From a virus, in the IMG/VR virus record IMGVR_UViG_3300045988_162176, positions 32,001 through 96,000 of that record: a stretch of DNA of 64,000 nucleotides; one strand, written 5' to 3'. How positions within the stretch are numbered: position 1 is the stretch's first letter; the number at the start of each line of letters is the position of its first letter. The translations under genes were made by a program, and so were the position numbers. Positions 1 to 64,000 of this stretch are shown piece after piece. The notes beneath the pieces were generated by a model. It was not told the DNA's origin. It did not search any database and was given only the letters and a program-made list of their open reading frames with translations.

Positions 1-123
1 ATAACAAGAAGACTGTTGATTATCAGTAAAAATAACTACATATAAATTATTTTCATCAAAAGCACTTTCAAGATTTTTCTCAAACTGTTCTTTTTTATGT
101 TTAATATACTCTTTCTTATTCAT
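1..123 (-). CDS. hypothetical protein, N-terminal part only (continues past window start)
   Basis: ATG at 123 preceded by a purine-rich RBS; reads MNKKEYIKHKKEQFEKNLE... open to position 1. Confidence 0.5.
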   Translation of the reverse strand, partial: MNKKEYIKHKKEQFEKNLESAFDENNLYVVIFTDNQQSSCY

Positions 124-212
124 TTATATTTATCTCTCACATTCCAGCCGCAATAGCCAAAGCCAACACACAACAAAAAATAATACCAATAATAACCATA
201 TTAATATTCTCC

Positions 213-728
213 TCATATAGTAAGCTTTTCCAACTTAAAACCACTCTCAGTAACCAAAGGAACAGACAAACCATTACACAAAGTATACAAGCAAGAGATA
301 ACAGCATAAGTACTATCAAGAAAAAATCCATCACTACAAACCTGAATAAGAGAAGTAAACTTAGACAAAGGAAGAGATTCAAACAACTCAGCCAGAGCTT
401 TCATAGTCCAACCATTCTTATTATCAACTGCATCTTGAACAGTCTGCATAAAATTCAAAAAAGTAACGCCAGTAGTAAAAGTAACACTACTATCTTGACT
501 ATACTTATAACCTCTATAAACAACATTGTCTACACGATTACAAAACTCAACAACCTTACTCAAATTACCGCGCTCAAGAGCAAGCAAATCAAAAGGAGCA
601 TTTTCACAAGAATACTCCCAAGTCATATCAATAGCCAAATTATCAACAATCAAGTGATGTTCACTATCTTCTTCGGTATAATAATTAAGATAAAGGATAT
701 CCTGAAAATTATAAACACGTTCAGACAT
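213..728 (-). CDS. hypothetical protein, paralog family A
   Basis: 171-aa ORF; C-terminal motif (LSKF..L......YAVIS.LY..C....L...GFK) shared with 731..1246. Confidence 0.75.
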   Translation of the reverse strand: MSERVYNFQDILYLNYYTEEDSEHHLIVDNLAIDMTWEYSCENAPFDLLALERGNLSKVVEFCNRVDNVVYRGYKYSQDSSVTFTTGVTFLNFMQTVQDAVDNKNGWTMKALAELFESLPLSKFTSLIQVCSDGFFLDSTYAVISCLYTLCNGLSVPLVTESGFKLEKLTI

Positions 729-730
729 TT

Positions 731-1246
731 TTAATTCTCCCCTGTCATATTAATAAACTTAAACCCTGCATCTGCCAATGTAGCAAAGTTAGGATTCTTA
801 CACATAAGATACAAAGCTGAAATAACAGCATACTCATCATTGATATCATCACTGTTATCAATCATAAGTTTAGCAAACTTAAACAAAGGTTGCTTCTTAA
901 AGACTCTCAAGAAACTATCCCAATCAACGCGCGAGCGTTGCTCGCAATCATAGTCATAAACACCGATTTTCTTATTGAAATTACTAATAAAATGTTCAAT
1001 ATAGCAACCAGAGTTATAACCAAAGATATCATTAGGATGTAACTTAAGAATAATACTGACAATATTATTTTCAAGGTCTTCTTTATTATCAGTGGTACGC
1101 TTTGTATAATCAATAGGATAGTCATTAGAATTCTTAAAAGGAGAGTTATTTTGAAGATAATCATCAGAAAGAGAAAGATATAAACAATCATTATTACTAT
1201 GATAAGCAATATCAATCATATCTTTAAATTTAAAACAAGTAATCAT
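731..1246 (-). CDS. hypothetical protein, paralog family A
   Basis: 171-aa ORF adjacent to its paralog; carries the GC-rich palindrome at 923-948 in frame. Confidence 0.75.
   Translation of the reverse strand: MITCFKFKDMIDIAYHSNNDCLYLSLSDDYLQNNSPFKNSNDYPIDYTKRTTDNKEDLENNIVSIILKLHPNDIFGYNSGCYIEHFISNFNKKIGVYDYDCEQRSRVDWDSFLRVFKKQPLFKFAKLMIDNSDDINDEYAVISALYLMCKNPNFATLADAGFKFINMTGEN
923..948. repeat. GC-rich palindromic mini-element, copy 1
   Basis: atcaacgcgcgagcgttgctcgcaat; hairpin GCGAGC-GTT-GCTCGC; translated as DCEQRSRVD. Confidence 0.8.
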
Positions 1247-1261
1247 AATTTAATTTGCTCC

Positions 1262-1780
1262 TTATTTTTTAGAGTTATATTCCTCTTCTAACTTCTTAGC
1301 CTTAGCTTTATCTTTGTCTGTAACCATACCATCAACAAATTTAATGTTTACCTTTTTAACTTCCTTAGTCTTATTCATATCACGAATTAGCGCGGGAGCG
1401 CTGCTCCTAATACCAGTTAATTCTTCAAGGTAAACATTTTCAACAGGCTTAACAATTTCAATACTACATCTATAAAAATTATAATTCTTTTCCATAATTT
1501 CAATAACTTCATCAACAAGTTCAGAAATATTCAAAGGAGAAGAATTACCATCATAAATAGCAGATTTAGCAAAAGAGTCAAACTGGTTTTTCAAAAGATA
1601 ATCAAAAGTATCGAATACATCTTGAAGTTCATACTCCATAATACTAGTACTTAACATCATATCATCACAAGGAGTAAAAGCTACGATACAAGGAGCGACC
1701 TCATTAGTATTCTCATAGATAGAATGAATAGTACGAAATACAGTATAAGTACCAAACGTATGAGTAAGAATAGAACCCAT
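1262..1780 (-). CDS. hypothetical protein
   Basis: 172-aa ORF in the gene train; carries a covarying GC-rich palindrome at 1385-1411. Confidence 0.75.
   Translation of the reverse strand: MGSILTHTFGTYTVFRTIHSIYENTNEVAPCIVAFTPCDDMMLSTSIMEYELQDVFDTFDYLLKNQFDSFAKSAIYDGNSSPLNISELVDEVIEIMEKNYNFYRCSIEIVKPVENVYLEELTGIRSSAPALIRDMNKTKEVKKVNIKFVDGMVTDKDKAKAKKLEEEYNSKK
1385..1411. repeat. GC-rich palindromic mini-element, copy 2 (covarying)
   Basis: aattagcgcgggagcgctgctcctaat; hairpin GGAGC-GCT-GCTCC; translated as IRSSAPALI. Confidence 0.7.
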
Positions 1781-1800
1781 AATTACACTTCCTTTATTTT

Positions 1801-2109
1801 TTAATTAAGCACATTATTAAGAAATCTCTTAGCATCTCTCTGAAAAGAATTCATAAAAGAATTCATATTATTATTAGAAATAAGTGTATAACAAGCAGTA
1901 GAATTATTTCCAATAATATAGTGAACTCTTTTATTTCTATTGAAATAGATAAAAAAGTTATATGCTCTATAAAAGATACCATCTTCCTCATCCCATTCAG
2001 CAGCGTAAACAGCAAATAGAATGATATCATTCTTTTTTGCTTTAAGGTACTTAATCTGGAACTTATTATTTTTATACTTAGCAGAGGTATTAAGTTTAAT
2101 ATTTCTCAT
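1801..2109 (-). CDS. hypothetical protein
   Basis: 102-aa ORF abutting neighbours. Confidence 0.7.
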   Translation of the reverse strand: MRNIKLNTSAKYKNNKFQIKYLKAKKNDIILFAVYAAEWDEEDGIFYRAYNFFIYFNRNKRVHYIIGNNSTACYTLISNNNMNSFMNSFQRDAKRFLNNVLN

Positions 2110-2534
2110 TATTCTTTCTCCTCATTTTTTTTATTTTCAGGATATTTTCTTTTTAAAAAATAATAAGCATTCTCATTAAAACACTTCATAAAAGTTTTAA
2201 AAGGAATGGGGTCATTAATGATACAAATACCCAAACTAAGGTCTTTACAAAGGACAAAAGAAGTAATATTATTACAAGAAGTTTTAAAGAAGAAATACAT
2301 ACGGTCAGCACTATCTGTAAACACACTACACTTATAATGAGCAAAAACAGAAGTATTATTAGGATTAACATGTCTAAGAACAGTAATCTTGTATTTTTTA
2401 TCTTTTAAAGTATCCATTATATTTTTATTAAGCAAAATAGACTTCATAATCAACGCGCGAGCGTTGCTCGCAATACAAACTCCATTCACAGGGGAAGTTC
2501 TAAGTTCAGTGTTCGTGCAAGCACTCCACTTCAC
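2109..2534 (-). CDS. hypothetical protein
   Basis: 141-aa ORF, apparent GTG start downstream of promoter 2610-2638; contains the GC-rich palindrome at 2448-2474. Confidence 0.65.
   Translation of the reverse strand: MKWSACTNTELRTSPVNGVCIASNARALIMKSILLNKNIMDTLKDKKYKITVLRHVNPNNTSVFAHYKCSVFTDSADRMYFFFKTSCNNITSFVLCKDLSLGICIINDPIPFKTFMKCFNENAYYFLKRKYPENKKNEEKE
2448..2474. repeat. GC-rich palindromic mini-element, copy 3
   Basis: Identical 24-nt core to copy 1 but in a different reading frame (IASNARALI). Confidence 0.8.
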
Positions 2535-2609
2535 ATAAGAACTTCCAGAATTTTGGTGTTACGAAAGACAGATATTTATATTTTATCAATTATCTTTCTC
2601 AGTATAGAT

Positions 2610-2638
2610 ATAATAACAGATATAGAGTAAGAAGTCAA
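2610..2638 (-). promoter_or_regulatory. sigma-70-type promoter
   Basis: TTGACT-17-TATTAT with TTTATTAAAC upstream. Confidence 0.6.
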
Positions 2639-3400
2639 TAGTTTAATAAAGATTTTTCTTGTTATTGTAATGATTTTTTATTGTAATGGTGTTTCTGAGT
2701 AATGATTTATAATTACGAAGGTGCTTCATTGCGATGATTTTTATTGCAATGGTGCTTCGCCGATAATCCACCGTGATGCGGTGTTTGTATCATTATGAAA
2801 GATGGTCGCATTACGCTCCGTCCGTCGCTAATGCTCTCTCTTTCATAATGCAAACATCCTCTCGCGGTTACAGCCAAAAATAGAAAAAGAAGGCATAAGA
2901 GTTTGTAATCGTTCGCAAGGCTCACTTCAACAAACTCTAATGCTTTTTCTAGTTTTTGACTGTACTTTTTTCAAATGAAACAGGAAGGTATTACTTATTA
3001 TTATAGAAATATTGAGATAAAAGTTATAGAAAATGTAGAGTTTCTTAGTGAATACGAGCGTAAGCGAAGTATGAAATTAGAAACTCTCCTGTTGAGGGAC
3101 TTTTTTAAAAAAACGTACATTTTGAAATTTCAACAAATTTCTAAATATAGTAAATATAAGGGTTTTAAGAGGGTCAGGTCAAAATCCTTCCATAGAAAGA
3201 AAAAACATTTTATTTCTCTGTCTCGGTTACAGACGGTAACAAAATTACGAATTAAAAATGTCATAAACCCTATATAAATACTGTATTTAATTTTAAAAAT
3301 CCTTAAATGGGATTCTCCAATACTAATATCTATTATATAATATATCCGAAACTGTTTTAAAGAATTTTTTAAATTTAAAATTAGAAAACCCTTATTTTAT

Positions 3401-3429
3401 ATGATAAAAACGAAGATAAATTTTGTCAA
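3401..3429 (-). promoter_or_regulatory. sigma-70-type promoter firing into the non-coding region
   Basis: TTGACA-17-TATCAT. Confidence 0.5.
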
Positions 3430-3494
3430 AAATTTTGCATTTCAGAACGAAACTGTCACCGAGGAAGAAATAAACATAGAAAAATAAAGGTTTT

Positions 3495-4886
3495 TCAATT
3501 TTTATCCTGATAGTTTTTAATTTTTGTCCATGATTTATTAAACAAATCTTCCCATATAGAATTTTTTTCAGTAAGATTAGAAGAAAGAGAATTAAAATTT
3601 TGAGGAATAAGCTTATCTAAGTTAAGTTGAATAAGGTCTTTATTTAACTTTTCATATAAGAAAGTTTCATAATATTGCGAAAGTTGAAAAGCTTCCTCTT
3701 CTTTTTTGTCAATAAAATAAACAGTTCCATCAGGTTGATTGATAACATTTCTTGAATTTGGTATTTCTTTAGCTTGTCTACTCTTTTTTAATTTAGAAAT
3801 TTTCTTTTGAGTTTCTTTATTATTAGTAGTTAAATTCTTTTTTAATAATACATCATCAATATCAGAAGTTTGTTTATAAAGAGATGCACATACAGCAATA
3901 TGTTCAGTAGAATATCTAATTAAATAAGATGGATAAGCAAACAAAGCACCAAGATTAATGATAAGAGAGTGGGTTAATTTCTTTTGAAATTCTTTTAATA
4001 ACCCTTTTTCTAAAATATCAGAATAACCTTTACAATTATACTCAGCAAAGATTTTACCGCGAATATTAACAAAAGTATTTAATTCATTTGGTTTTAAAGG
4101 TCTTTCTTTGTAGGTAACTAATAAAGGCGATTTATCTTTTAATGGTAAATAAAAATTACCATCTTCTTCATATATAGTTGAATAATCAGCATTAAAAGGA
4201 AGTCTATCTTTTTCTATAAATCCACCAACAAATACATCTTGAGGAAAAATAACTCCATCTTTTTCTAATTTATCAATAATAGTTTCTATTTGATAAAAAT
4301 TTTGTTTAGAAGTATGAGAATCATAATCGTCTAAAAGATTTTGAGTTCTTTTAGTTATATTATGAGCAGTTTCTTTGTTATTTCTTAATTCACGGATTTC
4401 TTTTTTAGGTTGAGTAACAAAAGGATATTTTGAATCTCTTAAATTTAAAGTATATTCTTCTAAGCGTCTACCATAAGAATAAGGAGAAAAATGAAATTGT
4501 TTATAATTTTCATTTTGTAATCCTATTGCAATAGCTAAGTCTCCTTTAGACATACAAAGATTTTCTCTTTTAGTATACTAACCATATACATTAAGAAAAG
4601 CGCAAAAAATCCATATAGCTGTATTTTGATATAATTCTTTTGCAACAGCACGATAATATTCATCAGGAGGAACTATTTTAATACAGGTAAATTTATCCTT
4701 GTTCTTTCTCCAAGTAAAACATTTCTTCCAATTTTCTAATTGTTTTTTCTAAAATTTCTTTTGCGATGGAGAAGAATAATTAGGTTCATCAAGTAGCTTG
4801 CAAAGTTCTTTATAGCTATTGACGGTGGAAACATTAGATAGTTTTTCCTAAACTCTAAGATAAAGGCTCTATTTCTAATCAGCCAT
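3495..4886 (-). CDS. hypothetical protein, TAG-recoded (5 in-frame TAG in the N-terminal 110 codons)
   Basis: ATG at 4886 with RBS AAAGGAGATAATTT; frame runs MAD*K*SLYLRV*EKL... straight into the 352-aa ORF 3495..4553; length is a multiple of 3. Confidence 0.7.
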
Positions 4887-4954
4887 AAATTATCTCCTTT
4901 ACATAAGTAGTATTAATAGTTGCACAATATGGCGAATTCTATTAATCCATATAT

Positions 4955-4983
4955 AGTGTAACATATAAAAATCAAGCTGTCAA
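4955..4983 (-). promoter_or_regulatory. sigma-70-type promoter
   Basis: TTGACA-17-TACACT upstream of the recoded gene start at 4886. Confidence 0.55.
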
Positions 4984-5074
4984 GTACAATTTAAAATAAA
5001 AAACAAACTTGTTTATCCGATATGAGATAAACAAGTTTAAAATAAGTTATGAAAATAGTTTAAAATAATGTTTA

Positions 5075-5398
5075 TTATCTAAGCTGATAATTTTTTTCAA
5101 GAAAACGTTCAGAATTAGAAATATATTTTTCGGTAATATCTTCCGCAGTAAAGACCTGAATACAAAGGAATTGAACAGATTCTAACTTTCTTCTTGGAAA
5201 AGCAAAATCAGGATTGATGTTAATGTCTTTTAAGATATCTGTAAGCCATTCTCTCGCATCATTAATAGTTTTAAATCTTTTTGCTTGGTCAAAAGAACGG
5301 AAAGGAGAAGGAAGAGAAAGGAGGACATAGCCAGCATAAGTGGTACGAATTTTACCTTGTTCATAATAAGTAAACTCAATGATAAACTGATTTTTCAT
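5075..5398 (-). CDS. hypothetical small protein (TYAGY family)
   Basis: 107-aa ORF; shares a ..TTYAGY...F..A..F....A..W motif with 5410..5799, 22389..22775 and 22787..23119. Confidence 0.7.
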   Translation of the reverse strand: MKNQFIIEFTYYEQGKIRTTYAGYVLLSLPSPFRSFDQAKRFKTINDAREWLTDILKDININPDFAFPRRKLESVQFLCIQVFTAEDITEKYISNSERFLEKNYQLR

Positions 5399-5409
5399 TT
5401 TATTCTCCT

Positions 5410-5799
5410 TTAAATCTTCTCTACATCTTCTGTATTAATAACGATTTTGGAAATGTAAGTGGAAGAATTTTCCCTCTCAGTAATAATCTTAAAGTAATTC
5501 TTCTGCTTTTCATAGAAATTCTTAGCCGCTTCAATATTGTCAAATTTTTCAGCTTCATTGAAGTCACAGTAAGGATAAGGCCACCAATTATAACCAACCC
5601 TATTATAACCAGCATAAGTGGTCTGAATAAAGTTATTAGAATCCTTCCAAACAAACTTAATAACGTAATAGGTCATGAATTTAGACTGTACAGTTAATTT
5701 GCTTTTTTCACTTTCCCAATTACATCGAGTACATGTTACTCGACCATAGTAAGCATTAAATTCAGCGATAGCACCGCACTGAGGGCAAATTTTGCACAT
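5410..5799 (-). CDS. zinc-ribbon protein (TYAGY family)
   Basis: 129-aa ORF; N-terminal CxxC...CxxC (CKICPQCG...CTRCNWE). Confidence 0.75.
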   Translation of the reverse strand: MCKICPQCGAIAEFNAYYGRVTCTRCNWESEKSKLTVQSKFMTYYVIKFVWKDSNNFIQTTYAGYNRVGYNWWPYPYCDFNEAEKFDNIEAAKNFYEKQKNYFKIITERENSSTYISKIVINTEDVEKI

Positions 5800-5867
5800 A
5801 TTGCTTCACCAGTTTCCTTTCACGGCTCAAATTTGAAGTCTTACGAATTCTTTCTTTTTGTATTTAC

Positions 5868-5896
5868 AGTATAGCAAATCACAAAGTAGAAGTCAA
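5868..5896 (-). promoter_or_regulatory. sigma-70-type promoter
   Basis: TTGACT-17-TATACT. Confidence 0.6.
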
Positions 5897-5944
5897 GTAT
5901 TTAATAAAAAAGAAGAGCCAAAATGACTCTTCTTTATAATATCA

Positions 5945-7708
5945 TTATAATTTTTTTGCGTGGGTTGAAGTAGCAAAACTATTATTATATATTTCCTTTT
6001 TCCATGATGGCCATAACTCAGCAGTTTTTCGAACTGCATTATAAACAGAGGAATAATTTTTAACCTTTTCAGATGATGGTAGGGTGCTTTTCAATTCGTT
6101 CTATCTTTCTTCAAGTCTTCTCCTACGTTCTTCTTCTTGGATTTCATTAAGATTATACAAAATAACATCATCAATAGCCTCGATAACTTCATTCAGCTTA
6201 TGAACAATATCGGTAGTAAGTTTAGTATTTACTTCATAGCTATAAGCAGAATCAGTAAGATAAAGCTTACTAAGATAATTAGGAAGTGAATCAGCACTAG
6301 TAACTTTTCTGCTGGATGGAGGTGATGCATTATCTGTTGTAGATGTGTTAGAATCTTTTTCATTTTTACAATCATTTACATATTTATCATTTACATATTT
6401 ATCAAGATAAGGAAACTGCTTAAAATTATCTTCACTTAACTTATAAACAGAATCAATACGAGCCATTTCCTTGACGCAATTAAGGTCAGACATGAGATAG
6501 TTGCCGATGCGCTTATAATAGTTCTCATAGGGATAAATCAAACTAAGTTCCTTGTCAACTTCAAGGTAATTATATGTTTTATCTTTATAAGAGACAATAA
6601 TAGGTGTCCAACAATAATAGCAATACTTATCATTATATCCAATGCGAGAAATATAGCCAACAGAATTATTGTTATTATAGACAACATCACCGAGCTTAAA
6701 GACAGGTTTGGGCTTTTCTATATCAACACTACCAACCTTATGCGTTCCAGTATCCGTATCATTGTTATCAATGGTAACAACAGACTGATTATTATTTACT
6801 TTAACAGTTTTAGTCTCAGGTTCTTCTTTAACTTCTTTTGTGTAATCCTTGTACTTTTCTTTCATCCAGCTCTTAAATTCATCGAAAGTTTTTTTAGAAA
6901 AATCGGAAGCTGAATAAAAAGTGTCCACCACTCGTGTACAAATTTCATCCAAATCCTCATCAGAAAAGCCAGCAAATTTCTTAACGGATTCTTTACACTT
7001 ATTTTTAGCAGTATTTGTATGGGTTTCAAGGAAGCCATCAATTTTTTTGATAGCTTCATCGAGTTCTTCCTGTGAATAAAATGCGGATTTTAACTGGGTA
7101 TCGACACCCGTTTTTCCCTTATTTTTAGGGAAGTAATTTTTTTCGTTTTCAGTCATTTTTTTGTCCTCTTTCGGGAGACATTTTTCAGTCTCTTTCTCAA
7201 TTTTGTCCTTTAAATCATCAAAAGTTCGTAGGGTAGAAAACTGCCCAACCTTTTCTTCATATTTCTTATCTTCTTCTTGAGTTAAAAGGAATAACTTTTG
7301 AATATCTTCCTTTTCCTCTTTTGTGGGAAAAGTTGTAGGAGACTTCATCGTGTCAAAAATGCTCCAAAGCACATTATAATTTTGAACAAAAGTAATAATA
7401 TTCCAATCTTTAATAGCAGGAATTGTGATTGCATTGCTATCAACATAAAGATAGTACTTAGAAGCAAGGTCATAACGAGTTAACTTTTCATAAGTATTAT
7501 AATAATGACCGCCAGCCCAATCTTCGTTGCAATCTTCACTATGAATACAACGAATATTAATTGTTATTCTACGACCATCAAAAACGACATAGGAAGAAAC
7601 TTCCCAAATATTATAAAACTTGTCGATTAAAATATCTCCCTCTTCAATATTTTCCCAAACATATTGAGCAAAAGCTACGGGATTAGTGGGGAAATCATTC
7701 TTTTTCAT
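5945..7708 (-). CDS. hypothetical protein with TAG read-through extension
   Basis: 535-aa ORF ends at TAG (6101-6103); the same frame stays open 51 more codons to TAA at 5945-5947. Confidence 0.65.
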
Positions 7709-7719
7709 ATTATTCTCCT

Positions 7720-8160
7720 TTACTTTTCAGGGGCATCCTTAAAATCAACAATATCTGTAGGAATATCGCCAGTATCATACTCAATCTTAACACCAGTGTT
7801 CTTGTAAGGAGCATCCTTAAGAGTGAGCTTCTTATCAATCATAGGAGTCAAATCAAAATACTCTTCAATTTCCTTGTCAGTAAGAAGAAGAGCCCCAGTA
7901 AGAGCGCCTACAATCAAATAAAGAGGGTTTTTATGATTATCCTGAGATTTAAGCTCTGTAGAGAAGATAGCACACTGAGTATCATTTTCCTTAAGGATGT
8001 ACTTGACATCATTAGGATTGTCACTATCTTTAGTATCAGGAGTAGGAAGGTTCTTCTTACAAGTCAGCTTGGGAAATTCCTTCTGACGAGCAAGAAGTGT
8101 GTAGTTACGAGAAATGCCCTTACGAGCCTTGAAATTGCGTGCCATACGAGATTTAGGCAT
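7720..8160 (-). CDS. hypothetical protein
   Basis: 146-aa ORF in the gene train. Confidence 0.75.
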   Translation of the reverse strand: MPKSRMARNFKARKGISRNYTLLARQKEFPKLTCKKNLPTPDTKDSDNPNDVKYILKENDTQCAIFSTELKSQDNHKNPLYLIVGALTGALLLTDKEIEEYFDLTPMIDKKLTLKDAPYKNTGVKIEYDTGDIPTDIVDFKDAPEK

Positions 8161-8192
8161 TATAGTTATCTCCTTTTTTAAATTGTTTTATT

Positions 8193-9017
8193 TTAAATCC
8201 AGTAATTGTAATAATTATTATGCGCTCTTTCTTTTTCAGTAGCAATAGAATCAGAATTAAAATTTAATATTGAATTAACTGCATTAATAGACAAATGAAG
8301 TTTGTGAATTGCAACCATTGTTTGTCTTATTTCATTACAATTTTTTGAATTATTTATAATATTATGTTGTTCTAAAGTGCGCCAAATACAAGATTCTTTT
8401 TCATATTTATCAAGAGTAATACGAATTGTTAAATAATCTAAAAGAGCAAATGCAAATTGTAAATCATGCCAATGACGAGTAATATAAAATCCCAAACTTC
8501 CAAAATACTTGTTACAAATTTTGTTGTTGCCGTTTAATGCGCGTTCAAATGCTTGAGTAATAACAACCTCATTTTCTTCAAAAAATGTTTTTCTTTCGAT
8601 AATGTCAAACCAAGTAATATGGAAAAGTTTACCATTTAATAGGTTGTTATAAGATGCACCATCATTAAGATAAGTAAAAGGTTGTGGCAGTTTTCCACTT
8701 GTTTTTGCATTCCATAATGAAGCATTACTTACAAAAGACACAAACCAACTTGGTTGCCATACAATTAAGTCATAGCAATATTCAAGAATAGCATCGAATT
8801 TTTTAGAAATGCTATAAAGAATCATCCAATCATTTTTGTTCTCAGGCTTTTTATAAACAAATTCCCCAAAATCCATATCACCTAAATCTTTCGTCAAGCA
8901 AGTCATAGCTGCAATAAATTGAACAATATTATGTCTGTTAGGCTTTTTCCCTTTAGAAAGAATTTTAGCTTTTTCAGCTTGATATTCATCTATGTTATAC
9001 ATATCTAAATAAATCAT
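8193..9017 (-). CDS. hypothetical protein
   Basis: 274-aa ORF. Confidence 0.75.
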   Translation of the reverse strand: MIYLDMYNIDEYQAEKAKILSKGKKPNRHNIVQFIAAMTCLTKDLGDMDFGEFVYKKPENKNDWMILYSISKKFDAILEYCYDLIVWQPSWFVSFVSNASLWNAKTSGKLPQPFTYLNDGASYNNLLNGKLFHITWFDIIERKTFFEENEVVITQAFERALNGNNKICNKYFGSLGFYITRHWHDLQFAFALLDYLTIRITLDKYEKESCIWRTLEQHNIINNSKNCNEIRQTMVAIHKLHLSINAVNSILNFNSDSIATEKERAHNNYYNYWI

Positions 9018-9904
9018 GTAGCTGTCCTCAATAATTCAGTACATTCTGCAACAACTCTGTGAGCATTTTCACGCAAAGTTCTATCAAATTCTCCCTCAAT
9101 TTCTTCCCCAATGATTTCAGCGGCAATATTATTAAATCTTGTGTGAGGAATGGTTTCAAAGAAATTTGTTCCTTCTCCACCTCTAGCAAAAGTTAAATCG
9201 GCAGTAACGGGGAGGAGGGGATTATCATTACCAACGGCTGTAACAGGAACAAAAGGGTTATAAATAACTTGGGTGTTTGGTTGAGTGCAATGAATATAAA
9301 TCATGTTATTTATTGGATTGTAAATCATATTGTCTACTGGATATCGACTTACACCCTTCTTTTTTACCAAGATATAATTGCCATAAAATCCCATTAACTC
9401 AGTTAAAATCTTAATAGTTTTTACAGAAATACTTTTATAAATAGGATTAAGATAATTTTTTGGGGCATCAAGCATAAGAAAAAAATCATCTATAATTGAA
9501 ACACAATTTTTTAAAGCCTTGAGATATTTATACATTAGACTATAATTTTTAATGGCGTCATTTTTAACAATGAAATCTGCATTAAAAGAAGTATTCATTT
9601 CAGTATAATAACCAACCCAATTACAAAAACTAGTTATTTTTAATCCATCTTTGTTCTTTTTATAGTCAAAGAAAGGATTATTCATGAAAAATGGAACAGT
9701 TACATCTGGATTTTCAGTTCGAAGCATAGTAATATAAGGAAGTATTGGAAGAGTAGGTTCAAGATAATTAAACAATACCGCAAATTTATCAGGGCAAATC
9801 TTTTCATTGTCAAAGAAAGAATTAAAAGGAATTTCAACAAGAATCTTTAAGAAAGAGACAAATTGTTTTTTAATATCCTCACAAGTAATTGTTTTATTTT
9901 CCAT
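9014..9904 (-). CDS. hypothetical protein
   Basis: 296-aa ORF, 4-nt overlap with the downstream gene. Confidence 0.75.
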   Translation of the reverse strand: MENKTITCEDIKKQFVSFLKILVEIPFNSFFDNEKICPDKFAVLFNYLEPTLPILPYITMLRTENPDVTVPFFMNNPFFDYKKNKDGLKITSFCNWVGYYTEMNTSFNADFIVKNDAIKNYSLMYKYLKALKNCVSIIDDFFLMLDAPKNYLNPIYKSISVKTIKILTELMGFYGNYILVKKKGVSRYPVDNMIYNPINNMIYIHCTQPNTQVIYNPFVPVTAVGNDNPLLPVTADLTFARGGEGTNFFETIPHTRFNNIAAEIIGEEIEGEFDRTLRENAHRVVAECTELLRTAT

Positions 9905-10698
9905 TAATAATCATCCCCACAATTCTCGTCATTAGGAATATCTGGAGTAGAATTAAACGTGTCCCCATGTTCATTAAAACCATGATAATAAATACACTTT
10001 TCCATGTCTCTGCTAATTCGCGTAATAAGAAAAAGATTGTAATCAAATTTACTTTTCTTTAGGCTGTTTTCACAAACTTTCAATTCACTTGTAGAATAAT
10101 AAGTAAGGTCAGTAATATGAGTACCAAAACAACGCCCGTTAAGCATTGTAGCTATAGGATAGCTTTCTTTTATTAAATCTCTAAAAGCCCAAATTACAGT
10201 TAAAGCTCCCCAAACATCTTCCATAATACAATATAAGAAAATGAAAAGGTTTTTTTTATTTTGCTTTTTTAAATCCATAATTAATTTATCAGTGTCTTCA
10301 AATAAAGTGATTTCTGATTCAAGAAACTTTTGGCTCAATTGTTCTGGACGTAAACCGTAATCAAGAACAACCTTATCGTAATTTTTAGTATGAGAAACTA
10401 AAAAGTTTTCTTCCATGCAGTCAAGCCAGCTGCTATTAAACATGATTGACTGTTTAGCGGGAAACATGTAAAAATTACGAGGATTCTTTAAGGTTAAAAG
10501 ATACTCATAAGTAGGAACAAAAGCAAAAAACCACTCACGATATTGAAATAACACATCAATAGTCATTTCATTAAAAAGAATTGGTTCGAATAATACGTCT
10601 TTGTTTTGTTCAATCAATCCATTTTTACCTAAAATATGTTCAGTTATATCCACAGCATTAATAACATTCGCATTAGGAGGAGTTACTTTCATTGCCAT
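9904..10698 (-). CDS. hypothetical protein
   Basis: ORF 9904..10761 trimmed to MAMKVTPP (RBS AGAGGTGAAAGT) because promoter 10721-10749 lies inside the longer ORF. Confidence 0.7.
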   Translation of the reverse strand: MAMKVTPPNANVINAVDITEHILGKNGLIEQNKDVLFEPILFNEMTIDVLFQYREWFFAFVPTYEYLLTLKNPRNFYMFPAKQSIMFNSSWLDCMEENFLVSHTKNYDKVVLDYGLRPEQLSQKFLESEITLFEDTDKLIMDLKKQNKKNLFIFLYCIMEDVWGALTVIWAFRDLIKESYPIATMLNGRCFGTHITDLTYYSTSELKVCENSLKKSKFDYNLFLITRISRDMEKCIYYHGFNEHGDTFNSTPDIPNDENCGDDY

Positions 10699-10720
10699 AC
10701 TTTCACCTCTATTCTTTAAT

Positions 10721-10749
10721 ATAATACAACAAAAAGTCTTATTTGTCAA
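10721..10749 (-). promoter_or_regulatory. sigma-70-type promoter embedded in a terminator hairpin
   Basis: TTGACA-17-TATTAT; the -35 box lies in the 3' arm of hairpin 10734-10775. Confidence 0.6.
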
Positions 10750-10775
10750 GGGTTTAATCAAGACAAATAAGACTT
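10730..10775 (-). terminator. intrinsic terminator
   Basis: 14-bp hairpin AAGTCTTATTTGTC/GACAAATAAGACTT followed by TTTTT on the minus strand. Confidence 0.6.
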
Positions 10776-10788
10776 TTATGATATATTT

Positions 10789-11055
10789 TTACTTATTCTT
10801 ATAGAGAAGAGCACGACGAGGGTAAAGATTGGGAGTTTTCATAATTGAAAGATTCTTAATAGCGAAAGCGTAGAATTTGTTAAACTCTTCAAGAGAAGAC
10901 CAACAAAGAATATTCTCATCATTTTTTTGACCAAAGTAATAATACTTATCAGTTGCATTCCAACAGAGATAAGCGCCTGTATCCCGACAGAGACAAGGAC
11001 CTTTTGTATCACTATAAATAGTGTAGACAATTTTCTCCTGTGTGGCATTTGTCAT
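10789..11055 (-). CDS. hypothetical small protein
   Basis: 88-aa ORF followed by terminator 10730-10775. Confidence 0.7.
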   Translation of the reverse strand: MTNATQEKIVYTIYSDTKGPCLCRDTGAYLCWNATDKYYYFGQKNDENILCWSSLEEFNKFYAFAIKNLSIMKTPNLYPRRALLYKNK

Positions 11056-11070
11056 GATAAAATTCTCCTT

Positions 11071-11334
11071 TCAATTTAATCTTGTCCAAAAAACAAAATT
11101 TATATCAATCTCACGAGGAGAAATATCCCAAGGATACTTGTTAGGATAGGACTTAAAATTACTTAAAGTTATCAAATATTCATCTGCGTAACAATCAAAT
11201 TTTTTGCCTTGGAATATTGCTGAATAAACTTCGTAGTTTCCACCAAAAATTTCATCCGTAAATCGAATATCTTCAAGTATAAGAACTTCTTCTCCGATAC
11301 GGGGCTATCTATCTTCAAAACTATACCATTCCAT
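11071..11334 (-). CDS. DUF551-like small protein, TAG-recoded
   Basis: MEWYSFEDR*PRIGEEVLIL...FWTRLN; the TAG aligns with Q/R/K of paralogs (EKRQPRIGE in 12167..12406). Confidence 0.6.
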
Positions 11335-11351
11335 TTTTGTTAATTCCTTTT

Positions 11352-11591
11352 TCAATTCAATCTTGTCCAGCGCAAACAGGAAGATAAAAAATAATGATAT
11401 TGGCTCGAATAATCTTTTTGGATGTATTTTTTAAAATTGTCTAACTTAACATCAAACATTTCTTCGCTATCTACTCTTTTTCTTCCTAAATAAGTAGCGA
11501 TAAATATTTTAGTGTCATTAAAAAATATTTTCGCTACGAGAATTTCTTCCCCAATATGAGGTCTTTTCTTTTCAAATTCAAACCACTCCAT
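11352..11591 (-). CDS. DUF551-like small protein (tandem paralog)
   Basis: 79 aa; MEWFEFEKKRPHIGEEILV...RWTRLN. Confidence 0.7.
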   Translation of the reverse strand: MEWFEFEKKRPHIGEEILVAKIFFNDTKIFIATYLGRKRVDSEEMFDVKLDNFKKYIQKDYSSQYHYFLSSCLRWTRLN

Positions 11592-11594
11592 AGG

Positions 11595-11870
11595 TTATTC
11601 CAATCTTGCCCAACGGAATCTTTTTGGTTCAAATGGAAAAGATGCATGTTCACTTTGTTTGCAAAAGAAATTACCAGAAATTAAAACAAGGTCAGAAAAT
11701 TCAAGTTTTTTGTGATAATAATCATAACGATGCTGTCCAGTAACAGTGCTAAATTTTTCGTAAACACATTTATAAATAACACTTCGTTTTGAACTGTTAG
11801 GAGTTGACCAACAAAGAAGAATAGTTTCTCCCACAAAAGGTTTTTTCTTTTCAAAATCAAACCATTCCAT
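11595..11870 (-). CDS. DUF551-like small protein (tandem paralog)
   Basis: 91 aa; MEWFDFEKKKPFVGETILL...RWARLE. Confidence 0.7.
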   Translation of the reverse strand: MEWFDFEKKKPFVGETILLCWSTPNSSKRSVIYKCVYEKFSTVTGQHRYDYYHKKLEFSDLVLISGNFFCKQSEHASFPFEPKRFRWARLE

Positions 11871-11873
11871 AAC

Positions 11874-12155
11874 TTAATCCAATCTTGTCCAATGAACGAA
11901 TTTTGAATAAAACTGTCTCTTTTCTAAATGGTCATGAAGTTTTTCTCCATCAATTATTTTTAGATTTACAACATATACCATACTCATATCAATTCCAGCA
12001 TAAACACTTTTTTCGATATTTTTATAATTACACTCGTAAATAGTATAATGTTTAGTGGGAATACGCCCGATGATATCGTTAGTACACCATTCATAAATGA
12101 TTAAAATTCGCTCCCCGTTTTTAGGGCGGTGTTCAAAAAAATTTTTCCAATTCAT
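11874..12155 (-). CDS. DUF551-like small protein (tandem paralog)
   Basis: Start moved to MNWKNFFEHRPKNGERILI by paralog alignment; ends HWTRLD. Confidence 0.65.
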   Translation of the reverse strand: MNWKNFFEHRPKNGERILIIYEWCTNDIIGRIPTKHYTIYECNYKNIEKSVYAGIDMSMVYVVNLKIIDGEKLHDHLEKRQFYSKFVHWTRLD

Positions 12156-12166
12156 AATGAGCCCTC

Positions 12167-12406
12167 TTAATCCAATCTTCCCCAATGTAAATTTTCAGAT
12201 GCAAAAAAATGAAATTGACTTATATAATTTTTTGGAAAATATTTCTCAAAATTATCCAATTCAACGTCGCAACTTCCATTATTACATATATTTATTCTCC
12301 CTAAATAAGTAGCAATAAAAATATTGGTTCCTTTCCACATATCTTTAGCTACAAAAATTTTTTCTCCAATACGAGGTTGTCTCTTTTCAAATTCAAGCCA
12401 TTTCAT
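12167..12406 (-). CDS. DUF551-like small protein (tandem paralog)
   Basis: 79 aa; MKWLEFEKRQPRIGEKIFV...HWGRLD. Confidence 0.7.
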   Translation of the reverse strand: MKWLEFEKRQPRIGEKIFVAKDMWKGTNIFIATYLGRINICNNGSCDVELDNFEKYFPKNYISQFHFFASENLHWGRLD

Positions 12407-12409
12407 AAT

Positions 12410-12649
12410 TCAATATAATCTCGCCCAATGAAGACTGACAGACATAAATCTATTATGTTGATTTAAATAACTTTTATTATTATATCTTTTAAAATTATTT
12501 AATCTAATAACAGATACGCCAAAAATATCTATATGCTCTCTTCCTAAATAAGTGCAATAAAAAATATTATTACCATTAGAAAGTTGTTGAATTACAAGAA
12601 TCCTTTCTCCGATAATAGGTCTTTTCTTTTCAAATTCAAACCAATTCAT
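12410..12649 (-). CDS. DUF551-like small protein (tandem paralog)
   Basis: 79 aa; MNWFEFEKKRPIIGERILV...HWARLY. Confidence 0.7.
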   Translation of the reverse strand: MNWFEFEKKRPIIGERILVIQQLSNGNNIFYCTYLGREHIDIFGVSVIRLNNFKRYNNKSYLNQHNRFMSVSLHWARLY

Positions 12650-12652
12650 AAC

Positions 12653-12910
12653 TTAGTTTAACCTCGCCCAATGTAACCCTCTTGCACCAATATATTGAGT
12701 TTTTTCAAAATTATTACACTTTTCTCCAGTAATGTGTTTTAAATTTATAAAGTTGACAGTATACTTCTTGATGTTTTTGAAATTACATTCATAAATAGTA
12801 TAACATGCTTTAGTAGAATGTAATTCAAAATTATATTCACCCCATTCGTGAATGATTAAAATTCGTTCTCCAACTTTAGGGAGGTATTCAAAAAAACTAT
12901 ACCATTCCAT
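12653..12910 (-). CDS. DUF551-like small protein (tandem paralog)
   Basis: 85 aa; MEWYSFFEYLPKVGERILI...HWARLN. Confidence 0.7.
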   Translation of the reverse strand: MEWYSFFEYLPKVGERILIIHEWGEYNFELHSTKACYTIYECNFKNIKKYTVNFINLKHITGEKCNNFEKTQYIGARGLHWARLN

Positions 12911-12915
12911 AACTT

Positions 12916-13197
12916 TTAAATCATTCTTGCCCAGTGTAAATCTCCTGCGTCAAAATACTGGCTTTGAAAAAAATTAACAAATTTTTTCCCAGCAATTTGT
13001 TTTAAATTTGTAAGATTAACAACTGTTCTTTTAGCACTCCCATAAATATTTCTTTTAACGCTTTTGAAATTACACTCATAAATAGCCCAGCATCTTTTCG
13101 ATTGATTCAACTTAAAATCATAATCTACCCATTCACGAATGACTAAAATTCGTTCTTCAATTTTAGGTTGTTTAACACTAAAATTAAATCATTCCAT
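12916..13197 (-). pseudogene. DUF551-like paralog with in-frame TGA at the conserved Trp3 codon
   Basis: ATG GAA TGA TTT... (ME*FNFSVKQPKIEERILVIREW...) in frame with ORF 12916..13110; paralogs have ATG GAA TGG. Confidence 0.5.
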
Positions 13198-13199
13198 GG

Positions 13200-13850
13200 T
13201 TAAAATTCAGGACAACGCCCAGCGTCTACTGTCCAACGGAATTCATCTTTTGTTAACTGCCAATAAAACTCTCCTCTCATACTAACAAAAATATACTTCC
13301 CGTTTGTAGAATCATAACAATATTTAGCAGGGAAAGTGTTATAAGGAGAACAATTGGAAGTAGAGGGACGTTCCTTAACACAAAGAGTAATAGGAAGTCC
13401 AACAGGAGGAATCTTTTCATTAATGCTCCACCACTTAAGGTCTGCAATGTTAATGAAATTTTTAGTAATGAGGGGATAAATCTTTTCTTCTTTGGTCGAT
13501 TTACGAACAGCAACCTTATGAGACTTCTTCTCTTCTTTGGTAGATTCCTCTTTATAGTCGATAACAGTAGCAGAGTCATTTTCAACACGCTCGAAAAAAT
13601 CTGCTGGAATAATAGCTCCATTAAAAGCTGGGCCTTTAATTACATAACATTCTTTGTATTGACCCATGGAATTATTGTAAACAGGACCTTCAATTGTATG
13701 AAAACATCCCCAAAGAAAATTTTTGGAAGTTTCATCTACAGGGATACCATAAAGTGATGTTGCAGAGTCTCCATTCTTATCTTTATACTTCTGGACAGCC
13801 CAAGGAAAATATTTTTCAATATAAAGAGAATTGGAAAGAATACCAATCAT
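13200..13850 (-). CDS. hypothetical protein with a C-terminal DUF551-like module
   Basis: 216 aa; C-terminus WWSINEKIPPVGLPITL...FRWTV resembles the tandem family. Confidence 0.7.
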   Translation of the reverse strand: MIGILSNSLYIEKYFPWAVQKYKDKNGDSATSLYGIPVDETSKNFLWGCFHTIEGPVYNNSMGQYKECYVIKGPAFNGAIIPADFFERVENDSATVIDYKEESTKEEKKSHKVAVRKSTKEEKIYPLITKNFINIADLKWWSINEKIPPVGLPITLCVKERPSTSNCSPYNTFPAKYCYDSTNGKYIFVSMRGEFYWQLTKDEFRWTVDAGRCPEF

Positions 13851-13884
13851 AATTTACTTCCTTTCATTTTTATCAAAGTTACTG

Positions 13885-14079
13885 TTAATCCTCTCTTGAA
13901 AGAGTTTTATCTTCATCTGCAAGAATGAGTGGCTTTGTATCACGCATACGGGTTCTCTTCACAGTGTATGTCTTATGGCAGTAAAAACAAGGAACTTTAT
14001 AATTCCCATTCCAACCTACCATATTAGCTCTTCCGCAATAAGGGCAATCAATAATGCCCAGTACAGGCTTATTAGCCAT
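13885..14079 (-). CDS. zinc-ribbon small protein
   Basis: 64 aa; CPYCG...CFYCH. Confidence 0.65.
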   Translation of the reverse strand: MANKPVLGIIDCPYCGRANMVGWNGNYKVPCFYCHKTYTVKRTRMRDTKPLILADEDKTLSRED

Positions 14080-14103
14080 TAGATTTCCTCCTTTATAACT
14101 TCT

Positions 14104-14322
14104 TTATCGGGCGGCATCTTCAATTCTAACGATAAAGGTCTTAGATATAAAAGGCGAATCTTTATCATAAAATTTAACAACAAGACCAGTATCATTTTCA
14201 GGTTCGTAATGAAAATCAACATAGTCTCCACCAAGAACTGCATTATCTCCGAAGAGAGCTTTGACAATATCTTTTCTCAAATCTTCCTGAGTGTATGCGA
14301 CAAGATTTTCAATTCGTTTCAT
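14104..14322 (-). CDS. hypothetical small protein (paralog of 14342..14566)
   Basis: Start set to MKRIENLVAYTQEDLRKDI by alignment with MKKVDKVLWYHQEDLRKDI. Confidence 0.65.
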   Translation of the reverse strand: MKRIENLVAYTQEDLRKDIVKALFGDNAVLGGDYVDFHYEPENDTGLVVKFYDKDSPFISKTFIVRIEDAAR

Positions 14323-14341
14323 AAAATAACAGCTCCTTTTT

Positions 14342-14566
14342 TTAGAACGCTTCCTCAACTTCATCAATCATAATACGAAAAGTCTTAGTAAGATTAGGCT
14401 GGTCTTTATCTTGCACCTTAACAAAAAGTCCAGCGCGATTATCATCATCATAATGGAAATCGATATAATCCTCGTGGAGAATGGCATATTCACCAAAGAG
14501 AGCCTTAATGATATCTTTTCTCAAATCTTCCTGATGATACCACAGAACTTTATCAACCTTTTTCAT
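14342..14566 (-). CDS. hypothetical small protein
   Basis: 74 aa; immediately downstream of promoter 14599-14627 and RBS AAAGGAG. Confidence 0.75.
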   Translation of the reverse strand: MKKVDKVLWYHQEDLRKDIIKALFGEYAILHEDYIDFHYDDDNRAGLFVKVQDKDQPNLTKTFRIMIDEVEEAF

Positions 14567-14598
14567 AAAATAACAGCTCCTTTCTTTACTGTAACTAT

Positions 14599-14627
14599 AT
14601 TATAGCAAGTAAGAAAGAAGCTGTCAA
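14599..14627 (-). promoter_or_regulatory. sigma-70-type promoter
   Basis: AATTTAATAAACAC TTGACA-17-TATAAT. Confidence 0.7.
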
Positions 14628-14641
14628 GTGTTTATTAAATT

Positions 14642-15466
14642 TTAATCAAAAATATCAATGTCACTACGAGGACAATAGGAACGAGATTCTTCAAGTGTTT
14701 TCTTAGCTCGATTGTTAGCAGCATTAATTTTTTCAACAATCAAGCCACAATTTTCAAGCTTGTTGATAATTTCCATCTGTTCCTTAATAGTACGTCTTGC
14801 AATAAGGACATCTTGAAGCTTTTTAAAGATAAGATAGCCATTACAAGCGTCAAGGTGAGAGAACTCGATGTAATGAAGAATATCAACCACCTGAGCATTA
14901 TAATCACCCAGTTGAGTTGCTAAATCTTCATTAGAAGGAAGAGAATTAATAGCAGAAGTGATATTTTCAAAAATCTTTGACATAGCTTCCAAAGGAGGAA
15001 GAATCTTATTTCTGGAATATTCACTTGCTTGATATCTCTTGTTTGAATCTTTGACAGGAAGTTCATCACCATCAATCATTGCTTTTGCGCAATTGGAATG
15101 AGAAACAACGGGCAAAACCGAATCTTTAAATTTCATTTCGATAGGATTCCCATTTGTGACAGGTGCTTCACCTAAGCTTTCTTGCAAGTTAAGAACCGCT
15201 TTAGAAACACTTGAGAGAATTAATCCTTTATTTGCCACATTAGAGACAAGTTTATCATATACCAGATTGCCAGTTTCGGCGTGATAAATGGAAAATACGC
15301 GATTTGACAAAAACTTGTCAACAAGAGAATGATTGAGAACAATGTTTGCAGCTTTGTCAACATCCTTAAACAAATGTTTCTTGTCAGGATTTGAAATATA
15401 GCTGTACTGATTACCAACAAACTGAACATAAGAGTTAGTTGTAGTTTCTTTCAGATAAAAGCTCAT
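14642..15466 (-). CDS. hypothetical protein
   Basis: ORF trimmed to MSFYLKE (RBS GAAAGGAGAT) downstream of a TTGAAA-17-TATAAT promoter. Confidence 0.7.
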   Translation of the reverse strand: MSFYLKETTTNSYVQFVGNQYSYISNPDKKHLFKDVDKAANIVLNHSLVDKFLSNRVFSIYHAETGNLVYDKLVSNVANKGLILSSVSKAVLNLQESLGEAPVTNGNPIEMKFKDSVLPVVSHSNCAKAMIDGDELPVKDSNKRYQASEYSRNKILPPLEAMSKIFENITSAINSLPSNEDLATQLGDYNAQVVDILHYIEFSHLDACNGYLIFKKLQDVLIARRTIKEQMEIINKLENCGLIVEKINAANNRAKKTLEESRSYCPRSDIDIFD

Positions 15467-15536
15467 ATCAGCTTTATCTCCTTTCAATCTTGATATGGTA
15501 ATTATATCAAAATAAAAGGATTATTTCAAGGGTTTA

Positions 15537-15914
15537 TTAACAAATTTTTTCGGGATTAATAATAGAATAATTAATTCCAACCACAAGAAATTCATCACGA
15601 TGAGATAAGTAAAACAAATGAATTACTCTTTCTCCGAGATAAATTTCTTCGTCTGCATCAAGTAACATATATCTCTCATGTTCAGGGCTAATTTCATAAA
15701 TATCTGTTCTAATTTCTGTAATGGTTTTAAGTTCATTTTCAGACAACGGATTATCCCCTTTATTATCCATAACAGAAATTTCATTTAAAGGAACAAAGTT
15801 TCCAAGCAAAGGAGAATTATTAGAAGTTAAACAAATACCAATTTTAGTGTCGTTATGCCAAACAGTACTTGTCCCTCTAAGACCAATAGGCATAGAAAAA
15901 ATATTATTAGTCAT
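15537..15914 (-). CDS. hypothetical protein
   Basis: 125-aa ORF. Confidence 0.7.
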   Translation of the reverse strand: MTNNIFSMPIGLRGTSTVWHNDTKIGICLTSNNSPLLGNFVPLNEISVMDNKGDNPLSENELKTITEIRTDIYEISPEHERYMLLDADEEIYLGERVIHLFYLSHRDEFLVVGINYSIINPEKIC

Positions 15915-16176
15915 CTAAAATTTTCCTTCCGCAATAAGGACAAAAATTCATATCTAAATGTAATTGTTCTCCACATTCAGAACAAACTTCAAAGATTCGA
16001 GCAATATTATAGCGTCCATCTTTTTGATATGTAGTTACAAGTTTCTTCCTGCATGTTACTTTACTACCTACTCCAAAGCCAAGTGTATTCAATTGGTCTT
16101 CTACAAGGTCTCTTTCCCACGCAACTTGTTCGTAGACACCATAAGAAACGGTATCAGGATGTTCTTTATTATTCAT
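15907..16176 (-). CDS. hypothetical protein with a C-terminal zinc ribbon
   Basis: Start at MNNKEHPD (RBS GGAGGA); CSECG...CPYCG. Confidence 0.65.
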   Translation of the reverse strand: MNNKEHPDTVSYGVYEQVAWERDLVEDQLNTLGFGVGSKVTCRKKLVTTYQKDGRYNIARIFEVCSECGEQLHLDMNFCPYCGRKILDD

Positions 16177-16213
16177 TAATATAAATCCTCCGAGTAAAGT
16201 TCTGTTTTTTATG

Positions 16214-16447
16214 TTAATTACAACCATTTTTCATAAAAGCTCCACAAACAGGACAATAAGAACTGGCAATAACATGAATTCCAACGTCGTTAATAGTGGT
16301 TCGGATGATACCTCTTTTTTTACAATGAGAACACGTTGCTATAGCAAGAGTCTTATAAAAAGGCTTAACATCATAATAAAAATCTATATCAGTCCAATTT
16401 GCTTCGGGGGAAGAAACAACTTTAGATTTAATATATTTGGTTTTCAT
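16214..16447 (-). CDS. zinc-ribbon small protein (paralog of 16791..17003)
   Basis: MKTKYIKSKVV...CSHC...CPVCGAFMKNG; RBS GAGGTGA. Confidence 0.65.
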   Translation of the reverse strand: MKTKYIKSKVVSSPEANWTDIDFYYDVKPFYKTLAIATCSHCKKRGIIRTTINDVGIHVIASSYCPVCGAFMKNGCN

Positions 16448-16477
16448 ATTACTTTTCACCTCATCATTTGTTAGTCA

Positions 16478-16789
16478 TTAATACAAATCCTCCGAGTAAA
16501 GTTCTGTTTCTTTACGCTGTTCTTTAAAGTAAATAAGAGAAGCAGGAAGAGAATCTTTTACAAGCTCAAAAGCCTTTTCTCTGGTATAAAAGTTTCCAGC
16601 TTCGTCAATAAAACCTTCTTCTTTGTCCCAATCAAAAGGTTTGTAATTTCCTGTTAACATATTGCTAATACGTGCAAAATTTCTATAACCATCACCATGA
16701 CGAGGACAGGGAAGAATAATATCCTTTTTAATATCATCAGGGATAAATCTAGGAGTAAATTTAATAGCAGCACAAATAATTTTTGACAT
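16478..16789 (-). CDS. hypothetical protein
   Basis: 103-aa ORF. Confidence 0.7.
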   Translation of the reverse strand: MSKIICAAIKFTPRFIPDDIKKDIILPCPRHGDGYRNFARISNMLTGNYKPFDWDKEEGFIDEAGNFYTREKAFELVKDSLPASLIYFKEQRKETELYSEDLY

Positions 16790-16790
16790 A

Positions 16791-17003
16791 TTATACCTTA
16801 ATTAAGCCGTTTTTCATAAAAGCACCACAAGCGGGACAATAAGGACTACTGATTGCGTAGTCACCTTCCTTAGTAACTTTGGTTCTAATTTTTCCTCTAC
16901 GGTTACAATGAGAACAAGTTGCAACTTCTGTGTTATAATTAATGTCATACCAGTAATTTTCTTCTGGTAAGACAACTTTAGATTTAATATGTTTAATTTT
17001 CAT
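16791..17003 (-). CDS. zinc-ribbon small protein
   Basis: MKIKHIKSKVV...CSHC...CPACGAFMKNG; RBS GGAGGG. Confidence 0.65.
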   Translation of the reverse strand: MKIKHIKSKVVLPEENYWYDINYNTEVATCSHCNRRGKIRTKVTKEGDYAISSPYCPACGAFMKNGLIKV

Positions 17004-17004
17004 A

Positions 17005-17319
17005 TTAACCCTCCATTTCTTCAACAGGAAAAATTTGATTCTTCATGCCATTATCTTTAGGGATGGCGATGAATTTACCATAACTATCGGGATTGTAGAT
17101 ATTCCTATCTCCGTACCAGCAACCCATAAAAACGCCAAAGGCTTTCTGATACCTATTATAAAACACCCTTCCCATATAGGAATGATTCTTACCCTTAATT
17201 TCATATAAATTGCCAGTAATAATATTGTTACCATTGACATCAAGAAGAGAGGTTACGACGTTGCAATTTTCTCTCTTGTCGCGGGTAGGTTCTCTGCGTC
17301 CCTTTTTAATACGTTCCAT
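17005..17319 (-). CDS. hypothetical protein
   Basis: Start at MERIKKG (RBS GGAAGGAG). Confidence 0.65.
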   Translation of the reverse strand: MERIKKGRREPTRDKRENCNVVTSLLDVNGNNIITGNLYEIKGKNHSYMGRVFYNRYQKAFGVFMGCWYGDRNIYNPDSYGKFIAIPKDNGMKNQIFPVEEMEG

Positions 17320-17717
17320 TAATAACGCTCCTTCCATTCATAAGTATATATAAATTTAGAAATAAGTTCTTTATGCCCTTTGTAATTAATGAATCTTTTT
17401 TCTCCGATGCCGATAAAAACAGATTTAATTTTACCGACTTTCTTTACTTGGACAGGCTTTTTAATCCAACATTCACCAGTAATAATTGCATCAATTACAT
17501 GGGTTTTACATGAATAACCTTTTAACTTTTGGTTAACAGGAGTATATACATAATATTCTGTACCAATGTCCTGCAAAGCTGAAAGGCAACCTTTAATAGT
17601 AGGAGAAAAACAAACTCTTGGAATAGAAACATCCTCATTAAAGGCTACAGCAGTTTCTGGAATTTTGGGAGTTAGAATTGTAAGATTAGGGTCACGAGAG
17701 AGATGATATAACATCAA
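17319..17717 (-). CDS. hypothetical protein
   Basis: 132-aa ORF. Confidence 0.7.
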
Positions 17718-17983
17718 ACTCTCCTTTCAGCATCAGGTTGAGTATATACACGACGATACATTTGTTCATAAACTCCCTCAGTAAGAATGAGAGGGGAGCT
17801 AAATACACGAGTAGAATGAGAAACGGTACGTACAAAGGTCTTTATATAAATTTCCTTATCAGGCGTAACTTCGAGAACAGAACCATCAGCAAAATTGTTA
17901 CCCTGATACCAACAATCTTTATACCAAATCTCTTCCAGAACTTCCTCAAAAGTTAAATTATAAGTGTACTTTTTCTTTTCCAT
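17714..17983 (-). CDS. hypothetical protein
   Basis: Start at MEKKKY (RBS AAGGAG) downstream of promoter 18014-18042. Confidence 0.7.
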
Positions 17984-18013
17984 AAAAAACAACTCCTTAT
18001 TCTTGATATTTAA

Positions 18014-18042
18014 ATAATACCAAAAGAATAAGGAGTTGTCAA
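18014..18042 (-). promoter_or_regulatory. sigma-70-type promoter
   Basis: TTGACA-17-TATTAT. Confidence 0.65.
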
Positions 18043-18046
18043 GTAT

Positions 18047-18736
18047 TTAATCTTTTTTCTTGCCAAGAATTGCAAGCAAACGAATAAAGATATTAATAAT
18101 ATCAAGATAAAGGTCTGTTGCACAACTAATGGCATTATAAGGTGTAGCAGCATAGTTCTGAGAACAGTACCAATCATAGCCAATATAAAGAGAAAATAGT
18201 GCTACAACTGCATAATCAATTACATGACCTTCGTATCCGAGAAAGAATACTAAAACTCCCTCAATAAAAATAATACTAATTAAAGATACAAGAAGGATAT
18301 GTCCAAGAGAACAAAAATACTCTGGAAATACTGTGCTAACAATAATCATAATTACCACAATAATAGCAGTAAGAAGACATACATAACTAATACTCAACAC
18401 TGTATACTGACTTACATAAACGCTTAGAAGTGCTCCAATGGGCAAGCAAATAAGATTAAACCCAAGAAAAGCAACTATAGCGTTTTCTGTGCCACTAATA
18501 ATAATAGCCCCAAGAAAAGCCAGAGCAAAATATCCCAAAATAAAGAGAAGAGGATGAGACGATACAAAGCTAAAGACCTGTGTTTCAAGGAACATACAGA
18601 TGAAAAAATTACAAATCAATCCCCAAAGAATAGTACATCCCATGAGAGCATTAAATCCTGCATCACTCATTTGCATATCTTCTGGCATACAGTCAAAAGC
18701 AATTCTATCTTCTTTTAAATTAAAGCCGTTATTCAT
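18047..18736 (-). CDS. Bax inhibitor-1/YccA-like multi-pass membrane protein
   Basis: 229 aa, about 7 hydrophobic segments; C-terminal ...DLYLDIINIFIRLLAILG typical of the BI-1/YccA family. Confidence 0.65.
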   Translation of the reverse strand: MNNGFNLKEDRIAFDCMPEDMQMSDAGFNALMGCTILWGLICNFFICMFLETQVFSFVSSHPLLFILGYFALAFLGAIIISGTENAIVAFLGFNLICLPIGALLSVYVSQYTVLSISYVCLLTAIIVVIMIIVSTVFPEYFCSLGHILLVSLISIIFIEGVLVFFLGYEGHVIDYAVVALFSLYIGYDWYCSQNYAATPYNAISCATDLYLDIINIFIRLLAILGKKKD

Positions 18737-19034
18737 TCTTAGTTTCCTTTTCTTTTTCTAGTTTCTTCTTCCACATTTTCAAGTAATCATCAAGGTCAAG
18801 AAAAGAAATATTATTAGTTAACCCCTCTTTAATTTTATCCATCATCATTTTTGCCAACCAATACTCATCTTCTGTAAAAACACCCAAGTTACAAGAAGAT
18901 TTATCATTAAGCTCAATAGTAAGAGAATAAACAAGGGGAGAAGTTTCCCAGCCAAAATCTCCACAGACAATAATGTGAATAGCTTTCCAGCCCATATCCA
19001 AATTGATAATTTGATTATCATAGCAAATAATCAT
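18729..19034 (-). CDS. hypothetical protein
   Basis: 101-aa ORF. Confidence 0.7.
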   Translation of the reverse strand: MIICYDNQIINLDMGWKAIHIIVCGDFGWETSPLVYSLTIELNDKSSCNLGVFTEDEYWLAKMMMDKIKEGLTNNISFLDLDDYLKMWKKKLEKEKETKNE

Positions 19035-19256
19035 TTAGATTACCTCCTCAAGTTTGTTTTCGGAGATATCTACAATAGAAGAATTCTTTGTAATAGCAAC
19101 ACGAATTTTAGAGAAAGCCTTTTTTGCAAGGTCTTCATTTTCATACTTTAAAAGGTAGTTTCTATTTGCTAAACCAATCGTAATATTATTTTTATTAATT
19201 CTTATAAATTCAATTTTATCAAGATTAAATAAAGTATTATTACTAACAATAAACAT
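19035..19256 (-). CDS. hypothetical small protein
   Basis: Start at MFIVSNN (RBS AAGGAGAA). Confidence 0.6.
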   Translation of the reverse strand: MFIVSNNTLFNLDKIEFIRINKNNITIGLANRNYLLKYENEDLAKKAFSKIRVAITKNSSIVDISENKLEEVI

Positions 19257-19304
19257 TTTAAATATTCTCCTTAGCATTTTAATCAAATAAAAGATTTCTT
19301 TTAT

Positions 19305-19952
19305 TTAAAAATCTACCATGGGAGGGTCATTGTCATATTCTGTTTTCATCTTTATAAGGGCAGCAATATCTTTTCCTTTTATATTATTATGATGCCAATG
19401 TAATTCTTTATCAAGATTTTCTTTAACTTTTGTAGAAGTCTCTGCTGCTTTCTTCATTTCTTCTTCGGACTGTTTTTTAAGAATTTCAATATCTTCCTGA
19501 GCACTTTCAAGAATAAGTTTGAGATTTTTTACCTCTCTTTCATTCGCTTCTCTGGTTTCTTTAGACTTGAGATATTTATGTCTCCATAAAGAATATTTTA
19601 GATTGCCAATAAAACCAAAATCTACATAAACATCTTTAATACAATAACTATGATTCCAATAATTTGAGGTAATAATAATATCTCCAAACTTCGGTCTGGT
19701 TGTATCAATGCGACAAGATGGGAGGCAACCTAAACTCCATTTTTTAGTATTCAAGCAATAAATATCATACCATTTATCGAAACCCATCTTGACACATTCT
19801 TCACGTTTGCGCTTTTCGTTAATGTCATCTAAATCAGCATCAAAGATTCCTTTGAAAACAAGCGGACCAATTAAAAGCCCAAAAAGAAGCCATACAAGAA
19901 CTCCACCTAAAAAGACAAGAAATAAAATCATAGCAATTTTTAATAGTATCAT
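19305..19952 (-). CDS. membrane-anchored coiled-coil protein (paralog of 19954..20496)
   Basis: 215 aa; N-terminal TM helix; shared FGFIGN.KY and coiled-coil C-terminus. Confidence 0.7.
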   Translation of the reverse strand: MILLKIAMILFLVFLGGVLVWLLFGLLIGPLVFKGIFDADLDDINEKRKREECVKMGFDKWYDIYCLNTKKWSLGCLPSCRIDTTRPKFGDIIITSNYWNHSYCIKDVYVDFGFIGNLKYSLWRHKYLKSKETREANEREVKNLKLILESAQEDIEILKKQSEEEMKKAAETSTKVKENLDKELHWHHNNIKGKDIAALIKMKTEYDNDPPMVDF

Positions 19953-19953
19953 A

Positions 19954-20496
19954 TCAATTCTCCCATCTATCAGTAGATTTTAATTCAATTTCTTTATTTA
20001 AATAAGACTCTCGAATTTTATCAATTTCTTTTTTGGCTTTGTTGGTTTCTTCTTCGGCTTTCTTTTGGATTTCTTCAATATCTCCCTGCACAGCTTCAAG
20101 AACATATCTTAAACTGTCTTGAGAGTTTTTGTTAAATTCTTCTTTCTTTCGTTTATTTTTCATGTCATATTTAAAGAAGACATATTTAATATTTCCAATA
20201 AAACCGAAATTGATATAAACATTACCCCAATTGCCTGTTTTTGTTCTAACAGTTCGGCACGGTGCGAACCATTTCAACTCCCATTCATGAGGAGCTAAAA
20301 TATAATATTTCTTCCAATCATTAAACTTTAAATGTGCCCAACTACGCCAATCTTTGCGATATTCTTTAATCCAATCAGTTATTGTATTTTTATATCCATA
20401 GTCTTCGTCTTTATAAATAATATAGGCAAGATAACAAACAAATACAACAAGTGCAATAAAAAACAACCCACTAATAAAACACAAAATTGTTAACAT
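19954..20496 (-). CDS. membrane-anchored coiled-coil protein
   Basis: 180 aa; N-terminal TM helix; paralog of the downstream gene. Confidence 0.7.
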   Translation of the reverse strand: MLTILCFISGLFFIALVVFVCYLAYIIYKDEDYGYKNTITDWIKEYRKDWRSWAHLKFNDWKKYYILAPHEWELKWFAPCRTVRTKTGNWGNVYINFGFIGNIKYVFFKYDMKNKRKKEEFNKNSQDSLRYVLEAVQGDIEEIQKKAEEETNKAKKEIDKIRESYLNKEIELKSTDRWEN

Positions 20497-20525
20497 AAAA
20501 ACACCTCTCTTTTTTTAGTATATTC

Positions 20526-20554
20526 AATATACCATAAAAGAGAAGTGTTGTCAA
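20526..20554 (-). promoter_or_regulatory. sigma-70-type promoter
   Basis: TTGACA-17-TATATT. Confidence 0.65.
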
Positions 20555-20574
20555 CTATTTATTAAATTAAATTG

Positions 20575-20880
20575 TTAGTTTTCCTTGGGCTTAATAGTAA
20601 TAATTGAATCAATTTTCTTAACAAAAACAGAAAATCCATAATATTCTGAGATAAAATCACACATATCCTTGAAGAGTTGATGGTTAATTACATTTAAATA
20701 TTGTGGATAAATAGTATAAATACAAACATTTTCAAGTTCATAATCATAACTGATAAAGAAAGTATCTGTTAAAGTAGCCAGAGTTTCATCTTGGTCAATA
20801 ATACGCTGAATAAAATCTGCAATTTCCTAGTCAATAGGGGAAGTAATATCAGAAATTATCTCATATTTCTTTTTGTTCAT
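20575..20880 (-). CDS. hypothetical protein, TAG-recoded
   Basis: MNKKKYEIISDITSPID*EIADFIQRIIDQ...KPKEN, 102 codons with one in-frame TAG; no ORF called here under the standard code. Confidence 0.6.
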
Positions 20881-21226
20881 TGCTTTTTTCCTCGCTTAAA
20901 TCGCTTAAATATTCATCTAATACACTATCAACATTACCACTTACAAAGATGATAGGAGGGTCTTCTTTGGAATAGGGATAAGAAGTAGAATTAAGATATT
21001 CATAGTCTTTAGGCATTACACAAGCCCAATGATTTAGTTTGGGTACATAAACAAGATTAGAAAAACCCCAGTTATAAAACAAATCAAGTTCTCTCGCAGT
21101 AAAATTTAATCTGTAAGCTTCATGTTTATAATATTCAGATTTCTTTTTATCGTTTGTTTTATTAGAAGCTTTAAGATAATCTTTTAAAATTTCTTCAATT
21201 TTAAGACAAGTATCAAAAATTTTCAT
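20861..21226 (-). CDS. hypothetical protein
   Basis: Start at MKIFDTC (RBS GGAGGAA), overlapping the stop of the upstream gene. Confidence 0.7.
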   Translation of the reverse strand: MKIFDTCLKIEEILKDYLKASNKTNDKKKSEYYKHEAYRLNFTARELDLFYNWGFSNLVYVPKLNHWACVMPKDYEYLNSTSYPYSKEDPPIIFVSGNVDSVLDEYLSDLSEEKSNEQKEI

Positions 21227-22257
21227 TATTCCTCCACATAACAGATATAGCAATTATATCCTTTTTCAGCTAAATCAGCCTTAACCTTTTCAGCACCAGA
21301 CTTTTTAGCAAAGAATCCTACTTGAACCTTGTAAAGTTTGGTTTTATGGTCTAGTATACAGAAAGCAGTTGAATAATCAATAATACCAGTTAAGGTGCGA
21401 ATCTCATTACGGTAGGTAATCGCACGAGCAGAATTACTAAAAGCTCCCAACTGACAGCGATAGCCAGTCTTTTTAGGACGGTTTTCCTCTTTCTTATCAA
21501 TTTTATTCTGTTTCTTTTCTTCTATCTCTGCTTTTTCTCTTTCGGCATTAGAACGAAGCCAGAAAGCGAGAATAGAATCAACAGGTCTCAACCAACCAGA
21601 AGCAGAAAGTCGTGTTCCTTCAAAGTTTGTGTAAGTAGAATTTCCACCATCCTGATTGCAACAATAATCTACATCAGGAAAAAGAGATTTAATAAAGTTC
21701 TGAGCAGTAGAAAGCTTCATACCACCAGACACAACAGAAACAATAAAGTACTTTTCATTCTTGGGATTGCCATCTGTCTTTGTCCAACCGAACATCTGTC
21801 TCTTAGCTTCGTAATCAATATCAGCATAGTTCTTTACAGATTGAGGTTGCTTATTTTTAAACAGGGCAGGATATTCTGTGCCAAAATCTCTCCAACCAAC
21901 GCCATTGTTAAATACGCCATTCATAATCTTTCCAGAATTTGTAATACCCCAACCATTAGAGAAATTACTATCTTTGGCATAAACAGTATTGTTGCTTTTC
22001 AAATTCCAGATAGAAGTTCCACTTGCAGTATCAAAGAAGAAAGCGTTCGTTACAATATCAGGCTTGTAGCCATAAAGATTATACATCTTTTCAGGGCTTA
22101 ACTTGGGTTGAGTACACATATCAATACTTGCACTCTTTAATTCGCTTTTAGGCCAATCAATTACAACTACATTGTTATAAGTAACCCCTCTTACAATAGG
22201 GTGATACCAACGAAGCAGAGAATTGTTTTTACCATAATGATACTAAATATTTGCCAT
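21226..22257 (-). CDS. cell-wall-associated protein: phosphodiester-glycosidase-like domain + C-terminal SPOR domain; TAG-recoded
   Basis: MANI*YHYGKNN... continues in frame into the 297-aa ORF; C-terminus RCQLGAFSNSARA...YKVQVGFFAKKSGAEKVKADL is SPOR-like. Confidence 0.6.
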
Positions 22258-22388
22258 GTTATCTCCATTCTTCTATATATTTCAATAGATTAATTTAAAT
22301 TAAAATAAAGGACAAGTATCCTTTTCTATTATTAGTTTAGCATAAAAAAGAATACTTGTCAATATTTAAATTGTTAAATTTTTATGAA

Positions 22389-22775
22389 TTATACTTCTTT
22401 GTAAGGTTCTGTAATGGGAACATCTACCTTTTTCTTTTTATTATATGTACGCTTCTTGGTAGTTTCAAGAGTTACATTGTTAGTAACAGTCTCTTCCTTA
22501 GAAAGATAAATATTCATAACAGGAACAAGCTTAAGCTCTTCAATGGTAATGCTTGTCCAGTCATAGTACTTAGGAGGAAGATTGGTTTCATCAAAATGGA
22601 ATTTAAACCACTTTTCTGCTGAGAGGGGACAACTAAAACGTCTCGCCTTATCAAAATCAACAAAGAAGCCAGTAAGACCGAGATAATCTTCTCCTGCATA
22701 AAGAGTCTTAATTTCAGAATCTCGGTTTGCTTTAATGGTAATATAATACACAGGCTGATTTTTAAGAGCCACCAT
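22389..22775 (-). CDS. hypothetical small protein (TYAGY family)
   Basis: 128 aa; IKTLYAGEDY...FDKARRF. Confidence 0.7.
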   Translation of the reverse strand: MVALKNQPVYYITIKANRDSEIKTLYAGEDYLGLTGFFVDFDKARRFSCPLSAEKWFKFHFDETNLPPKYYDWTSITIEELKLVPVMNIYLSKEETVTNNVTLETTKKRTYNKKKKVDVPITEPYKEV

Positions 22776-22786
22776 AATATTCTCCT

Positions 22787-23119
22787 TTAATGCATGATAG
22801 TATACTTACTTCCAATTTCTACCTTGATAATCTTTGCGTAATTGAAATCATATTCCTTGGCATAAGTCTTATTTTCAAGGAAGAACTTCTTATTTTTGCC
22901 CCACCATTCCTTAGCATCTTTCTCTGTGTCAAAAGAATAGCAAGAAAGAGTAAACTGTTCCGCAATAAGATAGGGAACGTTTGCCCAACCTCTATTAGCA
23001 AAACCATAAGAGGGAGATTCACCATAATTAAGAGGTAATTTCTTTCTAGGAATACCAACACAGTAATAAGTCTCCATGTTAGAATGAGCAAGACCATTAT
23101 CTGTAAGATTAAAAACCAT
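22787..23119 (-). CDS. hypothetical small protein (TYAGY-related)
   Basis: Start at MVFNLTD; ...FDTEKDAKEWW. Confidence 0.65.
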   Translation of the reverse strand: MVFNLTDNGLAHSNMETYYCVGIPRKKLPLNYGESPSYGFANRGWANVPYLIAEQFTLSCYSFDTEKDAKEWWGKNKKFFLENKTYAKEYDFNYAKIIKVEIGSKYTIMH

Positions 23120-23618
23120 TGTTCTTTCCGTCCCTTTCTGCAATCTGTTTTTTAAGATTGTCAATATGAGCCAACTTTTGTCTCAAGGTTTCTTTTGTGC
23201 CTTCAATTCTATTGGCATAATATTCAAAGCTGGTTTGCAAACGCTTAAAAGATTTCTCTTCTTCATCATAAGCGTGTTCAGCTTTAGCCAATGCTTCATC
23301 AAGAGAATCTCTAACGGGAAAATTATCAGCGAAAGAAATTTTTCTATTCTTGGGAATGTGAACATAAAAACGTCTGCTATTAAGACTAGCAAGAGGATTG
23401 TTTTGTCTCCAACTCATATATTTTTCGTAAGATTCAAAGACGTAATTTTGATAAGAATTTTTTCTAATTGTAATTACTTCTGTAGAACCTGATACTCGAC
23501 AGACATAAAAATCTTTGTTCTCATAAACGACAGGATACACAGAAATAGACTTGATATCATGATGAATTTCAACAATCTTTCCGTGTTCCCAAGGTTTCAT
23601 AGCTTCGTAGTTATCCAT
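23109..23618 (-). CDS. hypothetical protein
   Basis: 169-aa ORF. Confidence 0.7.
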   Translation of the reverse strand: MDNYEAMKPWEHGKIVEIHHDIKSISVYPVVYENKDFYVCRVSGSTEVITIRKNSYQNYVFESYEKYMSWRQNNPLASLNSRRFYVHIPKNRKISFADNFPVRDSLDEALAKAEHAYDEEEKSFKRLQTSFEYYANRIEGTKETLRQKLAHIDNLKKQIAERDGKNNGF

Positions 23619-23629
23619 GTTAAACCTCC

Positions 23630-24034
23630 TTAAAAGTTTTCAGGGGAAGTGTGATATTTATTATCCATTAAAGAAGTGGTAACAACATGTTCTTTTCGAA
23701 TAACAGAAAAATAATGTTCAAGATATTGAGGCGCATTAGGAAAAGGACTAGGATTATTGTAGGATTTAACAGCTTTAACAAAAGTGTTAATTAAATTTTC
23801 ACTGTTTGGGTCAGATTTAAATTCCCCAACCAATGCTAAAGCCTCTCCTTCAGAATTAGCACTGAGAATATTGTCTTCTTCATAAGTTTGCGAAAAGAAA
23901 TAATTGTGGACAAAATACATAAGGTCGCGCTTAATAAAATAAATACATTTGTATTTATTAAACTTAACCACAAGAACAGGATAATAGGTAATAATTTTGT
24001 TTTCTACTACATTATTTCCAATTTTATAATTCAT
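23630..24034 (-). CDS. hypothetical protein
   Basis: 134-aa ORF. Confidence 0.7.
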   Translation of the reverse strand: MNYKIGNNVVENKIITYYPVLVVKFNKYKCIYFIKRDLMYFVHNYFFSQTYEEDNILSANSEGEALALVGEFKSDPNSENLINTFVKAVKSYNNPSPFPNAPQYLEHYFSVIRKEHVVTTSLMDNKYHTSPENF

Positions 24035-24043
24035 AATTTCACC

Positions 24044-24382
24044 TCAAATATTTTTTAGTTCGATTACAGTTTTAAGAGTGCAAGCATTTTTTCCAGCAAA
24101 CACAAAGACAAAACCTTTATAATAATAAATACGTTCGCTATTAGATTTAGTGCGGAAACGACGTTTAAAAGCATACATTTCTTCACTGGTTAGTCCATTT
24201 TTCTCGTAGTTGTAAATAGTTAAAGCATCAAGATTGATGCCTTTGTTACGAGCATTACAAGCTAACTGACGAAGCTCTCTTTCGTTCTTAATACCAAGTC
24301 TTTCCAATCCACGGTCACGAGAATGAAAAGTTAGCTTGATTTTATCAGAACCAATTTTGTTGTGAAAATTACGATTGTACAT
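24044..24382 (-). CDS. hypothetical protein
   Basis: 112-aa ORF downstream of promoter 24424-24452. Confidence 0.7.
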   Translation of the reverse strand: MYNRNFHNKIGSDKIKLTFHSRDRGLERLGIKNERELRQLACNARNKGINLDALTIYNYEKNGLTSEEMYAFKRRFRTKSNSERIYYYKGFVFVFAGKNACTLKTVIELKNI

Positions 24383-24423
24383 TTATTAAACAACTCCTTT
24401 CGGTGGATTCACTTCATATTTAA

Positions 24424-24452
24424 AGTATACCAGACCTAAAAGGAGTTGTCAA
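24424..24452 (-). promoter_or_regulatory. sigma-70-type promoter
   Basis: TTGACA-17-TATACT. Confidence 0.65.
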
Positions 24453-24459
24453 GTGTTTA

Positions 24460-24948
24460 TTAAATTGATTCTGGGAATACAGCTAATCTTTCTCTAAGAG
24501 CCGCATACTCTTTTAAAATCTGGTTATAATTATCAATAGCGTCTTTAGTTCCTTCTTCTGCTTCTTCAATGGTAAGAAGTTCAAGAGAAGTATTGTCTCC
24601 CCGACTGTCAATTTTTACGCCAATAAGATAATACTTCTGACCATTTTGATGATTAAAGCAAAATTCAGCTAAGGTTTTCTTTTGCCAAGAACTAATATAA
24701 ATCCTTAGAGAATATTCTAAAAAGCTAAGAAGATAAGCAGGAGTAGCTTCTTCTCCCATAACAAACCAATATTCGTCTTCGCTTTCATAAGGATTGGGAA
24801 TATAGAAGCAACGCTTTACCATTACGGCACGAATATCAGAACTTTTTTCATAGGCAAAACATTCCTCTTCTGTATTGAACATACGACCATCTTCTGCAAC
24901 CCAATACGTTTTTTCTGTTGCAGGAACTACTTCTTTCTGCATTTTCAT
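24460..24948 (-). CDS. hypothetical protein
   Basis: 162-aa ORF. Confidence 0.7.
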   Translation of the reverse strand: MKMQKEVVPATEKTYWVAEDGRMFNTEEECFAYEKSSDIRAVMVKRCFYIPNPYESEDEYWFVMGEEATPAYLLSFLEYSLRIYISSWQKKTLAEFCFNHQNGQKYYLIGVKIDSRGDNTSLELLTIEEAEEGTKDAIDNYNQILKEYAALRERLAVFPESI

Positions 24949-24949
24949 A

Positions 24950-25300
24950 TTAATTAAAATCCTTAATTACTTTATAATAAAATTCATCTTTTAATTTATC
25001 AGAAATGATGCCCATCTTGTGAAAATGCTCGTTTAGTTTAATGCAAGCTAATTTAATAAATTCGTTATAATTAAATATCCATGTCCAACCTAAAACAAGG
25101 TTTATGATTGGAAGAGCACTTAAAATAAGAATTTGAATAATTGGAATTGCAGAACCAGTACTGGATAATTTAATTTTAACATTTCTTGCATCAAAAAAAT
25201 TATTCACATATTTTGTAATTTCTTTGACAAGATAAAAGAAAACCAAAACATCCAGAATAAAAACAAATCGCCAAACATTAATTAGAATTTTTAGAATCAT
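24950..25300 (-). CDS. hypothetical membrane protein
   Basis: 116 aa with two hydrophobic segments. Confidence 0.65.
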   Translation of the reverse strand: MILKILINVWRFVFILDVLVFFYLVKEITKYVNNFFDARNVKIKLSSTGSAIPIIQILILSALPIINLVLGWTWIFNYNEFIKLACIKLNEHFHKMGIISDKLKDEFYYKVIKDFN

Positions 25301-25505
25301 CTGTCTTTGTATCTTTCTCCTTTACTTCTTCAACTTCTTTCGGGACTTCTTTGAATTTTTTACAAAGATAAGATAAATGCCCCATGGAATTATATGTAAA
25401 TCCACTTTCATGATGTCTTACACAATCCTTCCATGGGCATTTCTTTTCATCACAGCCAGTAAAAGGAAGTAAAGATATCTATCTGTCACCTTTTGGAATA
25501 TACAT
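25278..25505 (-). CDS. Cys/His-rich small protein, TAG-recoded
   Basis: MYIPKGDR*ISLLPFTGCDEKKCPWKDCVRHHESG...; 76 codons, one TAG. Confidence 0.55.
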
Positions 25506-25528
25506 TTATTTTTCTCCTATATGTATTA

Positions 25529-26065
25529 TTATCCCTTAATTTGAATATAAGGGATAGACTCGGGACCAATATCAAAGTCCCATCCGTTTTCCACAATTTT
25601 TTCAAGAAAAGTCTTGTTATTTGCCAGATTCCAAACAATATTACTACAGCAATCTTTATGAATGGTATAATAAGGATGCTTGATATTTTTTTCACGACCA
25701 ACTTCAAAAAGACGCCCCATAATGACATTAAAGAAATAACTTGCATCATTATCTTTAAAAGTCTGATTCCAAACTTCTGCATCTTCCTTTGCTTTTGCGC
25801 TGGTAATATCAACCCAAGAACCATCTTCATTCTTTTGAAAGGAGAGTTCATACCCTCTACACTCGCAAAGCTCTTTAAATCGCTTATCATTGGTTAGAAT
25901 TTTCCATAAAGTCGGAGTGAGCTGGAAACTTTCAAAACGTGCAACACTATATCCCAAACTGGAATTGTGGTCAAGACGTTCTTCGATATAACTAAGAAGC
26001 TTGGTGATATTATTATTCTTATTATTGCTCTTGTATTCTTCAAGATATTCCTGTTTAGTAAACAT
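25529..26065 (-). CDS. hypothetical protein
   Basis: 178-aa ORF downstream of promoter 26105-26133. Confidence 0.75.
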   Translation of the reverse strand: MFTKQEYLEEYKSNNKNNNITKLLSYIEERLDHNSSLGYSVARFESFQLTPTLWKILTNDKRFKELCECRGYELSFQKNEDGSWVDITSAKAKEDAEVWNQTFKDNDASYFFNVIMGRLFEVGREKNIKHPYYTIHKDCCSNIVWNLANNKTFLEKIVENGWDFDIGPESIPYIQIKG

Positions 26066-26104
26066 AATTTAACAACTCCCATTGCTTTTTTAGTTGATAT
26101 TTAT

Positions 26105-26133
26105 ATAATACTACAAGCAAAGAGAGTTGTCAA
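26105..26133 (-). promoter_or_regulatory. sigma-70-type promoter
   Basis: TTGACA-17-TATTAT. Confidence 0.65.
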
Positions 26134-26140
26134 GTGGTTA

Positions 26141-26530
26141 TTAAGTTTTTTTACCAATTTTATAAGGGTATAATTTTAATTCTTCTGATAAATCTTTATA
26201 CTGGATAGCTTTTTCTTCAATAAGATAAGAATCATTTTTCTTTTTTGAAGATTTCATATCTTTAAGATTTTTGCTACCACAATAAGGACAATAAATAAAT
26301 TCTTTTTCGAGAGCATATCTTGTAATGAATTCTGGATTAGATAAAGTAGAAGTTGCGTGCATATATTCTCTGCAATTTATACAATAAGAATAAAAAGCTC
26401 CATCATGGATAAATTTAATTACAAGCCAGTCTCCATTTCGAAATAAGACTCTGTAACGAGGGTCATTACCATTGTACTGATAATCACTGTACTTCGCTTG
26501 TCTTATCTTCTTTCTTTGTTTCTTCGACAT
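26141..26530 (-). CDS. hypothetical protein with zinc-ribbon-like cysteines
   Basis: 129 aa; CINC...CPYCG. Confidence 0.7.
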   Translation of the reverse strand: MSKKQRKKIRQAKYSDYQYNGNDPRYRVLFRNGDWLVIKFIHDGAFYSYCINCREYMHATSTLSNPEFITRYALEKEFIYCPYCGSKNLKDMKSSKKKNDSYLIEEKAIQYKDLSEELKLYPYKIGKKT

Positions 26531-26535
26531 TTTCT

Positions 26536-26832
26536 TTATTTTAACTTTCCTTGAAATAAATATGTTACTGTAGTATTTGTTTTGTCGGCAATAATCATAA
26601 AATCACGGCAAGTAAGAAAATATTTTTTATGAATAATTTTTCTTACATTCTTTTCTGAAATATTAAGAAATTCAGCCCACTGCTTGTATGAATAAGGACT
26701 TGCTTTCATTACTTTGCTTACTCGCTTTAATTTATCCATATAAGGTTTATTAGGATGAATATAATAGAATTTAATATAATACCAAAAACCAAGAAGTTTA
26801 TTTTTAAAATTTTTCATGGCTTCTTTTTCCAT
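26536..26832 (-). CDS. possible helix-turn-helix protein
   Basis: 98 aa; KQWAEFLNISEKNVRKIIHKK resembles an HTH. Confidence 0.5.
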   Translation of the reverse strand: MEKEAMKNFKNKLLGFWYYIKFYYIHPNKPYMDKLKRVSKVMKASPYSYKQWAEFLNISEKNVRKIIHKKYFLTCRDFMIIADKTNTTVTYLFQGKLK

Positions 26833-26847
26833 TATTCGAAAGTATTT

Positions 26848-27033
26848 TTAAGAATTGCTTTTTTGAAGAAATTCTTCCACATTCTTTAAACAATTACTAC
26901 ATAAATCATAAGATTGATAATCATCCCAAATTTCGCCGCCACGTTCAAAATGTCTTTTTATTTTTAAAATATTAATATTGAAAGGATTTGAAATAGGCAT
27001 TCCGCATCTATCGCAAAAACATTTAGTTGCCAT
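26848..27033 (-). CDS. zinc-ribbon small protein
   Basis: Start at MATKCFCDRCG (RBS AAGGAGAA); second pair CSNC. Confidence 0.6.
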   Translation of the reverse strand: MATKCFCDRCGMPISNPFNINILKIKRHFERGGEIWDDYQSYDLCSNCLKNVEEFLQKSNS

Positions 27034-27325
27034 TTTGTTTTTCTCCTTTGTAGTATTTCTTCTCAATCATCTGGTCGATACAGCCTTTATAACAACCTCG
27101 ATGAACTGTTCTTATATGACCTTTATGCCAAATCCATTTCCACCAAGGTAAATATCCTTTGTAATGAAAATCATGCTCCCCTTCTTCATCAAGCCACATC
27201 CAATGTGGGCAAGGAACTTTATTCAAAAAAACAGGAAGATACATTATTTTAATTTTAGGATTTTTTATTTTAGCTTTAATAGCTTCAAATAAACAATTAG
27301 AATAAAAGTCTTTTGAATTTTTCAT
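27023..27325 (-). CDS. hypothetical protein
   Basis: 100-aa ORF. Confidence 0.7.
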   Translation of the reverse strand: MKNSKDFYSNCLFEAIKAKIKNPKIKIMYLPVFLNKVPCPHWMWLDEEGEHDFHYKGYLPWWKWIWHKGHIRTVHRGCYKGCIDQMIEKKYYKGEKQNGN

Positions 27326-27816
27326 TTACTAATCCTATCTGCAATCGTACTTGCTACAAAACTATCTGGTTTAACAGTTGGTTCGTAACCAGCACCTTTT
27401 AACCACCCAACAATTTCTGGAATTACTTGACCACTTGGTCCAGCATATCCAGCATCTACATGAATCCCAATGCTAGTATACTTTTCATAGTCAAAATTTT
27501 CTTGAATAGACAAAGTTGTTAATTCATCAATTAACTGGTCAGCATATACAATGCTTAATTCAGTTTCCTTGTGAATTTTAACTTTTAAATTTAAAATAAT
27601 GGGGAGCTTTTGAATTTCATAGAAGAACTTACCACCTTTGCCATCGGTATAGACAGCAATGACAATGACGGCTTTTGTTTCATCTTTGTGATTTTGACTA
27701 TCAGTACCAATGACAATATGATTATGTTCTGCTACATCTGCATGGTCTCTAATATAGTCAAAAATAATTTCGGCTATTTGGCGCATATTTACTCGTCCAT
27801 ATGTCGGACTAATCAT
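27322..27816 (-). CDS. YkuK/DUF458-type RNase H-like protein
   Basis: 164 aa; ...HIVIGTDSQNHKDETKAVIVIAVYTDGKGG... matches the YkuK family pattern from memory. Confidence 0.55.
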   Translation of the reverse strand: MISPTYGRVNMRQIAEIIFDYIRDHADVAEHNHIVIGTDSQNHKDETKAVIVIAVYTDGKGGKFFYEIQKLPIILNLKVKIHKETELSIVYADQLIDELTTLSIQENFDYEKYTSIGIHVDAGYAGPSGQVIPEIVGWLKGAGYEPTVKPDSFVASTIADRISK

Positions 27817-27842
27817 ATTATCATTCCTTTACTTTGTTTTAA

Positions 27843-28676
27843 TTATAAACTGTTAAGTTTATCTATGATTTGATTAAACTTATCAATTGTTTTAGAAGAG
27901 AATTCGTATTTTTTGTTCGTGTTTCTATCGTAAATTGTACTAATTACACTACCAGAATCATACTTATAGTAAAAATCGTCCTTCGTAAAATGAGGAAGTT
28001 TTGCCTTAGCTTCTTTAACAGGCATTTCTACAACAACACGAGTTGTAGTAAAAATCTCATAATCTTCTGGATTATAAAACCAATTCAGTTCTTTCTTGAG
28101 AGCTTTAATAGAAGTGAAATACTTAGCTCCATCTTTATCTGTAACAAGTGGCGTATCTCCAAAAGTACTCATTCCTTTATAATAGCACTCTTCGGGATTA
28201 GAACCTTTAACAAACTCAGAATTAATTTTAGCAATATAAACTTGCTCTTCTGTTTTTGTTTCTGTCTCTTTTTTTAGAGGCTTTCGAATTGTAATTTCTT
28301 CAATTTCATAATCTTCTTCATTGAAAAACCAATCAGCCGTGCATTTTGCTTCAAAGAAAGTTTTAAAAGGATAAGCTTCTTCTTTCTTACCAAAAACAAC
28401 TTCTTCATGATGTAAACCAGACGCATTACAATAATAATTTTTTCCTTCTGTGGGAACTTCATGTTCTTTTGCATTAGATTTAATACAAATAACATCAGGT
28501 TTAACACGAATAATAAAACGTTTGTTTGAATCATTACCATTTTTAAGATTTTCATTTAGCAAAGTGCCACATACAGGACAATAATTAGCATGGACATAAA
28601 AATCCCCATGGTCAATAAGATTCTTTTTACTTGTAGCGTTAATAGTGAATCTATAATTCTCACACCACTTACACAT
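27843..28676 (-). CDS. hypothetical protein with an N-terminal zinc ribbon
   Basis: 277 aa; CKWC...CPVCG; internally duplicated ...EDYEI... modules. Confidence 0.7.
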   Translation of the reverse strand: MCKWCENYRFTINATSKKNLIDHGDFYVHANYCPVCGTLLNENLKNGNDSNKRFIIRVKPDVICIKSNAKEHEVPTEGKNYYCNASGLHHEEVVFGKKEEAYPFKTFFEAKCTADWFFNEEDYEIEEITIRKPLKKETETKTEEQVYIAKINSEFVKGSNPEECYYKGMSTFGDTPLVTDKDGAKYFTSIKALKKELNWFYNPEDYEIFTTTRVVVEMPVKEAKAKLPHFTKDDFYYKYDSGSVISTIYDRNTNKKYEFSSKTIDKFNQIIDKLNSL

Positions 28677-28713
28677 ATAGAAAAGACTCCTTTCAGTCTA
28701 ATTTACTATCAAT

Positions 28714-28742
28714 AGTATAAACCAAAAAGAGTCTGTTGTCAA
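28714..28742 (-). promoter_or_regulatory. sigma-70-type promoter
   Basis: TTGACA-17-TATACT. Confidence 0.65.
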
Positions 28743-28747
28743 GAGTT

Positions 28748-28972
28748 TTATTTAATTTTCTTTTGTTTTCTTATTTCACTTTGAATTTTAAACCAATAAA
28801 TTGCTGCCATAACAAGAGCAATAGGCCAACAAAAAATCAAAGTTAAATAATGTAATAAGGTTACTTCTTTATCATTTTTATTAGCAGGACAATTATAAAC
28901 ATTATATGTTACTGCAAGCCCACATAAAAGATAAAGAGCAAAACCTATTAGAGATACATCATTCAATCTCAT
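28748..28972 (-). CDS. small membrane protein
   Basis: Start tentatively at MRLNDVSLIG; two hydrophobic helices; lies just downstream of the tnpB element. Confidence 0.5.
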   Translation of the reverse strand: MRLNDVSLIGFALYLLCGLAVTYNVYNCPANKNDKEVTLLHYLTLIFCWPIALVMAAIYWFKIQSEIRKQKKIK

Positions 28973-29019
28973 TGGTAAGTTGCCACTCAAAATGTATTTA
29001 AATATATTTAAACACATCG

Positions 29020-29200
29020 AGAAATTGAAATCCTTACGGATAATTCTTACTGCTTCATAATATATGCTTTCACGATTATAAATAATCCGCTATTCGCAGG
29101 TCCTTGTATATTCCACAGTCGTAAATTCCCGAAATAGCCTTCGGTACATACTTATGATTGCTTAATTATACAATTTCATAAGTTAAAGCATCTCTCAAAT
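29020..29200 (-). ncRNA. probable TnpB omega-RNA (reRNA) scaffold
   Basis: By analogy with characterised TnpB loci, the guide RNA overlaps the 3' end of tnpB and the right end; the region is visibly G+C-richer and hairpin-rich (e.g. CCGAAGGCTATTTCGG). Confidence 0.45.
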
Positions 29201-30317
29201 TAAGACTTGCATTGAAATCTCTATCTGCAATATAACCACATGAACAGTAGTATACTCTGTCTGAAAGTTTTAAGTCTTTATTAATATTACCACAACAATG
29301 ACATAATTTAGAAGAGGGATAAAATCTATCTACAATTCTTAATTCAATATCATTTTCGGCACATTTAACTTTTAATTTTGTTCTAAATTCATAAAACTTT
29401 TGTGCGGCAATAGCTTTTGAAAGATACTTATTCTTCATCATACCTGATATATCTAAATTTTCAATAGTTATATAAGATGGCTTGGTTTTTACTATCTCAG
29501 CTATTATTTTATTGATATAATCAGTTCGAATATTAGTTATTTTATGATAAAGTTTTTGTACTTTAAGTTTTTGTTTTTGTATATTTTTTTGAGTGCTGCC
29601 TCCTTTCTTAAAATTTTCATATTTACGAGAAAGACATCGTTGTTCTCTTCGTAATTGTTTTTCTATTTTTTTTATTTCCCTTGATTTGTTGATATTTTTA
29701 TATATTTTACCATTTGAAATAACGGCAAAATCTTTCAAACCCAAATCAATTCCTATACCTTCATTAAAATTGTGCGCAATTTGAATATTTGGCATCTCTA
29801 CTAAAACAGATACAAAATATTTATTTGCTTTAATAGATACTGTGCCGCTCTTAATTTTCAAACCGCTTTTAGATACTGGTATATAACCTTTTTCTTTTAA
29901 ACGAACCCATCCCAAACTTGGAATTTTAATTCTATGTCTTTCACAAAGACAATCGGTTAAATTATTTTTAACAAAATACATTTTTACATCAGATTTTCCT
30001 TTTTTCTTAAATTTAGGATAACCTGATTGATGTTTAAAAAATTTTGTAAAAGCAGCATATCCATCTTCAATAGATTTTTTTACTGCTTTTGAATATACTT
30101 CTTTAATCCATATTTTGTCAGGATTGTTTGGAATATATTCATTATTAAGCCATAAACTAAAACTTTTTCCTGTTACAAATTTTTTATTTCGGTCATATAA
30201 TTCTTTATTATAAGACAAATAAAAATTGTAAATATATCTACAAGTCCCAATTGTTTTATTAATTTGAATCTTTTGTTCTTTTGTTGGATTTATTTCCGTT
30301 TTAAAACTTTTTAACAT
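29166..30317 (-). CDS. tnpB: TnpB (IS200/IS605-family RNA-guided nuclease, OrfB)
   Basis: 383 aa; N-terminal FKTEINPTKEQ; RuvC motifs IGIDLG, ITIENL, ADRDFNASLNL; zinc finger CHCCG...CSCG. Confidence 0.9.
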   Translation of the reverse strand: MLKSFKTEINPTKEQKIQINKTIGTCRYIYNFYLSYNKELYDRNKKFVTGKSFSLWLNNEYIPNNPDKIWIKEVYSKAVKKSIEDGYAAFTKFFKHQSGYPKFKKKGKSDVKMYFVKNNLTDCLCERHRIKIPSLGWVRLKEKGYIPVSKSGLKIKSGTVSIKANKYFVSVLVEMPNIQIAHNFNEGIGIDLGLKDFAVISNGKIYKNINKSREIKKIEKQLRREQRCLSRKYENFKKGGSTQKNIQKQKLKVQKLYHKITNIRTDYINKIIAEIVKTKPSYITIENLDISGMMKNKYLSKAIAAQKFYEFRTKLKVKCAENDIELRIVDRFYPSSKLCHCCGNINKDLKLSDRVYYCSCGYIADRDFNASLNLRDALTYEIV

Positions 30318-38742: not shown

Positions 38743-39327
38743 TTAATTCCCCTTAAAGTAATACTCATAATGTTCTCCATCCCAAAGAGGATGTTTAACC
38801 ATCTTGTCAGTATTCCAATCAGAATATTCACCATTTTCGTTCACATCAGCAACATAACAATTATCATCAGGGTCGCAACCATTATCATTGCCAGTGTAAA
38901 TACAACTTTTTGGGTCAAAAAGAAAACGTTTTAACTTGTCATCGTCTTCAAGAATTTCATTAATGAAGGGAACAAGTTCTCCTGCATGGTCTACAGAACC
39001 GCCATTATCCCAAAATTCCCAACCACCATATTTGCTTGTTTCTCTTTTATAGGTTGGAACGAAAATTTTAATCTTAAAATCTTCTTCAAGTTTACGCTTA
39101 AAATCTTTCGCTTGAGCAAACATATCACAGTTAAGCATGGCAGTGTAAAGATAAGAAGCCTTATCTTCTGTGGAAGAGTAGCAACGTGTGTCCCAACCAT
39201 AATCTTCATCTGCATTAAAATTTAGATAAGCTGGAATATGTTTTGGACCATAATTGTCCTTTGAAATAACAAGAGAATGACAAGAACTTGAATTTGTCTC
39301 AAATACGTTCTTACGAATCTGTTTCAT
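38743..39327 (-). CDS. FETNSSS-motif family protein (copy 1 of 4)
   Basis: Start at MKQIRKNVFETNSSSCHSL; later GGSVDH and GNDNG motifs are shared with the paralogs. Confidence 0.7.
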   Translation of the reverse strand: MKQIRKNVFETNSSSCHSLVISKDNYGPKHIPAYLNFNADEDYGWDTRCYSSTEDKASYLYTAMLNCDMFAQAKDFKRKLEEDFKIKIFVPTYKRETSKYGGWEFWDNGGSVDHAGELVPFINEILEDDDKLKRFLFDPKSCIYTGNDNGCDPDDNCYVADVNENGEYSDWNTDKMVKHPLWDGEHYEYYFKGN

Positions 39328-40276
39328 TATTTGTCTCCTCATTCAAATCTCTCAAGAACTGATACATTTCAGTAACAGTCTTATCGCCAACATCATAACG
39401 ATTATTTACATCACAAGAATTTCTTGCAAACTGCATTTCTACTGCGTCAATGTACATAGAAGCACTGGTCTGTTCACCGTCTTGGCCATCATCGCCCATG
39501 TACATAGTATTCCAGTCTTCCTCAGACATAAGACGCTGAGGTTCGAGCTGTTTAATAGCAAGGTTGTCAAAACTAATAACAGAGAACCACTTCTCGTCAA
39601 TCATATGACCAAGATTGTCATAGATTGCTTTCTGTTTATTCGCTACAAGCTTCTTAGCCCAATCTTCCTTAACATATTCCTCACCACGACGAACAGTCTT
39701 ATAACCAAGAATGAGAATCTTAAGGTTACGATTCTTAAGAGCACGAAGAGTATCCATTGTTACAATACCATTAATGACATGGAGAACAAGATTAGGATAC
39801 TTAGAAATAGTCTTAAGGAACTGTGGCTGAAGAGGGTCAACAAGAGAGACCCCAATGCCATAGATGAACTTCTCATTAACAAGCTGTTCAATAAGCTCTT
39901 GATTCTTCATGAATTCAAACTGATGAACAGTAATATTGGGAATGAGTTTGAGTTCCTTGCACTTGCGGAGAAATGGAATCAAATCAGGGTGAGAAGTTAC
40001 TGCGCCACCGCCAACTGCAATTTCAGTGTATTCGTGAAAACTTTTAAGGAGATTTTGGAACTTTTCTCCCATAATATCGCCGCTTTTACCCTCTAAAGTG
40101 GCATTTTCATGACAAAATTTACAACCAATAGGGCAAAATCTGGTAATGCAAATGTCGGCGCTTTCTGGAAAATCAGCCTTGAAAAAGCTCAAATCATTTT
40201 CACGAGTTTTGGTTCCGTTGTCCAGATTCAGCTCCACTGTATAATTTCCGTTCTGATAGGTAACAATATTATCCAT
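39311..40276 (-). CDS. radical SAM domain protein
   Basis: 321 aa; CPIGCKFC (CxxxCxxC) cluster motif followed by a GGG-containing segment (EIAVGGGAVTSHPD). Confidence 0.7.
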   Translation of the reverse strand: MDNIVTYQNGNYTVELNLDNGTKTRENDLSFFKADFPESADICITRFCPIGCKFCHENATLEGKSGDIMGEKFQNLLKSFHEYTEIAVGGGAVTSHPDLIPFLRKCKELKLIPNITVHQFEFMKNQELIEQLVNEKFIYGIGVSLVDPLQPQFLKTISKYPNLVLHVINGIVTMDTLRALKNRNLKILILGYKTVRRGEEYVKEDWAKKLVANKQKAIYDNLGHMIDEKWFSVISFDNLAIKQLEPQRLMSEEDWNTMYMGDDGQDGEQTSASMYIDAVEMQFARNSCDVNNRYDVGDKTVTEMYQFLRDLNEETNNETDS

Positions 40277-40292
40277 TTTATTTTCCCTTTCT

Positions 40293-40466
40293 TTAATGTT
40301 CGATGCGAGGATTATCCTCCATATACTTCTTTACTTTGTCACCATCATAGCGAGAGGGACAAGCATTACAAAGGTAAGAACCATAATATTCACAAGCATG
40401 AACCTCTTCCTGAGACTTGGGAGCAGACTCACAATTCAGGTGGTCATATGCGCAATAAATCTTCAT
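40293..40466 (-). CDS. Cys-rich small protein (below the ORF-track cutoff)
   Basis: Hand translation: MKIYCAYDHLNCESAPKSQEEVHACEYYGSYLCNACPSRYDGDKVKKYMEDNPRIEH, 57 aa. Confidence 0.5.
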   Translation of the reverse strand: MKIYCAYDHLNCESAPKSQEEVHACEYYGSYLCNACPSRYDGDKVKKYMEDNPRIEH

Positions 40467-40468
40467 TT

Positions 40469-40831
40469 TTATTCGTCTCCTTTTTCTCGAACAATGTAAA
40501 TATTATTTCCTTTATCTTCAAGAATTTCATAATTCTTTATAAAATCTAAGGAAACATTTTCTTTTAACTGTACTATATATCTCTCTTCATAAATTGGATG
40601 AAGAGCACTTTGAAACAGTTTGCCAGCAACAAAACCAAGCCCAATAGCACTTAAAGCACAGATAAGAGTTAGTATCCAACCTAGTTTTTGTTTTAAGCAT
40701 TCTCCAAATGTCCAAAGCAGCATTAAAGTAAAAGCTAAAAAAATGAATCCTACAAAAATTAAAGCATCAGAATCAGCAGATACTCTAACCATTTCAGAAG
40801 TTAAAACTTCAACACCATCAATCATCGGCAT
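40469..40831 (-). CDS. single/double-pass membrane protein, tandem family (1 of 4)
   Basis: MPMIDGVEVLTSE..TM..YEERYIVQLKENVSLDFIKNYEILEDKGNNIYIVREK. Confidence 0.75.
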   Translation of the reverse strand: MPMIDGVEVLTSEMVRVSADSDALIFVGFIFLAFTLMLLWTFGECLKQKLGWILTLICALSAIGLGFVAGKLFQSALHPIYEERYIVQLKENVSLDFIKNYEILEDKGNNIYIVREKGDE

Positions 40832-41174
40832 CCCTCTCTTTAATTACATAGACATTATTGCCTTTTCGTTCAACAATATCATATTTATCAATAAAGTCAG
40901 AAGAAATTTTATCATCTAATTGAACAAGATATCTGTCTTCATATTTTGGATTAAAAACGCCATCGAAACCAATATAGGAAATAACACCTAAAAGTATTAT
41001 CAGTCCAAGACCACATACAAATGTTGGTATTTCTCCATCTTTAACACAAGAGACAAGCATAACAATTAAAACAATACAACCTATTACTCCAACAATAGCA
41101 AGAATTAAACTACTTAAAAAACCACAAGAGATACAAATAGTTTCAGTAGTAATTAGATTAACACCATCAATCAT
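40818..41174 (-). CDS. membrane protein, tandem family (2 of 4)
   Basis: MIDGVNLITTE..TM..YEDRYLVQLDDKISSDFIDKYDIVERKGNNVYVIKER. Confidence 0.75.
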   Translation of the reverse strand: MIDGVNLITTETICISCGFLSSLILAIVGVIGCIVLIVMLVSCVKDGEIPTFVCGLGLIILLGVISYIGFDGVFNPKYEDRYLVQLDDKISSDFIDKYDIVERKGNNVYVIKERDADD

Positions 41175-41553
41175 CTTTGTCAGCCCTTTCTTTTAATGTG
41201 TAGATTTTTCCTTCTCTGGAAATAATATAGTCTTCTTCAAGTTTTTCATAATCAGTTAAAGAAAAATGGTCGGGGTCAGTAAATCTAACTTCATAAGAAA
41301 TAATTTCAACTGGATGTTTCATTGCATACAAATTAAATCCTGTAACCACACAGAAAAGAATTGTTGCTGCAACAATAAAACAAAATCCATCCATTGACCC
41401 ACATCCTTTAAACCAATCTACAATATATGCGCATATGCAAATAATTCCAATAAGCACAATAGCAATAGAAATAGCAAGAACAAACGGGTCTCCGTCTTTC
41501 GTAGTTACAACTGTATTAAGAATTTCAATAGCAGGGTTATTTTCAATCGACAT
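41167..41553 (-). CDS. membrane protein, tandem family (3 of 4)
   Basis: 128 aa; TM segments, then ...YEVRFTDPDHFSLTDYEKLEEDYIISREGKIYTLKER. Confidence 0.7.
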   Translation of the reverse strand: MSIENNPAIEILNTVVTTKDGDPFVLAISIAIVLIGIICICAYIVDWFKGCGSMDGFCFIVAATILFCVVTGFNLYAMKHPVEIISYEVRFTDPDHFSLTDYEKLEEDYIISREGKIYTLKERADKDD

Positions 41554-41947
41554 TTTCTTTCTCCCTAATTACATAAGTGTTATCTTTTTCATTGTGTCCA
41601 AGAATTTCATATTTCTTAGTAAACTCATTGTAACTAACTTCATCAGAAATCGTTACAGTATATTTTGTGGTATAAACTGGATTGAAAAAACAATCGTTAA
41701 TACCTTTGCTTACAAGAACAGAAGAAAAGAAAAGACAAAGTCCTAAAATAATAATACTTAAGCTGTTAAAAACAATTTTAAAGAGCTTGTGCGGAACAAG
41801 TTTCGTCATGTTAAAACCAGCTTTTAGAATTTGGATTGATAAAAACATCAAAACACAAGCAATCGCACAAATAAAAATAAAAAGAGGAACATCTACATTT
41901 TTAATTACTTCTGTACTAATAATATTAATTCCTTCGAGCATAATCAC
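41543..41947 (-). CDS. membrane protein, tandem family (4 of 4)
   Basis: MLEGINIISTE..TM..YTTKYTVTISDEVSYNEFTKKYEILGHNEKDNTYVIREK. Confidence 0.7.
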   Translation of the reverse strand: MIMLEGINIISTEVIKNVDVPLFIFICAIACVLMFLSIQILKAGFNMTKLVPHKLFKIVFNSLSIIILGLCLFFSSVLVSKGINDCFFNPVYTTKYTVTISDEVSYNEFTKKYEILGHNEKDNTYVIREKENVD

Positions 41948-42045
41948 TTCTCCTTTCGAGTAATTAAATTATACCCTATAAAAACAAATAAGTCAAGGAG
42001 TTAATAAAAATTATTCTCCTTGACTTATTAAAATATTTTTAATTA

Positions 42046-42489
42046 TTAGTTATAACCATAAGCACAAGTAATAACAAGCTTGTCACCACTTGGAGATGTA
42101 TAATGAGAAATTTCTGTATGAAGTCCATCACTACTACAATCCTGCATAAACTCTTGATAAGTTAAACCAGACCCTTCATAGTCGAAAAGAGAATTCTTTT
42201 CTTGTCTGCGTTGCTGTGCAATATGATTGTAAGTGTATTCTTCTCTTTCTGCGTCTGTAAGTTCAGACCAGTCTTTGTAATATTTGCCTTTACCGATGTT
42301 ATAAGCTTCTTCTGCTTCTTTTCTATCTTGCTTGGTAATTTTAATGGTATTCTTAACAAAAGTTTCATGCCATTTATTAAAAAGCAATTTACCATCTTTC
42401 CAGTCTTTGTACTCATCTTCAGTACAAATGGCAAGTGTATGAGTAGAAGAAGAATTTGTTTCAAATACATTTTTACGAATTTGCTTCAT
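42046..42489 (-). CDS. FETNSSS-motif family protein (copy 2, short)
   Basis: MKQIRKNVFETNSSSTHTL... Confidence 0.7.
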   Translation of the reverse strand: MKQIRKNVFETNSSSTHTLAICTEDEYKDWKDGKLLFNKWHETFVKNTIKITKQDRKEAEEAYNIGKGKYYKDWSELTDAEREEYTYNHIAQQRRQEKNSLFDYEGSGLTYQEFMQDCSSDGLHTEISHYTSPSGDKLVITCAYGYN

Positions 42490-42922
42490 TTAATTTTACC
42501 TCTTCTAAAATTTTAGATTCTACCAGTTTGTTCATTTTATTTTCATATTTCTTAATAATCATATCAAGAAAAGAAAAACTGTGTCCACTATCTTGAGCTC
42601 TGAAAAAAGCATTATATGGCTGACCAAAATCATCATCAATAACTTCAAGATTATCAAAATCATTCCAAGATTTAAGGTCATCAAGGTCAATTGCTACATC
42701 AAAGCTAAATTCATACGAAATTCTTTCTATTTTGGAGTTGAAAAGACAAAAATGATAAGTCATCCAATAATGGTCAGACTTTTTAGATTCTCTCCAAAAC
42801 CCCTCTTTAAACCCTGCATCAGTAAGAAGAATAATTTGTTCTGCTGTAGTTAAAGAAAGAAAATAGTCAGATAATTCATAACGCTTCATTTTGCGTTTAG
42901 TCTTCATGTTTGGAGTCTGCAT
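42473..42922 (-). CDS. hypothetical protein (start uncertain)
   Basis: 149-aa ORF overlapping the end of 42897..43529; internal Met codons are possible starts. Confidence 0.6.
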   Translation of the reverse strand: MQTPNMKTKRKMKRYELSDYFLSLTTAEQIILLTDAGFKEGFWRESKKSDHYWMTYHFCLFNSKIERISYEFSFDVAIDLDDLKSWNDFDNLEVIDDDFGQPYNAFFRAQDSGHSFSFLDMIIKKYENKMNKLVESKILEEVKLNEANS

Positions 42923-43529
42923 CTTCTTTCTCCTTTTCCAATTGAGCTAAATATTGCTTGTGCCATTCTTCTTCCTCTTCAGCATAACTATCATGGATGA
43001 TTTTGGAAGTGTCTACCAAACCAGAATCCTTAATATGAGGCCAGCAATTGTACTCATCGCCATCCACAACTACAATATATCTCTTATTAGTTAAAAATTC
43101 CTCAAGAGATACATTATACTTCTTAAGCCACCCCTCAATCTGATAATCGTCAGTGCCGCCATAGGTTGGAACAGGCACATTTGCTACTACATAATCTTTA
43201 ACTTCTGAATCCCAAACATAATCTTTGGTATCGAATTCAAAATCTGTAAATCCATCAATATACTTTTTACAAATTTCTCTGCATTCATCTACAAGATTAC
43301 CATTAGACGATGCAATAGCATATCTCAGCTTATCCTTAAAAGTTACAAGCATATCAAAAGGAGAACGATAAAATTCAAGAGAAGATTCCCACAATCTTAC
43401 GATACCATCAGTCATATAAAAATTTTTATTAATTTCTTCTCTAGTATAATGCTCATTATCAGTAGTAATTACCAAAGAATGACTTGAGCTACTATTAGTT
43501 TCAAAAACATTACATCTAATCTGTTTCAT
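42897..43529 (-). CDS. FETNSSS-motif family protein (copy 3)
   Basis: MKQIRCNVFETNSSSSHSL... Confidence 0.7.
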   Translation of the reverse strand: MKQIRCNVFETNSSSSHSLVITTDNEHYTREEINKNFYMTDGIVRLWESSLEFYRSPFDMLVTFKDKLRYAIASSNGNLVDECREICKKYIDGFTDFEFDTKDYVWDSEVKDYVVANVPVPTYGGTDDYQIEGWLKKYNVSLEEFLTNKRYIVVVDGDEYNCWPHIKDSGLVDTSKIIHDSYAEEEEEWHKQYLAQLEKEKEDADSKHED

Positions 43530-43538
43530 ATTATCTCC

Positions 43539-44333
43539 TTAAAATCCAGTCTGAGCACTCTTGAAATTCAAAGTCTTGCTAACCCCCTCAACTTCTGCAA
43601 CAATATCATCATATTCTTTGCCATCATAGGTGTATTTACCATTATTCTTTTTATTGACACGAACATGTCCATCAAAGTTTTTAATAATAGTAGCACAATG
43701 CTTGGGAAGGTTAAGATTGGGGTTATATTCCAAAACTTCATCCATAAGGAAGACACCAACCTGACCAGAATCAGCACAGAACTCTCCCATCTTTTCCTTG
43801 GTCAAGCTGTTGCGGACAGTGCATGACCAATCACCGTAAATAGTGTCGCAGACGATAAAAGTATTAAGACCAAGCTTTTCCATGGCTTCTCCACAGCAGC
43901 ACTTTCCCCAATCATCTTCCTGCTCAGTTTCCCACTTTGTTACAGCTTTGTTGTAAGCTTCATTTTCAGTTTCGTAAGTGGGAGAAAGAGGAATCACGCG
44001 AATATTAGGGTCTTTTGTTCTTGTCCCTCTAATCCACGTTTCATAAGCATCAACAAGTTTCGCTTCTCTCTCAGGAGTACGATGGCTTTCAGGAAGGTCG
44101 TAGATACGAAGAGGTTTCTTCATTTCAATATAAATAACATCTTCGTACATATCAGGAGTAGGATAACCTTTATGTCCATCCCCAATAATCTTATGTTTGG
44201 AATAATAATCTTCCATCTTAGGATAAGTATTGTAATTCATCTTACGGTCTTCGCGGATAATATAACAAGGGTCAGTAATGAGAATATCACCAACAAAACG
44301 AACAAAACGATTATACTGATTGCAAAAGTTCAT
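43539..44333 (-). CDS. hypothetical protein (possibly DUF4241-like)
   Basis: Start at MNFCNQYNRF (RBS AAGGAGAGG) because promoter 44365-44393 lies in the longer ORF; GDILITDPCYI and YGDWSC motifs. Confidence 0.6.
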   Translation of the reverse strand: MNFCNQYNRFVRFVGDILITDPCYIIREDRKMNYNTYPKMEDYYSKHKIIGDGHKGYPTPDMYEDVIYIEMKKPLRIYDLPESHRTPEREAKLVDAYETWIRGTRTKDPNIRVIPLSPTYETENEAYNKAVTKWETEQEDDWGKCCCGEAMEKLGLNTFIVCDTIYGDWSCTVRNSLTKEKMGEFCADSGQVGVFLMDEVLEYNPNLNLPKHCATIIKNFDGHVRVNKKNNGKYTYDGKEYDDIVAEVEGVSKTLNFKSAQTGF

Positions 44334-44364
44334 AAAAACACCTCTCCTTATTTTTTCTACTAAA

Positions 44365-44393
44365 AGAATATCATAAGGAGAGGTAAATGTCAA
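44365..44393 (-). promoter_or_regulatory. sigma-70-type promoter
   Basis: TTGACA-17-TATTCT. Confidence 0.55.
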
Positions 44394-44429
44394 GTGCTTA
44401 TTAAATTATTTCTTGTCGATTTTATTGTC

Positions 44430-44636
44430 TTAAAGAAGAGGAGAAACCTCATCAATAATTTCAAACTGGCTCAAATCATTAGCGTCAAACTTCTTGTCCT
44501 GCTCACAATACATAATGCCCACAAGACCAAGAGCACCAAACTGATTAGGAAGAGGCATAATCTGATATACACGATAAATCTTTCCATCAATTGAGTTCTT
44601 CTTCTTGCACTTAAACATACAACTATTATTAGCCAT
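44430..44636 (-). CDS. hypothetical small protein
   Basis: 68-aa ORF, RBS AAGGAG. Confidence 0.65.
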   Translation of the reverse strand: MANNSCMFKCKKKNSIDGKIYRVYQIMPLPNQFGALGLVGIMYCEQDKKFDANDLSQFEIIDEVSPLL

Positions 44637-44777
44637 TTTAATTACTCCTTAATTGTTTTTTCACCCTGTTTTTGCAACTTTTTTATTAAAAAACAAGGGA
44701 AATTATTAATTTTTTAATAAAAATTGATACGATAAAATTTCACTTTTATTCTATCTTGTTTTATTTTGTTTTAATAA

Positions 44778-45326
44778 TTAGTGATTGTCATTGTCGATAA
44801 ACAAACTATAACACTTATTAAAAATATAATCTTCTAATGTAATTCCATCTCTTGCAAAAATATAATACATTCCATCAGAAACATAATAATCAAGACTTTG
44901 ATGGTCTACATAACCATCTTCATCAGGACTAATTTCAATTCCTATAATGTGAATATCATGCTTAGAAAGAGCGTGCTTTACATCATCTTCAAATTTTTGG
45001 AAATCATCAGATTCCATAACTTCTTTAATAGCTTCTTCTTTATCTTCTCTACTGCTCCAATTAATATTATAACCTTGGAAACAAGTTATAGCAGTTAAGA
45101 TATATTCAAGTTTAGCTATTGCGCTATTTTCATCTAAATCAGAGTCCCAACCCCATCCAAAGGTTTCAAAATTTAATTTTAAATATTTACCGTAACCATT
45201 GTGACCATAATCCTCTTCAATGTAATCATCTAACTGAGTATAATCATAATTATCTTTACTACTAATACTCAATGAATGAACACTTGAAGAATTAGTCTCA
45301 AAAACATTTTTTCTAATTTGTTTCAT
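44778..45326 (-). CDS. FETNSSS-motif family protein (copy 4)
   Basis: MKQIRKNVFETNSSSVHSL...DGYVDHQS...IDNDNH. Confidence 0.7.
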   Translation of the reverse strand: MKQIRKNVFETNSSSVHSLSISSKDNYDYTQLDDYIEEDYGHNGYGKYLKLNFETFGWGWDSDLDENSAIAKLEYILTAITCFQGYNINWSSREDKEEAIKEVMESDDFQKFEDDVKHALSKHDIHIIGIEISPDEDGYVDHQSLDYYVSDGMYYIFARDGITLEDYIFNKCYSLFIDNDNH

Positions 45327-45327
45327 A

Positions 45328-45543
45328 TTAATACCTTACCCGACGTAATTGGTCAAAAATTTCAATCCGCTTGTCAAAACCTAAAGACCATAACACATCT
45401 TCCATTAAACTATCCATTGCTCTATGTCCCCAGCCATTTAAAAGAGTCGCATCACCTTGACATAAATTTACAATCTCTTGCGCTCTTTCTGCAAATTCTT
45501 CTGGCGTAAAAGGAACAACAGTTTTACTTTCCAATACTTCCAA
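45328..45543 (-). CDS. hypothetical small protein (TTG start)
   Basis: 71-aa ORF; GGAGA about 10 nt upstream of the TTG. Confidence 0.5.
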   Translation of the reverse strand: MEVLESKTVVPFTPEEFAERAQEIVNLCQGDATLLNGWGHRAMDSLMEDVLWSLGFDKRIEIFDQLRRVRY

Positions 45544-45572
45544 ACATCAAAGTCTCCAATCTTGGCTAACTT

Positions 45573-45818
45573 TTAGCCAGCATCATAAATCCTCGAAGGG
45601 ATTATGCCACTATCCTTCTCAGGAACATAGCCGTCATCTCTATTAAATTGTACATCAGGTTCAAATAGAGGTCTAAAATCTCCATCACCATCACTATAGA
45701 AACCAATTAAAGTAGAATGTCCAATCTTTCCACAGGCTTCCATATAACGTAACATAGAAAGAAAAGAATCAATCCATCTTTCTTCCATGGTACACTTAAT
45801 ATTAAAAGTTTTTTTCAT
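45573..45818 (-). CDS. hypothetical small protein
   Basis: Start at MKKTFNIKC (RBS AAGGAG) downstream of promoter 45851-45879. Confidence 0.65.
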   Translation of the reverse strand: MKKTFNIKCTMEERWIDSFLSMLRYMEACGKIGHSTLIGFYSDGDGDFRPLFEPDVQFNRDDGYVPEKDSGIIPSRIYDAG

Positions 45819-45850
45819 TTTTAAAACTCCTTGAACATTTTTATAAATAA

Positions 45851-45879
45851 AGTATAGCATAAAGAAACAAAGTTGTCAA
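45851..45879 (-). promoter_or_regulatory. sigma-70-type promoter embedded in a terminator hairpin
   Basis: TTGACA-17-TATACT. Confidence 0.6.
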
Positions 45880-45909
45880 GAAGTTCTAAAAACTTTTTCT
45901 TGACAACTT
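45861..45909 (-). terminator. intrinsic terminator
   Basis: 13-bp hairpin AAGTTGTCAAGAA/TTCTTGACAACTT followed by a T-rich tract. Confidence 0.55.
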
Positions 45910-45930
45910 TGCAGCAACTTGTTAATTTAA

Positions 45931-46308
45931 TTATAAATCATGCTTCTTATAATATTTTCTTGGAAGTCTATGCGTAGGTTCAGACCTTCCACCTTTTAAC
46001 AAAGAATGAAATTCTCTCTTCTTGTATTCAGGTGTAAGATACTGGTCAATCCAAGAAAATTCAGGATGGTCTTTTTTATATTTAAGTCTATCATTCCAAA
46101 TCCTCTGAAATCTCTTTTGACAAAAAGCATACCATTCAGAATGACTAAGACCGCTGTAATCAACCACAGTAACAGAAAGTCGAGGAGCTTTATCTAAATA
46201 CTGCATAAGTTCTGTTACAGTATTAAAAGTTTTCTTGAAAGAATACTCTTGAGAAACATTGCTATTGTGTTTTTCTTTGTTATGACGAAGAAACTTAACT
46301 TCAAACAT
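45931..46308 (-). CDS. hypothetical protein
   Basis: Start at MFEVKFLRH (RBS GGGAGAAAG), overlapping the upstream stop. Confidence 0.65.
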   Translation of the reverse strand: MFEVKFLRHNKEKHNSNVSQEYSFKKTFNTVTELMQYLDKAPRLSVTVVDYSGLSHSEWYAFCQKRFQRIWNDRLKYKKDHPEFSWIDQYLTPEYKKREFHSLLKGGRSEPTHRLPRKYYKKHDL

Positions 46309-46663
46309 TTTCTTTCTCCCTAAACATATTCTCAAAATTGAACCCGTGTTTTGTATAAATTAAACCATCTTTTCCAATTACAAAATAATCTCCAAGCTCA
46401 ACAAATTCGCTATATTCATCATGAGAATTATCTTCTGGTCTATAAGCAACAAAAGCCTGTCTACCTTCATTGTCAATGTTCTTTTCAAACCAAGTCTTAT
46501 TAAGTTTCTTGAAACTTTCAAGTGCTTTTTCAGAATATTTAACGATATTCTTAATTTCAGTATTATGAGCTTCAAAGAATTCCACAACTTCTTCCCAATT
46601 GTCTTTTTCCCACTTCAAAGCTTCTACTTCATAAGGAATAATTTCGTAAATTTTAGTAGACAT
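46301..46663 (-). CDS. hypothetical protein
   Basis: 120-aa ORF preceded by an about 280-nt structured leader. Confidence 0.7.
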   Translation of the reverse strand: MSTKIYEIIPYEVEALKWEKDNWEEVVEFFEAHNTEIKNIVKYSEKALESFKKLNKTWFEKNIDNEGRQAFVAYRPEDNSHDEYSEFVELGDYFVIGKDGLIYTKHGFNFENMFREKENV

Positions 46664-46945
46664 TGTACTCCCCTTTCTTTTATCTGCTCTAAAATTTCCT
46701 ACACAATAAACGCTAACACGAATGTTGCCTTATCCATTTACCTTCTTACATAAGATATAGAAGTTCCATACACCACCATCGGAAATCTTTTAGAGGATTG
46801 CTCCCGCTACCTTTAAGCAAGTTTAGTTCGTCGTAGCAATCTGCGTTGGTGAAACGCCTTACAACCAAATCAATTATTGAATGCTTGCTACATCTTGTCT
46901 CAAGCCTTTTCTAGTTCGCTAAAGTGTTACCTTTAGCTTGATTAT
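46664..46945 (-). ncRNA. long structured 5' leader / candidate cis-regulatory RNA (N1)
   Basis: Promoter 46946-46974 lies about 280 nt upstream of the ATG at 46663; nested helices (GTAGCAA..TTGCTAC, TTGGT..ACCAA); shares AAAGGTAGCG[AG]G with N2. Confidence 0.45.
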
Positions 46946-46974
46946 ATAATAGCACTTAACTTTCATTTTGTCAA
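46946..46974 (-). promoter_or_regulatory. promoter of leader N1
   Basis: TTGACA-17-TATTAT. Confidence 0.65.
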
Positions 46975-47003
46975 GTACTTATTACATACTTTTCAAAAAT
47001 TTT

Positions 47004-47366
47004 TTAAAGTCGTTGATGCGTAATTGGGTCAAACCCTTCTTGTTCAGAAATATTTAAATATTTATCATATTTTTCTGCATCTAAAGGAGTGCATTGCATA
47101 AGATAATTAATACTTTTCTCCATGCTTTCAATCTTCTTTTCCATACTTTCAATCTTTTCTTTATTGAATTGAATATGTTTAATCTCCCATTTAACACCCA
47201 AAGTATAACAATATCCAATATAAACAGAAAAGGCTATTATTAAAACAATATACCATAATATACTTGTCGTATGACAAGTAGTTAAATAATGTGCTCCAAT
47301 AAAAAAGTAAAAAGCATTAAGAATTAATCCTAAAATACCATGTAACTTTTTATTATTATTTTCCAT
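47004..47366 (-). CDS. membrane protein
   Basis: 120 aa; two TM helices, repeated KIESMEK. Confidence 0.7.
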   Translation of the reverse strand: MENNNKKLHGILGLILNAFYFFIGAHYLTTCHTTSILWYIVLIIAFSVYIGYCYTLGVKWEIKHIQFNKEKIESMEKKIESMEKSINYLMQCTPLDAEKYDKYLNISEQEGFDPITHQRL

Positions 47367-47374
47367 CTCTCGTA

Positions 47375-47656
47375 TTACAACACCCCTCTAATCTTTAGCC
47401 AATTATTAATAAACACCATCAAATTGTTTTTTGCAGATGCTAAAGAATCATTCCAATTCCACCTTGGGGGCGAAATAGAATTGTAATATTTTTTATAAAC
47501 CATTGCTTTAATTGATAGATGTAATTCTTTTTCTTCTTGGGCTATAGAAATTTCTTCATTTGGAATTAAAGTAAACACAAGTCCTAAATGACTGTATGTT
47601 GTAATGTCTTGGAGACTGCAAAGCAATTCTTTTTGCCATTTCTCCCATGAATTCAT
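47375..47656 (-). CDS. hypothetical small protein
   Basis: 93-aa ORF. Confidence 0.7.
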   Translation of the reverse strand: MNSWEKWQKELLCSLQDITTYSHLGLVFTLIPNEEISIAQEEKELHLSIKAMVYKKYYNSISPPRWNWNDSLASAKNNLMVFINNWLKIRGVL

Positions 47657-47697
47657 TTAATGTAGTCTCCTTTTTATTTATTTTAAAATATTTTAAA

Positions 47698-48153
47698 TTA
47701 ACTCATTGGAGGAAACCAATAATAACCTAAAATATCTTCTGCTTCTTCTCTATCTTGCTTATTATACTCTAAGAGAGTATTCAAGTCAATAATTTTCCCG
47801 TCACTTTTAATTTTGTTTTTAGTGTCTTTATTAGCAATTCGCTTTTGTGAAATCGCAATTACCTTTTTATAATAATCAGATTCCTCAACAAGCTTTTGAC
47901 CAATCTTTTGATAAGCCAACATGTTTTGTTCATAAGACTTTTTCAATTTTTCAATGTTTTCTAAAAGTCCCATGTAAGCATTAAATGCCTGACAAGTACA
48001 ATAATAATTGCCTGTACCAGTTGGCTTCATTTCTTGAGAGCAAAACTTACATTTAGGTGGAGTTGTATAAACTATATCTTGAGGATTTTTAGGTGTGGGG
48101 GAAGAATTTTCATCCTTTCCCCCATTAATCACTGTAAAATTAATCTTAGCCAT
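47698..48153 (-). CDS. hypothetical protein with zinc-ribbon-like cysteines
   Basis: 151 aa; CKFC...CTC. Confidence 0.7.
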   Translation of the reverse strand: MAKINFTVINGGKDENSSPTPKNPQDIVYTTPPKCKFCSQEMKPTGTGNYYCTCQAFNAYMGLLENIEKLKKSYEQNMLAYQKIGQKLVEESDYYKKVIAISQKRIANKDTKNKIKSDGKIIDLNTLLEYNKQDREEAEDILGYYWFPPMS

Positions 48154-48158
48154 ATTAA

Positions 48159-48524
48159 TTACTTGTTAGAAGTACCAAGTACTCCACGTTCTGCACGATT
48201 CTCAACACGAAGATTCATCCACAATAAGCATTCTTCCAAATGAGTAAGTGCTAGTGCATTTTCACGACAAGCAAATTCACCAGACTGAAAACCCTGAAGA
48301 CGGTCGCGAACAATCTCAAGAAGGTCTGTATCAAGAAGACCATGAATAGAATCAGTTTCCTTACGCGGACCGTTCTGGAAAGCAATCGAATAAGGAGTCT
48401 CATTGCCCTGACCATCAGTTACAATAACATTGTAAACATGGTTGGCATTACCCACACCCTTTTCATCAACTGCATAAACAGTGTTGAGATTATTGTTCTT
48501 CTGAATAGTATTAAGCTTACGCAT
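48159..48524 (-). CDS. hypothetical protein
   Basis: 121-aa ORF; ...FQNGPRKE...CRENALALTHLEECLLWMNLR... looks like a conserved phage family I cannot name. Confidence 0.7.
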   Translation of the reverse strand: MRKLNTIQKNNNLNTVYAVDEKGVGNANHVYNVIVTDGQGNETPYSIAFQNGPRKETDSIHGLLDTDLLEIVRDRLQGFQSGEFACRENALALTHLEECLLWMNLRVENRAERGVLGTSNK

Positions 48525-48538
48525 TTAATTTACCTCTT

Positions 48539-48943
48539 TTAATTATTAATTAATTTACAAACCCATTGTACAGACTCAACAGAATCGGTTTTCTTATAAA
48601 TCACACAAGCAAGAACTGCTTCATCAAAATCTACAAAATAAGTATTACAAACATGAATCTTATTTTCTTTGTCTTTATAAGTGGGAATGTAATAAATTTC
48701 CTCTTTACGATTGATTCCTGTGACAATGCACATATCTTCACCAATCATCGAGCCAAAAAATCGCCAACCCTCGGAATTCTTAGTTACTGCGTTTTCAAAC
48801 TCGGCAACTTTCTTTTCATTTTCTTGTTCACGCTGATACATTCCGTAAACATGATACTTACGAATCTTAGGAGTCTCAGGAGATAAAAGAGTAGAAAAGA
48901 ATTCTTCAACTTCTCCATATGTAACTGCATTGTTAATTGCCAT
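48539..48943 (-). CDS. hypothetical protein
   Basis: 134-aa ORF downstream of promoter 48970-48998. Confidence 0.75.
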   Translation of the reverse strand: MAINNAVTYGEVEEFFSTLLSPETPKIRKYHVYGMYQREQENEKKVAEFENAVTKNSEGWRFFGSMIGEDMCIVTGINRKEEIYYIPTYKDKENKIHVCNTYFVDFDEAVLACVIYKKTDSVESVQWVCKLINN

Positions 48944-48969
48944 ATCAACTCTCCTTTCTATTTATTTAG

Positions 48970-48998
48970 ATATTACCATATATCTTTTTTCTTGTCAA
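48970..48998 (-). promoter_or_regulatory. sigma-70-type promoter
   Basis: TTGACA-17-TAATAT. Confidence 0.65.
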
Positions 48999-49030
48999 GT
49001 ATTTATTAAAAGTTTCTCTCAAGAACGTGT

Positions 49031-49062
49031 AAAAAAAGGAAGAAGCCATTCGACCTCTTCCT
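49031..49062 (-). terminator. intrinsic terminator
   Basis: AGGAAGAGG..CTTCTTCCT hairpin followed by TTTTTTT. Confidence 0.65.
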
Positions 49063-49115
49063 CTTTTTTGGAGTGAATTTATAAAAATTTTAAACGGACT
49101 ACTTTTTATTTTTAA

Positions 49116-49571
49116 TTACTTACAACCAAAGCGCTTCTTAGAAATCGCTTCAATCGAAGGAATCTTTTCAGTGTTGATGCTCTTCTTAGCACAATAATGT
49201 TCAATGGTTGCAACCAGAACTCGTGCATCAAGAAGCATTGCAAGAATCTTACGGTCAAATGCTCGATGATACTTTTCAAGAGCCTTGCCACGAGCAAACT
49301 CCTTGCCAATGTCCTCAACGAACTTATCACCGTCAGCATGGTTTACCTTAGCCTTACCACGATAGCTGTTTTCAAGAAGAGTGTTCTCCCAAATACCTTC
49401 AAGAGAAATAGTCTTCATATCAGCCTTTTCACAAAGACGAGTAATAACATGCATTGCATCAAATGCAGTATCAGTTACCTCAGCCTTGACTACGCCACCA
49501 CTCTCATAAACACCATAAGCAATGGAAGAGTTAGACGGTCGGGAAATGTCATTCTTGCAGTTGTCACACAT
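49116..49571 (-). CDS. hypothetical protein
   Basis: 151-aa ORF followed by terminator 49031-49062. Confidence 0.75.
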   Translation of the reverse strand: MCDNCKNDISRPSNSSIAYGVYESGGVVKAEVTDTAFDAMHVITRLCEKADMKTISLEGIWENTLLENSYRGKAKVNHADGDKFVEDIGKEFARGKALEKYHRAFDRKILAMLLDARVLVATIEHYCAKKSINTEKIPSIEAISKKRFGCK

Positions 49572-49678
49572 AATTTTTTGTCTCCTTTAATTTCTTTGTT
49601 TTACTTTAGTTATTATTTTAGTTTTTTGTTTCTTCTGCTTATATGTCAAAAGGAAAAATACTTTTCCTTAGATATTTC

Positions 49679-49749
49679 AGCGGCGACTTCGAATCGAACG
49701 AGCATTTCACGGGTTAGAGCCGTGCGCATTGACCATTATACTACGCCGC
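49679..49749 (-). tRNA. suppressor tRNA, anticodon CTA (reads UAG)
   Basis: GCGGCGT AG TATAATGGTCAATGCG C ACGGC(CACGG) CTCTAAC CCGTG...TCGCCGC; perfect 5-bp anticodon stem, loop CT-CTA-AC; the T stem pairs only 3 bp; no encoded CCA. Confidence 0.7.
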
Positions 49750-49778
49750 AATGTTAAATAAAGTCAAATGACCTTAAG

Positions 49779-49855
49779 TGGCACGCCTGACGAGATTCGA
49801 ACTCATAAGATACACTTTAGAAGAGTGCGGTTTTATCCAATTAGACTACAGGCGC
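49779..49855 (-). tRNA. tRNA-Arg(TCT)
   Basis: Canonical cloverleaf, 77 nt, loop CTTCTAA, TTCGAAT T-loop, encoded CCA. Confidence 0.9.
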
Positions 49856-49860
49856 TTAAT

Positions 49861-49937
49861 AAAGCTAGACTCATTTTTCAAAACATTTGTAATCCCAAAT
49901 CACAAGTCTCTAAATAATTGCTGTAAGAGTCTACTTT
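49861..49937 (-). ncRNA. E-element 1 (simple)
   Basis: AAAG TAGACTC TTACAGCAA ..45 nt.. GAGTCTA G CTTT; ends 9 nt before tRNA-Arg(TCT). Confidence 0.6.
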
Positions 49938-49954
49938 ATTTTTTTATTTATAAA

Positions 49955-50090
49955 TGGTGGGAATGGAGTGACTCGAACACTCAATTTCCCGATTTGGTGT
50001 TTTAGACAAGTCTTGCACTTGCATTTGAAGTTTTACTTTTAAACTACTAAAACATAAGTCGGGCCCTCTGACCAATTGAGATACATCCCC
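49955..50090 (-). tRNA. tRNA-Ile(TAT)-like interrupted by a 59-nt insertion in the anticodon loop
   Basis: GGGGATG..CCCGA CTTAT[59 nt]AA TCGGG AAATT GAGTG TTCGAGT CACTC CATTCCC A CCA; all four stems pair. Confidence 0.7.
49995..50053 (-). ncRNA. tRNA-shaped insertion (I-type element I1) inside the tRNA-Ile anticodon loop
   Basis: GTTTTAG TA GTTT AAAAGTA AAAC ... CAAGT GCAAG ACTTG . CTAAAAC ACCA: 7-bp acceptor-like helix, D-like and T-like hairpins, 3' ACCA. Confidence 0.6.
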
Positions 50091-50100
50091 ATATAAAATC

Positions 50101-50192
50101 CTAGACACCATATAAAAATCTAAAAAAGTATTTATTCCAATTAAATATATTTCCCAGTATTTTTATTTTAATTGCTGTAAGTGTCTACTTTT
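50101..50192 (-). ncRNA. E-element 2 (simple)
   Basis: AAAAG TAGACAC TTACAGCAA ... GTGTCTA G; ends 10 nt before the interrupted tRNA-Ile. Confidence 0.6.
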
Positions 50193-50204
50193 AACATTAC
50201 TAAT

Positions 50205-50274
50205 CTAAACCCTATCCATAATCTTTTTTTCAAGCAAAAATTAAGTAGTTAAATTGCTGTAAGGGTTTACTTTT
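50205..50274 (-). ncRNA. E-element 3 (simple)
   Basis: AAAAG TAAACCC TTACAGCAA ... GGGTTTA G; directly upstream of E2. Confidence 0.6.
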
Positions 50275-50326
50275 AAATCATCAATAACTTACCATCTTGT
50301 TTGTAGTACTCCAAACAATTCAATCT

Positions 50327-50392
50327 TGCACCGTGGGGGATTCGAACCCCTCTTAAGCCCTCCGTCGAGCGACCCCAACCTTGGTACGGCAC
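50327..50392 (-). ncRNA. tRNA-like element (acceptor stem + T arm, non-canonical body)
   Basis: GTGCCGT...AGGGG TTCGAAT CCCCC ACGGTGC A; only about 66 nt; no convincing D or anticodon arms. Confidence 0.4.
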
Positions 50393-50399
50393 TTATAAA

Positions 50400-50540
50400 C
50401 TAGACGCATAATACTAACAAAGGAGAATCATGAAAGCATCATAAACTAATTAGCAAGGAACAATACCCAAAATCTTTTTTTAAATATTAGAATTTTTTTA
50501 TAGAATTTGATTTTTATTATTGTTTGCTGTAAGCGTCTAC
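50400..50540 (-). ncRNA. E-element 4 (long AT-rich interior)
   Basis: G TAGACGC TTACAGCAA ..110 nt.. GCGTCTA G. Confidence 0.55.
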
Positions 50541-50565
50541 GTTAGATAATTTGAATTGTTGCTTA

Positions 50566-50646
50566 TGGCAGGGATGGAAGGATTCGAACCTTCGAAAAAA
50601 ACTCATAGAGTCAAAGTCTACTGCCTTACCGCTTGGCTACACCCCT
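50566..50646 (-). tRNA. tRNA-Gln(TTG)-like with a type-II-style D arm and an 11-nt unstructured variable region
   Basis: AGGGGTG TA GCC AAGCGGTAA GGC A GTAGA CTTTGAC TCTAT GAGTTTTTTTC GAAGG TTCGAAT CCTTC CATCCCT G CCA. Confidence 0.65.
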
Positions 50647-50653
50647 ATATATT

Positions 50654-50780
50654 TTCCTTAGCTGGTGGTTCCGATTCGCCCATCCAGAACTCCCTACTTG
50701 AGTGCCATTCTATACTCATTAGAGGCTTTCCGACTGAAGGGTATTTTAATTTATTTATCGTCTTTTAAACTACTAAGGAA
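50654..50780 (-). ncRNA. free-standing I-type tRNA-like spacer RNA (I3)
   Basis: 8-bp closing helix TTCCTTAG/CTAAGGAA, then TA GTTT AAAAG..., the same start as the two anticodon-loop insertions; 3' hairpin CTGGATGG..CCACCAG. Confidence 0.5.
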
Positions 50781-50781
50781 T

Positions 50782-50856
50782 TGGAGCAGAAGACGGGAAT
50801 CGAACCCGCACCTACGACCTCGGAAGCCGTTATTCTCACCATTAAACCACTTCTGC
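50782..50856 (-). tRNA. tRNA-Arg(CCG)
   Basis: Canonical 75-nt cloverleaf, loop TTCCGAG, encoded CCA; first gene after promoter 50887-50915. Confidence 0.9.
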
Positions 50857-50886
50857 AAGGTTGGTTTATCTCTCAACCACATCTTA

Positions 50887-50915
50887 AGTATAACATATAC
50901 TTTTCATCTTGTCAA
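50887..50915 (-). promoter_or_regulatory. promoter of tRNA/E-element operon (Arg-CCG to Sup-CTA)
   Basis: TTGACA-17-TATACT. Confidence 0.65.
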
Positions 50916-51106
50916 GTACTTTTTAAAATTTCTTTTTGGAAGATTTTTTCGTTCAAATTAAGGAGGACAAAAACTTTTTGATACCAAAACAACTCAAGAC
51001 CAAGAAGTTCACAAAGAGCATCAACATCTTTCATTGTATACTTGTCTTTCTTTAAAGCTTTAATTTTTTCAACAATTTCCTCTTCTAAGAATAAAAATTC
51101 GTCCAT
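50912..51106 (-). CDS. hypothetical small protein inside the tRNA island
   Basis: 64-aa ORF; RBS AAGAGGA. Confidence 0.55.
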   Translation of the reverse strand: MDEFLFLEEEIVEKIKALKKDKYTMKDVDALCELLGLELFWYQKVFVLLNLNEKIFQKEILKST

Positions 51107-51143
51107 AATAAAAATCCTCTTTTATTTGGGGAAAAATTCTAAA

Positions 51144-51216
51144 ATGAAGTGGTTGGAATCGAACCAACGACCAGCGAAGATACCCCAACGCCGCTCTACC
51201 CCTGAGCTACACTTCA
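51144..51216 (-). tRNA. atypical tRNA or tRNA pseudogene (defective anticodon arm)
   Basis: Good acceptor, D (GCTC AGGGGTA GAGC) and T (GTTGG TTCGATT CCAAC) arms, but the anticodon arm has only GCG/CGC pairing around TTGGGGTATCTT. Confidence 0.45.
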
Positions 51217-51217
51217 A

Positions 51218-51292
51218 TGGAGCTGGATGAGAATTTTGAAATCTCGACTTCCACTTTACAAGAGTGGCGCTCTGCCTCTGAGCTAATCCAGC
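51218..51292 (-). tRNA. tRNA-Thr(TGT)
   Basis: 75-nt cloverleaf, loop CTTGTAA, encoded CCA. Confidence 0.85.
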
Positions 51293-51317
51293 AAATAAAG
51301 GACTAAACAAATAGTCC

Positions 51318-51833
51318 TTATCCACGAGTACGTTTCCAATAATTTGCCATTTTATATTCAGGCTTATTAGTAACTTCCTCGATAAACACTTCAGGAAAAG
51401 GCCAAACATAACTATTAGCTTCTTCCTCAGAATCAAATTCAACTTCGGCATAATAGAAGGCATTATCAGTTCCGCCATCTACAAGATTGAATTCAATTAA
51501 ATAACCATTATTGTAAAGACCTCTATAATCTTTTACAATAGGATTATAACCAAGTTCATTAAAACAGTCAAACAAAGAATTATCTGTAAGATTTGTTTCA
51601 ATTTCAGTACGAGTTAAAGTACCACCAGACTTGAAAGTAAGAGCATCTGGACGATAACCTTTGCCACTTTCAAACCAACGTCTTATACGAATTTCCTGTG
51701 AAATTTTTCCATCAGAATTATATTTGATATTAATATAAATAGTTTTAACAATTCCGACTTCATCAAAATCGACTTTAGGAAAACCAGAGATTAAAAACTT
51801 ACGTTCGATTTCGATTGAATTATTATTACTCAT
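51318..51833 (-). CDS. CYTH-domain (triphosphate tunnel metalloenzyme) protein
   Basis: 171 aa; N-terminal EIERKFL (ExExK signature), later acidic/basic beta-strand pattern (EIRIRR, YAEVEF). Confidence 0.75.
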   Translation of the reverse strand: MSNNNSIEIERKFLISGFPKVDFDEVGIVKTIYINIKYNSDGKISQEIRIRRWFESGKGYRPDALTFKSGGTLTRTEIETNLTDNSLFDCFNELGYNPIVKDYRGLYNNGYLIEFNLVDGGTDNAFYYAEVEFDSEEEANSYVWPFPEVFIEEVTNKPEYKMANYWKRTRG

Positions 51834-51852
51834 TTTTAATCTCCTTTTTCCA

Positions 51853-51947
51853 TGGCACTAGCGGTAAGATTCGAACTCACGAGACGGATACAAGCCGTCA
51901 CACATCATTTCAAGTGATGGCAGTTATGACCACTTCTGTACGCTAGC
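51853..51947 (-). tRNA. tRNA-Ser(TGA)
   Basis: 95 nt, long variable arm, loop CTTGAAA, encoded CCA. Confidence 0.85.
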
Positions 51948-51954
51948 ATTTATT

Positions 51955-52260
51955 TTATGTTTCAGAGAACAGATAGATACCTTTTTCTCCTACATCCTTT
52001 TTAATATCAGTAAATTCTTTATCACTAATTTGAGTCATTGGAGGGAATACACTTTTGAAAGAAGAACAACCATCTTTTTCAATAGTAACCATTTGTTTCT
52101 TACAAACTGGGCAAGTATAATTCCAAGATAAAAAATTAGTTTCATCCTTAGCAATTTTCATCTCTACTACTTGCATTATTCCCTTATTACAATGAGGACA
52201 TCTATAAACAAACTTTTTATTACTTGCTGTCTAATAAATGTAAGTCTTAAAATTAGTCAT
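51955..52260 (-). CDS. double zinc-ribbon small protein, TAG-recoded
   Basis: MTNFKTYIY*TASNKKFVYRCPHCNKGIMQVVEM...CPVCKK; 102 codons. Confidence 0.6.
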
Positions 52261-52284
52261 TAGAATTTACTTCCTTTTATTTTT

Positions 52285-52372
52285 TGGTTGCTGAAGCATG
52301 GGAGTCGAACCCACTATCGTACAGGGTATGAACCTGACATGATTTATAATTATCCGTTTCACTCGCCAGCAA
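52285..52372 (-). tRNA. atypical tRNA, probable anticodon CAT (Met/Ile2), with extra nucleotides between the D and anticodon arms
   Basis: Starts directly after the CCA of tRNA-Cys; TCAGG TTCATAC CCTGT arm, GTGGG TTCGACT CCCAT T arm, acceptor TTGCTG/CAGCAA, CCA. Confidence 0.5.
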
Positions 52373-52448
52373 TGGTGGACCTGACAAGACTTGAACTTGC
52401 GACTTCCTGCGTGCAAAGCAGACACTCTCCCAACTGAGTTACAGGCCC
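52373..52448 (-). tRNA. tRNA-Cys(GCA)
   Basis: Canonical 76-nt cloverleaf, loop TTTGCAC. Confidence 0.9.
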
Positions 52449-52989
52449 ATAATTAAACTATACTCCCAAATAGCAACAGAGTTTTTTACAAGAACTCTAT
52501 AACTTGGCTTTTGTTGTTCATCCTCAGCACCACCTGTTAGGAGCAATAAGCAGTATGCTCGGCTTATTGTGTTTTAAGGTTACATGACCCATAACCTCAA
52601 TACCTACCCCGATTTAGTTGCAGTAATCAGAGTTTTTGTTTGAACAAGTACGCAACCACTTGTCCCCGTAAACACGGCACAGACTTCTCCGTATAGCTTT
52701 TCGCTGTAGGTTTTTGATGTTACATTCGCACCCTAACATCTCTCGCCATATATCTGTGTTCTGCCCATGTGCGGCTCATAGCCTTTTTCAGCTTGTGACA
52801 GCTTACTTTGCGTTCGAGAACCATTCACTTGTTCTCTACTCCAAGACTTCGGACGGGCGTTGGGGCTTTAGCTTAACGGACTAAAGGTGAGTTCAAATAT
52901 ATGAAACACCGACGAGGCTTTAGCCATCCTTGCTGAATCGGGCAGTTTAATATAAGTTATATTCTCTGTCTGCCAATTGATATATAACT
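52449..52989 (-). ncRNA. large (about 0.54 kb) structured RNA between tRNA-Leu(CAA) and tRNA-Cys (L2)
   Basis: No ORF on the minus strand; markedly G+C-richer; many local and long-range complementary segments. Confidence 0.55.
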
Positions 52990-53074
52990 TGGTGGCTAAG
53001 GTGGGACTTGAACCCACATCTCTTTCGAGGGTTGTACTTGAAGCAACTGCGTATGCCAATTTCGCCACTCAGCC
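52990..53074 (-). tRNA. tRNA-Leu(CAA)
   Basis: 85 nt, long variable arm, loop TTCAAGT, TTCAAGT T-loop, CCA. Confidence 0.85.
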
Positions 53075-53087
53075 ATAATAATTAATA

Positions 53088-53209
53088 CTAGACACGTTTT
53101 TTTTGATATCGGTCATCCAGACATCCCCCGAAGGAGACGGAAGAATCGAACTTCCCCGTTTAATTTTCCATATTAAAGAATCAAGTAATTTTGCTGTGCG
53201 TGTCTACTT
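53088..53209 (-). ncRNA. E-element 5 with a closed-acceptor tRNA-like domain
   Basis: AAG TAGACACG CACAGCAA ... GGAAG TTCGATT CTTCC GTCTCC TTCG GGGGAT ... CGTGTCTA G; ends 12 nt before tRNA-Leu(CAA). Confidence 0.6.
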
Positions 53210-53260
53210 GAAAGGAATTTATATTTGCCTATTAGAAAAATAGGAGCGTCAATCTATTAA

Positions 53261-53392
53261 CTAGACTCATTTTACAAAATCTGTTGCTCTACCAGTTGAG
53301 CTAACTCCCGATGGTCGGGAGCAGAGGATTCGAACCTCCAACACACAGGCCCATAGCATTTGTGATTGTAAAGTTGCTGTTAGAGTCTACTT
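53261..53392 (-). ncRNA. E-element 6 enclosing the permuted tRNA-Gln
   Basis: AAG TAGACTC TAACAGCAA C TTTACAA ... [permuted tRNA] ... TTGTAAA AT GAGTCTA G. Confidence 0.6.
53273..53349 (-). tRNA. circularly permuted tRNA-Gln(TTG)-like module (3' half, CCA, T, 5' half) inside E-element 6
   Basis: CCTGT GTGTT GGAGG TTCGAAT CCTCT GCTCCCG A CCA T CGGGAGT TA GCTC AACTGGTA GAGC A ACAGA TTTTGTA; the acceptor halves are mutually complementary. Confidence 0.6.
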
Positions 53393-53466
53393 GAAAGGAA
53401 TGCTTTTATGAACAATAAAAAATGAACATTAGCTTACAAATAAATTTGTATCTTTACCATGTTTTT

Positions 53467-53495
53467 ACTATAACATAAAATTTTCATTTTGTCAA
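53467..53495 (-). promoter_or_regulatory. promoter of the E6-E5-tRNA-Leu-L2-tRNA-Cys unit
   Basis: TTGACA-17-TATAGT. Confidence 0.65.
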
Positions 53496-53518
53496 GAATT
53501 TTAAAACAAAAATTTTAC

Positions 53519-53603
53519 TGGTGGGTGAGGAAGGTGCCGACCCTTCTACTCCGTTAGGAAAGAGTTTTACAGACTCCCGTGTTTGCCGATTCACTACTCA
53601 CCT
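53519..53603 (-). tRNA. tRNA-Tyr(GTA)
   Basis: 85 nt, long variable arm, loop CTGTAAA; unusual T-loop GTCGGCA. Confidence 0.75.
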
Positions 53604-53633
53604 ATTTAATTATTTTCCTTTTTTAGAAAGGGG

Positions 53634-53698
53634 CTAGACGCTTTTTGTGTATTCTTATTTAACAGATAAGTACATTTAAATTGCTGTAAGCGTCTACT
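53634..53698 (-). ncRNA. E-element 7 (simple, with an anticodon-arm-like hairpin)
   Basis: AG TAGACGC TTACAGCAA ... CTTAT CTGTTAA ATAAG ... GCGTCTA G. Confidence 0.55.
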
Positions 53699-53732
53699 AT
53701 TGAAGTCATTACAAAATTAGCATTTCTGCTAT

Positions 53733-53808
53733 TGGTGCTCATGGAGGGACTCGAACCCTCGACAGACGGCTTAAAAGGCCGCTACTCTACCAACTGAGTT
53801 ACATGGGC
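53733..53808 (-). tRNA. tRNA-Lys(TTT)
   Basis: 76 nt, loop CTTTTAA, one C-A mismatch in the acceptor stem. Confidence 0.85.
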
Positions 53809-53815
53809 ATAAATA

Positions 53816-53951
53816 CTAGAGACATTGTTGTTATGGACTCCTGCCTTAAACCACTTGGCTACATACTTCAACTGAAGACGTTCGGATTCGAACCGAAGAA
53901 TGGGAGTTTGGCTTCTAACATACTTTCAGAATTGCTGTTAGTCTCTACTTT
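53816..53951 (-). ncRNA. E-element 8 with a closed-acceptor tRNA-like domain
   Basis: AAAG TAGAGAC TAACAGCAA ... ACTCC CATTC TTCGG TTCGAAT CCGAA CGTCTTC AGTT GAAG.. GCC AAGTGGTTTAA GGC A GGAGT ... GTCTCTA G. Confidence 0.6.
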
Positions 53952-54119
53952 ATAAATATCTTATTGAAAGGAAATTATTCATATCAGATAGAGAGAAAGG
54001 AGAAATAATATCTCGTCAAATAATTAATTCTTAACCCTTCGATAGATTTAAGTTCCCCTCATTTAAATCCGATAAAACTTACTCACACTATCATAAGAAC
54101 GGATTTCTGATTTGAATAA

Positions 54120-54195
54120 TGGTACTCGGTACGGGGTTCGAACCCGTGCTACTGACGTGAAAGGCCAGTGTCTTAGCCCACTTGACTAACCGAGC
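54120..54195 (-). tRNA. tRNA-Glu(TTC)
   Basis: 76 nt, loop CTTTCAC. Confidence 0.85.
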
Positions 54196-54203
54196 ATATT
54201 AAC

Positions 54204-54324
54204 CTAGACTCTTTTGCGTATTATTCACCACAGAGCGCCCTCTGACGAGAATCGAACTCGCTAATGATTGTTTTGCAGACAATTGTGTTAACCTTTTTAA
54301 GAATTTGCTGTAAGAGTCTACTTT
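54204..54324 (-). ncRNA. E-element 9 with a closed-acceptor tRNA-like domain
   Basis: AAAG TAGACTC TTACAGCAA ... GCGAG TTCGATT CTCGT CAGAG GGCG CTCTG TGG... GAGTCTA G; ends 8 nt before tRNA-Glu. Confidence 0.6.
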
Positions 54325-54353
54325 ATTATTCAGGAGGTTTTACCTATGCACTT

Positions 54354-54382
54354 ATTATAACATATCATCTTTAAGATGTCAA
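54354..54382 (-). promoter_or_regulatory. promoter of the E9-tRNA-Glu-E8-tRNA-Lys-E7-tRNA-Tyr unit
   Basis: TTGACA-17-TATAAT. Confidence 0.65.
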
Positions 54383-54494
54383 CCACTTATTAAAATTTTC
54401 TTTTTGCTTTTTATCTTTTTGAGAAGTTTTTATTTTGCTCTTTTCTTAAGATGTATTTATCTTACCACACTTTTAGATTTCTGTCAAGACTTTA

Positions 54495-54887
54495 TTAGAA
54501 ATTTTCTTTTTCGAAATGATTAGCAAAAGCTATATAATTTTGACTTTTAATAAGCTCCTCAAAAACCTCTACAGGAGGCTCAACAAAGTTTCTAATAAGG
54601 TCTACTAATTCTATCATAGAATTAGCTTCGAGGGTAAAGATTAAACCATCATATGGAATACATCTATAAACCCATTTGCCTGACGTACTTTGATAACAAT
54701 CGGCATTAGTCCAAACTTGAGTAGCATCTAAAATACGAGATTCCCAAGGATATTTAATAATTTCAGAACCTCTTTTATACCAATAATTAAATTCTTTATC
54801 TTTTAAAATATCATTGGTTTCAAGCTCGCACTCGTCGCCATTACAAATAGAATAATGACCGACAATTTTAAATGAAGAAGTATCCAT
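54495..54887 (-). CDS. hypothetical protein
   Basis: 130-aa ORF. Confidence 0.7.
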   Translation of the reverse strand: MDTSSFKIVGHYSICNGDECELETNDILKDKEFNYWYKRGSEIIKYPWESRILDATQVWTNADCYQSTSGKWVYRCIPYDGLIFTLEANSMIELVDLIRNFVEPPVEVFEELIKSQNYIAFANHFEKENF

Positions 54888-55159
54888 TACTCAGTAACCT
54901 CAGCGTAAGTTAATTCCATAATATCAGGCTTAACGGGATAAAATTCACCCTTAATTCCCTTAACAATGTAATCTCCTACAGAAGCACAGTGATAACCTTC
55001 AAGAGTATAAATAATAAGATTCTTTTTAATTCCCTTCATTGTATGTTCAGTAGTAACACAACAATGAGCGCCAACGAAACTTGTAATTTCTTCTTCGTTA
55101 TCGCCAGTCCAGATAATTGCTTGAATAGCAATAGGTTTCTTAATATATGTCTTAATCAT
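54887..55159 (-). CDS. hypothetical small protein
   Basis: 90-aa ORF. Confidence 0.7.
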   Translation of the reverse strand: MIKTYIKKPIAIQAIIWTGDNEEEITSFVGAHCCVTTEHTMKGIKKNLIIYTLEGYHCASVGDYIVKGIKGEFYPVKPDIMELTYAEVTE

Positions 55160-55175
55160 ATCTCTTCACCTTGAC

Positions 55176-55472
55176 TCATCTATATTTATACTTAAGTTGA
55201 CAAGACTTCAACCAAATCCAAAACAAAAGAGAAGCGTCAATTCCATCTACTTCATTCATAATGCGATAATTATCAGAATCTTTTTCAGGATAGCCATAAA
55301 CTACTTGTGCATCATAGCACTAAACAAGATACTTACAATTTGTCTTAGATATAATAGCAAGCTCACTTATATAATTAAATTTATCAACTTTCTTTTCGTA
55401 ATAAGTCCCGAATTTATCTGAAGAGATAAGTTTATATCCATGTTTAGCAAACTGTTTGTCAATATAATCCAT
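55176..55472 (-). CDS. hypothetical small protein, TAG-recoded
   Basis: MDYIDKQFAKHGYKLISSDKFGTYYEKKVDKFNYISELAIISKTNCKYLV*CYDAQVVYGYPEK...; TAG at 55320-55322; 99 codons. Confidence 0.55.
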
Positions 55473-55835
55473 AAAAATACCCTTTTATTTTATTAAATAT
55501 ATAAGGAACAAAAACTGATAACTACTGACAGACCAGCTTTTCACTTATCTGTCCTCGGTTTGGCTGAGGAGGGGCTATTCCTTATAAGGGGCTTACACTC
55601 AACTATCTTGGTCATTTTCATTATCAGTTTTGCTCATTGCATAAGGGTTTAACGTACCCAGTTAAGCAAAGCAACGGTCTTTCTATTGTTACCAGTCCAT
55701 CAGACTTGGAGGGCGGTTCAGTGTCGAATACATTGTAACCAGCTAAACTGTATTCCAAGATAAGTTTCGTACTATATCTTACGGATTTCTTGTTTTTTTA
55801 AAAAGACATCAAGAAATATCTAACCATTCTGTCTT
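55473..55835 (-). ncRNA. structured non-coding region L4
   Basis: About 360 nt without an ORF between E13 and the CDS start at 55472; hairpins (GACAGA..TCTGTC, TCCTC..GAGGA, repeated AGCCCCT). Confidence 0.35.
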
Positions 55836-55936
55836 TTGGAGCGGCATCGAAGAATCGAACTCCAAACATAATAAAAGTATTGTCCATGGCTACTTTTATT
55901 ATTACACCAGTTGCCGCATATTTGCTGTCTCTCCAA
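55836..55936 (-). ncRNA. E-like element 13 enclosing a normal-order tRNA-like RNA with a 12-bp arm
   Basis: TTGGAG AG ACAGCAA ATAT GCGGCAA CTGGTG TAATAATAAAAGTA GCCATGGACAA TACTTTTATTATG TT TGGAG TTCGATT CTTCG ATGCCGC TCCAA. Confidence 0.4.
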
Positions 55937-56010
55937 GCTGTCACCGCTAATATGGTTGTAGGTTCTGGACGGTCTGAACTTAGGTGCGCCATACACACAT
56001 CCTAACATTA

Positions 56011-56123
56011 AGCGATACTCCATCTGTTAGGCGAACTTCCATCTTTATAAGACGGTATCGTAGTTACTGGACCTCATAATTGGATTCGAACCAACTTCCT
56101 CTCCCGATGTGGCTGTTATCGCT
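56011..56123 (-). ncRNA. E-element 12 (divergent) with a tRNA-like domain
   Basis: AGCGATA ACAGCC ... GTTGG TTCGAAT CCAAT TTATGAG ..21 nt.. CTTATAA ... TATCGCT. Confidence 0.45.
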
Positions 56124-56509
56124 AAGGAGCTACCTTAGTGTTTATTCAACATCAGTTATCGAGAATGCACCATTACACTAATGGGGATATAAATGTTATA
56201 GACCTTTTAACTATAACTCACAGGCTTTCCCTTATTCAAACAAGGTGGCGGGACGTGTGCTGTGTTTTTAAAAGAAAGTCCTTGTTATACTTTTTCTTTC
56301 AAGGATTTAGTGGTAAGAACTTTTCTTGACCATAGGCGTTCTCAAACCTACTCCTTTACCTATATGCTCAACATAAATTAGGTTAAGCATCTCAACCTTG
56401 AGGTCAACTGGGGTATCTTACAGCCGTTCGGTTTATTTTTAGTTTGAGTAAACCTTCCTCAAACACTCCTTCATCCACTTTTTTACAAGGATACGGAATC
56501 CACGAGTTT
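56124..56509 (-). ncRNA. structured non-coding region L3
   Basis: About 385 nt without an ORF between tRNA-Ser(GCT) and E12; dense hairpins (GTTTGAG..CTCAAAC, ATGCTTAAC..GTTGAGCAT, GTTATAG..CTATAAC). Confidence 0.4.
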
Positions 56510-56597
56510 TGGCGCAGATAACAGGATTCGAACCTGTATTACCTTACGGTAAGCGGCTGTAGCAGAGCCGTGAGATAGCCAATTACTCCATATCTGC
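56510..56597 (-). tRNA. tRNA-Ser(GCT)
   Basis: 88 nt, long variable arm CTTACCGTAAGG, loop CTGCTAC. Confidence 0.85.
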
Positions 56598-56609
56598 ATA
56601 ATGAGCAAT

Positions 56610-56737
56610 CTTGACACTTTTTTCTAGCCAACCACGGTTAACCATTCCTTGCTCAAGGGATACGTTAATAAGGAGTCGAACCTTACACGACGTTATTCCA
56701 AAAACATAAAATAAATTTGCTGTGAGTGTCAACTTTT
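56610..56737 (-). ncRNA. E-element 10 with a tRNA-like domain
   Basis: AAAAG TTGACAC TCACAGCAA ... TAAGG TTCGACT CCTTA TTAAC..CCTT GAGC AAGG..GTTAA ... GTGTCAA G; ends 12 nt before tRNA-Ser(GCT). Confidence 0.55.
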
Positions 56738-56755
56738 GTTTAAATTTAAGTCTGA

Positions 56756-56833
56756 TGGTGGGAATAACAGGACTCGAACCTGTAAGCCTCCGCCGTGTAA
56801 AGGCGGCATTCTAACCAGTTGAACTATACTCCC
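56756..56833 (-). tRNA. tRNA-Val(TAC)
   Basis: 78 nt, loop TTTACAC. Confidence 0.85.
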
Positions 56834-56972
56834 ATATAATATTGGTTTTTACGTTAAATACCAGAGGACTTTCGTATTTTACCAACAAACCTCACGTTAC
56901 TTGACTTATTTATAGACGTTGAGTAATTACGTCTCAACAATACATTTATTAAGATAAGAAAGGAAAATTATC

Positions 56973-57419
56973 TTAGCCTACTGCTTCTTCAGTTACAGTA
57001 TCTTCATCAGGGATAACATTACCAGTGTTATCAATCTTGTCATTCGAAGGAACAGGATTGGTGTTTTGAAGCTGGCTCTCCTTCAATTTTTCATCATGAA
57101 GTTCACGATTCACCTCATAAACAGCGGCTTCAATAGCCTTACGAACTTCATCTGCATCAAGAGTGATACCAAGAGCTTCCATCTGCTGATTAAAATACTT
57201 TGTTGCTTCCTGCAAGCGCTTTTCAATTTCCCGTGGGAACATCTGCTCAACAGCCTTAACTGCAATCAAAGCATACTTATGAATAAGTTCTGCTTGAGTA
57301 AGAGCATGATTAACATCGTCCAACTTACCCTTCTTCTTAAGATAAGGAATAAGGACAACTGTAAAAATCAAAGAGCACAAACCAATTACAGCAACTACGA
57401 TAGGGGTAATATCAGTCAT
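56973..57419 (-). CDS. membrane-anchored protein
   Basis: 148 aa; N-terminal TM helix; downstream of promoter 57447-57475. Confidence 0.75.
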   Translation of the reverse strand: MTDITPIVVAVIGLCSLIFTVVLIPYLKKKGKLDDVNHALTQAELIHKYALIAVKAVEQMFPREIEKRLQEATKYFNQQMEALGITLDADEVRKAIEAAVYEVNRELHDEKLKESQLQNTNPVPSNDKIDNTGNVIPDEDTVTEEAVG

Positions 57420-57446
57420 TTTTCGTACTTCCTTTTTACATTTTGA

Positions 57447-57475
57447 ATTATAGCATCTAACAAACGCTTTGTCAA
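57447..57475 (-). promoter_or_regulatory. sigma-70-type promoter
   Basis: TTGACA-17-TATAAT. Confidence 0.65.
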
Positions 57476-57497
57476 GTGTTTATTAAATAAAATTTGA

Positions 57498-57631
57498 TGG
57501 AGCAAGATACGAGATTCGAACTCGCCCTTACGGTTTTGGTCCTTTAAGTAAGACTTGAACTTACATCAATGGTTTTTCATTAAACTATTAAAGGGGAAGA
57601 CCGTCGTGCTAACCACTAACACTAATCCTGC
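57498..57631 (-). tRNA. tRNA-Gly(TCC)-like interrupted by a 58-nt insertion in the anticodon loop
   Basis: GCAGGAT TA GTGT TAGTGGTTA GCAC G ACGGT CTTCC[58 nt]AA ACCGT AAGG GCGAG TTCGAAT CTCGT ATCTTGC T CCA. Confidence 0.7.
57537..57594 (-). ncRNA. tRNA-shaped insertion (I-type element I2) inside the tRNA-Gly anticodon loop
   Basis: CCTTTAA TA GTTT AATGA AAAC CATTGAT GTAAG TTCAAGT CTTAC TTAAAGG ACCA; homologous to I1 with a covarying 7-bp helix. Confidence 0.6.
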
Positions 57632-57781
57632 ATATATGATGCCACTCACGCATGAATGGCATCAAACCCCACGCTCCGTAGAGACCTCATGCTAGCCTGA
57701 TAGGTTTCCTACTAAGATACCAGTAAAGTAATGAGCTTAACCAGACAAACGTAGACTTAACCAGTGGAGTATCTAGCTTAA
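57632..57781 (-). ncRNA. structured leader upstream of the interrupted tRNA-Gly
   Basis: 150 nt without an ORF; hairpin GATGCCA..TGGCATC; repeated CTGGTTAAG. Confidence 0.3.
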
Positions 57782-58252
57782 TTAATATTCAAGAACATCC
57801 CATTCACAATAATAAATATTATGACTCATAAGATAAGAATTAAGAATGTCTTCTTCAGATTGATTTCTAAGTTTCTCAATTTTTTGTTCTAAGTCCTTGA
57901 TATAAAAACTTTTTCTTTCAATCTCTTTTGTATATTTGCGCAACTTTGCCTTTACATCTTTAAGTAAAACATAAAGACGCTTTTGCTGGTCATCAGAAAG
58001 AGTTGCTAACGAATCCAAAGATTCCATTAAATCATTCTTTCTCTGACAATATTCTTTATGCTGTTCAATATAAGGTTGTCGTTCTTTTTTAGCAATTTCT
58101 ACCTTGTCTGTAAGATATTTAATATCTTCACAAAGTTTAACACTTGCTTCAAGAAAATAACTCTGCTTATCTTTAAGCATAGCTTCTTCAGTCATCACTG
58201 CATCGACAGAAGATTCTTCATACCAACCTGTATACTTAAGCCAAACTTTCAT
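57782..58252 (-). CDS. hypothetical coiled-coil protein
   Basis: 156-aa ORF. Confidence 0.7.
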   Translation of the reverse strand: MKVWLKYTGWYEESSVDAVMTEEAMLKDKQSYFLEASVKLCEDIKYLTDKVEIAKKERQPYIEQHKEYCQRKNDLMESLDSLATLSDDQQKRLYVLLKDVKAKLRKYTKEIERKSFYIKDLEQKIEKLRNQSEEDILNSYLMSHNIYYCEWDVLEY

Positions 58253-58254
58253 AA

Positions 58255-58728
58255 TTACTTTTTCACCGAAGTCACGCCATTAAAATCATACAAACGTACA
58301 ATATGGCTTAGTCCTAAAGTGTCAGAAATATCAGCACTAATGATAGACCAATCTCCACCAGCAAGACCACACCCAATCATATAAGGCATAGCAATCTCTT
58401 CTCCAATAGGAATCATTTCACGAATCTTAAGAAGACATTCATGAAAATATTCATAGTTGGTGTTTACATTTGGTCCACCAATGCCAATCTGAGAAAACAT
58501 ATTAAGAAAAACTTTATCTTTGTTTTCCTCAATTCGAAGAACTTTACCATAAAGCTCTTCAGGAGTATGATAACTACAAAACTTATTATACTCCAAATAA
58601 ACATGAGGATAATTCTTCTTAATTTGAAGAGCAACACCAGCGCCCATTACACCAAAGGTATTAGCCTGATGACAAATATACTTTGCCGAAGTCTTAAGGA
58701 CATCGCCTTGAATAATAGACACTGACAT
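58255..58728 (-). CDS. macro-domain protein (ADP-ribose binding/hydrolase fold)
   Basis: 157 aa; IIQGDVL...YICHQANTFGVMGAGVALQIKKNYP...IGCGLAGGDW. Confidence 0.75.
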   Translation of the reverse strand: MSVSIIQGDVLKTSAKYICHQANTFGVMGAGVALQIKKNYPHVYLEYNKFCSYHTPEELYGKVLRIEENKDKVFLNMFSQIGIGGPNVNTNYEYFHECLLKIREMIPIGEEIAMPYMIGCGLAGGDWSIISADISDTLGLSHIVRLYDFNGVTSVKK

Positions 58729-58739
58729 AACCTTCTCCT

Positions 58740-59027
58740 TTATTCTTTATCTGTTTCTTGCAAATTTTCTTGCAACTTCTTATAATACATATGATAAGAA
58801 TCAAAGTATTTAAGAAGAAATTCTTTATAAACTTTAGCGACATAATTAGCAGAACCCACAGGAAAATCAAGACCCAAATCTTCTGCAATAATATCTACAG
58901 CTTTTCTCAAAGGCTCAGGAGGGATATTATTCAGTTTAAACTTTTTAGTTTCTGAATCATTATCACACCAAGCTTTGCCATTTACAACCGTTAAAAACCT
59001 AATTGAAGGATTCTTAGAGAGTTCCAA
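58740..59027 (-). CDS. hypothetical protein (TTG start)
   Basis: The longer ORF to 59060 overlaps a promoter-like site at about 59051-59079; TTG preceded by GAGGAA. Confidence 0.5.
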   Translation of the reverse strand: MELSKNPSIRFLTVVNGKAWCDNDSETKKFKLNNIPPEPLRKAVDIIAEDLGLDFPVGSANYVAKVYKEFLLKYFDSYHMYYKKLQENLQETDKE

Positions 59028-59109
59028 CTTGTGTTCCTCACTTCTCTTATAGGGTAACACAGATGTTTAAATCTGTCAAGTATTTAATAAAAGAAATTTT
59101 TTATTTCTC

Positions 59110-59346
59110 CTACTTTTTATTATCATCAAATTTGCCAGAATGGATAGCTTTTCTACTGACAAACTTTGCCGCAGAAAATATAAATACAAACAAGGGAAAG
59201 AAAAATACACCTAAAGATTCAAATGACTCAGAAAAATCCCAATAGTCTTCATCTTCTTCTGCAATGCACTTCATTACACGAGCAAAGAAAATCCACAGAA
59301 TATGATTAAGAATTATAAGAATTGTAATAATCAACCACTTAGGCAT
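59110..59346 (-). CDS. small membrane protein
   Basis: 78 aa, two hydrophobic helices. Confidence 0.65.
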   Translation of the reverse strand: MPKWLIITILIILNHILWIFFARVMKCIAEEDEDYWDFSESFESLGVFFFPLFVFIFSAAKFVSRKAIHSGKFDDNKK

Positions 59347-59359
59347 ATTAATTCCTTTC

Positions 59360-59435
59360 TGGCACGCCTACCGAGACTCGAACTCAGAACTAATCTTTAG
59401 GAGAGATTTGTTTTATCCAGTTAGACTATAGACGT
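59360..59435 (-). tRNA. tRNA-Arg(CCT)
   Basis: 76 nt, loop CTCCTAA. Confidence 0.85.
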
Positions 59436-59440
59436 ATACC

Positions 59441-59875
59441 TTATTTTTTCTTTTTGGGTACAGCTTCAGCTACAAAAAGAACAGGATTCTCATTTTCATC
59501 ATATGTAACTATGGCTTCCATTTCAGCCTTTACATTAAAAGAAGCTGTTTTTAAATATCTACCACAAAAACTTCCATGAAGATTAGAAAGATTCTCATAG
59601 TTATAATCCAAATTGTTTTGAACACTAATCCCCATTGTTGCTAATGTGATAAATACATCATATTTTTCTTTAGGTTTTTCTATAAAACCAGTATACCCAT
59701 CACATTTATACCTAACATAAATAGGCAAATTATCTTTCATATTTAAGTCAACAAAACTTAAATCATAAAATTTTGTGTGGCAATATGGACATTCATAATT
59801 AGAATTAGCTGAATACTTTTGATGACAACAAGGACAAGTAACCTAATTACGATATCTAAAACTCTTCTTAGACAT
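59441..59875 (-). CDS. zinc-ribbon protein, TAG-recoded
   Basis: MSKKSFRYRN*VTCPCCHQKYSANSNYECPYCHTKFYDLSFVDLNMKDNLPIYV...; 145 codons in frame with ORF 59441..59740. Confidence 0.6.
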
Positions 59876-59883
59876 AATTTACC

Positions 59884-60246
59884 TCATACTGTAAAACAAG
59901 ACACGGGAATTTTTGTAGAATTCTTTTCTTCCATAACATAAAAAGAAACATTTGAAAGCTTAATATTATTCCACTCTTCTTTAGTTTTAGAAGAATACTT
60001 GGGCCAAAAAAGCCCTTCAAATGTTACAAAATTGTTTTCAGGGTCAACATAAAGAGTCCTTACAAACCCAACAACCCTATCTGCAACAGTTTTCTCTTCA
60101 TAAACTACTTCTTCACAAATAGGAGTCCTAAAGCAATCTTTAAGACCTTCCCACATTGCATCTGTAAGCCAATCCCCCAACTCATCTCTCTTTAGAGTAA
60201 ACTCTTGAGTTAGAAACTTTTCATCAGGAGAGTAATTTTCAGCCAT
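59884..60246 (-). CDS. hypothetical protein
   Basis: 120-aa ORF. Confidence 0.7.
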   Translation of the reverse strand: MAENYSPDEKFLTQEFTLKRDELGDWLTDAMWEGLKDCFRTPICEEVVYEEKTVADRVVGFVRTLYVDPENNFVTFEGLFWPKYSSKTKEEWNNIKLSNVSFYVMEEKNSTKIPVSCFTV

Positions 60247-60550
60247 TGTTCATTTCCTCAAAAGGAGTAGTATCCTTAGTGGGAGTACCAATAACACTGA
60301 GAACAGGAGTAAGATTGCCTTCAACATCAGAACAATAATAAAGCCAACCATTCATATCAGAAACGATATGATAAACACGATTCTGCTCATTCTTCACCAT
60401 GTAGCCAGTATCAGTAAAACCAACAGGAACACTATCCACATCAGCCCCGATACTATTCTTGCTATTGTTACAACCAGACAGTGCCAAAATTGCAACAAAA
60501 GCCACAATAACAAGAAGACCAGCAACAAACTTATTCCAACTCTTCTGCAT
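60239..60550 (-). CDS. putative lipoprotein
   Basis: 103 aa; signal peptide ending in the lipobox LALSGC. Confidence 0.7.
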   Translation of the reverse strand: MQKSWNKFVAGLLVIVAFVAILALSGCNNSKNSIGADVDSVPVGFTDTGYMVKNEQNRVYHIVSDMNGWLYYCSDVEGNLTPVLSVIGTPTKDTTPFEEMNNG

Positions 60551-60586
60551 AATTAATTCCTCACTTTTAAATAGATTTTTATTCTT

Positions 60587-60662
60587 TGGTCTGAGTGGCG
60601 AGGCTCAAACTCACGACCTCATGGTCCCAAACCACGCGCTCTATCAACTGAGCTACACCCAG
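60587..60662 (-). tRNA. tRNA-Pro(TGG)
   Basis: 76 nt, loop TTTGGGA. Confidence 0.85.
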
Positions 60663-60796
60663 AAATGTGTGGGCGAGTTATAAATCAATTCATAGTACAG
60701 GTACTACTATTTTCTAACTTCCCTCGCCTCAAGTTTGTTCAAACAATCTATTTTCTAAAAAATTAAAAAATTTTTTGTTTGCTAATAATATAAAAA

Positions 60797-61546
60797 TTAT
60801 CTTTTGATTTTGTTTACAATTTCATTTAGGAATTTTGCTGGGGAAGAATTTTCTTCAAGATAATTGCTTCCATTAATAAAACTATCAAAAGACTCGTCAA
60901 AAGCTACTTCTATCGACTTTTTTTTATTGTCAATTAAATCATCAAATTTTTGATATGCCAAACCAAAATTATATCCCCAATTATAAGACCTTATGCGATT
61001 ATTGTTTAAACTCGTTGATGCTAAAGCTCCAAATTCACAAGCTAATCCAAAAAGCACGGCAGTTTTCCTACTATTTACTTCTGCTATATCAAAAGTCTTA
61101 AAAGTTTCTAGATACTGACCAGAAGCCATTAATTGAATAGTATTAGAAAGTGTTTGTACAGCCTCAATTTTATTGCCTAAAGGAAGATAACATTCAGTTA
61201 AATTTTTAAAAGCGGCAGCAATTAAACCCCCTCCAGCCAAAATTGCCGCAGCCTCACCAAATTTTTTGTGAGTTGTTTCTCTATCACGACGATAATTATC
61301 ATTATCCATACAAGGTAAATCATCATAAATCAAGCTCATATTGTGAATATATTCTATAGCCATTGCATAAGAAATTGCATCCTGTGCATTTCCTCCATAA
61401 AATTCACACCATGCAAGCGTCATATATGGTCTAAGACGTTTACCTTCTTGTAACGCATAATTCTCTACAGGCCCAAGATAATCTTCAAATTTATTTTCTT
61501 GTAAATAGTCTTCAATTATTTTCTCGTATTTTTTTTGCAAATCCAT
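60797..61546 (-). CDS. polyprenyl (farnesyl/geranylgeranyl) diphosphate synthase
   Basis: Start at MDLQKKYEK; first Asp-rich motif LIYDDLPCMDNDNYRR, second FDDLID, KRLRP near the N-terminus. Confidence 0.85.
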   Translation of the reverse strand: MDLQKKYEKIIEDYLQENKFEDYLGPVENYALQEGKRLRPYMTLAWCEFYGGNAQDAISYAMAIEYIHNMSLIYDDLPCMDNDNYRRDRETTHKKFGEAAAILAGGGLIAAAFKNLTECYLPLGNKIEAVQTLSNTIQLMASGQYLETFKTFDIAEVNSRKTAVLFGLACEFGALASTSLNNNRIRSYNWGYNFGLAYQKFDDLIDNKKKSIEVAFDESFDSFINGSNYLEENSSPAKFLNEIVNKIKR

Positions 61547-61601
61547 GTTATTTTCTCTCAATTCAATTTGTTTAATTCAAAGTCTATTTTGTAAAAATGA
61601 A

Positions 61602-61689
61602 TGGTACTGGTGAAGGGAATCGAACCCTCACGATATAAATATCAACAGATTTTAAGTCTGCACTGTCTACCAGTTCCAGCACACCAGCA
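61602..61689 (-). tRNA. tRNA-Leu(TAA)
   Basis: 88 nt, long variable arm, loop CTTAAAA; own promoter 61717-61745. Confidence 0.85.
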
Positions 61690-61716
61690 TATTTTCTTTT
61701 CCCTTTCGATATGATA

Positions 61717-61745
61717 ATCATAACATACAATCATCAAATTGTCAA
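61717..61745 (-). promoter_or_regulatory. promoter of tRNA-Leu(TAA)
   Basis: TTGACA-17-TATGAT. Confidence 0.6.
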
Positions 61746-61749
61746 GGCT

Positions 61750-61958
61750 TTAATAAAACTTTCTTTTTATTTTCTTTAGAGTGTTTATCTTAGATGTGTA
61801 CCCAAAACCGTTAAAATGGTACACTCGCTACCTTTTAATTTTATAGTTGGGAAGGTGTCTTTTGGCAACATATTACGCACCCTGAGTAAGCAAGGCCGTT
61901 GAACCACATTTCTCTATGAGTTATCTTACTTTTCTCACAGCTACCGATTAACCAACTG
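61750..61958 (-). ncRNA. about 200-nt promoter-driven non-coding RNA (N2)
   Basis: Promoter 61966-61994; no ORF; closing helix AGTTGG..CCAACT and hairpin GTGTACC..GGTACAC; ends at the next promoter. Confidence 0.45.
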
Positions 61959-61965
61959 TATATTT

Positions 61966-61994
61966 ATATTACCACACAAACACTATTTTGTCAA
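61966..61994 (-). promoter_or_regulatory. promoter of ncRNA N2
   Basis: TTGACA-17-TAATAT. Confidence 0.6.
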
Positions 61995-62004
61995 TAGTTT
62001 AATA

Positions 62005-62304
62005 CTAAAATTCTGACTTTTTCAATGTAGGAGTAATATCTAAATTAGAATTTGCACTTGTACGAGTATAAGTAGAACCAGCCCAATCTGACCCCCAGAT
62101 GTCAGCCTTGGTAGTAACATACTTCTTATATTTGCAAGAAAGTTTTACAGAAAGACACTCAGGATAATCTTTAATACTTTTTTTGAGCTCATTAAAAGAT
62201 TCTTCTGCTTTGACCACATCCTCTGTGTATTTACAAATTGCTTCGTTTTCACATCCTGAACAAACACTTGGAATATATTCTCGACCTGTATTAAGTACCA
62301 TCAT
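62005..62304 (-). CDS. hypothetical Cys-containing protein
   Basis: 99-aa ORF; ends at TAG (read-through adds 2 codons). Confidence 0.65.
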   Translation of the reverse strand: MMVLNTGREYIPSVCSGCENEAICKYTEDVVKAEESFNELKKSIKDYPECLSVKLSCKYKKYVTTKADIWGSDWAGSTYTRTSANSNLDITPTLKKSEF

Positions 62305-62818
62305 TGTTTTCTTCTCCTTCCTTATAATATTCTTGTAAAATCAAATTATAACATAGCGTATTAGGATGATAATATGGATTATCATAAATCTGACTATCAT
62401 CCCCAGTAAAACATTTCATAATACCAGCACAAACACCAGAAGAACGACTAATGCCAGCATTACAATGAACAATAATTACATCAACCTTATCCCACCACTT
62501 ATTGACAAAATCAATAACTTTTTTAGCATCTTCTTTTGTCATCAGTTGATAAATACGAGACTCATAAACAAAACCATCTGAATTAGTATAGTTTTCTACA
62601 ATTAGACCTTCATCCTTCTTCCAGTACTGCATACCCTTATAGGGCTGAATATCATCAAAGAAAAGAGATAATTGAGCCTTAATATTATTAAATTTATTAG
62701 GAAGTTGACGCACGCCAATCTCGATAGAATCATTAATGCTAATTACAACAGAATTCTCTTCATGAGAACCATAGCTATATTTAACACAATCTCTACGACT
62801 CATAACCTTAAACTGCAT
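62291..62818 (-). CDS. Cys-based (PTP/dual-specificity-like) phosphatase
   Basis: 175 aa; active-site signature VHCNAGISRS (HCx5R[ST]). Confidence 0.75.
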   Translation of the reverse strand: MQFKVMSRRDCVKYSYGSHEENSVVISINDSIEIGVRQLPNKFNNIKAQLSLFFDDIQPYKGMQYWKKDEGLIVENYTNSDGFVYESRIYQLMTKEDAKKVIDFVNKWWDKVDVIIVHCNAGISRSSGVCAGIMKCFTGDDSQIYDNPYYHPNTLCYNLILQEYYKEGEENNDGT

Positions 62819-62848
62819 CGGAAAAATCTCCTTTCTTATTTATATAAT

Positions 62849-63187
62849 TTAATCTAAACTTATTTTACGTCTATATCTACATTCTCTGACAAACCAATCT
62901 TGCAATTCTTTTACAGTCATTGGTTTTGGGGGTGGTTCTAATTTATATTCTCCATTTTCATCCAAAGGTTGACCAGTATAACAATAAGCTCTAACATAAC
63001 ATTCTGCCGCAGGAACCATATCTTCTGGATTTTTTACATAATGGTCAGCTATAAATCCAACCGCAAATTTTCCAGCAGTAGTATAAGTTTTTACGTGCCT
63101 TGACAGGCAAAGATATTGTCCTCTATCAACTGGCTTATTATTATATTTGTATTCTCCTAAAGCACAACCAACATCCCACAGTTCCAT
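62849..63187 (-). CDS. hypothetical protein
   Basis: 112-aa ORF. Confidence 0.65.
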   Translation of the reverse strand: MELWDVGCALGEYKYNNKPVDRGQYLCLSRHVKTYTTAGKFAVGFIADHYVKNPEDMVPAAECYVRAYCYTGQPLDENGEYKLEPPPKPMTVKELQDWFVRECRYRRKISLD

Positions 63188-63275
63188 ATAATAATCTGTA
63201 TCTGTAGGATAAATCTTTGTGCCTTTTACATTTAGATTGCTAAAATCAATTAACTACTTTGCTCTTGCAATATTT

Positions 63276-64000
63276 TTAAACAGACTCATTGGTAAATACC
63301 TTCTGACTAATAAAGTCTTTACCTTCTTCACTTGTTAAAATTGGCATTTCATAATCAAGAATCCACTTATAACGAATAGCCTCCTGACCATCTTTGCCAA
63401 TAACAGTAGTAGGAACACGATATGCACAAGTACCACGTTTCTCTACTGTTGTATAATCGTTCCAGTTTACACCCTTTTCAGTAAACATCTTATCCTGTAA
63501 TTTGGTAGTATTAATACCATGAAGTTCTTTTTGAGAATACAAAGATTGAGCAACTGCCTGAATAGAATTTCGAGTACAATCCTGCTGTCTCCAAACAAAA
63601 TAATTATGCACTTCAAAGGCAGGGACAACAAATACTCTACTATCAAAGGTGGGCATTTCTTTTCCCTTACGAACCATTTTCCAATCGTAAGAATCTTGAT
63701 TCATATTAAAGATATCTAAGGTTGTATCAATAATAGTATTCTCGGCAAAATAATTATTAAACCAAAGAGTACAAAGAGCCGCAGATGTACTAACAATTTT
63801 TTGAATATTATTGTCAAACCATGGCTGAGAATTTCTTTCGCTCTGAATCATGACAAGAGAAATTTCATCTGACTCAACATAACCAAACTTAACATTTGGA
63901 ATAATTTCACAGAGCTTAAGCATAGTCTGTTGCATGGTTTTAACAAAAATAGGGTCAAAAGGTTTCTTCATACCACGGCAGAATGAATGAAAATGAGCTC
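63276..64000 (-). CDS. Thg1-like protein (tRNA-His guanylyltransferase family 3'-5' nucleotidyltransferase), N-terminus beyond the window
   Basis: GYVESDEISLV, FDSRVFVVP..EVHNYFVWRQQDCTRNS match Thg1/TLP motifs; the frame stays open upstream of the listed Met to position 64000 (..AHFHSFCRGMKKPFDP). Confidence 0.8.
   Translation of the reverse strand, partial: AHFHSFCRGMKKPFDPIFVKTMQQTMLKLCEIIPNVKFGYVESDEISLVMIQSERNSQPWFDNNIQKIVSTSAALCTLWFNNYFAENTIIDTTLDIFNMNQDSYDWKMVRKGKEMPTFDSRVFVVPAFEVHNYFVWRQQDCTRNSIQAVAQSLYSQKELHGINTTKLQDKMFTEKGVNWNDYTTVEKRGTCAYRVPTTVIGKDGQEAIRYKWILDYEMPILTSEEGKDFISQKVFTNESV

What the first reader, a model, noticed from the sequence alone, without database searches (positions are those of the whole stretch)
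49861..56737. Roughly 13-copy family of structured RNAs (E-elements) interleaved with tRNA genes: a covarying closing stem plus an invariant ACAGCAA
On the minus strand I find the pattern (A)AAG-[7-8 nt]-[TC][TAC]ACAGCAA ... [reverse complement of the 7-8 nt]-G. It occurs 11 times inside the tRNA island and once at 37771-37838, and there are two divergent copies.

The stem sequence differs between copies, but the two arms always change together:
- TAGACTC/GAGTCTA in E1, E6, E9 and E11
- TAGACAC/GTGTCTA in E2
- TAAACCC/GGGTTTA in E3
- TAGACGC/GCGTCTA in E4 and E7
- TAGACACG/CGTGTCTA in E5
- TAGAGAC/GTCTCTA in E8
- TTGACAC/GTGTCAA in E10
- AGCGATA/TATCGCT in E12

This is compensatory covariation, the signature of a selected RNA (or ssDNA) helix. 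It is not what transposon terminal repeats or a promoter would show. The single-stranded ACAGCAA next to the stem is nearly invariant.

Interiors range from about 40 nt of AT-rich hairpins to full tRNA-like domains. Most copies end 7-12 nt upstream of a tRNA 5' end, so RNase P processing of that tRNA would release them as discrete RNAs. I do not recognise this as any named RNA family.
Basis: seen in the sequence. Interest (0 to 1): 0.9.

Follow-up and report, generated by a model that had tools for sequence, protein, structure and literature searches.

The report
Phage Y-like RNAs for Ro-like protein
The repeated elements are real small structured RNAs that mimic pieces of tRNA, and they look like the so far unidentified RNA partners of a Ro60-like ring protein that hundreds of phages encode next to their tRNA genes.

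Summary
On the minus strand there are 11 canonical copies: 10 at 49866-56732 and one at 37772-37831. Each has a perfect 7-8 bp closing stem (TAGACNC/GNGTCTA, six different stems, no mismatch), then 1-2 nt, an invariant ACAGCAA, a variable 40-120 nt interior, and a conserved G after the 3' arm.

No Rfam family reaches threshold. One interior gives a sub-threshold YrlA (bacterial Y RNA) match.

The copy at 37.8 kb lies in the 5' UTR of a 572-aa DUF2828+DUF7788 protein. The best PDB fold match of that protein is human Ro60.

In 74 distinct homologous loci (32-97% protein identity), 55 have the same motif within 150 nt upstream of the gene, each with its own stem sequence. Six cultured phages carry 3-5 copies beside the gene: Tsamsa, Enterococcus VRE9_2, Listeria P100, Staphylococcus S-CoN_Ph2, LeBron and Felix O1. 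An RNA-first scan recovers the protein gene (Fisher p = 1.4e-7).

Interiors are enriched in anticodon-loop-like and T-arm-like hairpins. Relatives also carry the module grafted into tRNA-shaped RNAs.

Best reading: a new, widespread class of Y-RNA-like tRNA mimics whose stem plus ACAGCAA docks the phage Ro-like protein. Binding and function are inferred, not shown.

The parts
49866..49933 (-). Element E1, 68 nt. Stem TAGACTC/GAGTCTA, core ACAGCAA at 49924-49918, simple hairpin interior. It ends 10 nt before tRNA-Arg(UCU).
50102..50187 (-). Element E2, 86 nt. Stem TAGACAC/GTGTCTA, AU-rich hairpin interior. It ends 11 nt before the insertion-bearing tRNA at 50090-49958.
50206..50269 (-). Element E3, 64 nt. 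Stem TAAACCC(T)/(A)GGGTTTA. It is followed 18 nt later by E2.
50401..50539 (-). Element E4, 139 nt. Stem TAGACGC/GCGTCTA, AU-rich interior.
53089..53206 (-). Element E5, 118 nt. Stem TAGACACG/CGTGTCTA. The interior holds a T-arm-like hairpin (GGAAG TTCGATT CTTCC) stacked on a TTCG-capped stem. It ends 14 nt before tRNA-Leu.
53262..53389 (-). Element E6, 128 nt. Stem TAGACTC/GAGTCTA. The interior is a T arm, then an acceptor-like stem closed by a loop that contains CCA, then a D arm, i.e. a circularly closed tRNA-like domain. It matches Rfam YrlA below threshold.
   Evidence: YrlA 39.8 bits, E 3.5e-6, gathering score 69; match at 53366-53268
53635..53696 (-). Element E7, 62 nt. Stem TAGACGC(T)/(A)GCGTCTA. 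The interior hairpin CTTAT[CTGTTAA]ATAAG resembles a tRNA-Asn(GUU) anticodon stem-loop. It ends 31 nt before tRNA-Tyr.
53817..53947 (-). Element E8, 131 nt. Stem TAGAGAC/GTCTCTA. The interior has a T arm (TTCGG TTCGAAT CCGAA), an acceptor-like hairpin and a D-arm-like stretch. It ends 8 nt before tRNA-Lys.
54205..54320 (-). Element E9, 116 nt. Stem TAGACTC(T)/(A)GAGTCTA. The interior has an anticodon-loop-like hairpin ATTGT[CTGCAAA]ACAAT, a T arm and a capped acceptor-like stem. It lies downstream of a sigma-70-like promoter read by eye in the sequence (no promoter scan was run) and ends 9 nt before tRNA-Glu.
56611..56732 (-). Element E10, 122 nt. Stem TTGACAC(T)/(A)GTGTCAA. The interior has a T-arm-like hairpin (TAAGG TTCGACT CCTTA). 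It ends 13 nt before tRNA-Ser(GCU).
37772..37831 (-). Element E11, 60 nt. Stem TAGACTCT/AGAGTCTA. It lies in the 5' UTR of the Ro-like gene and ends 23 nt before its ATG.
37851..37879 (-). Sigma-70-type promoter (TTGACA, 17 nt, TATAGT) driving E11 and the Ro-like gene. Read from the sequence, not tested.
36030..37748 (-). Gene for the 572-aa DUF2828 + DUF7788 (vWA) protein, PHROG 850 'RNA-binding protein', with a Ro60-like fold. This is the proposed protein partner.
56011..56123 (-). Stem AGCGATA/TATCGCT, core ACAGCCA, T-arm-like interior, no trailing G. Uncertain.
   Evidence: read from the sequence

Best explanation
The E-elements are small non-coding RNAs of a Y-RNA-like kind. They are the RNA partners of the phage's Ro60-like ring protein (DUF2828 helical domain plus a Ro60-type vWA domain, encoded at 36030-37748).

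Biogenesis (inferred): they are transcribed from sigma-70-type promoters as parts of polycistronic tRNA precursors. Processing of the flanking tRNAs would free them; RNase P cutting 8-14 nt downstream of the 3' arm would set the 3' end.

Architecture (shown): the 5' and 3' ends pair into a 7-8 bp helix P1 with semi-conserved sequence (A/U-A-G-R-C-N-C paired to G-N-G-Y-C-U-A/U). P1 is followed on the 5' strand by a 1-2 nt linker and an unpaired ACAGCAA. A conserved G follows the 3' arm.

Protein docking (inferred from co-occurrence and by analogy with Ro60 and Y RNA): this module is the docking site for the protein.

Interior (shown): the interior is the variable, effector part. It is built from tRNA pieces: anticodon-stem-loop look-alikes, T arm plus capped acceptor stem, or a nearly complete closed tRNA domain as in bacterial YrlA.

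Function (inferred): the RNP presents tRNA look-alikes to tRNA-directed enzymes, either host defence or anticodon nucleases or repair and decay enzymes. It would serve tRNA protection or repair, or counter-defence, during infection. The copy in the gene's own 5' UTR couples RNA and protein production and may allow autoregulation.
For: RNA structure:
- In the window, 11 copies carry 6 different perfectly complementary stems.
- Across phages, 134 of 302 unique-context ACAGCAA sites on the gene strand have a perfect >=7 bp closing arm. Shifted arms give 4-15%, and the other strand gives 3 of 59.
- In 93 distinct copies, all 7 pairs covary (185 double-change cells against 39 +/- 6 in shuffles), and the G after the helix is >90% conserved.
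- The core is predicted unpaired: 0.72 against 0.51 for interiors.

Link to the protein:
- E11 lies between the promoter and the RBS of the DUF2828 gene.
- 55 of 74 distinct homologous loci have a strict element ending 0-150 nt upstream of the start codon, and 90 of about 155 elements lie within 500 nt upstream.
- The stems differ from locus to locus: AAGACAC, GAGACGC, AAGGCAC, TAAGCTC, GGGGCGC and others.
- Cultured phages with only 32-37% protein identity carry 3-5 copies beside the gene: Tsamsa, Enterococcus VRE9_2, Listeria P100, LeBron, Felix O1a and Staphylococcus S-CoN_Ph2. In Felix O1a the copies are again interleaved with tRNAs.
- In an RNA-first scan of IMG/VR, 17 of 42 hits that have the closing arm also have the protein gene in the stored stretch, all on the same strand. 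Only 2 of 78 hits without the arm do (Fisher p = 1.4e-7).

The protein is Ro-like:
- The top PDB fold hit is human Ro60 (9nen, E 4e-5, 527 aligned columns); all other hits cover only the vWA or only the helical repeats.
- 9 of 26 homologues hit Pfam vWA_Ro60.
- GenBank records call homologues 'Ro-like RNA binding protein'.
- HHpred gives Rsr as the top match for the P100-like homologue (PMC12282133).

tRNA mimicry:
- E6 matches YrlA at 39.8 bits.
- 49 of 121 interiors hold a hairpin with a 7-nt loop, U at loop position 2 and a purine at position 6, against 10.2 +/- 3.1 in shuffles. The loops include CTTTTAA, CTGTTAA, CTGTAAA and CTGCAAA as well as T loops.

Context:
- P100 has RtcB, an RNA ligase and an HD hydrolase just downstream of the gene.
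- The window has a Thg1-like enzyme and a phosphatase in the island.
- In Bas63 (which I take from background knowledge to be a Felixounavirus; the paper text I read does not say so), the Ro60-like gp130 counters the Ppl defence system (PMC11482910).
Against: - No binding, expression or processing data exist for these RNAs. The partnership rests on genomic association and on analogy.
- The protein's link to Ro60 is at fold level only. The model has mean pLDDT 66 and TM 0.40-0.44, and there is no sequence-level hit to TROVE or to Ro60 chains.
- The known Ro60-binding motif of bacterial Y RNAs (GNCGAAN0-1G) is absent from all 11 copies.
- Ten of the 11 window copies lie 12-19 kb from the gene.
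- 25 of 42 true elements in the RNA-first scan had no DUF2828 gene in the roughly 8.5 kb held. A partner other than this protein is therefore not excluded.
- A second helix next to the core is not supported in a fixed register: 45% paired.
Confidence: 0.75

Rival explanations
1. The elements are cis-acting leaders of the tRNA precursors. In this reading they are hairpins that guide or time RNase P/E/Z processing, or that stabilise the polycistronic transcript, with no dedicated protein partner and no life of their own once cut off.
For: - Six of 10 island copies end 8-14 nt before a tRNA 5' end.
- The same spacing (13-15 nt) is seen in Felix O1a.
Against: - Copies occur where no tRNA follows: in the 5' UTR of the DUF2828 gene in 55 of 74 loci.
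- They also occur as tandem arrays without tRNAs in P100, LeBron and the Staphylococcus phage.
- A processing hairpin would not need an invariant unpaired heptamer conserved from mycobacteriophages to Felix O1.
- It would not need tRNA-like interiors either.
Confidence: 0.1
2. The stem plus ACAGCAA marks sites of RNA cutting and rejoining. In this reading the elements are permuted or interrupted tRNA genes that an endonuclease and an RNA ligase (RtcB or Rnl) mature into functional tRNAs or circular RNAs.
For: - E6 reads as 3' half, CCA, then 5' half of one tRNA.
- Relatives have tRNA-shaped genes carrying the module as a 45-56 nt insertion.
- RtcB and an RNA ligase lie near the gene in P100.
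Against: - Many copies (E1-E4 and E11 in the window, and copies in other phages) have interiors with no tRNA halves at all.
- In L044 9409-9526 the module replaces the anticodon arm, so removing it would leave no anticodon.
- No self-cleaving ribozyme or intron family matches.
- The E6 domain matches YrlA, a Y RNA rather than a known tRNA precursor.
Confidence: 0.06
3. The elements act at the DNA level: miniature transposons with terminal inverted repeats, single-strand recombination sites of the integron attC type, or paired operator half-sites.
For: - Inverted repeats flank 40-130 bp of variable sequence.
- The copy number in one region is high.
Against: - All copies have the orientation of transcription: 302 unique sites on the gene strand against 59 on the other strand.
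- The arms covary instead of being copied.
- Interiors are unrelated to one another, and no target duplications were noticed on reading the flanks (not searched for systematically).
- Interiors carry RNA-type modules: T loops, anticodon-like loops and UUCG caps.
- The position in a 5' UTR is conserved over 32-97% protein identity.
- No integrase gene was found among the ORFs checked in the island. The only transposase found is a TnpB about 7 kb from the nearest copy (E11) and about 20 kb from the island.
Confidence: 0.03

Closest known systems
Bacterial YrlA-type Y RNAs bound by Rsr/Ro60 (Rfam RF02553; Chen et al. 2014, PMC4201824)
   Same: - A small RNA whose 5' and 3' ends form a stem next to a conserved unpaired or bulged motif.
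- An effector part that mimics tRNA (T arm, closed acceptor-like stem, D arm).
- Several different RNAs per genome, of which at least one has the full tRNA-like domain.
- Encoded beside the gene of a ring-shaped HEAT-repeat + vWA protein, with RNA-repair genes nearby.
- E6 aligns to the YrlA model, including the AAUGCU stretch.
   Different: - The binding-site motif is ACAGCAA after an AGRC.C helix, not GNCGAAN0-1G.
- The score is below the Rfam threshold for the one copy that matches, and there is no match for the other ten.
- The protein is DUF2828, not Pfam TROVE.
- Copy number is far higher (11 in one window).
- The copies are interleaved with tRNA genes.
- Many interiors carry anticodon-loop mimics or plain hairpins.
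- Permuted, tRNA-ended versions exist.
Phage Ro60 with Yrl RNAs (Thermus phage phiLo, PMC12135203; mycobacteriophage, CcrColossus and phage G candidates in PMC4201824)
   Same: A phage-encoded Ro-type ring protein with Y-like RNAs encoded just upstream of its gene. The proposed use of the RNP is to engage host RNA enzymes.
   Different: - Those proteins are canonical TROVE Ro60, and their RNAs carry the CGAA motif.
- Only two RNAs are reported for phiLo, with no ACAGCAA and no interleaving with tRNAs.
Suggestions in the literature that DUF2828-type phage proteins have Y RNA partners (P100-like CKA15, PMC12282133; Bas63 gp130, PMC11482910)
   Same: Same protein family, or very probably so. The Bas63 assignment is my inference, from gp130's reported Ro60-like structure and its position upstream of the tRNA genes, together with background knowledge that Bas63 is a Felix-O1-like phage. 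Both papers guess that nearby non-coding or 'tRNA' genes could be Y RNAs.
   Different: - Neither paper identifies an RNA motif.
- The region CKA15's authors highlight most (26,236-26,727) is a ROOL RNA by Rfam (90 bits).
- The ACAGCAA elements lie at 25,216-25,610, directly upstream of CKA15_055.
Other phage non-coding RNAs encoded near tRNA genes (ROOL, found here; T4 species 1/2 RNAs and GOLLD, recalled from memory)
   Same: Non-coding RNAs lying near phage tRNA genes. ROOL sits near the ACAGCAA elements in P100 and cka15.
   Different: ROOL and GOLLD are 500-800 nt RNAs with unrelated architecture. No sequence or structural relation to the elements described here was found.

Membership tests
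YrlA / bacterial Y RNA (Rfam RF02553) | Scores at or above the Rfam gathering score (69 bits) against the YrlA covariance model. | tested here: not met
   Only E6 matches, at 39.8 bits (E 3.5e-6). The other ten copies give no hit at E <= 5.
YrlA / bacterial Y RNA (Rfam RF02553) | A GNCGAAN0-1G motif near the 5' end, the presumed Rsr contact (PMC4201824). | tested here: not met
   G.CGAA is absent from all 11 copies. ACAGCAA takes the equivalent place.
YrlA / bacterial Y RNA (Rfam RF02553) | A tRNA-like domain (T arm, acceptor-like stem, D arm) enclosed by the terminal stem. | tested here: met
   Met for E6. Partly met for E5, E8, E9 and E10, which have a T arm with or without a capped stem. 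Not met for E1-E4, E7 and E11.
Y RNA in the functional sense (RNA partner of a Ro60-type protein) | Encoded next to the gene of a Ro60-type protein. | tested here: met
   - E11 lies in the gene's 5' UTR.
- 55 of 74 loci have an element within 150 nt upstream of the gene.
- Six cultured phages carry copies beside the gene.
- The RNA-first scan gives Fisher p = 1.4e-7.
Y RNA in the functional sense (RNA partner of a Ro60-type protein) | Physically bound by the Ro60-type protein. | not testable with these tools
   Needs RIP/CLIP or EMSA.
Ro60 / TROVE protein family (for the partner protein) | A HEAT-repeat ring followed by a vWA domain, with an overall Ro60 fold. | tested here: inconclusive
   - Foldseek's top PDB hit is human Ro60, over 527 columns at E 4e-5, but TM is only 0.40-0.44 on a model with pLDDT 66.
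- 9 of 26 homologues hit Pfam vWA_Ro60.
Ro60 / TROVE protein family (for the partner protein) | A match to Pfam TROVE (PF05731), or sequence similarity to solved Ro60 chains. | tested here: not met
   No TROVE hit even at E <= 10. No Ro60 chain was found by phmmer or by a profile search.
Self-cleaving ribozymes and group I/II introns (Rfam) | A match to any curated ribozyme or intron model. | tested here: not met
   None was found in 49500-57700 at E <= 5.

The most novel reading that the evidence does not exclude
The P1 helix plus ACAGCAA may be a portable docking arm that phages graft onto tRNA parts in three topologies:
1. closing a tRNA-like or anticodon-loop-like interior;
2. replacing the anticodon arm of a tRNA-ended RNA;
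3. inserted between the D arm and the anticodon arm of an otherwise complete tRNA-Asn-like gene.

The resulting array of RNAs would display look-alikes of particular anticodon loops (Lys-UUU, Asn-GUU, Tyr-GUA, Cys-GCA and others) on a Ro-like ring. It would act as a decoy and repair platform against host tRNA-cleaving or other nucleic-acid-targeting defences. In this reading, each RNA in the array is tuned to one target tRNA.
Probability: 0.3. Interest if true: 0.9.

Novelty: new variant of a known kind. Interest (0 to 1): 0.75.

Why it matters
DUF2828/'Ro-like' proteins are encoded by at least 692 sequenced phages in the collection searched, including Felix O1, P100/A511, cluster L mycobacteriophages, Tsamsa-like Bacillus phages and jumbo vibriophages.

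- In a P100-like phage the protein is found in virions (PMC12282133).
- In Bas63 a Ro60-like gp130, probably of the same family, counters the Ppl defence system (PMC11482910).
- Both papers guessed at Y RNA partners but did not find them.

A simple, searchable RNA signature (AGRCNC, 1-2 nt, ACAGCAA ... GNGYCU, G) now points to the probable partners in all of these phages. It makes the RNP directly testable by EMSA, RIP-seq and element deletions.

It would also extend Y RNA biology to a second protein family with a different recognition motif. And it suggests that part of what is annotated as 'intergenic' or 'tRNA' in phage tRNA islands is a set of tRNA mimics.

Tried and rejected
- **Mini covariance model.** I built a model from 93 trimmed elements (both arms plus the core, interior removed). 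It could not bridge the 40-120 nt interiors and paired the 5' arm with spurious nearby sequence. Only 1 of the 11 copies scored E < 0.01. I dropped it in favour of explicit pattern-plus-complement scans with shifted-arm controls.
- **A second helix.** A helix between the 5-6 nt after ACAGCAA and the nucleotides before the 3' arm gave only 45% paired cells in a fixed register, which is about what AU-rich composition gives by chance. Not supported.
- **Sequence searches of the protein against PDB chains**, with a single sequence and with a profile. No Ro60 hit.
- **Megablast of 19 kb of the window against cultured phages.** No match, so the phage itself is uncultured. Its relatives are 100-220 kb IMG/VR contigs.
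- **Stop-codon recoding**, suggested by the tRNA(CUA). Treating TAG as sense does not merge ORFs in this window.
- **A loose scan** (one core mismatch, G-U pairs allowed) gave mostly noise.
- **Expression evidence.** The supplement of PMC12282133 holds no transcript coordinates, so I could not obtain expression evidence for the P100-type elements.
- **Burroughs & Aravind 2016 and the 2020 Annual Review on bacterial Ro60** are not held in the library.

Full report
**1. The observation**

The window is phage-like, and almost all of its genes are on the minus strand. It holds a tRNA island with 17 ARAGORN tRNAs at 49.6-61.7 kb, and Rfam adds two more.

ACAGCAA occurs 14 times on the minus strand and 6 times on the plus strand. 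The strand-blind count of 20 compares with 8.5 +/- 2.9 in dinucleotide shuffles.

Eleven minus-strand sites share one architecture:
- a perfect 7-8 bp arm ending 1-2 nt before the heptamer;
- the reverse complement of that arm 60-139 nt further on;
- a G directly after the 3' arm.

Ten of these lie at 49866-56732 and one at 37772-37831. There are six different stems (TAGACTC, TAGACAC, TAGACGC, TAAACCC, TAGAGAC, TTGACAC). All ten differences from the commonest stem are compensated.

Taking the arm 10-30 nt further upstream gives a partner in 0-5 of 14 cases instead of 13 of 14. Only 3.8% of all 7-mers in the island have a perfect partner within 250 nt.

Six island copies end 8-14 nt before a tRNA 5' end.

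**2. Known RNA families**

No Rfam 15 family reaches its gathering score on any element.

At relaxed thresholds there is one notable hit: YrlA, the bacterial Y RNA, on the interior of 53389-53262 (39.8 bits, E 3.5e-6, gathering score 69). The alignment covers the T arm, the closed acceptor-like stem, the D arm and the conserved AAUGCU stretch. It does not cover YrlA's own basal stem.

Read directly, this interior is the 3' half of a tRNA, then CCA, one nucleotide, and the 5' half of the same tRNA. That is the circularly closed tRNA-like domain that defines YrlA (PMC4201824).

**3. The protein next door**

The copy at 37831-37772 lies between a TTGACA-17-TATAGT promoter and the ribosome-binding site of a 572-aa ORF.

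- By Pfam the ORF is DUF2828 + DUF7788 (a vWA domain). By PHROGs it is family 850, 'RNA-binding protein'.
- An AlphaFold2 model built from 26 homologues has mean pLDDT 66.
- The model's best PDB fold match is human Ro60, over 527 columns (E 4e-5, TM 0.40/0.44). Every other hit covers only the vWA domain or only the helical repeats.
- Nine of the 26 homologues also hit Pfam 'Ro60 vWA domain'.
- There is no sequence-level match to TROVE or to solved Ro60 chains.
- GenBank records of mycobacteriophages call the homologue 'Ro-like RNA binding protein'.
- For the P100-like phage CKA15, HHpred's top match was reported to be D. radiodurans Rsr (PMC12282133).

**4. Co-occurrence across phages**

*Homologous loci.* The protein has more than 5000 relatives, mostly on 100-220 kb phage contigs. 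I fetched 80 loci with 44-97% protein identity, with flanks of up to 10 kb each side.
- ACAGCAA is strongly biased to the gene strand: 302 against 59 unique-context sites.
- 134 of the 302 gene-strand sites have a perfect >=7 bp closing arm. Shifted arms give 4-15%, and the opposite strand gives 3 of 59.
- 55 of 74 distinct loci have such an element ending within 150 nt upstream of the start codon, often two to four in tandem.
- Most of the remaining loci, read by eye, have variants with TCAGCAA or GCAGCAA, or with 6-bp or G-U-containing stems.
- The stems differ between lineages: AAGACAC, GAGACGC, AAGGCAC, TAAGCTC, TCGACTC, GGGGCGC and others.

*Covariation.* I aligned 93 distinct copies on the heptamer and on the partner of the last arm base.
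- All 7 helix pairs change on both sides: 185 cells against 39 +/- 6 in shuffles.
- Sliding the partner by one to three columns drops pairing from 99% to 30-50%. The 99% figure is by construction, because the copies were selected for perfect arms. The diversity of pair types is not by construction.
- The consensus is W-A-G-R-C-N-C, two nucleotides, ACAGCAA, a U-rich stretch ... an A-rich stretch, G-N-G-Y-C-U-W, G. The final G is kept in more than 90% of copies.
- The heptamer is predicted to be unpaired (0.72, against 0.51 for interiors).

*Cultured phages.* tblastn finds the protein in 692 records. In each of the six I examined, the same RNA motif lies beside the gene.

| Phage | Copies and position |
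|---|---|
| Bacillus phage Tsamsa | five copies, two of them with core variants (ACAGCGA, ACAGCTA); one directly upstream of the gene |
| Enterococcus VRE9_2 | four |
| Listeria P100 | three in tandem between a sigma-A-type promoter and the gene; stems GGAATC, GAGAGC, GGAAGC |
| Mycobacterium phage LeBron | three in tandem just downstream of the gene |
| Salmonella phage Felix O1a | four downstream, interleaved with tRNAs; gaps of 13-15 nt where a tRNA follows directly |
| Staphylococcus phage S-CoN_Ph2 | three downstream |

*The reverse test.* I scanned IMG/VR for the 5' half-site alone (AAGACACNNACAGCAA), which gave 120 stretches.
- 42 have GTGTCTT within 250 nt, where about 2 would be expected by chance.
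- 17 of those 42 encode the protein within the roughly 8.5 kb held, always on the same strand.
- Only 2 of the 78 without the arm do (Fisher p = 1.4e-7).

**5. The interiors**

Among 121 non-identical elements, 49 contain a hairpin with a >=5 bp stem and a 7-nt loop that has U at position 2 and a purine at position 6. Shuffled interiors give 10.2 +/- 3.1.
- Some of these loops are T loops (TTCGAAT, TTCAAAT).
- Many read like anticodon loops: CTTTTAA six times, and also CTGTTAA, CTGTAAA, CTGCAAA, CTTGAAA, CTGCTAA, CTGATAA and CTCATAA.
- In the window, E7 has an Asn-like loop. E9 has a Cys-like loop plus a T arm plus a capped acceptor stem. E5, E8 and E10 have T-arm modules. E6 has the full YrlA-like domain. 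E1-E4 and E11 have plain hairpins or AU-rich interiors.
- Tsamsa and VRE9_2 each have one copy with the T arm, closed stem and D arm arrangement.

Relatives also carry the module in a permuted form. Here P1 is closed by a small loop and is followed by ACAGCAA, and the whole module lies inside a tRNA-shaped gene whose ends are the acceptor stem.
- In L044 9409-9526 the Rfam tRNA model scores 48.5 bits with 56 nt in place of the anticodon loop. The sequence after the heptamer (CTTTACAAATGCT) is the same as in window element E6.
- In several loci a tRNA-Asn-like gene carries the module between the D arm and an intact-looking anticodon arm.

**6. How it most likely works**

*Shown:*
- a strand-specific, covarying helix with an adjacent invariant unpaired heptamer;
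- tRNA-like interiors;
- tight and ancient linkage to a Ro60-like protein gene;
- interleaving with tRNAs downstream of consensus-type promoters.

*Inferred:*
- The RNAs are cut out of tRNA precursors by the tRNA-processing enzymes.
- The helix, heptamer and trailing G are bound by the Ro-like protein, as the conserved bulged helix of Y RNAs is bound by Ro60.
- The tRNA-like part engages tRNA-directed enzymes.

*Context favouring an RNA repair or counter-defence role:*
- RtcB, an RNA ligase and an HD hydrolase lie next to the gene in P100.
- A Thg1-like enzyme and a phosphatase lie in this island.
- LeBron has an RNA ligase and a polynucleotide kinase (PMC13148394).
- The protein is present in CKA15 virions (PMC12282133).
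- Bas63 gp130, Ro60-like by structure and located directly upstream of the tRNA genes, counters the Ppl defence system (PMC11482910). That Bas63 is a Felix-O1-like phage is background knowledge, and that gp130 belongs to this protein family is my inference.

**7. Comparison with what is known**

The system works like Ro60 and Y RNA, and E6 is recognisably related to YrlA. It is still not a member of the YrlA family as curated:
- the score is below threshold for one copy and absent for ten;
- the GNCGAA motif is missing;
- the protein is not a Pfam TROVE protein.

Two papers have guessed that phages with this protein have Y RNAs, but neither gives a motif. The region stressed in the CKA15 paper (26,236-26,727) is a ROOL RNA by Rfam (90 bits, E 7e-18, just under the gathering score). 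The ACAGCAA elements lie at 25,216-25,610.

I found no description of the motif in the library searched. That library is incomplete.

**8. Verdict**

The feature is real and strongly supported as a structured RNA family. It is very probably the RNA partner class of a widespread phage Ro-like protein. It is best called a new variant of a known kind of RNP.

Binding, processing and biological role remain to be shown. The tests are simple, and some of the data are already public.

Noticed in passing
window 29047-29119 (-) and 29166-30317 (-): There is a RAGATH-18 RNA (59.9 bits, above its gathering score). It lies directly 3' of a 383-aa ORF with OrfB_IS605 / Cas12f1-like TNB / HTH domains, i.e. 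a TnpB. The arrangement looks like a TnpB gene with its guide-RNA region inside the phage genome.
   Followed up: partly
window 49958-50090 (-): Rfam tRNA hit of 133 nt (51.8 bits, full model) that ARAGORN misses. It reads as a tRNA with a roughly 60-nt insertion in the anticodon loop. That is too short for a group I intron, and it carries no ACAGCAA. How it would mature is unexplained.
   Followed up: partly
window 49679-49749 (-): A tRNA with anticodon CUA (amber-suppressor type; ARAGORN calls it Pyl). TAG ends only 5 of 91 long reading frames in the window, but treating TAG as sense does not merge ORFs here.
   Followed up: partly
window 52450-52990 and 55500-56500 (-): Two long stretches inside the tRNA island have no convincing ORF and no Rfam hit at E <= 5. 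They may be large non-coding RNAs. The first begins with a CTGCCCG..TCAGCAA..TGGGCAG arrangement, and the second holds the weak candidates 55937-55705 and 56123-56011.
   Followed up: no
L083 4420-4971 (Listeria P100) and L207 2796-3347 (= OR088597.1 26195-26746, phage cka15): ROOL RNA just below the Rfam gathering score (86 and 90 bits; E 7.5e-16 and 7e-18). It coincides with the 'most highly transcribed, probably non-coding' region 26,236-26,727 (spurious ORFs CKA15_059-061) of PMC12282133. The authors of that paper could not assign the region.
   Followed up: yes
window 63276-63971 (-), 58255-58728 (-), 60797-61561 (-): Among the tRNA genes lie a Thg1-like tRNA-His guanylyltransferase / 3'-5' polymerase, a phosphatase (PHROG 335) and a polyprenyl synthetase. 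The first two fit a tRNA repair theme.
   Followed up: partly
window 50320-50392 (-): An unannotated tRNA-like stretch lies right after element E4. It has an acceptor-type stem with two G-U pairs and a good T arm (GGGGTTCGAATCCCC), but no clear D or anticodon arm.
   Followed up: no
window 57540-57594 (-): A short (55 nt) Rfam tRNA hit (41.6 bits, full model span) that ARAGORN does not report. It may be an arm-less tRNA or a tRNA-like fragment.
   Followed up: no
L025, L032, L040, L054, L076 (about 200-450 nt upstream of the DUF2828 gene) and L044 9409-9649: tRNA-shaped genes carry a capped P1 hairpin plus ACAGCAA. The module lies either between the D arm and an Asn-like (GUU) anticodon arm, or in place of the anticodon arm. 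Ordinary annotation calls these tRNAs or misses them.
   Followed up: partly

Follow-up and report, generated by a model that had tools for sequence, protein, structure and literature searches.

tRNA-shaped inserts in the anticodon loops of phage tRNA genes: a candidate route of bacterial tRNA splicing

Known tRNA introns and the present locus

Introns of archaeal and eukaryal tRNAs form a bulge-helix-bulge that is cut by the splicing endonuclease, with subsequent joining of the exons by RtcB or Trl1; in yeast, tRNA-Ile(UAU) carries a 60-nt intron. To our knowledge, bacteria have no tRNA splicing endonuclease, and group I introns are the only intron type established in their tRNAs. Examples in anticodon loops include those of cyanobacterial tRNA-Leu and Azoarcus tRNA-Ile, and the hallmarks of the class are a length of at least about 200 nt, a conserved P3–P9 core, a U·G pair at the 5′ splice site and a terminal G. 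In MALAT1/mascRNA and dimeric T4 tRNA precursors, an embedded tRNA shape recruits RNase P (and RNase Z), and a single cut yields the 3′ terminus of the preceding RNA together with the 5′ terminus of the tRNA-like part, while in the T4 anticodon-loop repair pathway a nick made by PrrC is healed by Pnk and sealed by Rnl1. The only precedent for the arrangement described here is found in the Lak megaphages, in which 'enigmatic' introns of ~90–115 nt lie in the anticodon loops of tRNAs (Tyr, Phe, Thr and Gly), differ in presence or absence between related phages and are identical in sequence where present, the Thr intron being one that, according to the authors, 'may encode a tRNA' (Devoto et al. 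2019, Nat Microbiol, PMC6784885). Neither a mechanism nor a boundary rule was proposed in that study (PMC6784885). A first-pass annotation of the present locus had regarded its splicing route as not described in phages, which thus needs narrowing: tRNA introns as such were already on record in 2019, whereas a mechanism for their removal was not.

We analyzed a 64,000-nt stretch of phage DNA (the window), in which a tRNA-Ile(UAU) gene and a tRNA-Gly(UCC) gene are each interrupted in the anticodon loop by a tRNA-shaped insert (Table 1). When the Lak intron sequences (Table S6 of that study) were re-read, 4/4 introns held an acceptor/T-arm tRNA-like module at the 3′ end, which they share with the window inserts together with the anticodon-loop site in a phage tRNA. 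The architecture differs, however, since the Lak introns place an extra 26–30-nt 5′ segment, consisting of a small hairpin with an A-rich loop and a AAAUUAAA-like linker, before the module, and have no CCA, with the 3′ junction 0–2 nt past the discriminator, whereas the window inserts lack the 5′ segment and consist of the tRNA-like unit alone, from +1 to CCA. Because the Lak 5′ splice site lies upstream of the module, a factor other than RNase P sets the 5′ junction at least there, and the 5′ segment and the absent CCA mean that a pure model in which RNase P sets the 5′ splice site cannot be general.

The splicing proposed below resembles the archaeal and eukaryal process in the enzymatic removal of a short anticodon-loop intron followed by ligation. 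In the predicted fold, however, the inner helix begins directly at the 5′ junction and ends four unpaired nucleotides (ACCA) short of the 3′ junction, which departs from a bulge-helix-bulge; the inserts lie at 34/35, 35/36 or 36/37 rather than at the usual 37/38, and the predicted ends are 3′-OH and 5′-P, in contrast to 2′,3′-cyclic-P and 5′-OH. With group I introns the Ile insert shares the location, but it is 59 nt long, ends in A and gave no match to RF00028 at E ≤ 10, in agreement with the earlier view that it does not belong to this class. In Rfam, the locus and the isolated insert matched only tRNA, with no ribozyme or group I family, and neither YrlA nor the tRNA-like domain of tmRNA matched the insert at E ≤ 10. 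MALAT1/mascRNA and the T4 dimers end as separate RNAs, whereas here both flanks belong to one tRNA and have to be rejoined. The proposed sealing of an anticodon-loop nick by an ATP-dependent RNA ligase, with the tRNA body holding the ends, recalls T4 repair, but the T4 pathway repairs damage and needs end healing rather than serving gene expression, and such genes were not found in the parts of the phage seen.

Two nested tRNA genes in one array

Table 1. Parts of the two nested tRNA genes in the window.
Feature	Position	Strand	Description and evidence
5′ exon, tRNA-Ile(UAU)	50054..50090	(-)	Acceptor 5′ strand, D arm, CCCGA, C32 U33 U34 A35 U36; Rfam alignment, ARAGORN cloverleaf
59-nt tRNA-shaped insert, Ile	49995..50053	(-)	Rfam 35.9 bits alone; model R1 64.4 bits; family covariation; fold
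3′ exon, tRNA-Ile(UAU)	49955..49994	(-)	A37 A38, UCGGG, variable loop, T arm, acceptor 3′ strand, A73, CCA
5′ exon, tRNA-Gly(UCC)	57595..57631	(-)	Last loop nucleotides CUUCC; ARAGORN with introns allowed
58-nt tRNA-shaped insert, Gly	57537..57594	(-)	CCUUUAA/UUAAAGG, D arm, T arm GUAAG-UUCAAGU-CUUAC, A-CCA; same family as the Ile insert
3′ exon, tRNA-Gly(UCC)	57498..57536	(-)	A37 A38, stem ACCGU, T arm, acceptor strand, U73, CCA

In the Ile gene, 66 nt of the minus strand separate the anticodon-stem strands CCCGA and TCGGG. The full length of the Rfam tRNA model aligns to 50090..49958 (51.8 bits, E=1.3e-10 locally), interrupted in the anticodon loop by a 62-nt insertion, and taking out 59 nt (50053..49995) leaves the loop CTTATAA of a tRNA-Ile(UAU). 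Indeed, ARAGORN called the joined exons tRNA-Ile(tat), and the outer gene minus its insert has the cloverleaf, 7-nt loop, U33 and purine 37 of a canonical tRNA, with the discriminator A73 and CCA encoded. The coordinates and structural statements of the first-pass annotation, from the four paired arms and the 66-nt gap to the 59-nt removal and the restored loop, all hold on the minus strand, and its 36/37 register and UAU anticodon are supported both by the joined exons and by intronless Ile genes of sister lineages, whose loops likewise read CTTATAA. MFE folding of the whole 136 nt gave the outer cloverleaf with an inner three-way junction; the folding energy is mildly unusual by itself (z=-2.1 for the precursor, z=-1.4 for the insert), and the support for the nested structure is comparative, not energetic. 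The nested Ile gene is present in at least 10 contigs from several samples, and the substitutions among these at least 10 independent contigs are structure-neutral only, which argues that it is neither a chance product nor an assembly artefact.

The insert itself reads GTTTTAG-TA-GTTT-AAAAGTA-AAAC-TTCAAAT-GCAAG-TGCAAGA-CTTGT-CTAAAAC-A-CCA, that is, a 7-bp acceptor (GUUUUAG/CUAAAAC) and a D arm, then 7 nt of linker where an anticodon arm would normally stand, followed by a T arm (GCAAG-UGCAAGA-CUUGU), a discriminator A and CCA. Scanned alone against the Rfam tRNA family, it scored 35.9 bits (gathering score 29, E=7.6e-7), and the acceptor, D and T arms aligned to the model with the anticodon arm alone deleted, 18 anticodon-arm model positions being reduced to 3 nt. 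This match and the MFE fold bear out the anatomy first suggested for the insert, an acceptor stem with discriminator and CCA plus a D-like hairpin. The unit thus has the acceptor, D arm, T arm with a U54..C56..A58 loop and NCCA of a canonical tRNA, and lacks a decoding-capable anticodon arm with a 7-nt loop.

Covariation was found in all three inner helices, with all seven acceptor pairs varying on both sides; over 23 distinct inner sequences and 16 pairs, 98.6% of the cells were paired, none of the 500 shuffles equalled the observed values, and slid controls paired just 35–55%. The first-pass annotation had reasoned that unrelated, non-covarying insertions in related phages would speak against its reading; instead, the inserts form a homologous family with strong covariation. 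The inner units retain the 12-bp acceptor+T helix (7+5 bp), the T loop (U-N-C-R-A), the D arm and NCCA, while the anticodon arm is lost, degenerate or swapped for arbitrary hairpins, and the conserved portion appears to be the portion that tRNA end-processing enzymes read. The features of an RNase P substrate, namely a ~12-bp coaxial acceptor+T helix, a T-loop/D-loop elbow and a 3′ RCCA, are present and conserved in the insert. Only one inner unit, that of L014, has a real CUA anticodon arm; it is a complete tRNA(CUA) (Rfam 54.6 bits), so that its release would require normal tRNA 5′ and 3′ processing. Homologous mini-tRNAs also occur as free-standing genes in other phages (L180, L211, L183, L172 and L212).

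The Gly insert scored 41.6 bits with the Rfam tRNA model (57540-57594) and 75 bits with model R1, and its orthologues in L026 and L162 have an extra GAAA-capped hairpin at the anticodon-arm site. The 3′ exon of the Gly gene encodes U73, the bacterial glycine discriminator, and the predicted junction after joining is GGUCUUCC|AAACCGU. ARAGORN left the nested Ile gene uncalled by default and, with introns allowed, found it in the wrong intron register ('SeC tca'). When the nested genes are read as Ile(UAU) and Gly(UCC), every anticodon called by ARAGORN or Rfam in the tRNA array of the window is unique, a count that leaves aside a tRNA-like element at 56068-56186.

Proposed excision boundaries across related phages

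Nested tRNAs in related phage contigs comprise Ile (5 lineages), Gly, Gln, Lys, Glu and Thr. Removal of exactly inner nt 1 to CCA76 gave a canonical tRNA with the predicted anticodon in 14/14 nested tRNAs of six anticodon types, and in every nested case found the loop after removal had 7 nt, U33 and a purine at 37. The element occupies three loop positions (34/35 in Thr, 35/36 in Gln and Lys, and 36/37 in Ile, Gly and Glu), and because the insertion site varies while the 7-nt loop is always restored, the boundaries track the ends of the inner tRNA and not a fixed position in the loop. The boundary test was done gene by gene, a leftover-length statistic over all CCA sites being confounded by stem slippage.

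Intronless relatives were found for several of these genes. For Gly, the joined exons align over 76 nt with the genes of L213/L214/L215 at 97-99% identity and with no gap across the junction; those for Glu (L213 and L162, 97%) and Gln (L213, L024, L162 and L031, 97-99%) are likewise ungapped. For Ile, the joined exons of L005 and L029 have intronless counterparts, also ungapped, in L236 (94% identity) and L235 (86%), respectively, each of which has CTTATAA as its loop. These matches fix the excision register for Gly, Glu, Gln and two Ile lineages, and for Gly the loop CTTCCAA is obtained from no other register. The gained or lost unit is, by this comparison, exactly inner nt 1 to CCA76. For the window's own tRNA-Ile lineage, which is nested in all 10 contigs found, viral contigs and two metagenome-contig searches gave no match to an intronless copy, so that its register rests on the sister lineages. 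The comparison of the 14 nested tRNAs with intronless relatives strongly supports the earlier proposal that the inner unit's own tRNA ends set the excision points. Furthermore, the outer helices of the five nested Ile lineages show compensatory changes in 14/21 pairs, and to judge from these substitution patterns selection acts on the inner structure as well as on the outer one.

Searches farther afield gave no related locus: the nested Ile gene, sought in 185,579 genomes of bacteria and archaea, gave 10 matches, all of them by chance inside coding sequence, and megablast of the locus with its surroundings (3 kb) found nothing similar among 50,697 GenBank phages. A scan with CCCGACTNNNAATCGGG was not discriminating because, among the matches listed, the Ile anticodon arm was common to Tyr, Met/Ile2, Lys and Asn tRNAs.

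Candidate pathway and alternative readings

The exact one-module boundaries point to a bacterial tRNA-splicing route that would run through ordinary tRNA end-processing enzymes. We propose, at about even odds, that the insert is a tRNA-shaped intron removed by an RNase P cut at its 5′ end and an endonuclease cut just past CCA, with ligation of the exons; the identity of all three enzymes and the occurrence of ligation are what we infer. The precursor would fold into two stacked tRNA-like bodies, and host RNase P, reading the inner acceptor/T-arm helix, elbow and 3′ NCCA, would cut directly 5′ of inner nt +1 to leave a 5′ exon ending in U36-3′OH. The endonuclease that makes mature CCA ends, possibly an RNase of the E/G type or an RNase Z that tolerates CCA, would then cut directly past the inner CCA and leave a 5′-P on A37; exonucleolytic trimming of the inner 3′ end would consume the 3′ exon. 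The halves, still paired through the outer acceptor and anticodon stems, could be sealed by an ATP-dependent RNA ligase into a 77-nt tRNA-Ile(UAU) with the loop CUUAUAA and the junction GACUUAU|AAUCGGG. The label 'protein-only' first given to such a route is incorrect, since in bacteria the catalyst of RNase P is RNA. Several points count against this splicing model: in bacteria, a cut exactly after CCA is the exception and not the default, the variant L169 has UCA in place of the inner CCA, and AUA accounts for only 8% of Ile codons in the window's ORFs. Precedents for the 3′ cut are E. coli RNase E, which cuts directly after the CCA of proK/L/M (GACCA|AAUUCG) (PMC5291269), and T. maritima RNase Z, which cuts just past an encoded CCA (PMC7479834).

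RNA ligase, RtcB and PNK genes, which the first-pass annotation had named as the ones to look for, and RNase Z were found neither in the window with its 10-kb flanks (84 kb of the 214-kb source contig, with ~130 kb outside the search) nor in 342 kb of related phage loci. The enzymes were sought by Pfam on 30 ORFs singly and 33 concatenated, by PHROGs on 10, by precomputed Pfam calls for the 10-kb flanks, and by motif scans over the 342 kb (NTase KxDG/EGxV/KxK, RtcB GSRGxG, PNK and HxHxDH). The Pfam scan left out 39 window ORFs of <210 aa below 35.4 kb, and the concatenated-ORF negative is weak since concatenation lowered sensitivity, a macro domain being missed that way. Many large window ORFs had no Pfam or PHROG match. 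The RNA-end enzymes that adjoin the tRNA array are a Thg1-like protein, a DSP-type phosphatase, a macro domain and a WGR-PARP protein.

The ligase missing from the regions searched is one of the points that favor a selfish or product-oriented insertion without splicing, in which the mini-tRNA would be released as the real product (decoy, primer or ligand) and the outer halves never rejoined, the outer tRNA being inactivated or a mere carrier for transcription and folding. The differing presence of the insert among sister phages fits a selfish as well as a useful insertion, the free-standing mini-tRNAs suggest that the module may act in its own right, and a Y RNA-like tRNA mimic and a putative RNA-binding protein are encoded by the phage. 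However, the outer cloverleaves are perfect, with compensatory pairs across diverged lineages, and removal always restores the 7-nt loop; since neither constraint would bind a dead carrier, such a carrier is disfavored. The nested state of the window-type Ile gene in 10/10 contigs, with no intronless copy found, also suggests that the gene is maintained, and we consider an insertion without splicing unlikely. A similarly low probability goes to a true intron handled by other machinery, either a dedicated phage or host endonuclease-ligase pair that binds the module or an RNA-catalyzed transesterification after one cut, with RNase P and CCA-end nucleases not setting both junctions. The Lak introns, with their tRNA-like module, a 5′ splice site 26-30 nt upstream and no CCA, the large ORFs without Pfam or PHROG match and the RNA-end enzymes beside the array would all accord with it; nevertheless, no candidate enzyme was identified, and both junctions coincide to the nucleotide with inner +1 and A76 at any loop position, for which standard tRNA end processing is the simplest explanation.

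The ARAGORN calls, 'SeC tca' for the window genes and 'Trp cca' for L001, L014 and L026, would suit a different register, in which the outer gene is a tRNA-Trp(CCA) or an opal suppressor tRNA(UCA), the intron lies at 33/34 or 34/35 and the 'CCA' is the anticodon. This reading is refuted for Gly, Glu, Gln and two Ile lineages by the intronless loops CTTCCAA (Gly), CTTTCAC (Glu), CTTTGAC (Gln) and CTTATAA (Ile); it would also put two identical anticodons in one array, and the discriminators fit the identities proposed here (U73 in Gly, G73 with A1-U72 in Gln, A73 in Ile and Lys), so that we consider it extremely improbable. Equally little weight falls on a known intron class (group I or archaeal-type bulge-helix-bulge), a decayed pseudogene or an assembly chimera. 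Bacterial tRNA introns are normally group I, and inserts of 198-236 nt in other tRNAs of related phages could be of that type, a label that is a guess for the ~219-nt inserts because they gave no Rfam match at E ≤ 1. The 59-nt insert, by contrast, has only tRNA matches in Rfam at E ≤ 10 and ends in A, not G, the junctions show no 3-nt-bulge/4-bp-helix/3-nt-bulge motif, the insertion positions vary, and the same gene recurs in at least 10 independent contigs with structure-neutral substitutions only.

Splicing by way of tRNA end processing may, more broadly, define a third kind of tRNA intron in phages, a tentative proposal to which we assign slightly less than an even chance. A degenerate tRNA would serve purely as the handle by which RNase P and a CCA-end endonuclease engage the precursor, and end processing plus an RNA ligase would then amount to bacterial splicing; the element would spread between tRNA genes and may derive from whole nested tRNAs, such as the suppressor tRNA(CUA) inside the L014 tRNA-Ile. 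Production of the joined tRNA would give bacteria and their phages enzyme-driven tRNA splicing, currently thought to be confined to archaea and eukaryotes, without a self-splicing intron or a splicing endonuclease. It would account for the 'enigmatic' introns described in phage tRNAs in 2019 and for the failure of tRNA finders on such genes, two tRNAs here being missed or called SeC or Trp; mislabelled nested tRNAs affect inferences on codon usage and stop-codon recoding for large phages. The engineered 'tRNA scaffold' would also gain a counterpart in nature, and the element would offer a minimal and portable module for RNase P-dependent excision. The exact tRNA-end boundaries pose the testable question of how the element enters anticodon loops. 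Retro-insertion of a mature RNA, considered because of the encoded CCA, was set aside, as CCA is also encoded by 15/17 ordinary tRNAs of the array.

Two further observations concern other RNA-related features of this phage: the Y RNA-like mimic of tRNA is a YrlA-like RNA encoded at a separate place in the window, and the putative RNA-binding protein is of the DUF2828/VWA type.

The nested tRNA-Ile and its relatives

The tRNA-Ile(UAU) gene of the window, which default ARAGORN did not call, aligned end to end with the Rfam tRNA model at 51.8 bits with a 62-nt anticodon-loop insertion, and the minimum-free-energy fold of its 136 nt gave an outer cloverleaf with an inner three-way junction. When the 59-nt insert was scored alone, it indeed matched the tRNA model (35.9 bits, E=7.6e-7; gathering score 29), with acceptor, D and T arms present and the anticodon arm alone absent; the folding energies taken alone were unremarkable (z=-2.1 and -1.4). 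The first-pass annotation had thus accurately described a tRNA split by a mini-tRNA, and the finding is real and extends further than that reader could see. A second nested gene, for tRNA-Gly(UCC), was found in the window, in which the stem ACGGU/ACCGU surrounds CUUCC, 58 nt (CCUUUAA...UUAAAGG-A-CCA) and AA; its inner unit is the odd 55-nt Rfam 'tRNA' match.

Relatives were collected by pattern scans of IMG/VR and then re-analysed. The window's Ile gene was present in at least ten contigs of 108-216 kb each, and four more, strongly diverged tRNA-Ile(UAU) lineages in related phage loci (L001/L029; L005; L014; L161/L173/L187/L197) carry nested units of 57-75 nt. Nested units also occur in outer Gly(UCC), Gln(UUG), Lys(UUU), Glu(UUC) and Thr(UGU) tRNAs. 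In L014 the inner unit folds into a full cloverleaf, including a CUA anticodon (Rfam 54.6 bits), and this whole tRNA gene within an anticodon loop may represent an ancestral state of the mini-introns; in most other inner units, the anticodon arm is gone or swapped for an arbitrary hairpin. A pattern scan for nested Ile genes in 185,579 cellular genomes returned chance matches only, and these genes are, as far as tested, a phage feature.

Locations of the RNA and protein features (L numbers, related phage loci; (-), minus strand)
Feature	Location	Remark
tRNA array	window 49679-61688	entirely within window
Nested tRNA-Ile(UAU)	window 50090..49955 (-)	GGGGAUG-UA-UCUC-AAUUGGUCA-GAGG-G-CCCGA-[66 nt]-UCGGG-AAAUU-GAGUG-UUCGAGU-CACUC-CAUUCCC-A-CCA
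59-nt insert	window 50053..49995 (-)	7-bp stem GUUUUAG/CUAAAAC, D-like arm, T-like arm, A-CCA
Nested tRNA-Gly(UCC)	window 57631..57498	found by ARAGORN with introns allowed
Odd 55-nt Rfam 'tRNA'	window 57540-57594	
L014 nested tRNA-Ile(UAU)	L014 2791-2942	inner tRNA(CUA), amber suppressor type, at 2828-2902
Gly insert variant	L169 5756-5824	
Free-standing mini-tRNA homologues	L180 6066-6131; L211 683-748, 6926-6996; L183 3882-3947; L172 3992-4056; L212 3930-3997	
Suppressor-type tRNA(CUA)	window 49679-49749 (-)	
AAGTAGACNCTTACAGCAAT sites	window 49917-56735 (-)	ten; e.g. 50171-50190, 49917-49936
tRNA-like gene with 46-nt insertion	window 56068-56186 (-)	orthologues L176 183-301; L181 6453-6571; L208 5287-5405
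198-236-nt inserts	L008 2925-3229; L019 3341-3645; L026 1251-1543; L031 4344-4637; L169 6526-6848; L208 4756-5079	
YrlA-like RNA	window 53268-53366 (-)	
'tRNA-Thr i(38,85)'	window 53130-53309	ARAGORN call
DUF2828/DUF7788/VWA protein	window 36030-37796 (-)	588 aa
RNA-end enzyme cluster	window 63276-63971, 62291-62818, 58255-58728, all (-); L216 6235-7482, 8719-9543	
MKQIRKNVFETNSSS ORFs	window 38743-39342, 42046-42489, 44778-45326, all (-)	
RAGATH-18 RNA	window 29047-29119 (-)	
TnpB/IS605 OrfB gene	window 29166-30317 (-)	

Boundaries, register and selection

In every nested gene, removal of the insert from inner nt 1 through the inner CCA leaves an outer loop of exactly 7 nt, despite an insertion point that varies between genes: 34/35 in Thr (UUU/.../GUAA), 35/36 in Gln (CUUU/.../GAC) and Lys (CUUU/.../UAA), and 36/37 in Ile, Gly and Glu. 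The joined exons were called as canonical tRNAs with the predicted anticodons in 14 of 14 cases. The registers that ARAGORN itself offered, 'SeC tca' and 'Trp cca', stem from an inner CCA that is open to being mistaken for an anticodon; these were rejected on the basis of intronless genes of sister phages, which, judged by sequence identity, settle the register for Gly, Glu, Gln and the Ile genes of L005 and L029. The window's Gly(UCC) gene is matched at 97-99% over 76 nt in L213, L214 and L215 (loop CUUCCAA, which no alternative register can reach), Glu of L026 at 97% in L213 and L162, and Gln of L012 at 97-99% in L213, L024, L162 and L031; the Ile genes of L005 and L029 are matched at 94% in L236 and 86% in L235, both with loop CUUAUAA. 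The discriminators are consistent with the identities (Gly U73; Gln A1-U72 and G73; Ile and Lys A73), and a different register is scarcely credible. For the window's own Ile lineage the register rests on homology, because no intronless copy was found in the viral or metagenome contigs searched.

We then built a covariance model (A1, R1) on nine inner units, which gave 27 strong matches (>=50 bits). Across 23 distinct sequences, the 16 inner pairs were standard in 98.6% of cells, with both-sided change in 11 of the pairs and covariation at all 7 acceptor pairs; none of 500 shuffles equalled the observed values, and slid controls paired in just 35-55%. Orthologues of the window's insert vary in the linker and the discriminator, and otherwise only by a U.G wobble and a G.U-to-A-U change. 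The outer layer is likewise maintained, the Ile tRNAs of the five lineages keeping 21 pairs, 14 via compensatory changes. Preserved in the inner unit are the acceptor/T helix, always of 7+5 bp, a U-N-C-R-A T loop, a D arm and NCCA (sole exception among nested copies, the L169 Gly variant ending in UCA), features that are read by RNase P and tRNA 3'-end enzymes; its decoding part is dispensable. Free-standing, non-nested homologues without anticodon arm or encoded CCA were also detected in tRNA arrays of other phages (65-77 bits on R1).

A candidate splicing route and its alternatives

The observations themselves concern boundaries and selective constraints only. Comparative support for putative splicing by tRNA processing is nevertheless strong. 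RNase P would cut 5' of inner nt +1, leaving the 3'-OH of the 5' exon exactly at the junction; an endonuclease cut directly 3' of the inner CCA would place a 5'-phosphate on nt 37, and the nicked outer tRNA, held by its own stems, could then be sealed by a 3'-OH/5'-P RNA ligase. For the cut after CCA, precedents are known: E. coli RNase E generates mature proK/L/M ends by cutting GACCA/AAUUCG and similar sites (PMC5291269), and the T. maritima RNase Z cut falls just after an encoded CCA (PMC7479834); the junctions in the window read ACCA/AAUCGGG and ACCA/AAACCGU. Neither RNA ligase, RtcB nor PNK, the genes named for a search by the first-pass annotation, nor RNase Z was found by Pfam, PHROGs and motif scans of the window, its flanks and 342 kb of clade loci, with 39 window ORFs of <210 aa below 35.4 kb left out of the Pfam scan; the data took in neither the host nor some 130 kb of the phage genome. 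We consider the chances of the whole pathway, RNase P cut, post-CCA cut and ligation, to be about even; if proven, this mechanism would be categorically new.

An insertion that is selfish or serves its own product, with exons that are never ligated, would agree with the presence or absence of the insert among sister phages and with the existence of free-standing homologues, but it leaves the maintained outer cloverleaves and the 7-nt rule unexplained, and we regard it as rather unlikely. Removal by other machinery, an option kept open by the intron architecture of Lak megaphages, seems to us about equally doubtful. The Lak report, the only precedent found, calls anticodon-loop tRNA introns 'enigmatic' and says of one that it 'may encode a tRNA' (PMC6784885), and no mechanistic follow-up was found in the literature searched. 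By our reading of its Table S6, a tRNA-like module ends all four Lak introns, as here, whereas they have an extra 26-30-nt 5' hairpin/linker and no CCA; they are of a related yet distinct architecture. RNase P cannot account for the Lak 5' junction, which is the chief caution against extending the model too widely. The insert is neither a group I nor a bulge-helix-bulge intron, given its size and sequence, the structure of its junctions and its variable position, and a known intron class is, like an artefact, exceedingly improbable. In our view the finding belongs with the phage tRNA introns that contain tRNA-like modules, a kind that has hardly been characterised.

Other RNAs and genes of the window and its relatives

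The window comes from ena:ERZ27296301:k119_55060 (214,176 bp); all genes lie on the minus strand, the GC content is about 0.3, and 15 of the 17 ordinary tRNAs of the array encode CCA. The suppressor-type tRNA(CUA) adjoining the nested Ile gene is without encoded CCA; TAG ends only 2 of 69 long window ORFs, a hint that this codon may be recoded in other parts of the genome. There are ten copies of the 20-nt motif AAGTAGACNCTTACAGCAAT (0.03 expected by chance), all on the gene strand inside the array at 49.9-56.7 kb. Two of them were read in detail, and each was located about 60-80 nt upstream of a tRNA gene, in one case the nested Ile gene; the motif resembles a phage promoter or processing signal.

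Another tRNA-like gene carries a 46-nt insertion, conserved but unlike the mini-tRNAs, in which a 4-bp stem TGTT/AACA encloses a CTAAGG/CCTTAG hairpin, followed by GCCA/CAT; it is without a T-arm-like loop, and the gene has some acceptor-stem mismatches. Other tRNAs of relatives, a suppressor tRNA(CUA) included, carry anticodon-loop insertions of 198-236 nt, with no Rfam match at E<=1. These are preceded by U and end in G, and group I introns follow U and end in G. A Y RNA-like match (YrlA, RF02553) scored 39.8 bits (local E=1.5e-7), under the gathering score of 69, and the ARAGORN 'tRNA-Thr', a pseudo-tRNA with intron, arises because it overlaps this RNA. The DUF2828/DUF7788/VWA protein (phrog_850, 'RNA-binding protein'), without a sequence match in PDB, could be a Ro-like partner of the YrlA-like RNA.

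An RNA-end enzyme cluster adjoins the array. Its members include a DSP-type phosphatase, a weak macro domain and a Thg1-like tRNA 5'-end repair enzyme (3'-5' polymerase, 274 aa; match to PDB 4KGK at E=2.6e-57); a WGR-PARP protein is encoded a little beyond the window edge. The N-terminus MKQIRKNVFETNSSS-x-H(S/T)L is common to three paralogous ORFs, with a Pfam match in none (two scanned individually, one within a concatenated query only). Finally, the TnpB/IS605 OrfB gene is followed immediately downstream by a RAGATH-18 RNA (59.9 bits), and the pair looks like a transposon-associated guide-RNA module within the phage.

Follow-up and report, generated by a model that had tools for sequence, protein, structure and literature searches.

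The 541-nt segment described here, part of a tRNA array within the 64,000-nt stretch of viral DNA that was analysed (the window), is probably a gene in its own right, encoding a large structured non-coding RNA that belongs to an undescribed family, carried by one clade of phages and resembling the GOLLD and ROOL RNAs without being a member of either family. The preliminary description of the segment, as a large structured RNA that lies in a phage tRNA array and has no ORF, is borne out, both in that no ORF in it exceeds 66 aa and in that related copies display comparative covariation. The RNA is conserved in its relatives and does not match a known housekeeping RNA in Rfam 15. To our knowledge, large and intricate bacterial or phage RNAs of unknown function are rare, the main examples being OLE, GOLLD, ROOL, HEARO and raiA, all of which have led to new biology.

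Genomic setting and distribution

The window has 17 tRNA genes, every one of them on the minus strand, with Rfam and the tRNA calls in agreement, and the structured segment lies on that strand too (Table 1). Of the two neighbours originally assigned to it, tRNA-Leu(CAA) stands, with its encoded CCA end abutting the RNA, whereas the gene on the 3' side is not tRNA-Cys but tRNA-Ala, as follows from its UGC anticodon together with a G3:U70 pair. The segment had also been characterized as G+C-rich, which is correct in relative terms only: its G+C content is 41.8% (44.2% in the core), compared with 32.4% for the whole window and 30-33% for the neighbouring ORFs, and a value some 10 points over the 32% background is the level of the tRNAs themselves. 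The longest ORF in the segment under the standard code (66 aa) overlaps a tRNA, and recoding of TAG, TGA or TAA does not produce a reading frame across the whole segment.

With respect to transcription, the site from which the segment was proposed to be co-transcribed with the tRNAs (promoter-like site 1 in Table 1) is the best sigma-70-like site of the area, scoring 11/12, and a search of the minus strand between this site and the RNA found no terminator-like sites. Co-transcription is plausible on these grounds, and the site is a candidate start of a polycistronic tRNA transcript. The hexamers of a second promoter-like site, inside the 5' module, are kept in most of the relatives that bear the module, and an independent transcript could thus start there in phages of the window type.

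The array contains other inter-tRNA spacers of several hundred nucleotides, and Y-RNA-like modules are dispersed through it, with YrlA-like Rfam matches in a neighbouring spacer. TnpB-type mobile DNA is present elsewhere in the phage genome. In addition to the protein genes listed in Table 1, the neighbourhood encodes a macro domain, a dual-specificity phosphatase and a DUF2828/VWA protein.

Table 1. Positions of the RNA, its parts and nearby genes in the window
Feature	Position	Strand	Remarks
Structured RNA segment	52449-52989	minus	541 nt; tRNA-Leu(CAA) on 5' side, tRNA-Ala(UGC) on 3' side
Variable 5' accessory module	52866-52989	minus	124 nt; own hairpins with compensatory changes
Conserved core	52475-52865	minus	391 nt; common to all architectures
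Core 5' domain	52642-52865	minus	core nt 1-224; helices A-J; most of the covariation; deletions tolerated
Core 3' domain	52500-52641	minus	core nt 225-366; helices K, L, M, N and long unpaired stretches
Terminal hairpin T	52475-52499	minus	AGAGUU-loop-AACUCU; 3' end of the conserved unit
Linker and tRNA 5' remnant	52449-52474	minus	26 nt; GGGAGUAUAGUUUAAU; resembles the start of tRNA-Val or tRNA-Asn
Helix J loop	52651-52657	minus	(G/A)GUUGCG; strand of PK1
Helix K loop	52616-52622	minus	UGCAACU; PK1 partner of the J loop
PK2 5' strand	52841-52848	minus	AGUCUUGG; candidate long-range pairing with a bulged U
PK2 3' strand	52501-52507	minus	CCAAGUU; also within one copy of the 10-nt direct repeat
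UGGUG	52528-52532	minus	invariant, unpaired
tRNA-Leu(CAA)	52990-53074	minus	constant 5' neighbour in all relatives
tRNA-Ala(UGC)	52373-52448	minus	adjoins the 3' end of the 541-nt segment
Promoter-like site 1	53467-53495	minus	TTGACA-17-TATAGT, TG-extended
Promoter-like site 2	52949-52976	minus	TTGGCA-16-TATATT, 10/12; inside the 5' module
Suppressor-type tRNA(CUA)	49679-49749	minus	
CYTH protein	51318-51833		
Thg1-like enzyme	63276-63971		
Acb2/Tad1-like protein	48159-48524		sponge

Related loci were reached by two routes, i.e. with the CYTH protein as a query, which gave 15 IMG/VR contigs of 108-221 kb, and with a loop-anchored DNA pattern, which gave 18 contigs from human-gut metagenomes. 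In every intact related locus the element is located directly 3' of tRNA-Leu(CAA), and its carriers form one clade of ~100-220-kb human-gut phages. Most copies are >90% identical to one another. The more divergent copies L061, L063 and L064 come from contigs with CYTH homologues that are 84-89% identical, and the three most divergent copies were reached through CYTH synteny, not through the pattern scans. In a further contig, L055, the CYTH protein of which is 64% identical, a small ORF-like stretch upstream of tRNA-Ala stands in place of the RNA, although the contig is cut at this point.

Searches beyond these loci returned the same clade. Degenerate DNA scans, employing four patterns in which stems were left free and loops fixed, covered IMG/VR, 241 M metagenome records and 185,579 species genomes; all of the matches belong to the same clade, without a distant homologue, and the lone match among the species genomes is a 123,382-nt phage contig that was binned in an uncultured Clostridium MAG. 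This binning is a pointer to a Clostridium-like Firmicute host, and the phage encodes an LLH-type holin. BLAST against 50,697 phage records recovered the flanking tRNAs only, no cultured or deposited phage matching the RNA at the DNA level, and nhmmer searches of 69 loci and the window with a profile of the core found no paralogue or diverged copy in other spacers. Judging from these sequences, and within the reach of the loop and junction patterns used, the family is real but narrow. No description of the RNA was found in Rfam 15 or in the open literature as searched by sequence string. Two large screens for structured-RNA candidates, one on viruses and one on human microbiomes, gave no match, although fragments may sit among their thousands of unnamed candidates; the motifs of the viral screen are at most 151 nt long, with an average of 67.

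Architecture and secondary structure

The ~540 nt initially taken as a single RNA unit are better regarded as a composite, in which a conserved 391-nt core is preceded by a variable 5' module and followed by a 26-nt tail. The spacer that follows tRNA-Leu has five architectures among the relatives, measuring 430, 466, ~522, 574 and 788 nt. In most relatives, the divergent L061 and L063 among them, a ~30-nt leader takes the place of the 5' module; its overlapping stems, UAGUCU/AGACUA and GAUGAU/AUCAUC, would give an H-type pseudoknot, and the second of them covaries, being GAUAAA/UUUAUC in L061. In some other relatives the 5' module is lengthened by a 51-nt internal duplication, and one lineage has a unique 321-nt insertion in it. 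At the opposite end, the tRNA remnant in the tail is a 90% match to positions 56819-56838 of the window, and it occupies the place at which a whole tRNA-Asn, tRNA-Met or tRNA-Leu(AAG) begins in relatives. The constancy of tRNA-Leu, together with the variety of 3' neighbours (tRNA-Ala, Asn, Met or Leu-AAG), implies that the upstream partner of the RNA is fixed and the downstream partner changeable. The array as a whole is mosaic: the spacer comes in five architectures and tRNA-Leu in two alleles, fragments of tRNAs are present and the 3' neighbours shift. The core stays intact through all of these rearrangements.

The secondary structure model, which was derived from the variants, comprises 15 helices (A to N and T) and two candidate pseudoknots, PK1 and PK2. 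On a MAFFT alignment of 19 distinct cores, 99.0% of the 1794 cells of the model are standard pairs, and 11 pairs are changed on both sides, compared with 2.9±1.1 after shuffling (none of 500 shuffles reached 11) and with 0-3 in a control in which the partners were slid by 1-3 columns. MAFFT misaligns three divergent rows in columns 51-188; re-placing their strands by hand raises the number of doubly changed pairs to 16 and the proportion of paired cells to 99.4%. The covariation is located in helices B, E, G, J and L and in the outer pair of helix A, and much of it comes from three divergent lineages (L052, L061 and L063). Helix J is found in five sequence states, all of which are paired, around an invariant loop, and the loop of helix K is invariant as well. 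Because the 164 G-U cells of the model would be C-A mismatches on the opposite strand, only the minus strand is consistent with the model. Helices C, D and H appear to be dispensable decorations, since L052 has lost all three and L061 also lacks D. The folding energy of the single sequence is weakly better than that of shuffled sequences (z = -1.8).

RNAalifold independently finds helices B, C, G, H, I, J, K, L, M and T. It also proposes an alternative long-range closure, pairing nucleotides 2-15 and 24-27 of the core with 323-344, and another partner for nucleotides 183-188. The divergent copies break several of these alternatives, including 8-337, 5-340 and 173-188. Helices A and E are preferred because the divergent copies break 5-340, 8-337 and 174-178/183-187 but contain compensating changes in A and E. 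The closure of the structure is nonetheless ambiguous, in that the RNAalifold alternative is a competitor of helices A and N and of PK2, with 24-27/323-326 as the rival of helix N plus PK2.

The 3' half of the core is the most highly conserved non-coding stretch in a 13-kb comparison with 12 relatives, in which positions 52500-52600 are 99.6% identical compared with ~90% in the flanking genes and spacers. The changes in the 3' domain among the 19 copies comprise one compensated pair and two G-U to A-U changes in helix L, one U-A to U-G change in helix N and one G/A exchange in a loop. With so little covariation in this domain, helices K and M and both pseudoknots stay at the level of candidates. 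Its unpaired stretches are A-rich or purine-rich (AAACAAAAA, AGGUAUU, AAAACAC and UGGUGCUGAGGAUGAACAACAAAAGCCAAGUUA). We presume that this nearly invariant domain is the functional part of the RNA.

PK1, a candidate kissing interaction, consists of seven pairs between the loops of hairpins J and K; position 209 is G or A, either of which pairs with U250. By our estimate, the separation of the two hairpins by 9 nt is marginal for a coaxial intramolecular kiss, and the contact could therefore equally be intermolecular. PK2 (nucleotides 18-25 with 359-365), for which a rival pairing exists, is possible in 18 of the 19 copies. One consistent G-U to A-U change is observed in it, G19 being A in L061 and still pairing with U364; the L052 lineage, which recurs in several samples, lacks two to three of the PK2 pairs. 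A segment of the form UAUGG...CCUAC resembles the 11-nt tetraloop receptor and is a plain helix in L052. The unpaired UGGUG of the 3' domain is complementary to the CACCA-3' ends of the phage tRNAs for Leu, Tyr, Lys, Ala and Val. When the 3' domain was paired with each of the 17 phage tRNAs in RNAduplex, only long duplexes without meaning resulted, which were uninformative.

Known RNA families and alternative explanations

Rfam 15 (4227 models) was searched at gathering score with the whole window and with five relatives, and at the looser threshold of E≤10 with a 1.3-kb stretch, a 452-nt stretch and three variant loci. At gathering score, tRNAs and RAGATH-18 were found elsewhere in the window and nothing in the RNA segment. 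As a positive control, the same tool identified GOLLD (RF02032) in mycobacteriophage PegLeg at 216.4 bits. The ROOL, GOLLD, group I intron, RNase P and tmRNA models are all without a match in the region, and the RNA is hence not recognisable as any of these.

The individual candidates were rejected as follows. A GOLLD assignment falls below the gathering score of 150 bits, with no match at E≤10, and ROOL likewise has no covariance-model match at E≤10, the positive control being for GOLLD only. The proposed resemblance to the P7/Q-R-S elements of group I introns is not supported: no group I model matches at E≤10, the flanks are a complete tRNA-Leu with its CCA end and then a tRNA fragment and a complete tRNA-Ala instead of split exons, and evidence for a P7 helix or G-site was not found. 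For RNase P RNA, the bacterial A and B, archaeal and nuclear models have no match at E≤10, the topology differs, and the L052 variant departs from it. ARAGORN identified no tmRNA, and the Rfam tmRNA matches are T-arm fragments of 11-17 nt outside the region. The wcaG model (RF01761) aligns with positions 52463-52558 at 22.4 bits, compared with a gathering score of 42 (E = 0.05-0.15); hairpin 1 of this alignment contains four non-canonical pairs and cuts across helix M.

It is unlikely that the segment is a non-functional spacer in a recombining tRNA array, for example what is left of a mobile element, or hairpins whose sole role is to guide processing of the neighbouring tRNAs. Such an origin would fit with the mosaic nature of the array, with its other long spacers, with the TnpB-type DNA in the genome and with the 10-nt direct repeat around most of the element. 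The repeat was part of the preliminary description and is present (52498-52507 and 52983-52992), but it is missing where relatives lack the 5' module, as most do, and we estimate the chance of one 10-mer repeat within 540 nt as ~0.1, which is not improbable. Moreover, neither a transposase nor an intron ORF was identified, nor are there terminal inverted repeats, and a spacer of this type would not be expected to have a core that is intact throughout the array's rearrangements, a 3' half so strongly conserved, and 11 to 16 pairs with double substitutions.

We similarly regard as distinctly unlikely that the element is, instead of one large RNA, a cis-acting leader or sensor of the tRNAs downstream of it, or a precursor from which several small RNAs are made. 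The position of the terminal hairpin immediately ahead of the next tRNA, the sub-threshold resemblance to wcaG and a T-box-like GGUGGUGC, which resembles the tRNA-end-binding bulge of T-box leaders, are consistent with regulation of this type. In a cis-acting element, however, the downstream gene would be the expected constant, whereas here it varies (Ala, Asn, Met or Leu-AAG) and the upstream tRNA-Leu is the constant one; there is also no terminator/antiterminator pair, and the wcaG hairpin 1 is unsupported given its non-canonical pairs.

Membership of GOLLD or ROOL had been suggested on the basis of size and position, and the setting and two-domain layout do agree with it, but membership itself is contradicted by the covariance searches. 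We give little credence to the proposal that the RNA is a very divergent GOLLD or ROOL beyond the reach of present covariance models. In its favour are the common niche (a phage tRNA island), the near size, a layout with conservation in the 3' part and variation in the 5' part, and the string AAGUCUU, which the RNA has in common with the GOLLD consensus. Against it, the models have no match at E≤10 even over 452 nt, when the PegLeg control reaches 216 bits, and the order of helices differs; six conserved strings of the RNA were not found in published ROOL and GOLLD alignments (PMC12286853), which is weak evidence as these files are gapped and partial.

A reduced RNase P-like RNA, or another binder of tRNA 3' ends, that matures or protects the phage tRNAs is very improbable. 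The string CCGAAGUCUUGG...ACAAAAGCCAAGUUA resembles CR-I and CR-V of the RNase P RNAs of E. coli and B. subtilis, and GGGGUAGG and GAUGAA are likewise reminiscent of RNase P strings. PK2 would then be a P4-like helix, with G19-to-A still paired, and both the complementarity of UGGUG to CACCA-3' and the location in a tRNA operon would be in keeping with a tRNA substrate. Yet these are short motif resemblances, no RNase P model matches at E≤10, and elements equivalent to P1-P3, CR-II and CR-III are absent; furthermore, the P4-like 5' strand lies inside the local helix A, and PK2 loses two to three pairs in L052. Finally, a coding function for the segment, in the form of a small protein or several, perhaps read with a stop codon reassigned, is barely credible, since, despite the suppressor tRNA(CUA) and a 95-codon stop-to-stop frame that TAG readthrough would open on the minus strand (52583-52867), no frame crosses the 3' domain, relatives differ by gaps of 2, 1 and 3 nt, and substitutions track base-pairing, not codon periodicity.

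Proposed role and relation to known RNAs

For the favoured reading, that of a stand-alone structured RNA, we propose that the RNA is transcribed within a polycistronic tRNA precursor and, in phages of the window type, maybe also from the internal promoter-like site. An RNA of ~430-540 nt would probably then be freed by tRNA-maturing enzymes, with its 5' end generated through 3'-end trimming of tRNA-Leu and its 3' end when RNase P cuts at the 5' end of the tRNA that follows, a mode of release that would parallel that of the stable RNAs encoded in the tRNA cluster of T4. The invariant 3' domain would carry the activity and the 5' domain would serve as a scaffold. By analogy with GOLLD and ROOL, the product would most likely be a stable RNA-only or RNA-protein particle that builds up during infection, and its target the tRNA/translation apparatus or a tRNA-directed host defence. 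The complementary loops of hairpins J and K could link molecules head to tail. The nature of the neighbouring genes, i.e. those for the Thg1-like, CYTH, macro domain, dual-specificity phosphatase, Acb2/Tad1-like and DUF2828/VWA proteins and the Y-RNA-like modules, suggests, by inference only, a role in tRNA upkeep or counter-defence.

A bolder proposal, which we consider a long shot, is that the RNA is a new kind of machine working directly on tRNAs, either a reduced RNase P-like ribozyme or a binder of CCA ends; the latter would catch tRNA 3' ends with its invariant 3' domain, by means of the P4-like pseudoknot and UGGUG, and would assemble via head-to-tail J/K kissing into rings or cages like those of GOLLD and ROOL.

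The RNA is a compact (~400 nt) candidate, derived from the human gut, for structural and functional work, and natural deletion variants already indicate which of its helices are dispensable. Given its neighbouring genes, a function in the upkeep of tRNAs or in counter-defence merits testing. Were phage tRNA islands to house a third large RNA, unrelated to GOLLD and ROOL, this would suggest that the niche selects for such RNAs.

Among known systems, the wcaG motif, which also occurs in phages (cyanophages), is similar to the last ~96 nt of the RNA (52463-52558) in that GUGGUGC..GAU, GCC..GUU and a hairpin with a U/A-rich loop align weakly; it differs in being a ~100-nt 5'-UTR element rather than a portion of a 400-nt RNA. 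Bacterial RNase P RNA is comparable in its size of ~400 nt and its link to tRNAs, and the bulged-U long-range helix PK2 recalls P4, but its S-domain elements are missing here and the pairing that resembles P4 does not hold in one lineage. A parallel with respect to biogenesis is offered by species 1 and 2 of T4 (the band C and D RNAs), stable non-tRNA RNAs in the T4 tRNA cluster that are co-transcribed with tRNAs and cut out by the tRNA-processing machinery, and the function of which is still unknown. In contrast to the RNA described here, these are ~120-140 nt long, and no sequence relation between the two is expected.

ROOL is likewise an ornate RNA of ~500-600 nt, encoded in phages and prophages, often by tRNA islands, and has no associated protein; the lack of a model match and a different distribution set the present RNA apart from it. 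GOLLD and ROOL are both phage or prophage RNAs that occur near tRNA islands and form RNA-only cages of unknown function (PMC12286853), the cages being homo-oligomers, i.e. 14-mers or 8-mers (PMC12286853). For the present RNA, known from its sequence, the sole lead with respect to oligomerization is the complementarity of the J and K loops. GOLLD model matches in phages are 410-490 nt long, compared with 391 nt for the core described here, and in PegLeg the GOLLD RNA lies between tRNAs, ending 9 nt before tRNA-Gln; the location in a phage tRNA array is thus common to GOLLD and to the RNA between tRNA-Leu(CAA) and tRNA-Ala. The hosts differ, GOLLD being found in Lactobacillales, Mycobacterium, Caulobacter, Vibrio and marine phages and the present RNA in one clade of human-gut phages, and so do the order of helices and the conserved strings; the A-rich linker that follows the first long hairpin of the GOLLD consensus, and the GOLLD pseudoknot, have no counterpart here. 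GOLLD does, however, combine a universally conserved 3' region with a less conserved 5' region (PMC12286853), and the RNA described here, with its invariant 3' and variable 5' regions, has the same arrangement, which is a resemblance of layout and not one of homology.

Unusual tRNAs and tRNA-like elements

Full-length tRNAs matched by Rfam, not reported by ARAGORN, recur in related phage contigs; with lengths of 120-157 nt, they look like tRNA genes carrying 50-85-nt insertions or introns. Immediately 3' of tRNA-Ala lies a tRNA-like element with no call from either ARAGORN or Rfam. Its T arm (GUGGG-UUCGACU-CCCAU) is normal, its anticodon arm carries CAU and its acceptor stem (UUGCUG/CAGCAA) comes with an encoded CCA, but its D region is long and aberrant. 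In L055, a distant relative, tRNA-Ala is followed by the first nucleotides of this element, at which point the L055 sequence examined ends. L055 also shares the tRNA with a CUA anticodon, which is an amber suppressor and hints that TAG is reassigned in part of the phage genome.

The second ORF-poor stretch is mosaic across relatives and includes T-arm/acceptor-like pieces (e.g. GGAAGUUGGUUCGAAUCCAAUU...GGUCCA). It gave no Rfam match at E≤1, and may harbour more unusual tRNA-like or large RNAs.

Relatives L001-L015 and the more divergent L061 and L063 lack the 124-nt accessory module of the window's large structured RNA, and have a leader of ~30 nt, UAGUCUUGAUGAUAGACUAACAAAACAUCAUC, between tRNA-Leu and the RNA core. 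As judged from its sequence, this leader can form an H-type pseudoknot, the predicted second stem of which covaries (GAUAAA/UUUAUC in L061).

Features in the tRNA array, elsewhere in the window and in relatives
Feature	Position	Strand	Remarks
GTAGACNNNNACAGCAA sites	10 within 49918-56733; 1 at 37816-37832	minus	motif match, ≤1 mismatch
YrlA (Y RNA-like) match	53268-53366		permuted tRNA-like module; sub-threshold in Rfam (39.8 bits vs threshold 69)
DUF2828/DUF7788/VWA ORF	36030-37796
Full-length tRNA	49958-50090	minus	Rfam only
Full-length tRNAs in relatives	L001:10961-11117, L001:11612-11744, L003:6909-7030		Rfam only
tRNA-like element	52283-52372	minus
tRNA, anticodon CUA	49679-49749	minus	ARAGORN label 'Pyl'
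ORF-poor stretch	55430-56509	minus	~1 kb; G+C raised to ~40%
TnpB-type ORF	29166-30317	minus	OrfB_IS605, Cas12f1-like TNB and HTH domains
RAGATH-18 RNA	29047-29119	minus	Rfam 59.9 bits, above gathering score
Acb2/Tad1-hairpin-like protein	48159-48524	minus
Protein with homologues named CYTH or adenylate cyclase	51318-51833	minus
Macro domain, weak	58255-58728	minus
Polyprenyl synthetase	60797-61561	minus
Dual-specificity-phosphatase-like protein	62291-62818	minus
Thg1-like tRNA-His guanylyltransferase	63276-63971	minus

Auxiliary genes and a TnpB-type locus

Among the auxiliary genes around the array, the Acb2/Tad1-hairpin-like protein is a candidate sponge for nucleotides used in defence signalling. 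The TnpB-type ORF lies directly upstream of the RAGATH-18 RNA, and the two together (29047-30317) resemble a TnpB of the IS605 family and the accompanying guide-RNA region, carried within the phage genome.

A repeated motif and Y-RNA-like modules

The motif GTAGACNNNNACAGCAA occurs at 11 minus-strand sites when up to one mismatch is allowed (0.04 expected). At two or more of these sites, the UAGACNNN segment of the motif pairs with a NNNGUCUAG directly 5' of the following tRNA, and one such stem surrounds a permuted tRNA-like module. The sub-threshold YrlA match is seen again in relatives. One copy of the motif is located immediately upstream of the DUF2828/DUF7788/VWA ORF; members of this family are annotated as RNA-binding proteins in some records. 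The motifs, the YrlA-like module and this ORF could together make up a Y-RNA/Ro-like system of the phage, its elements interspersed among the tRNAs.
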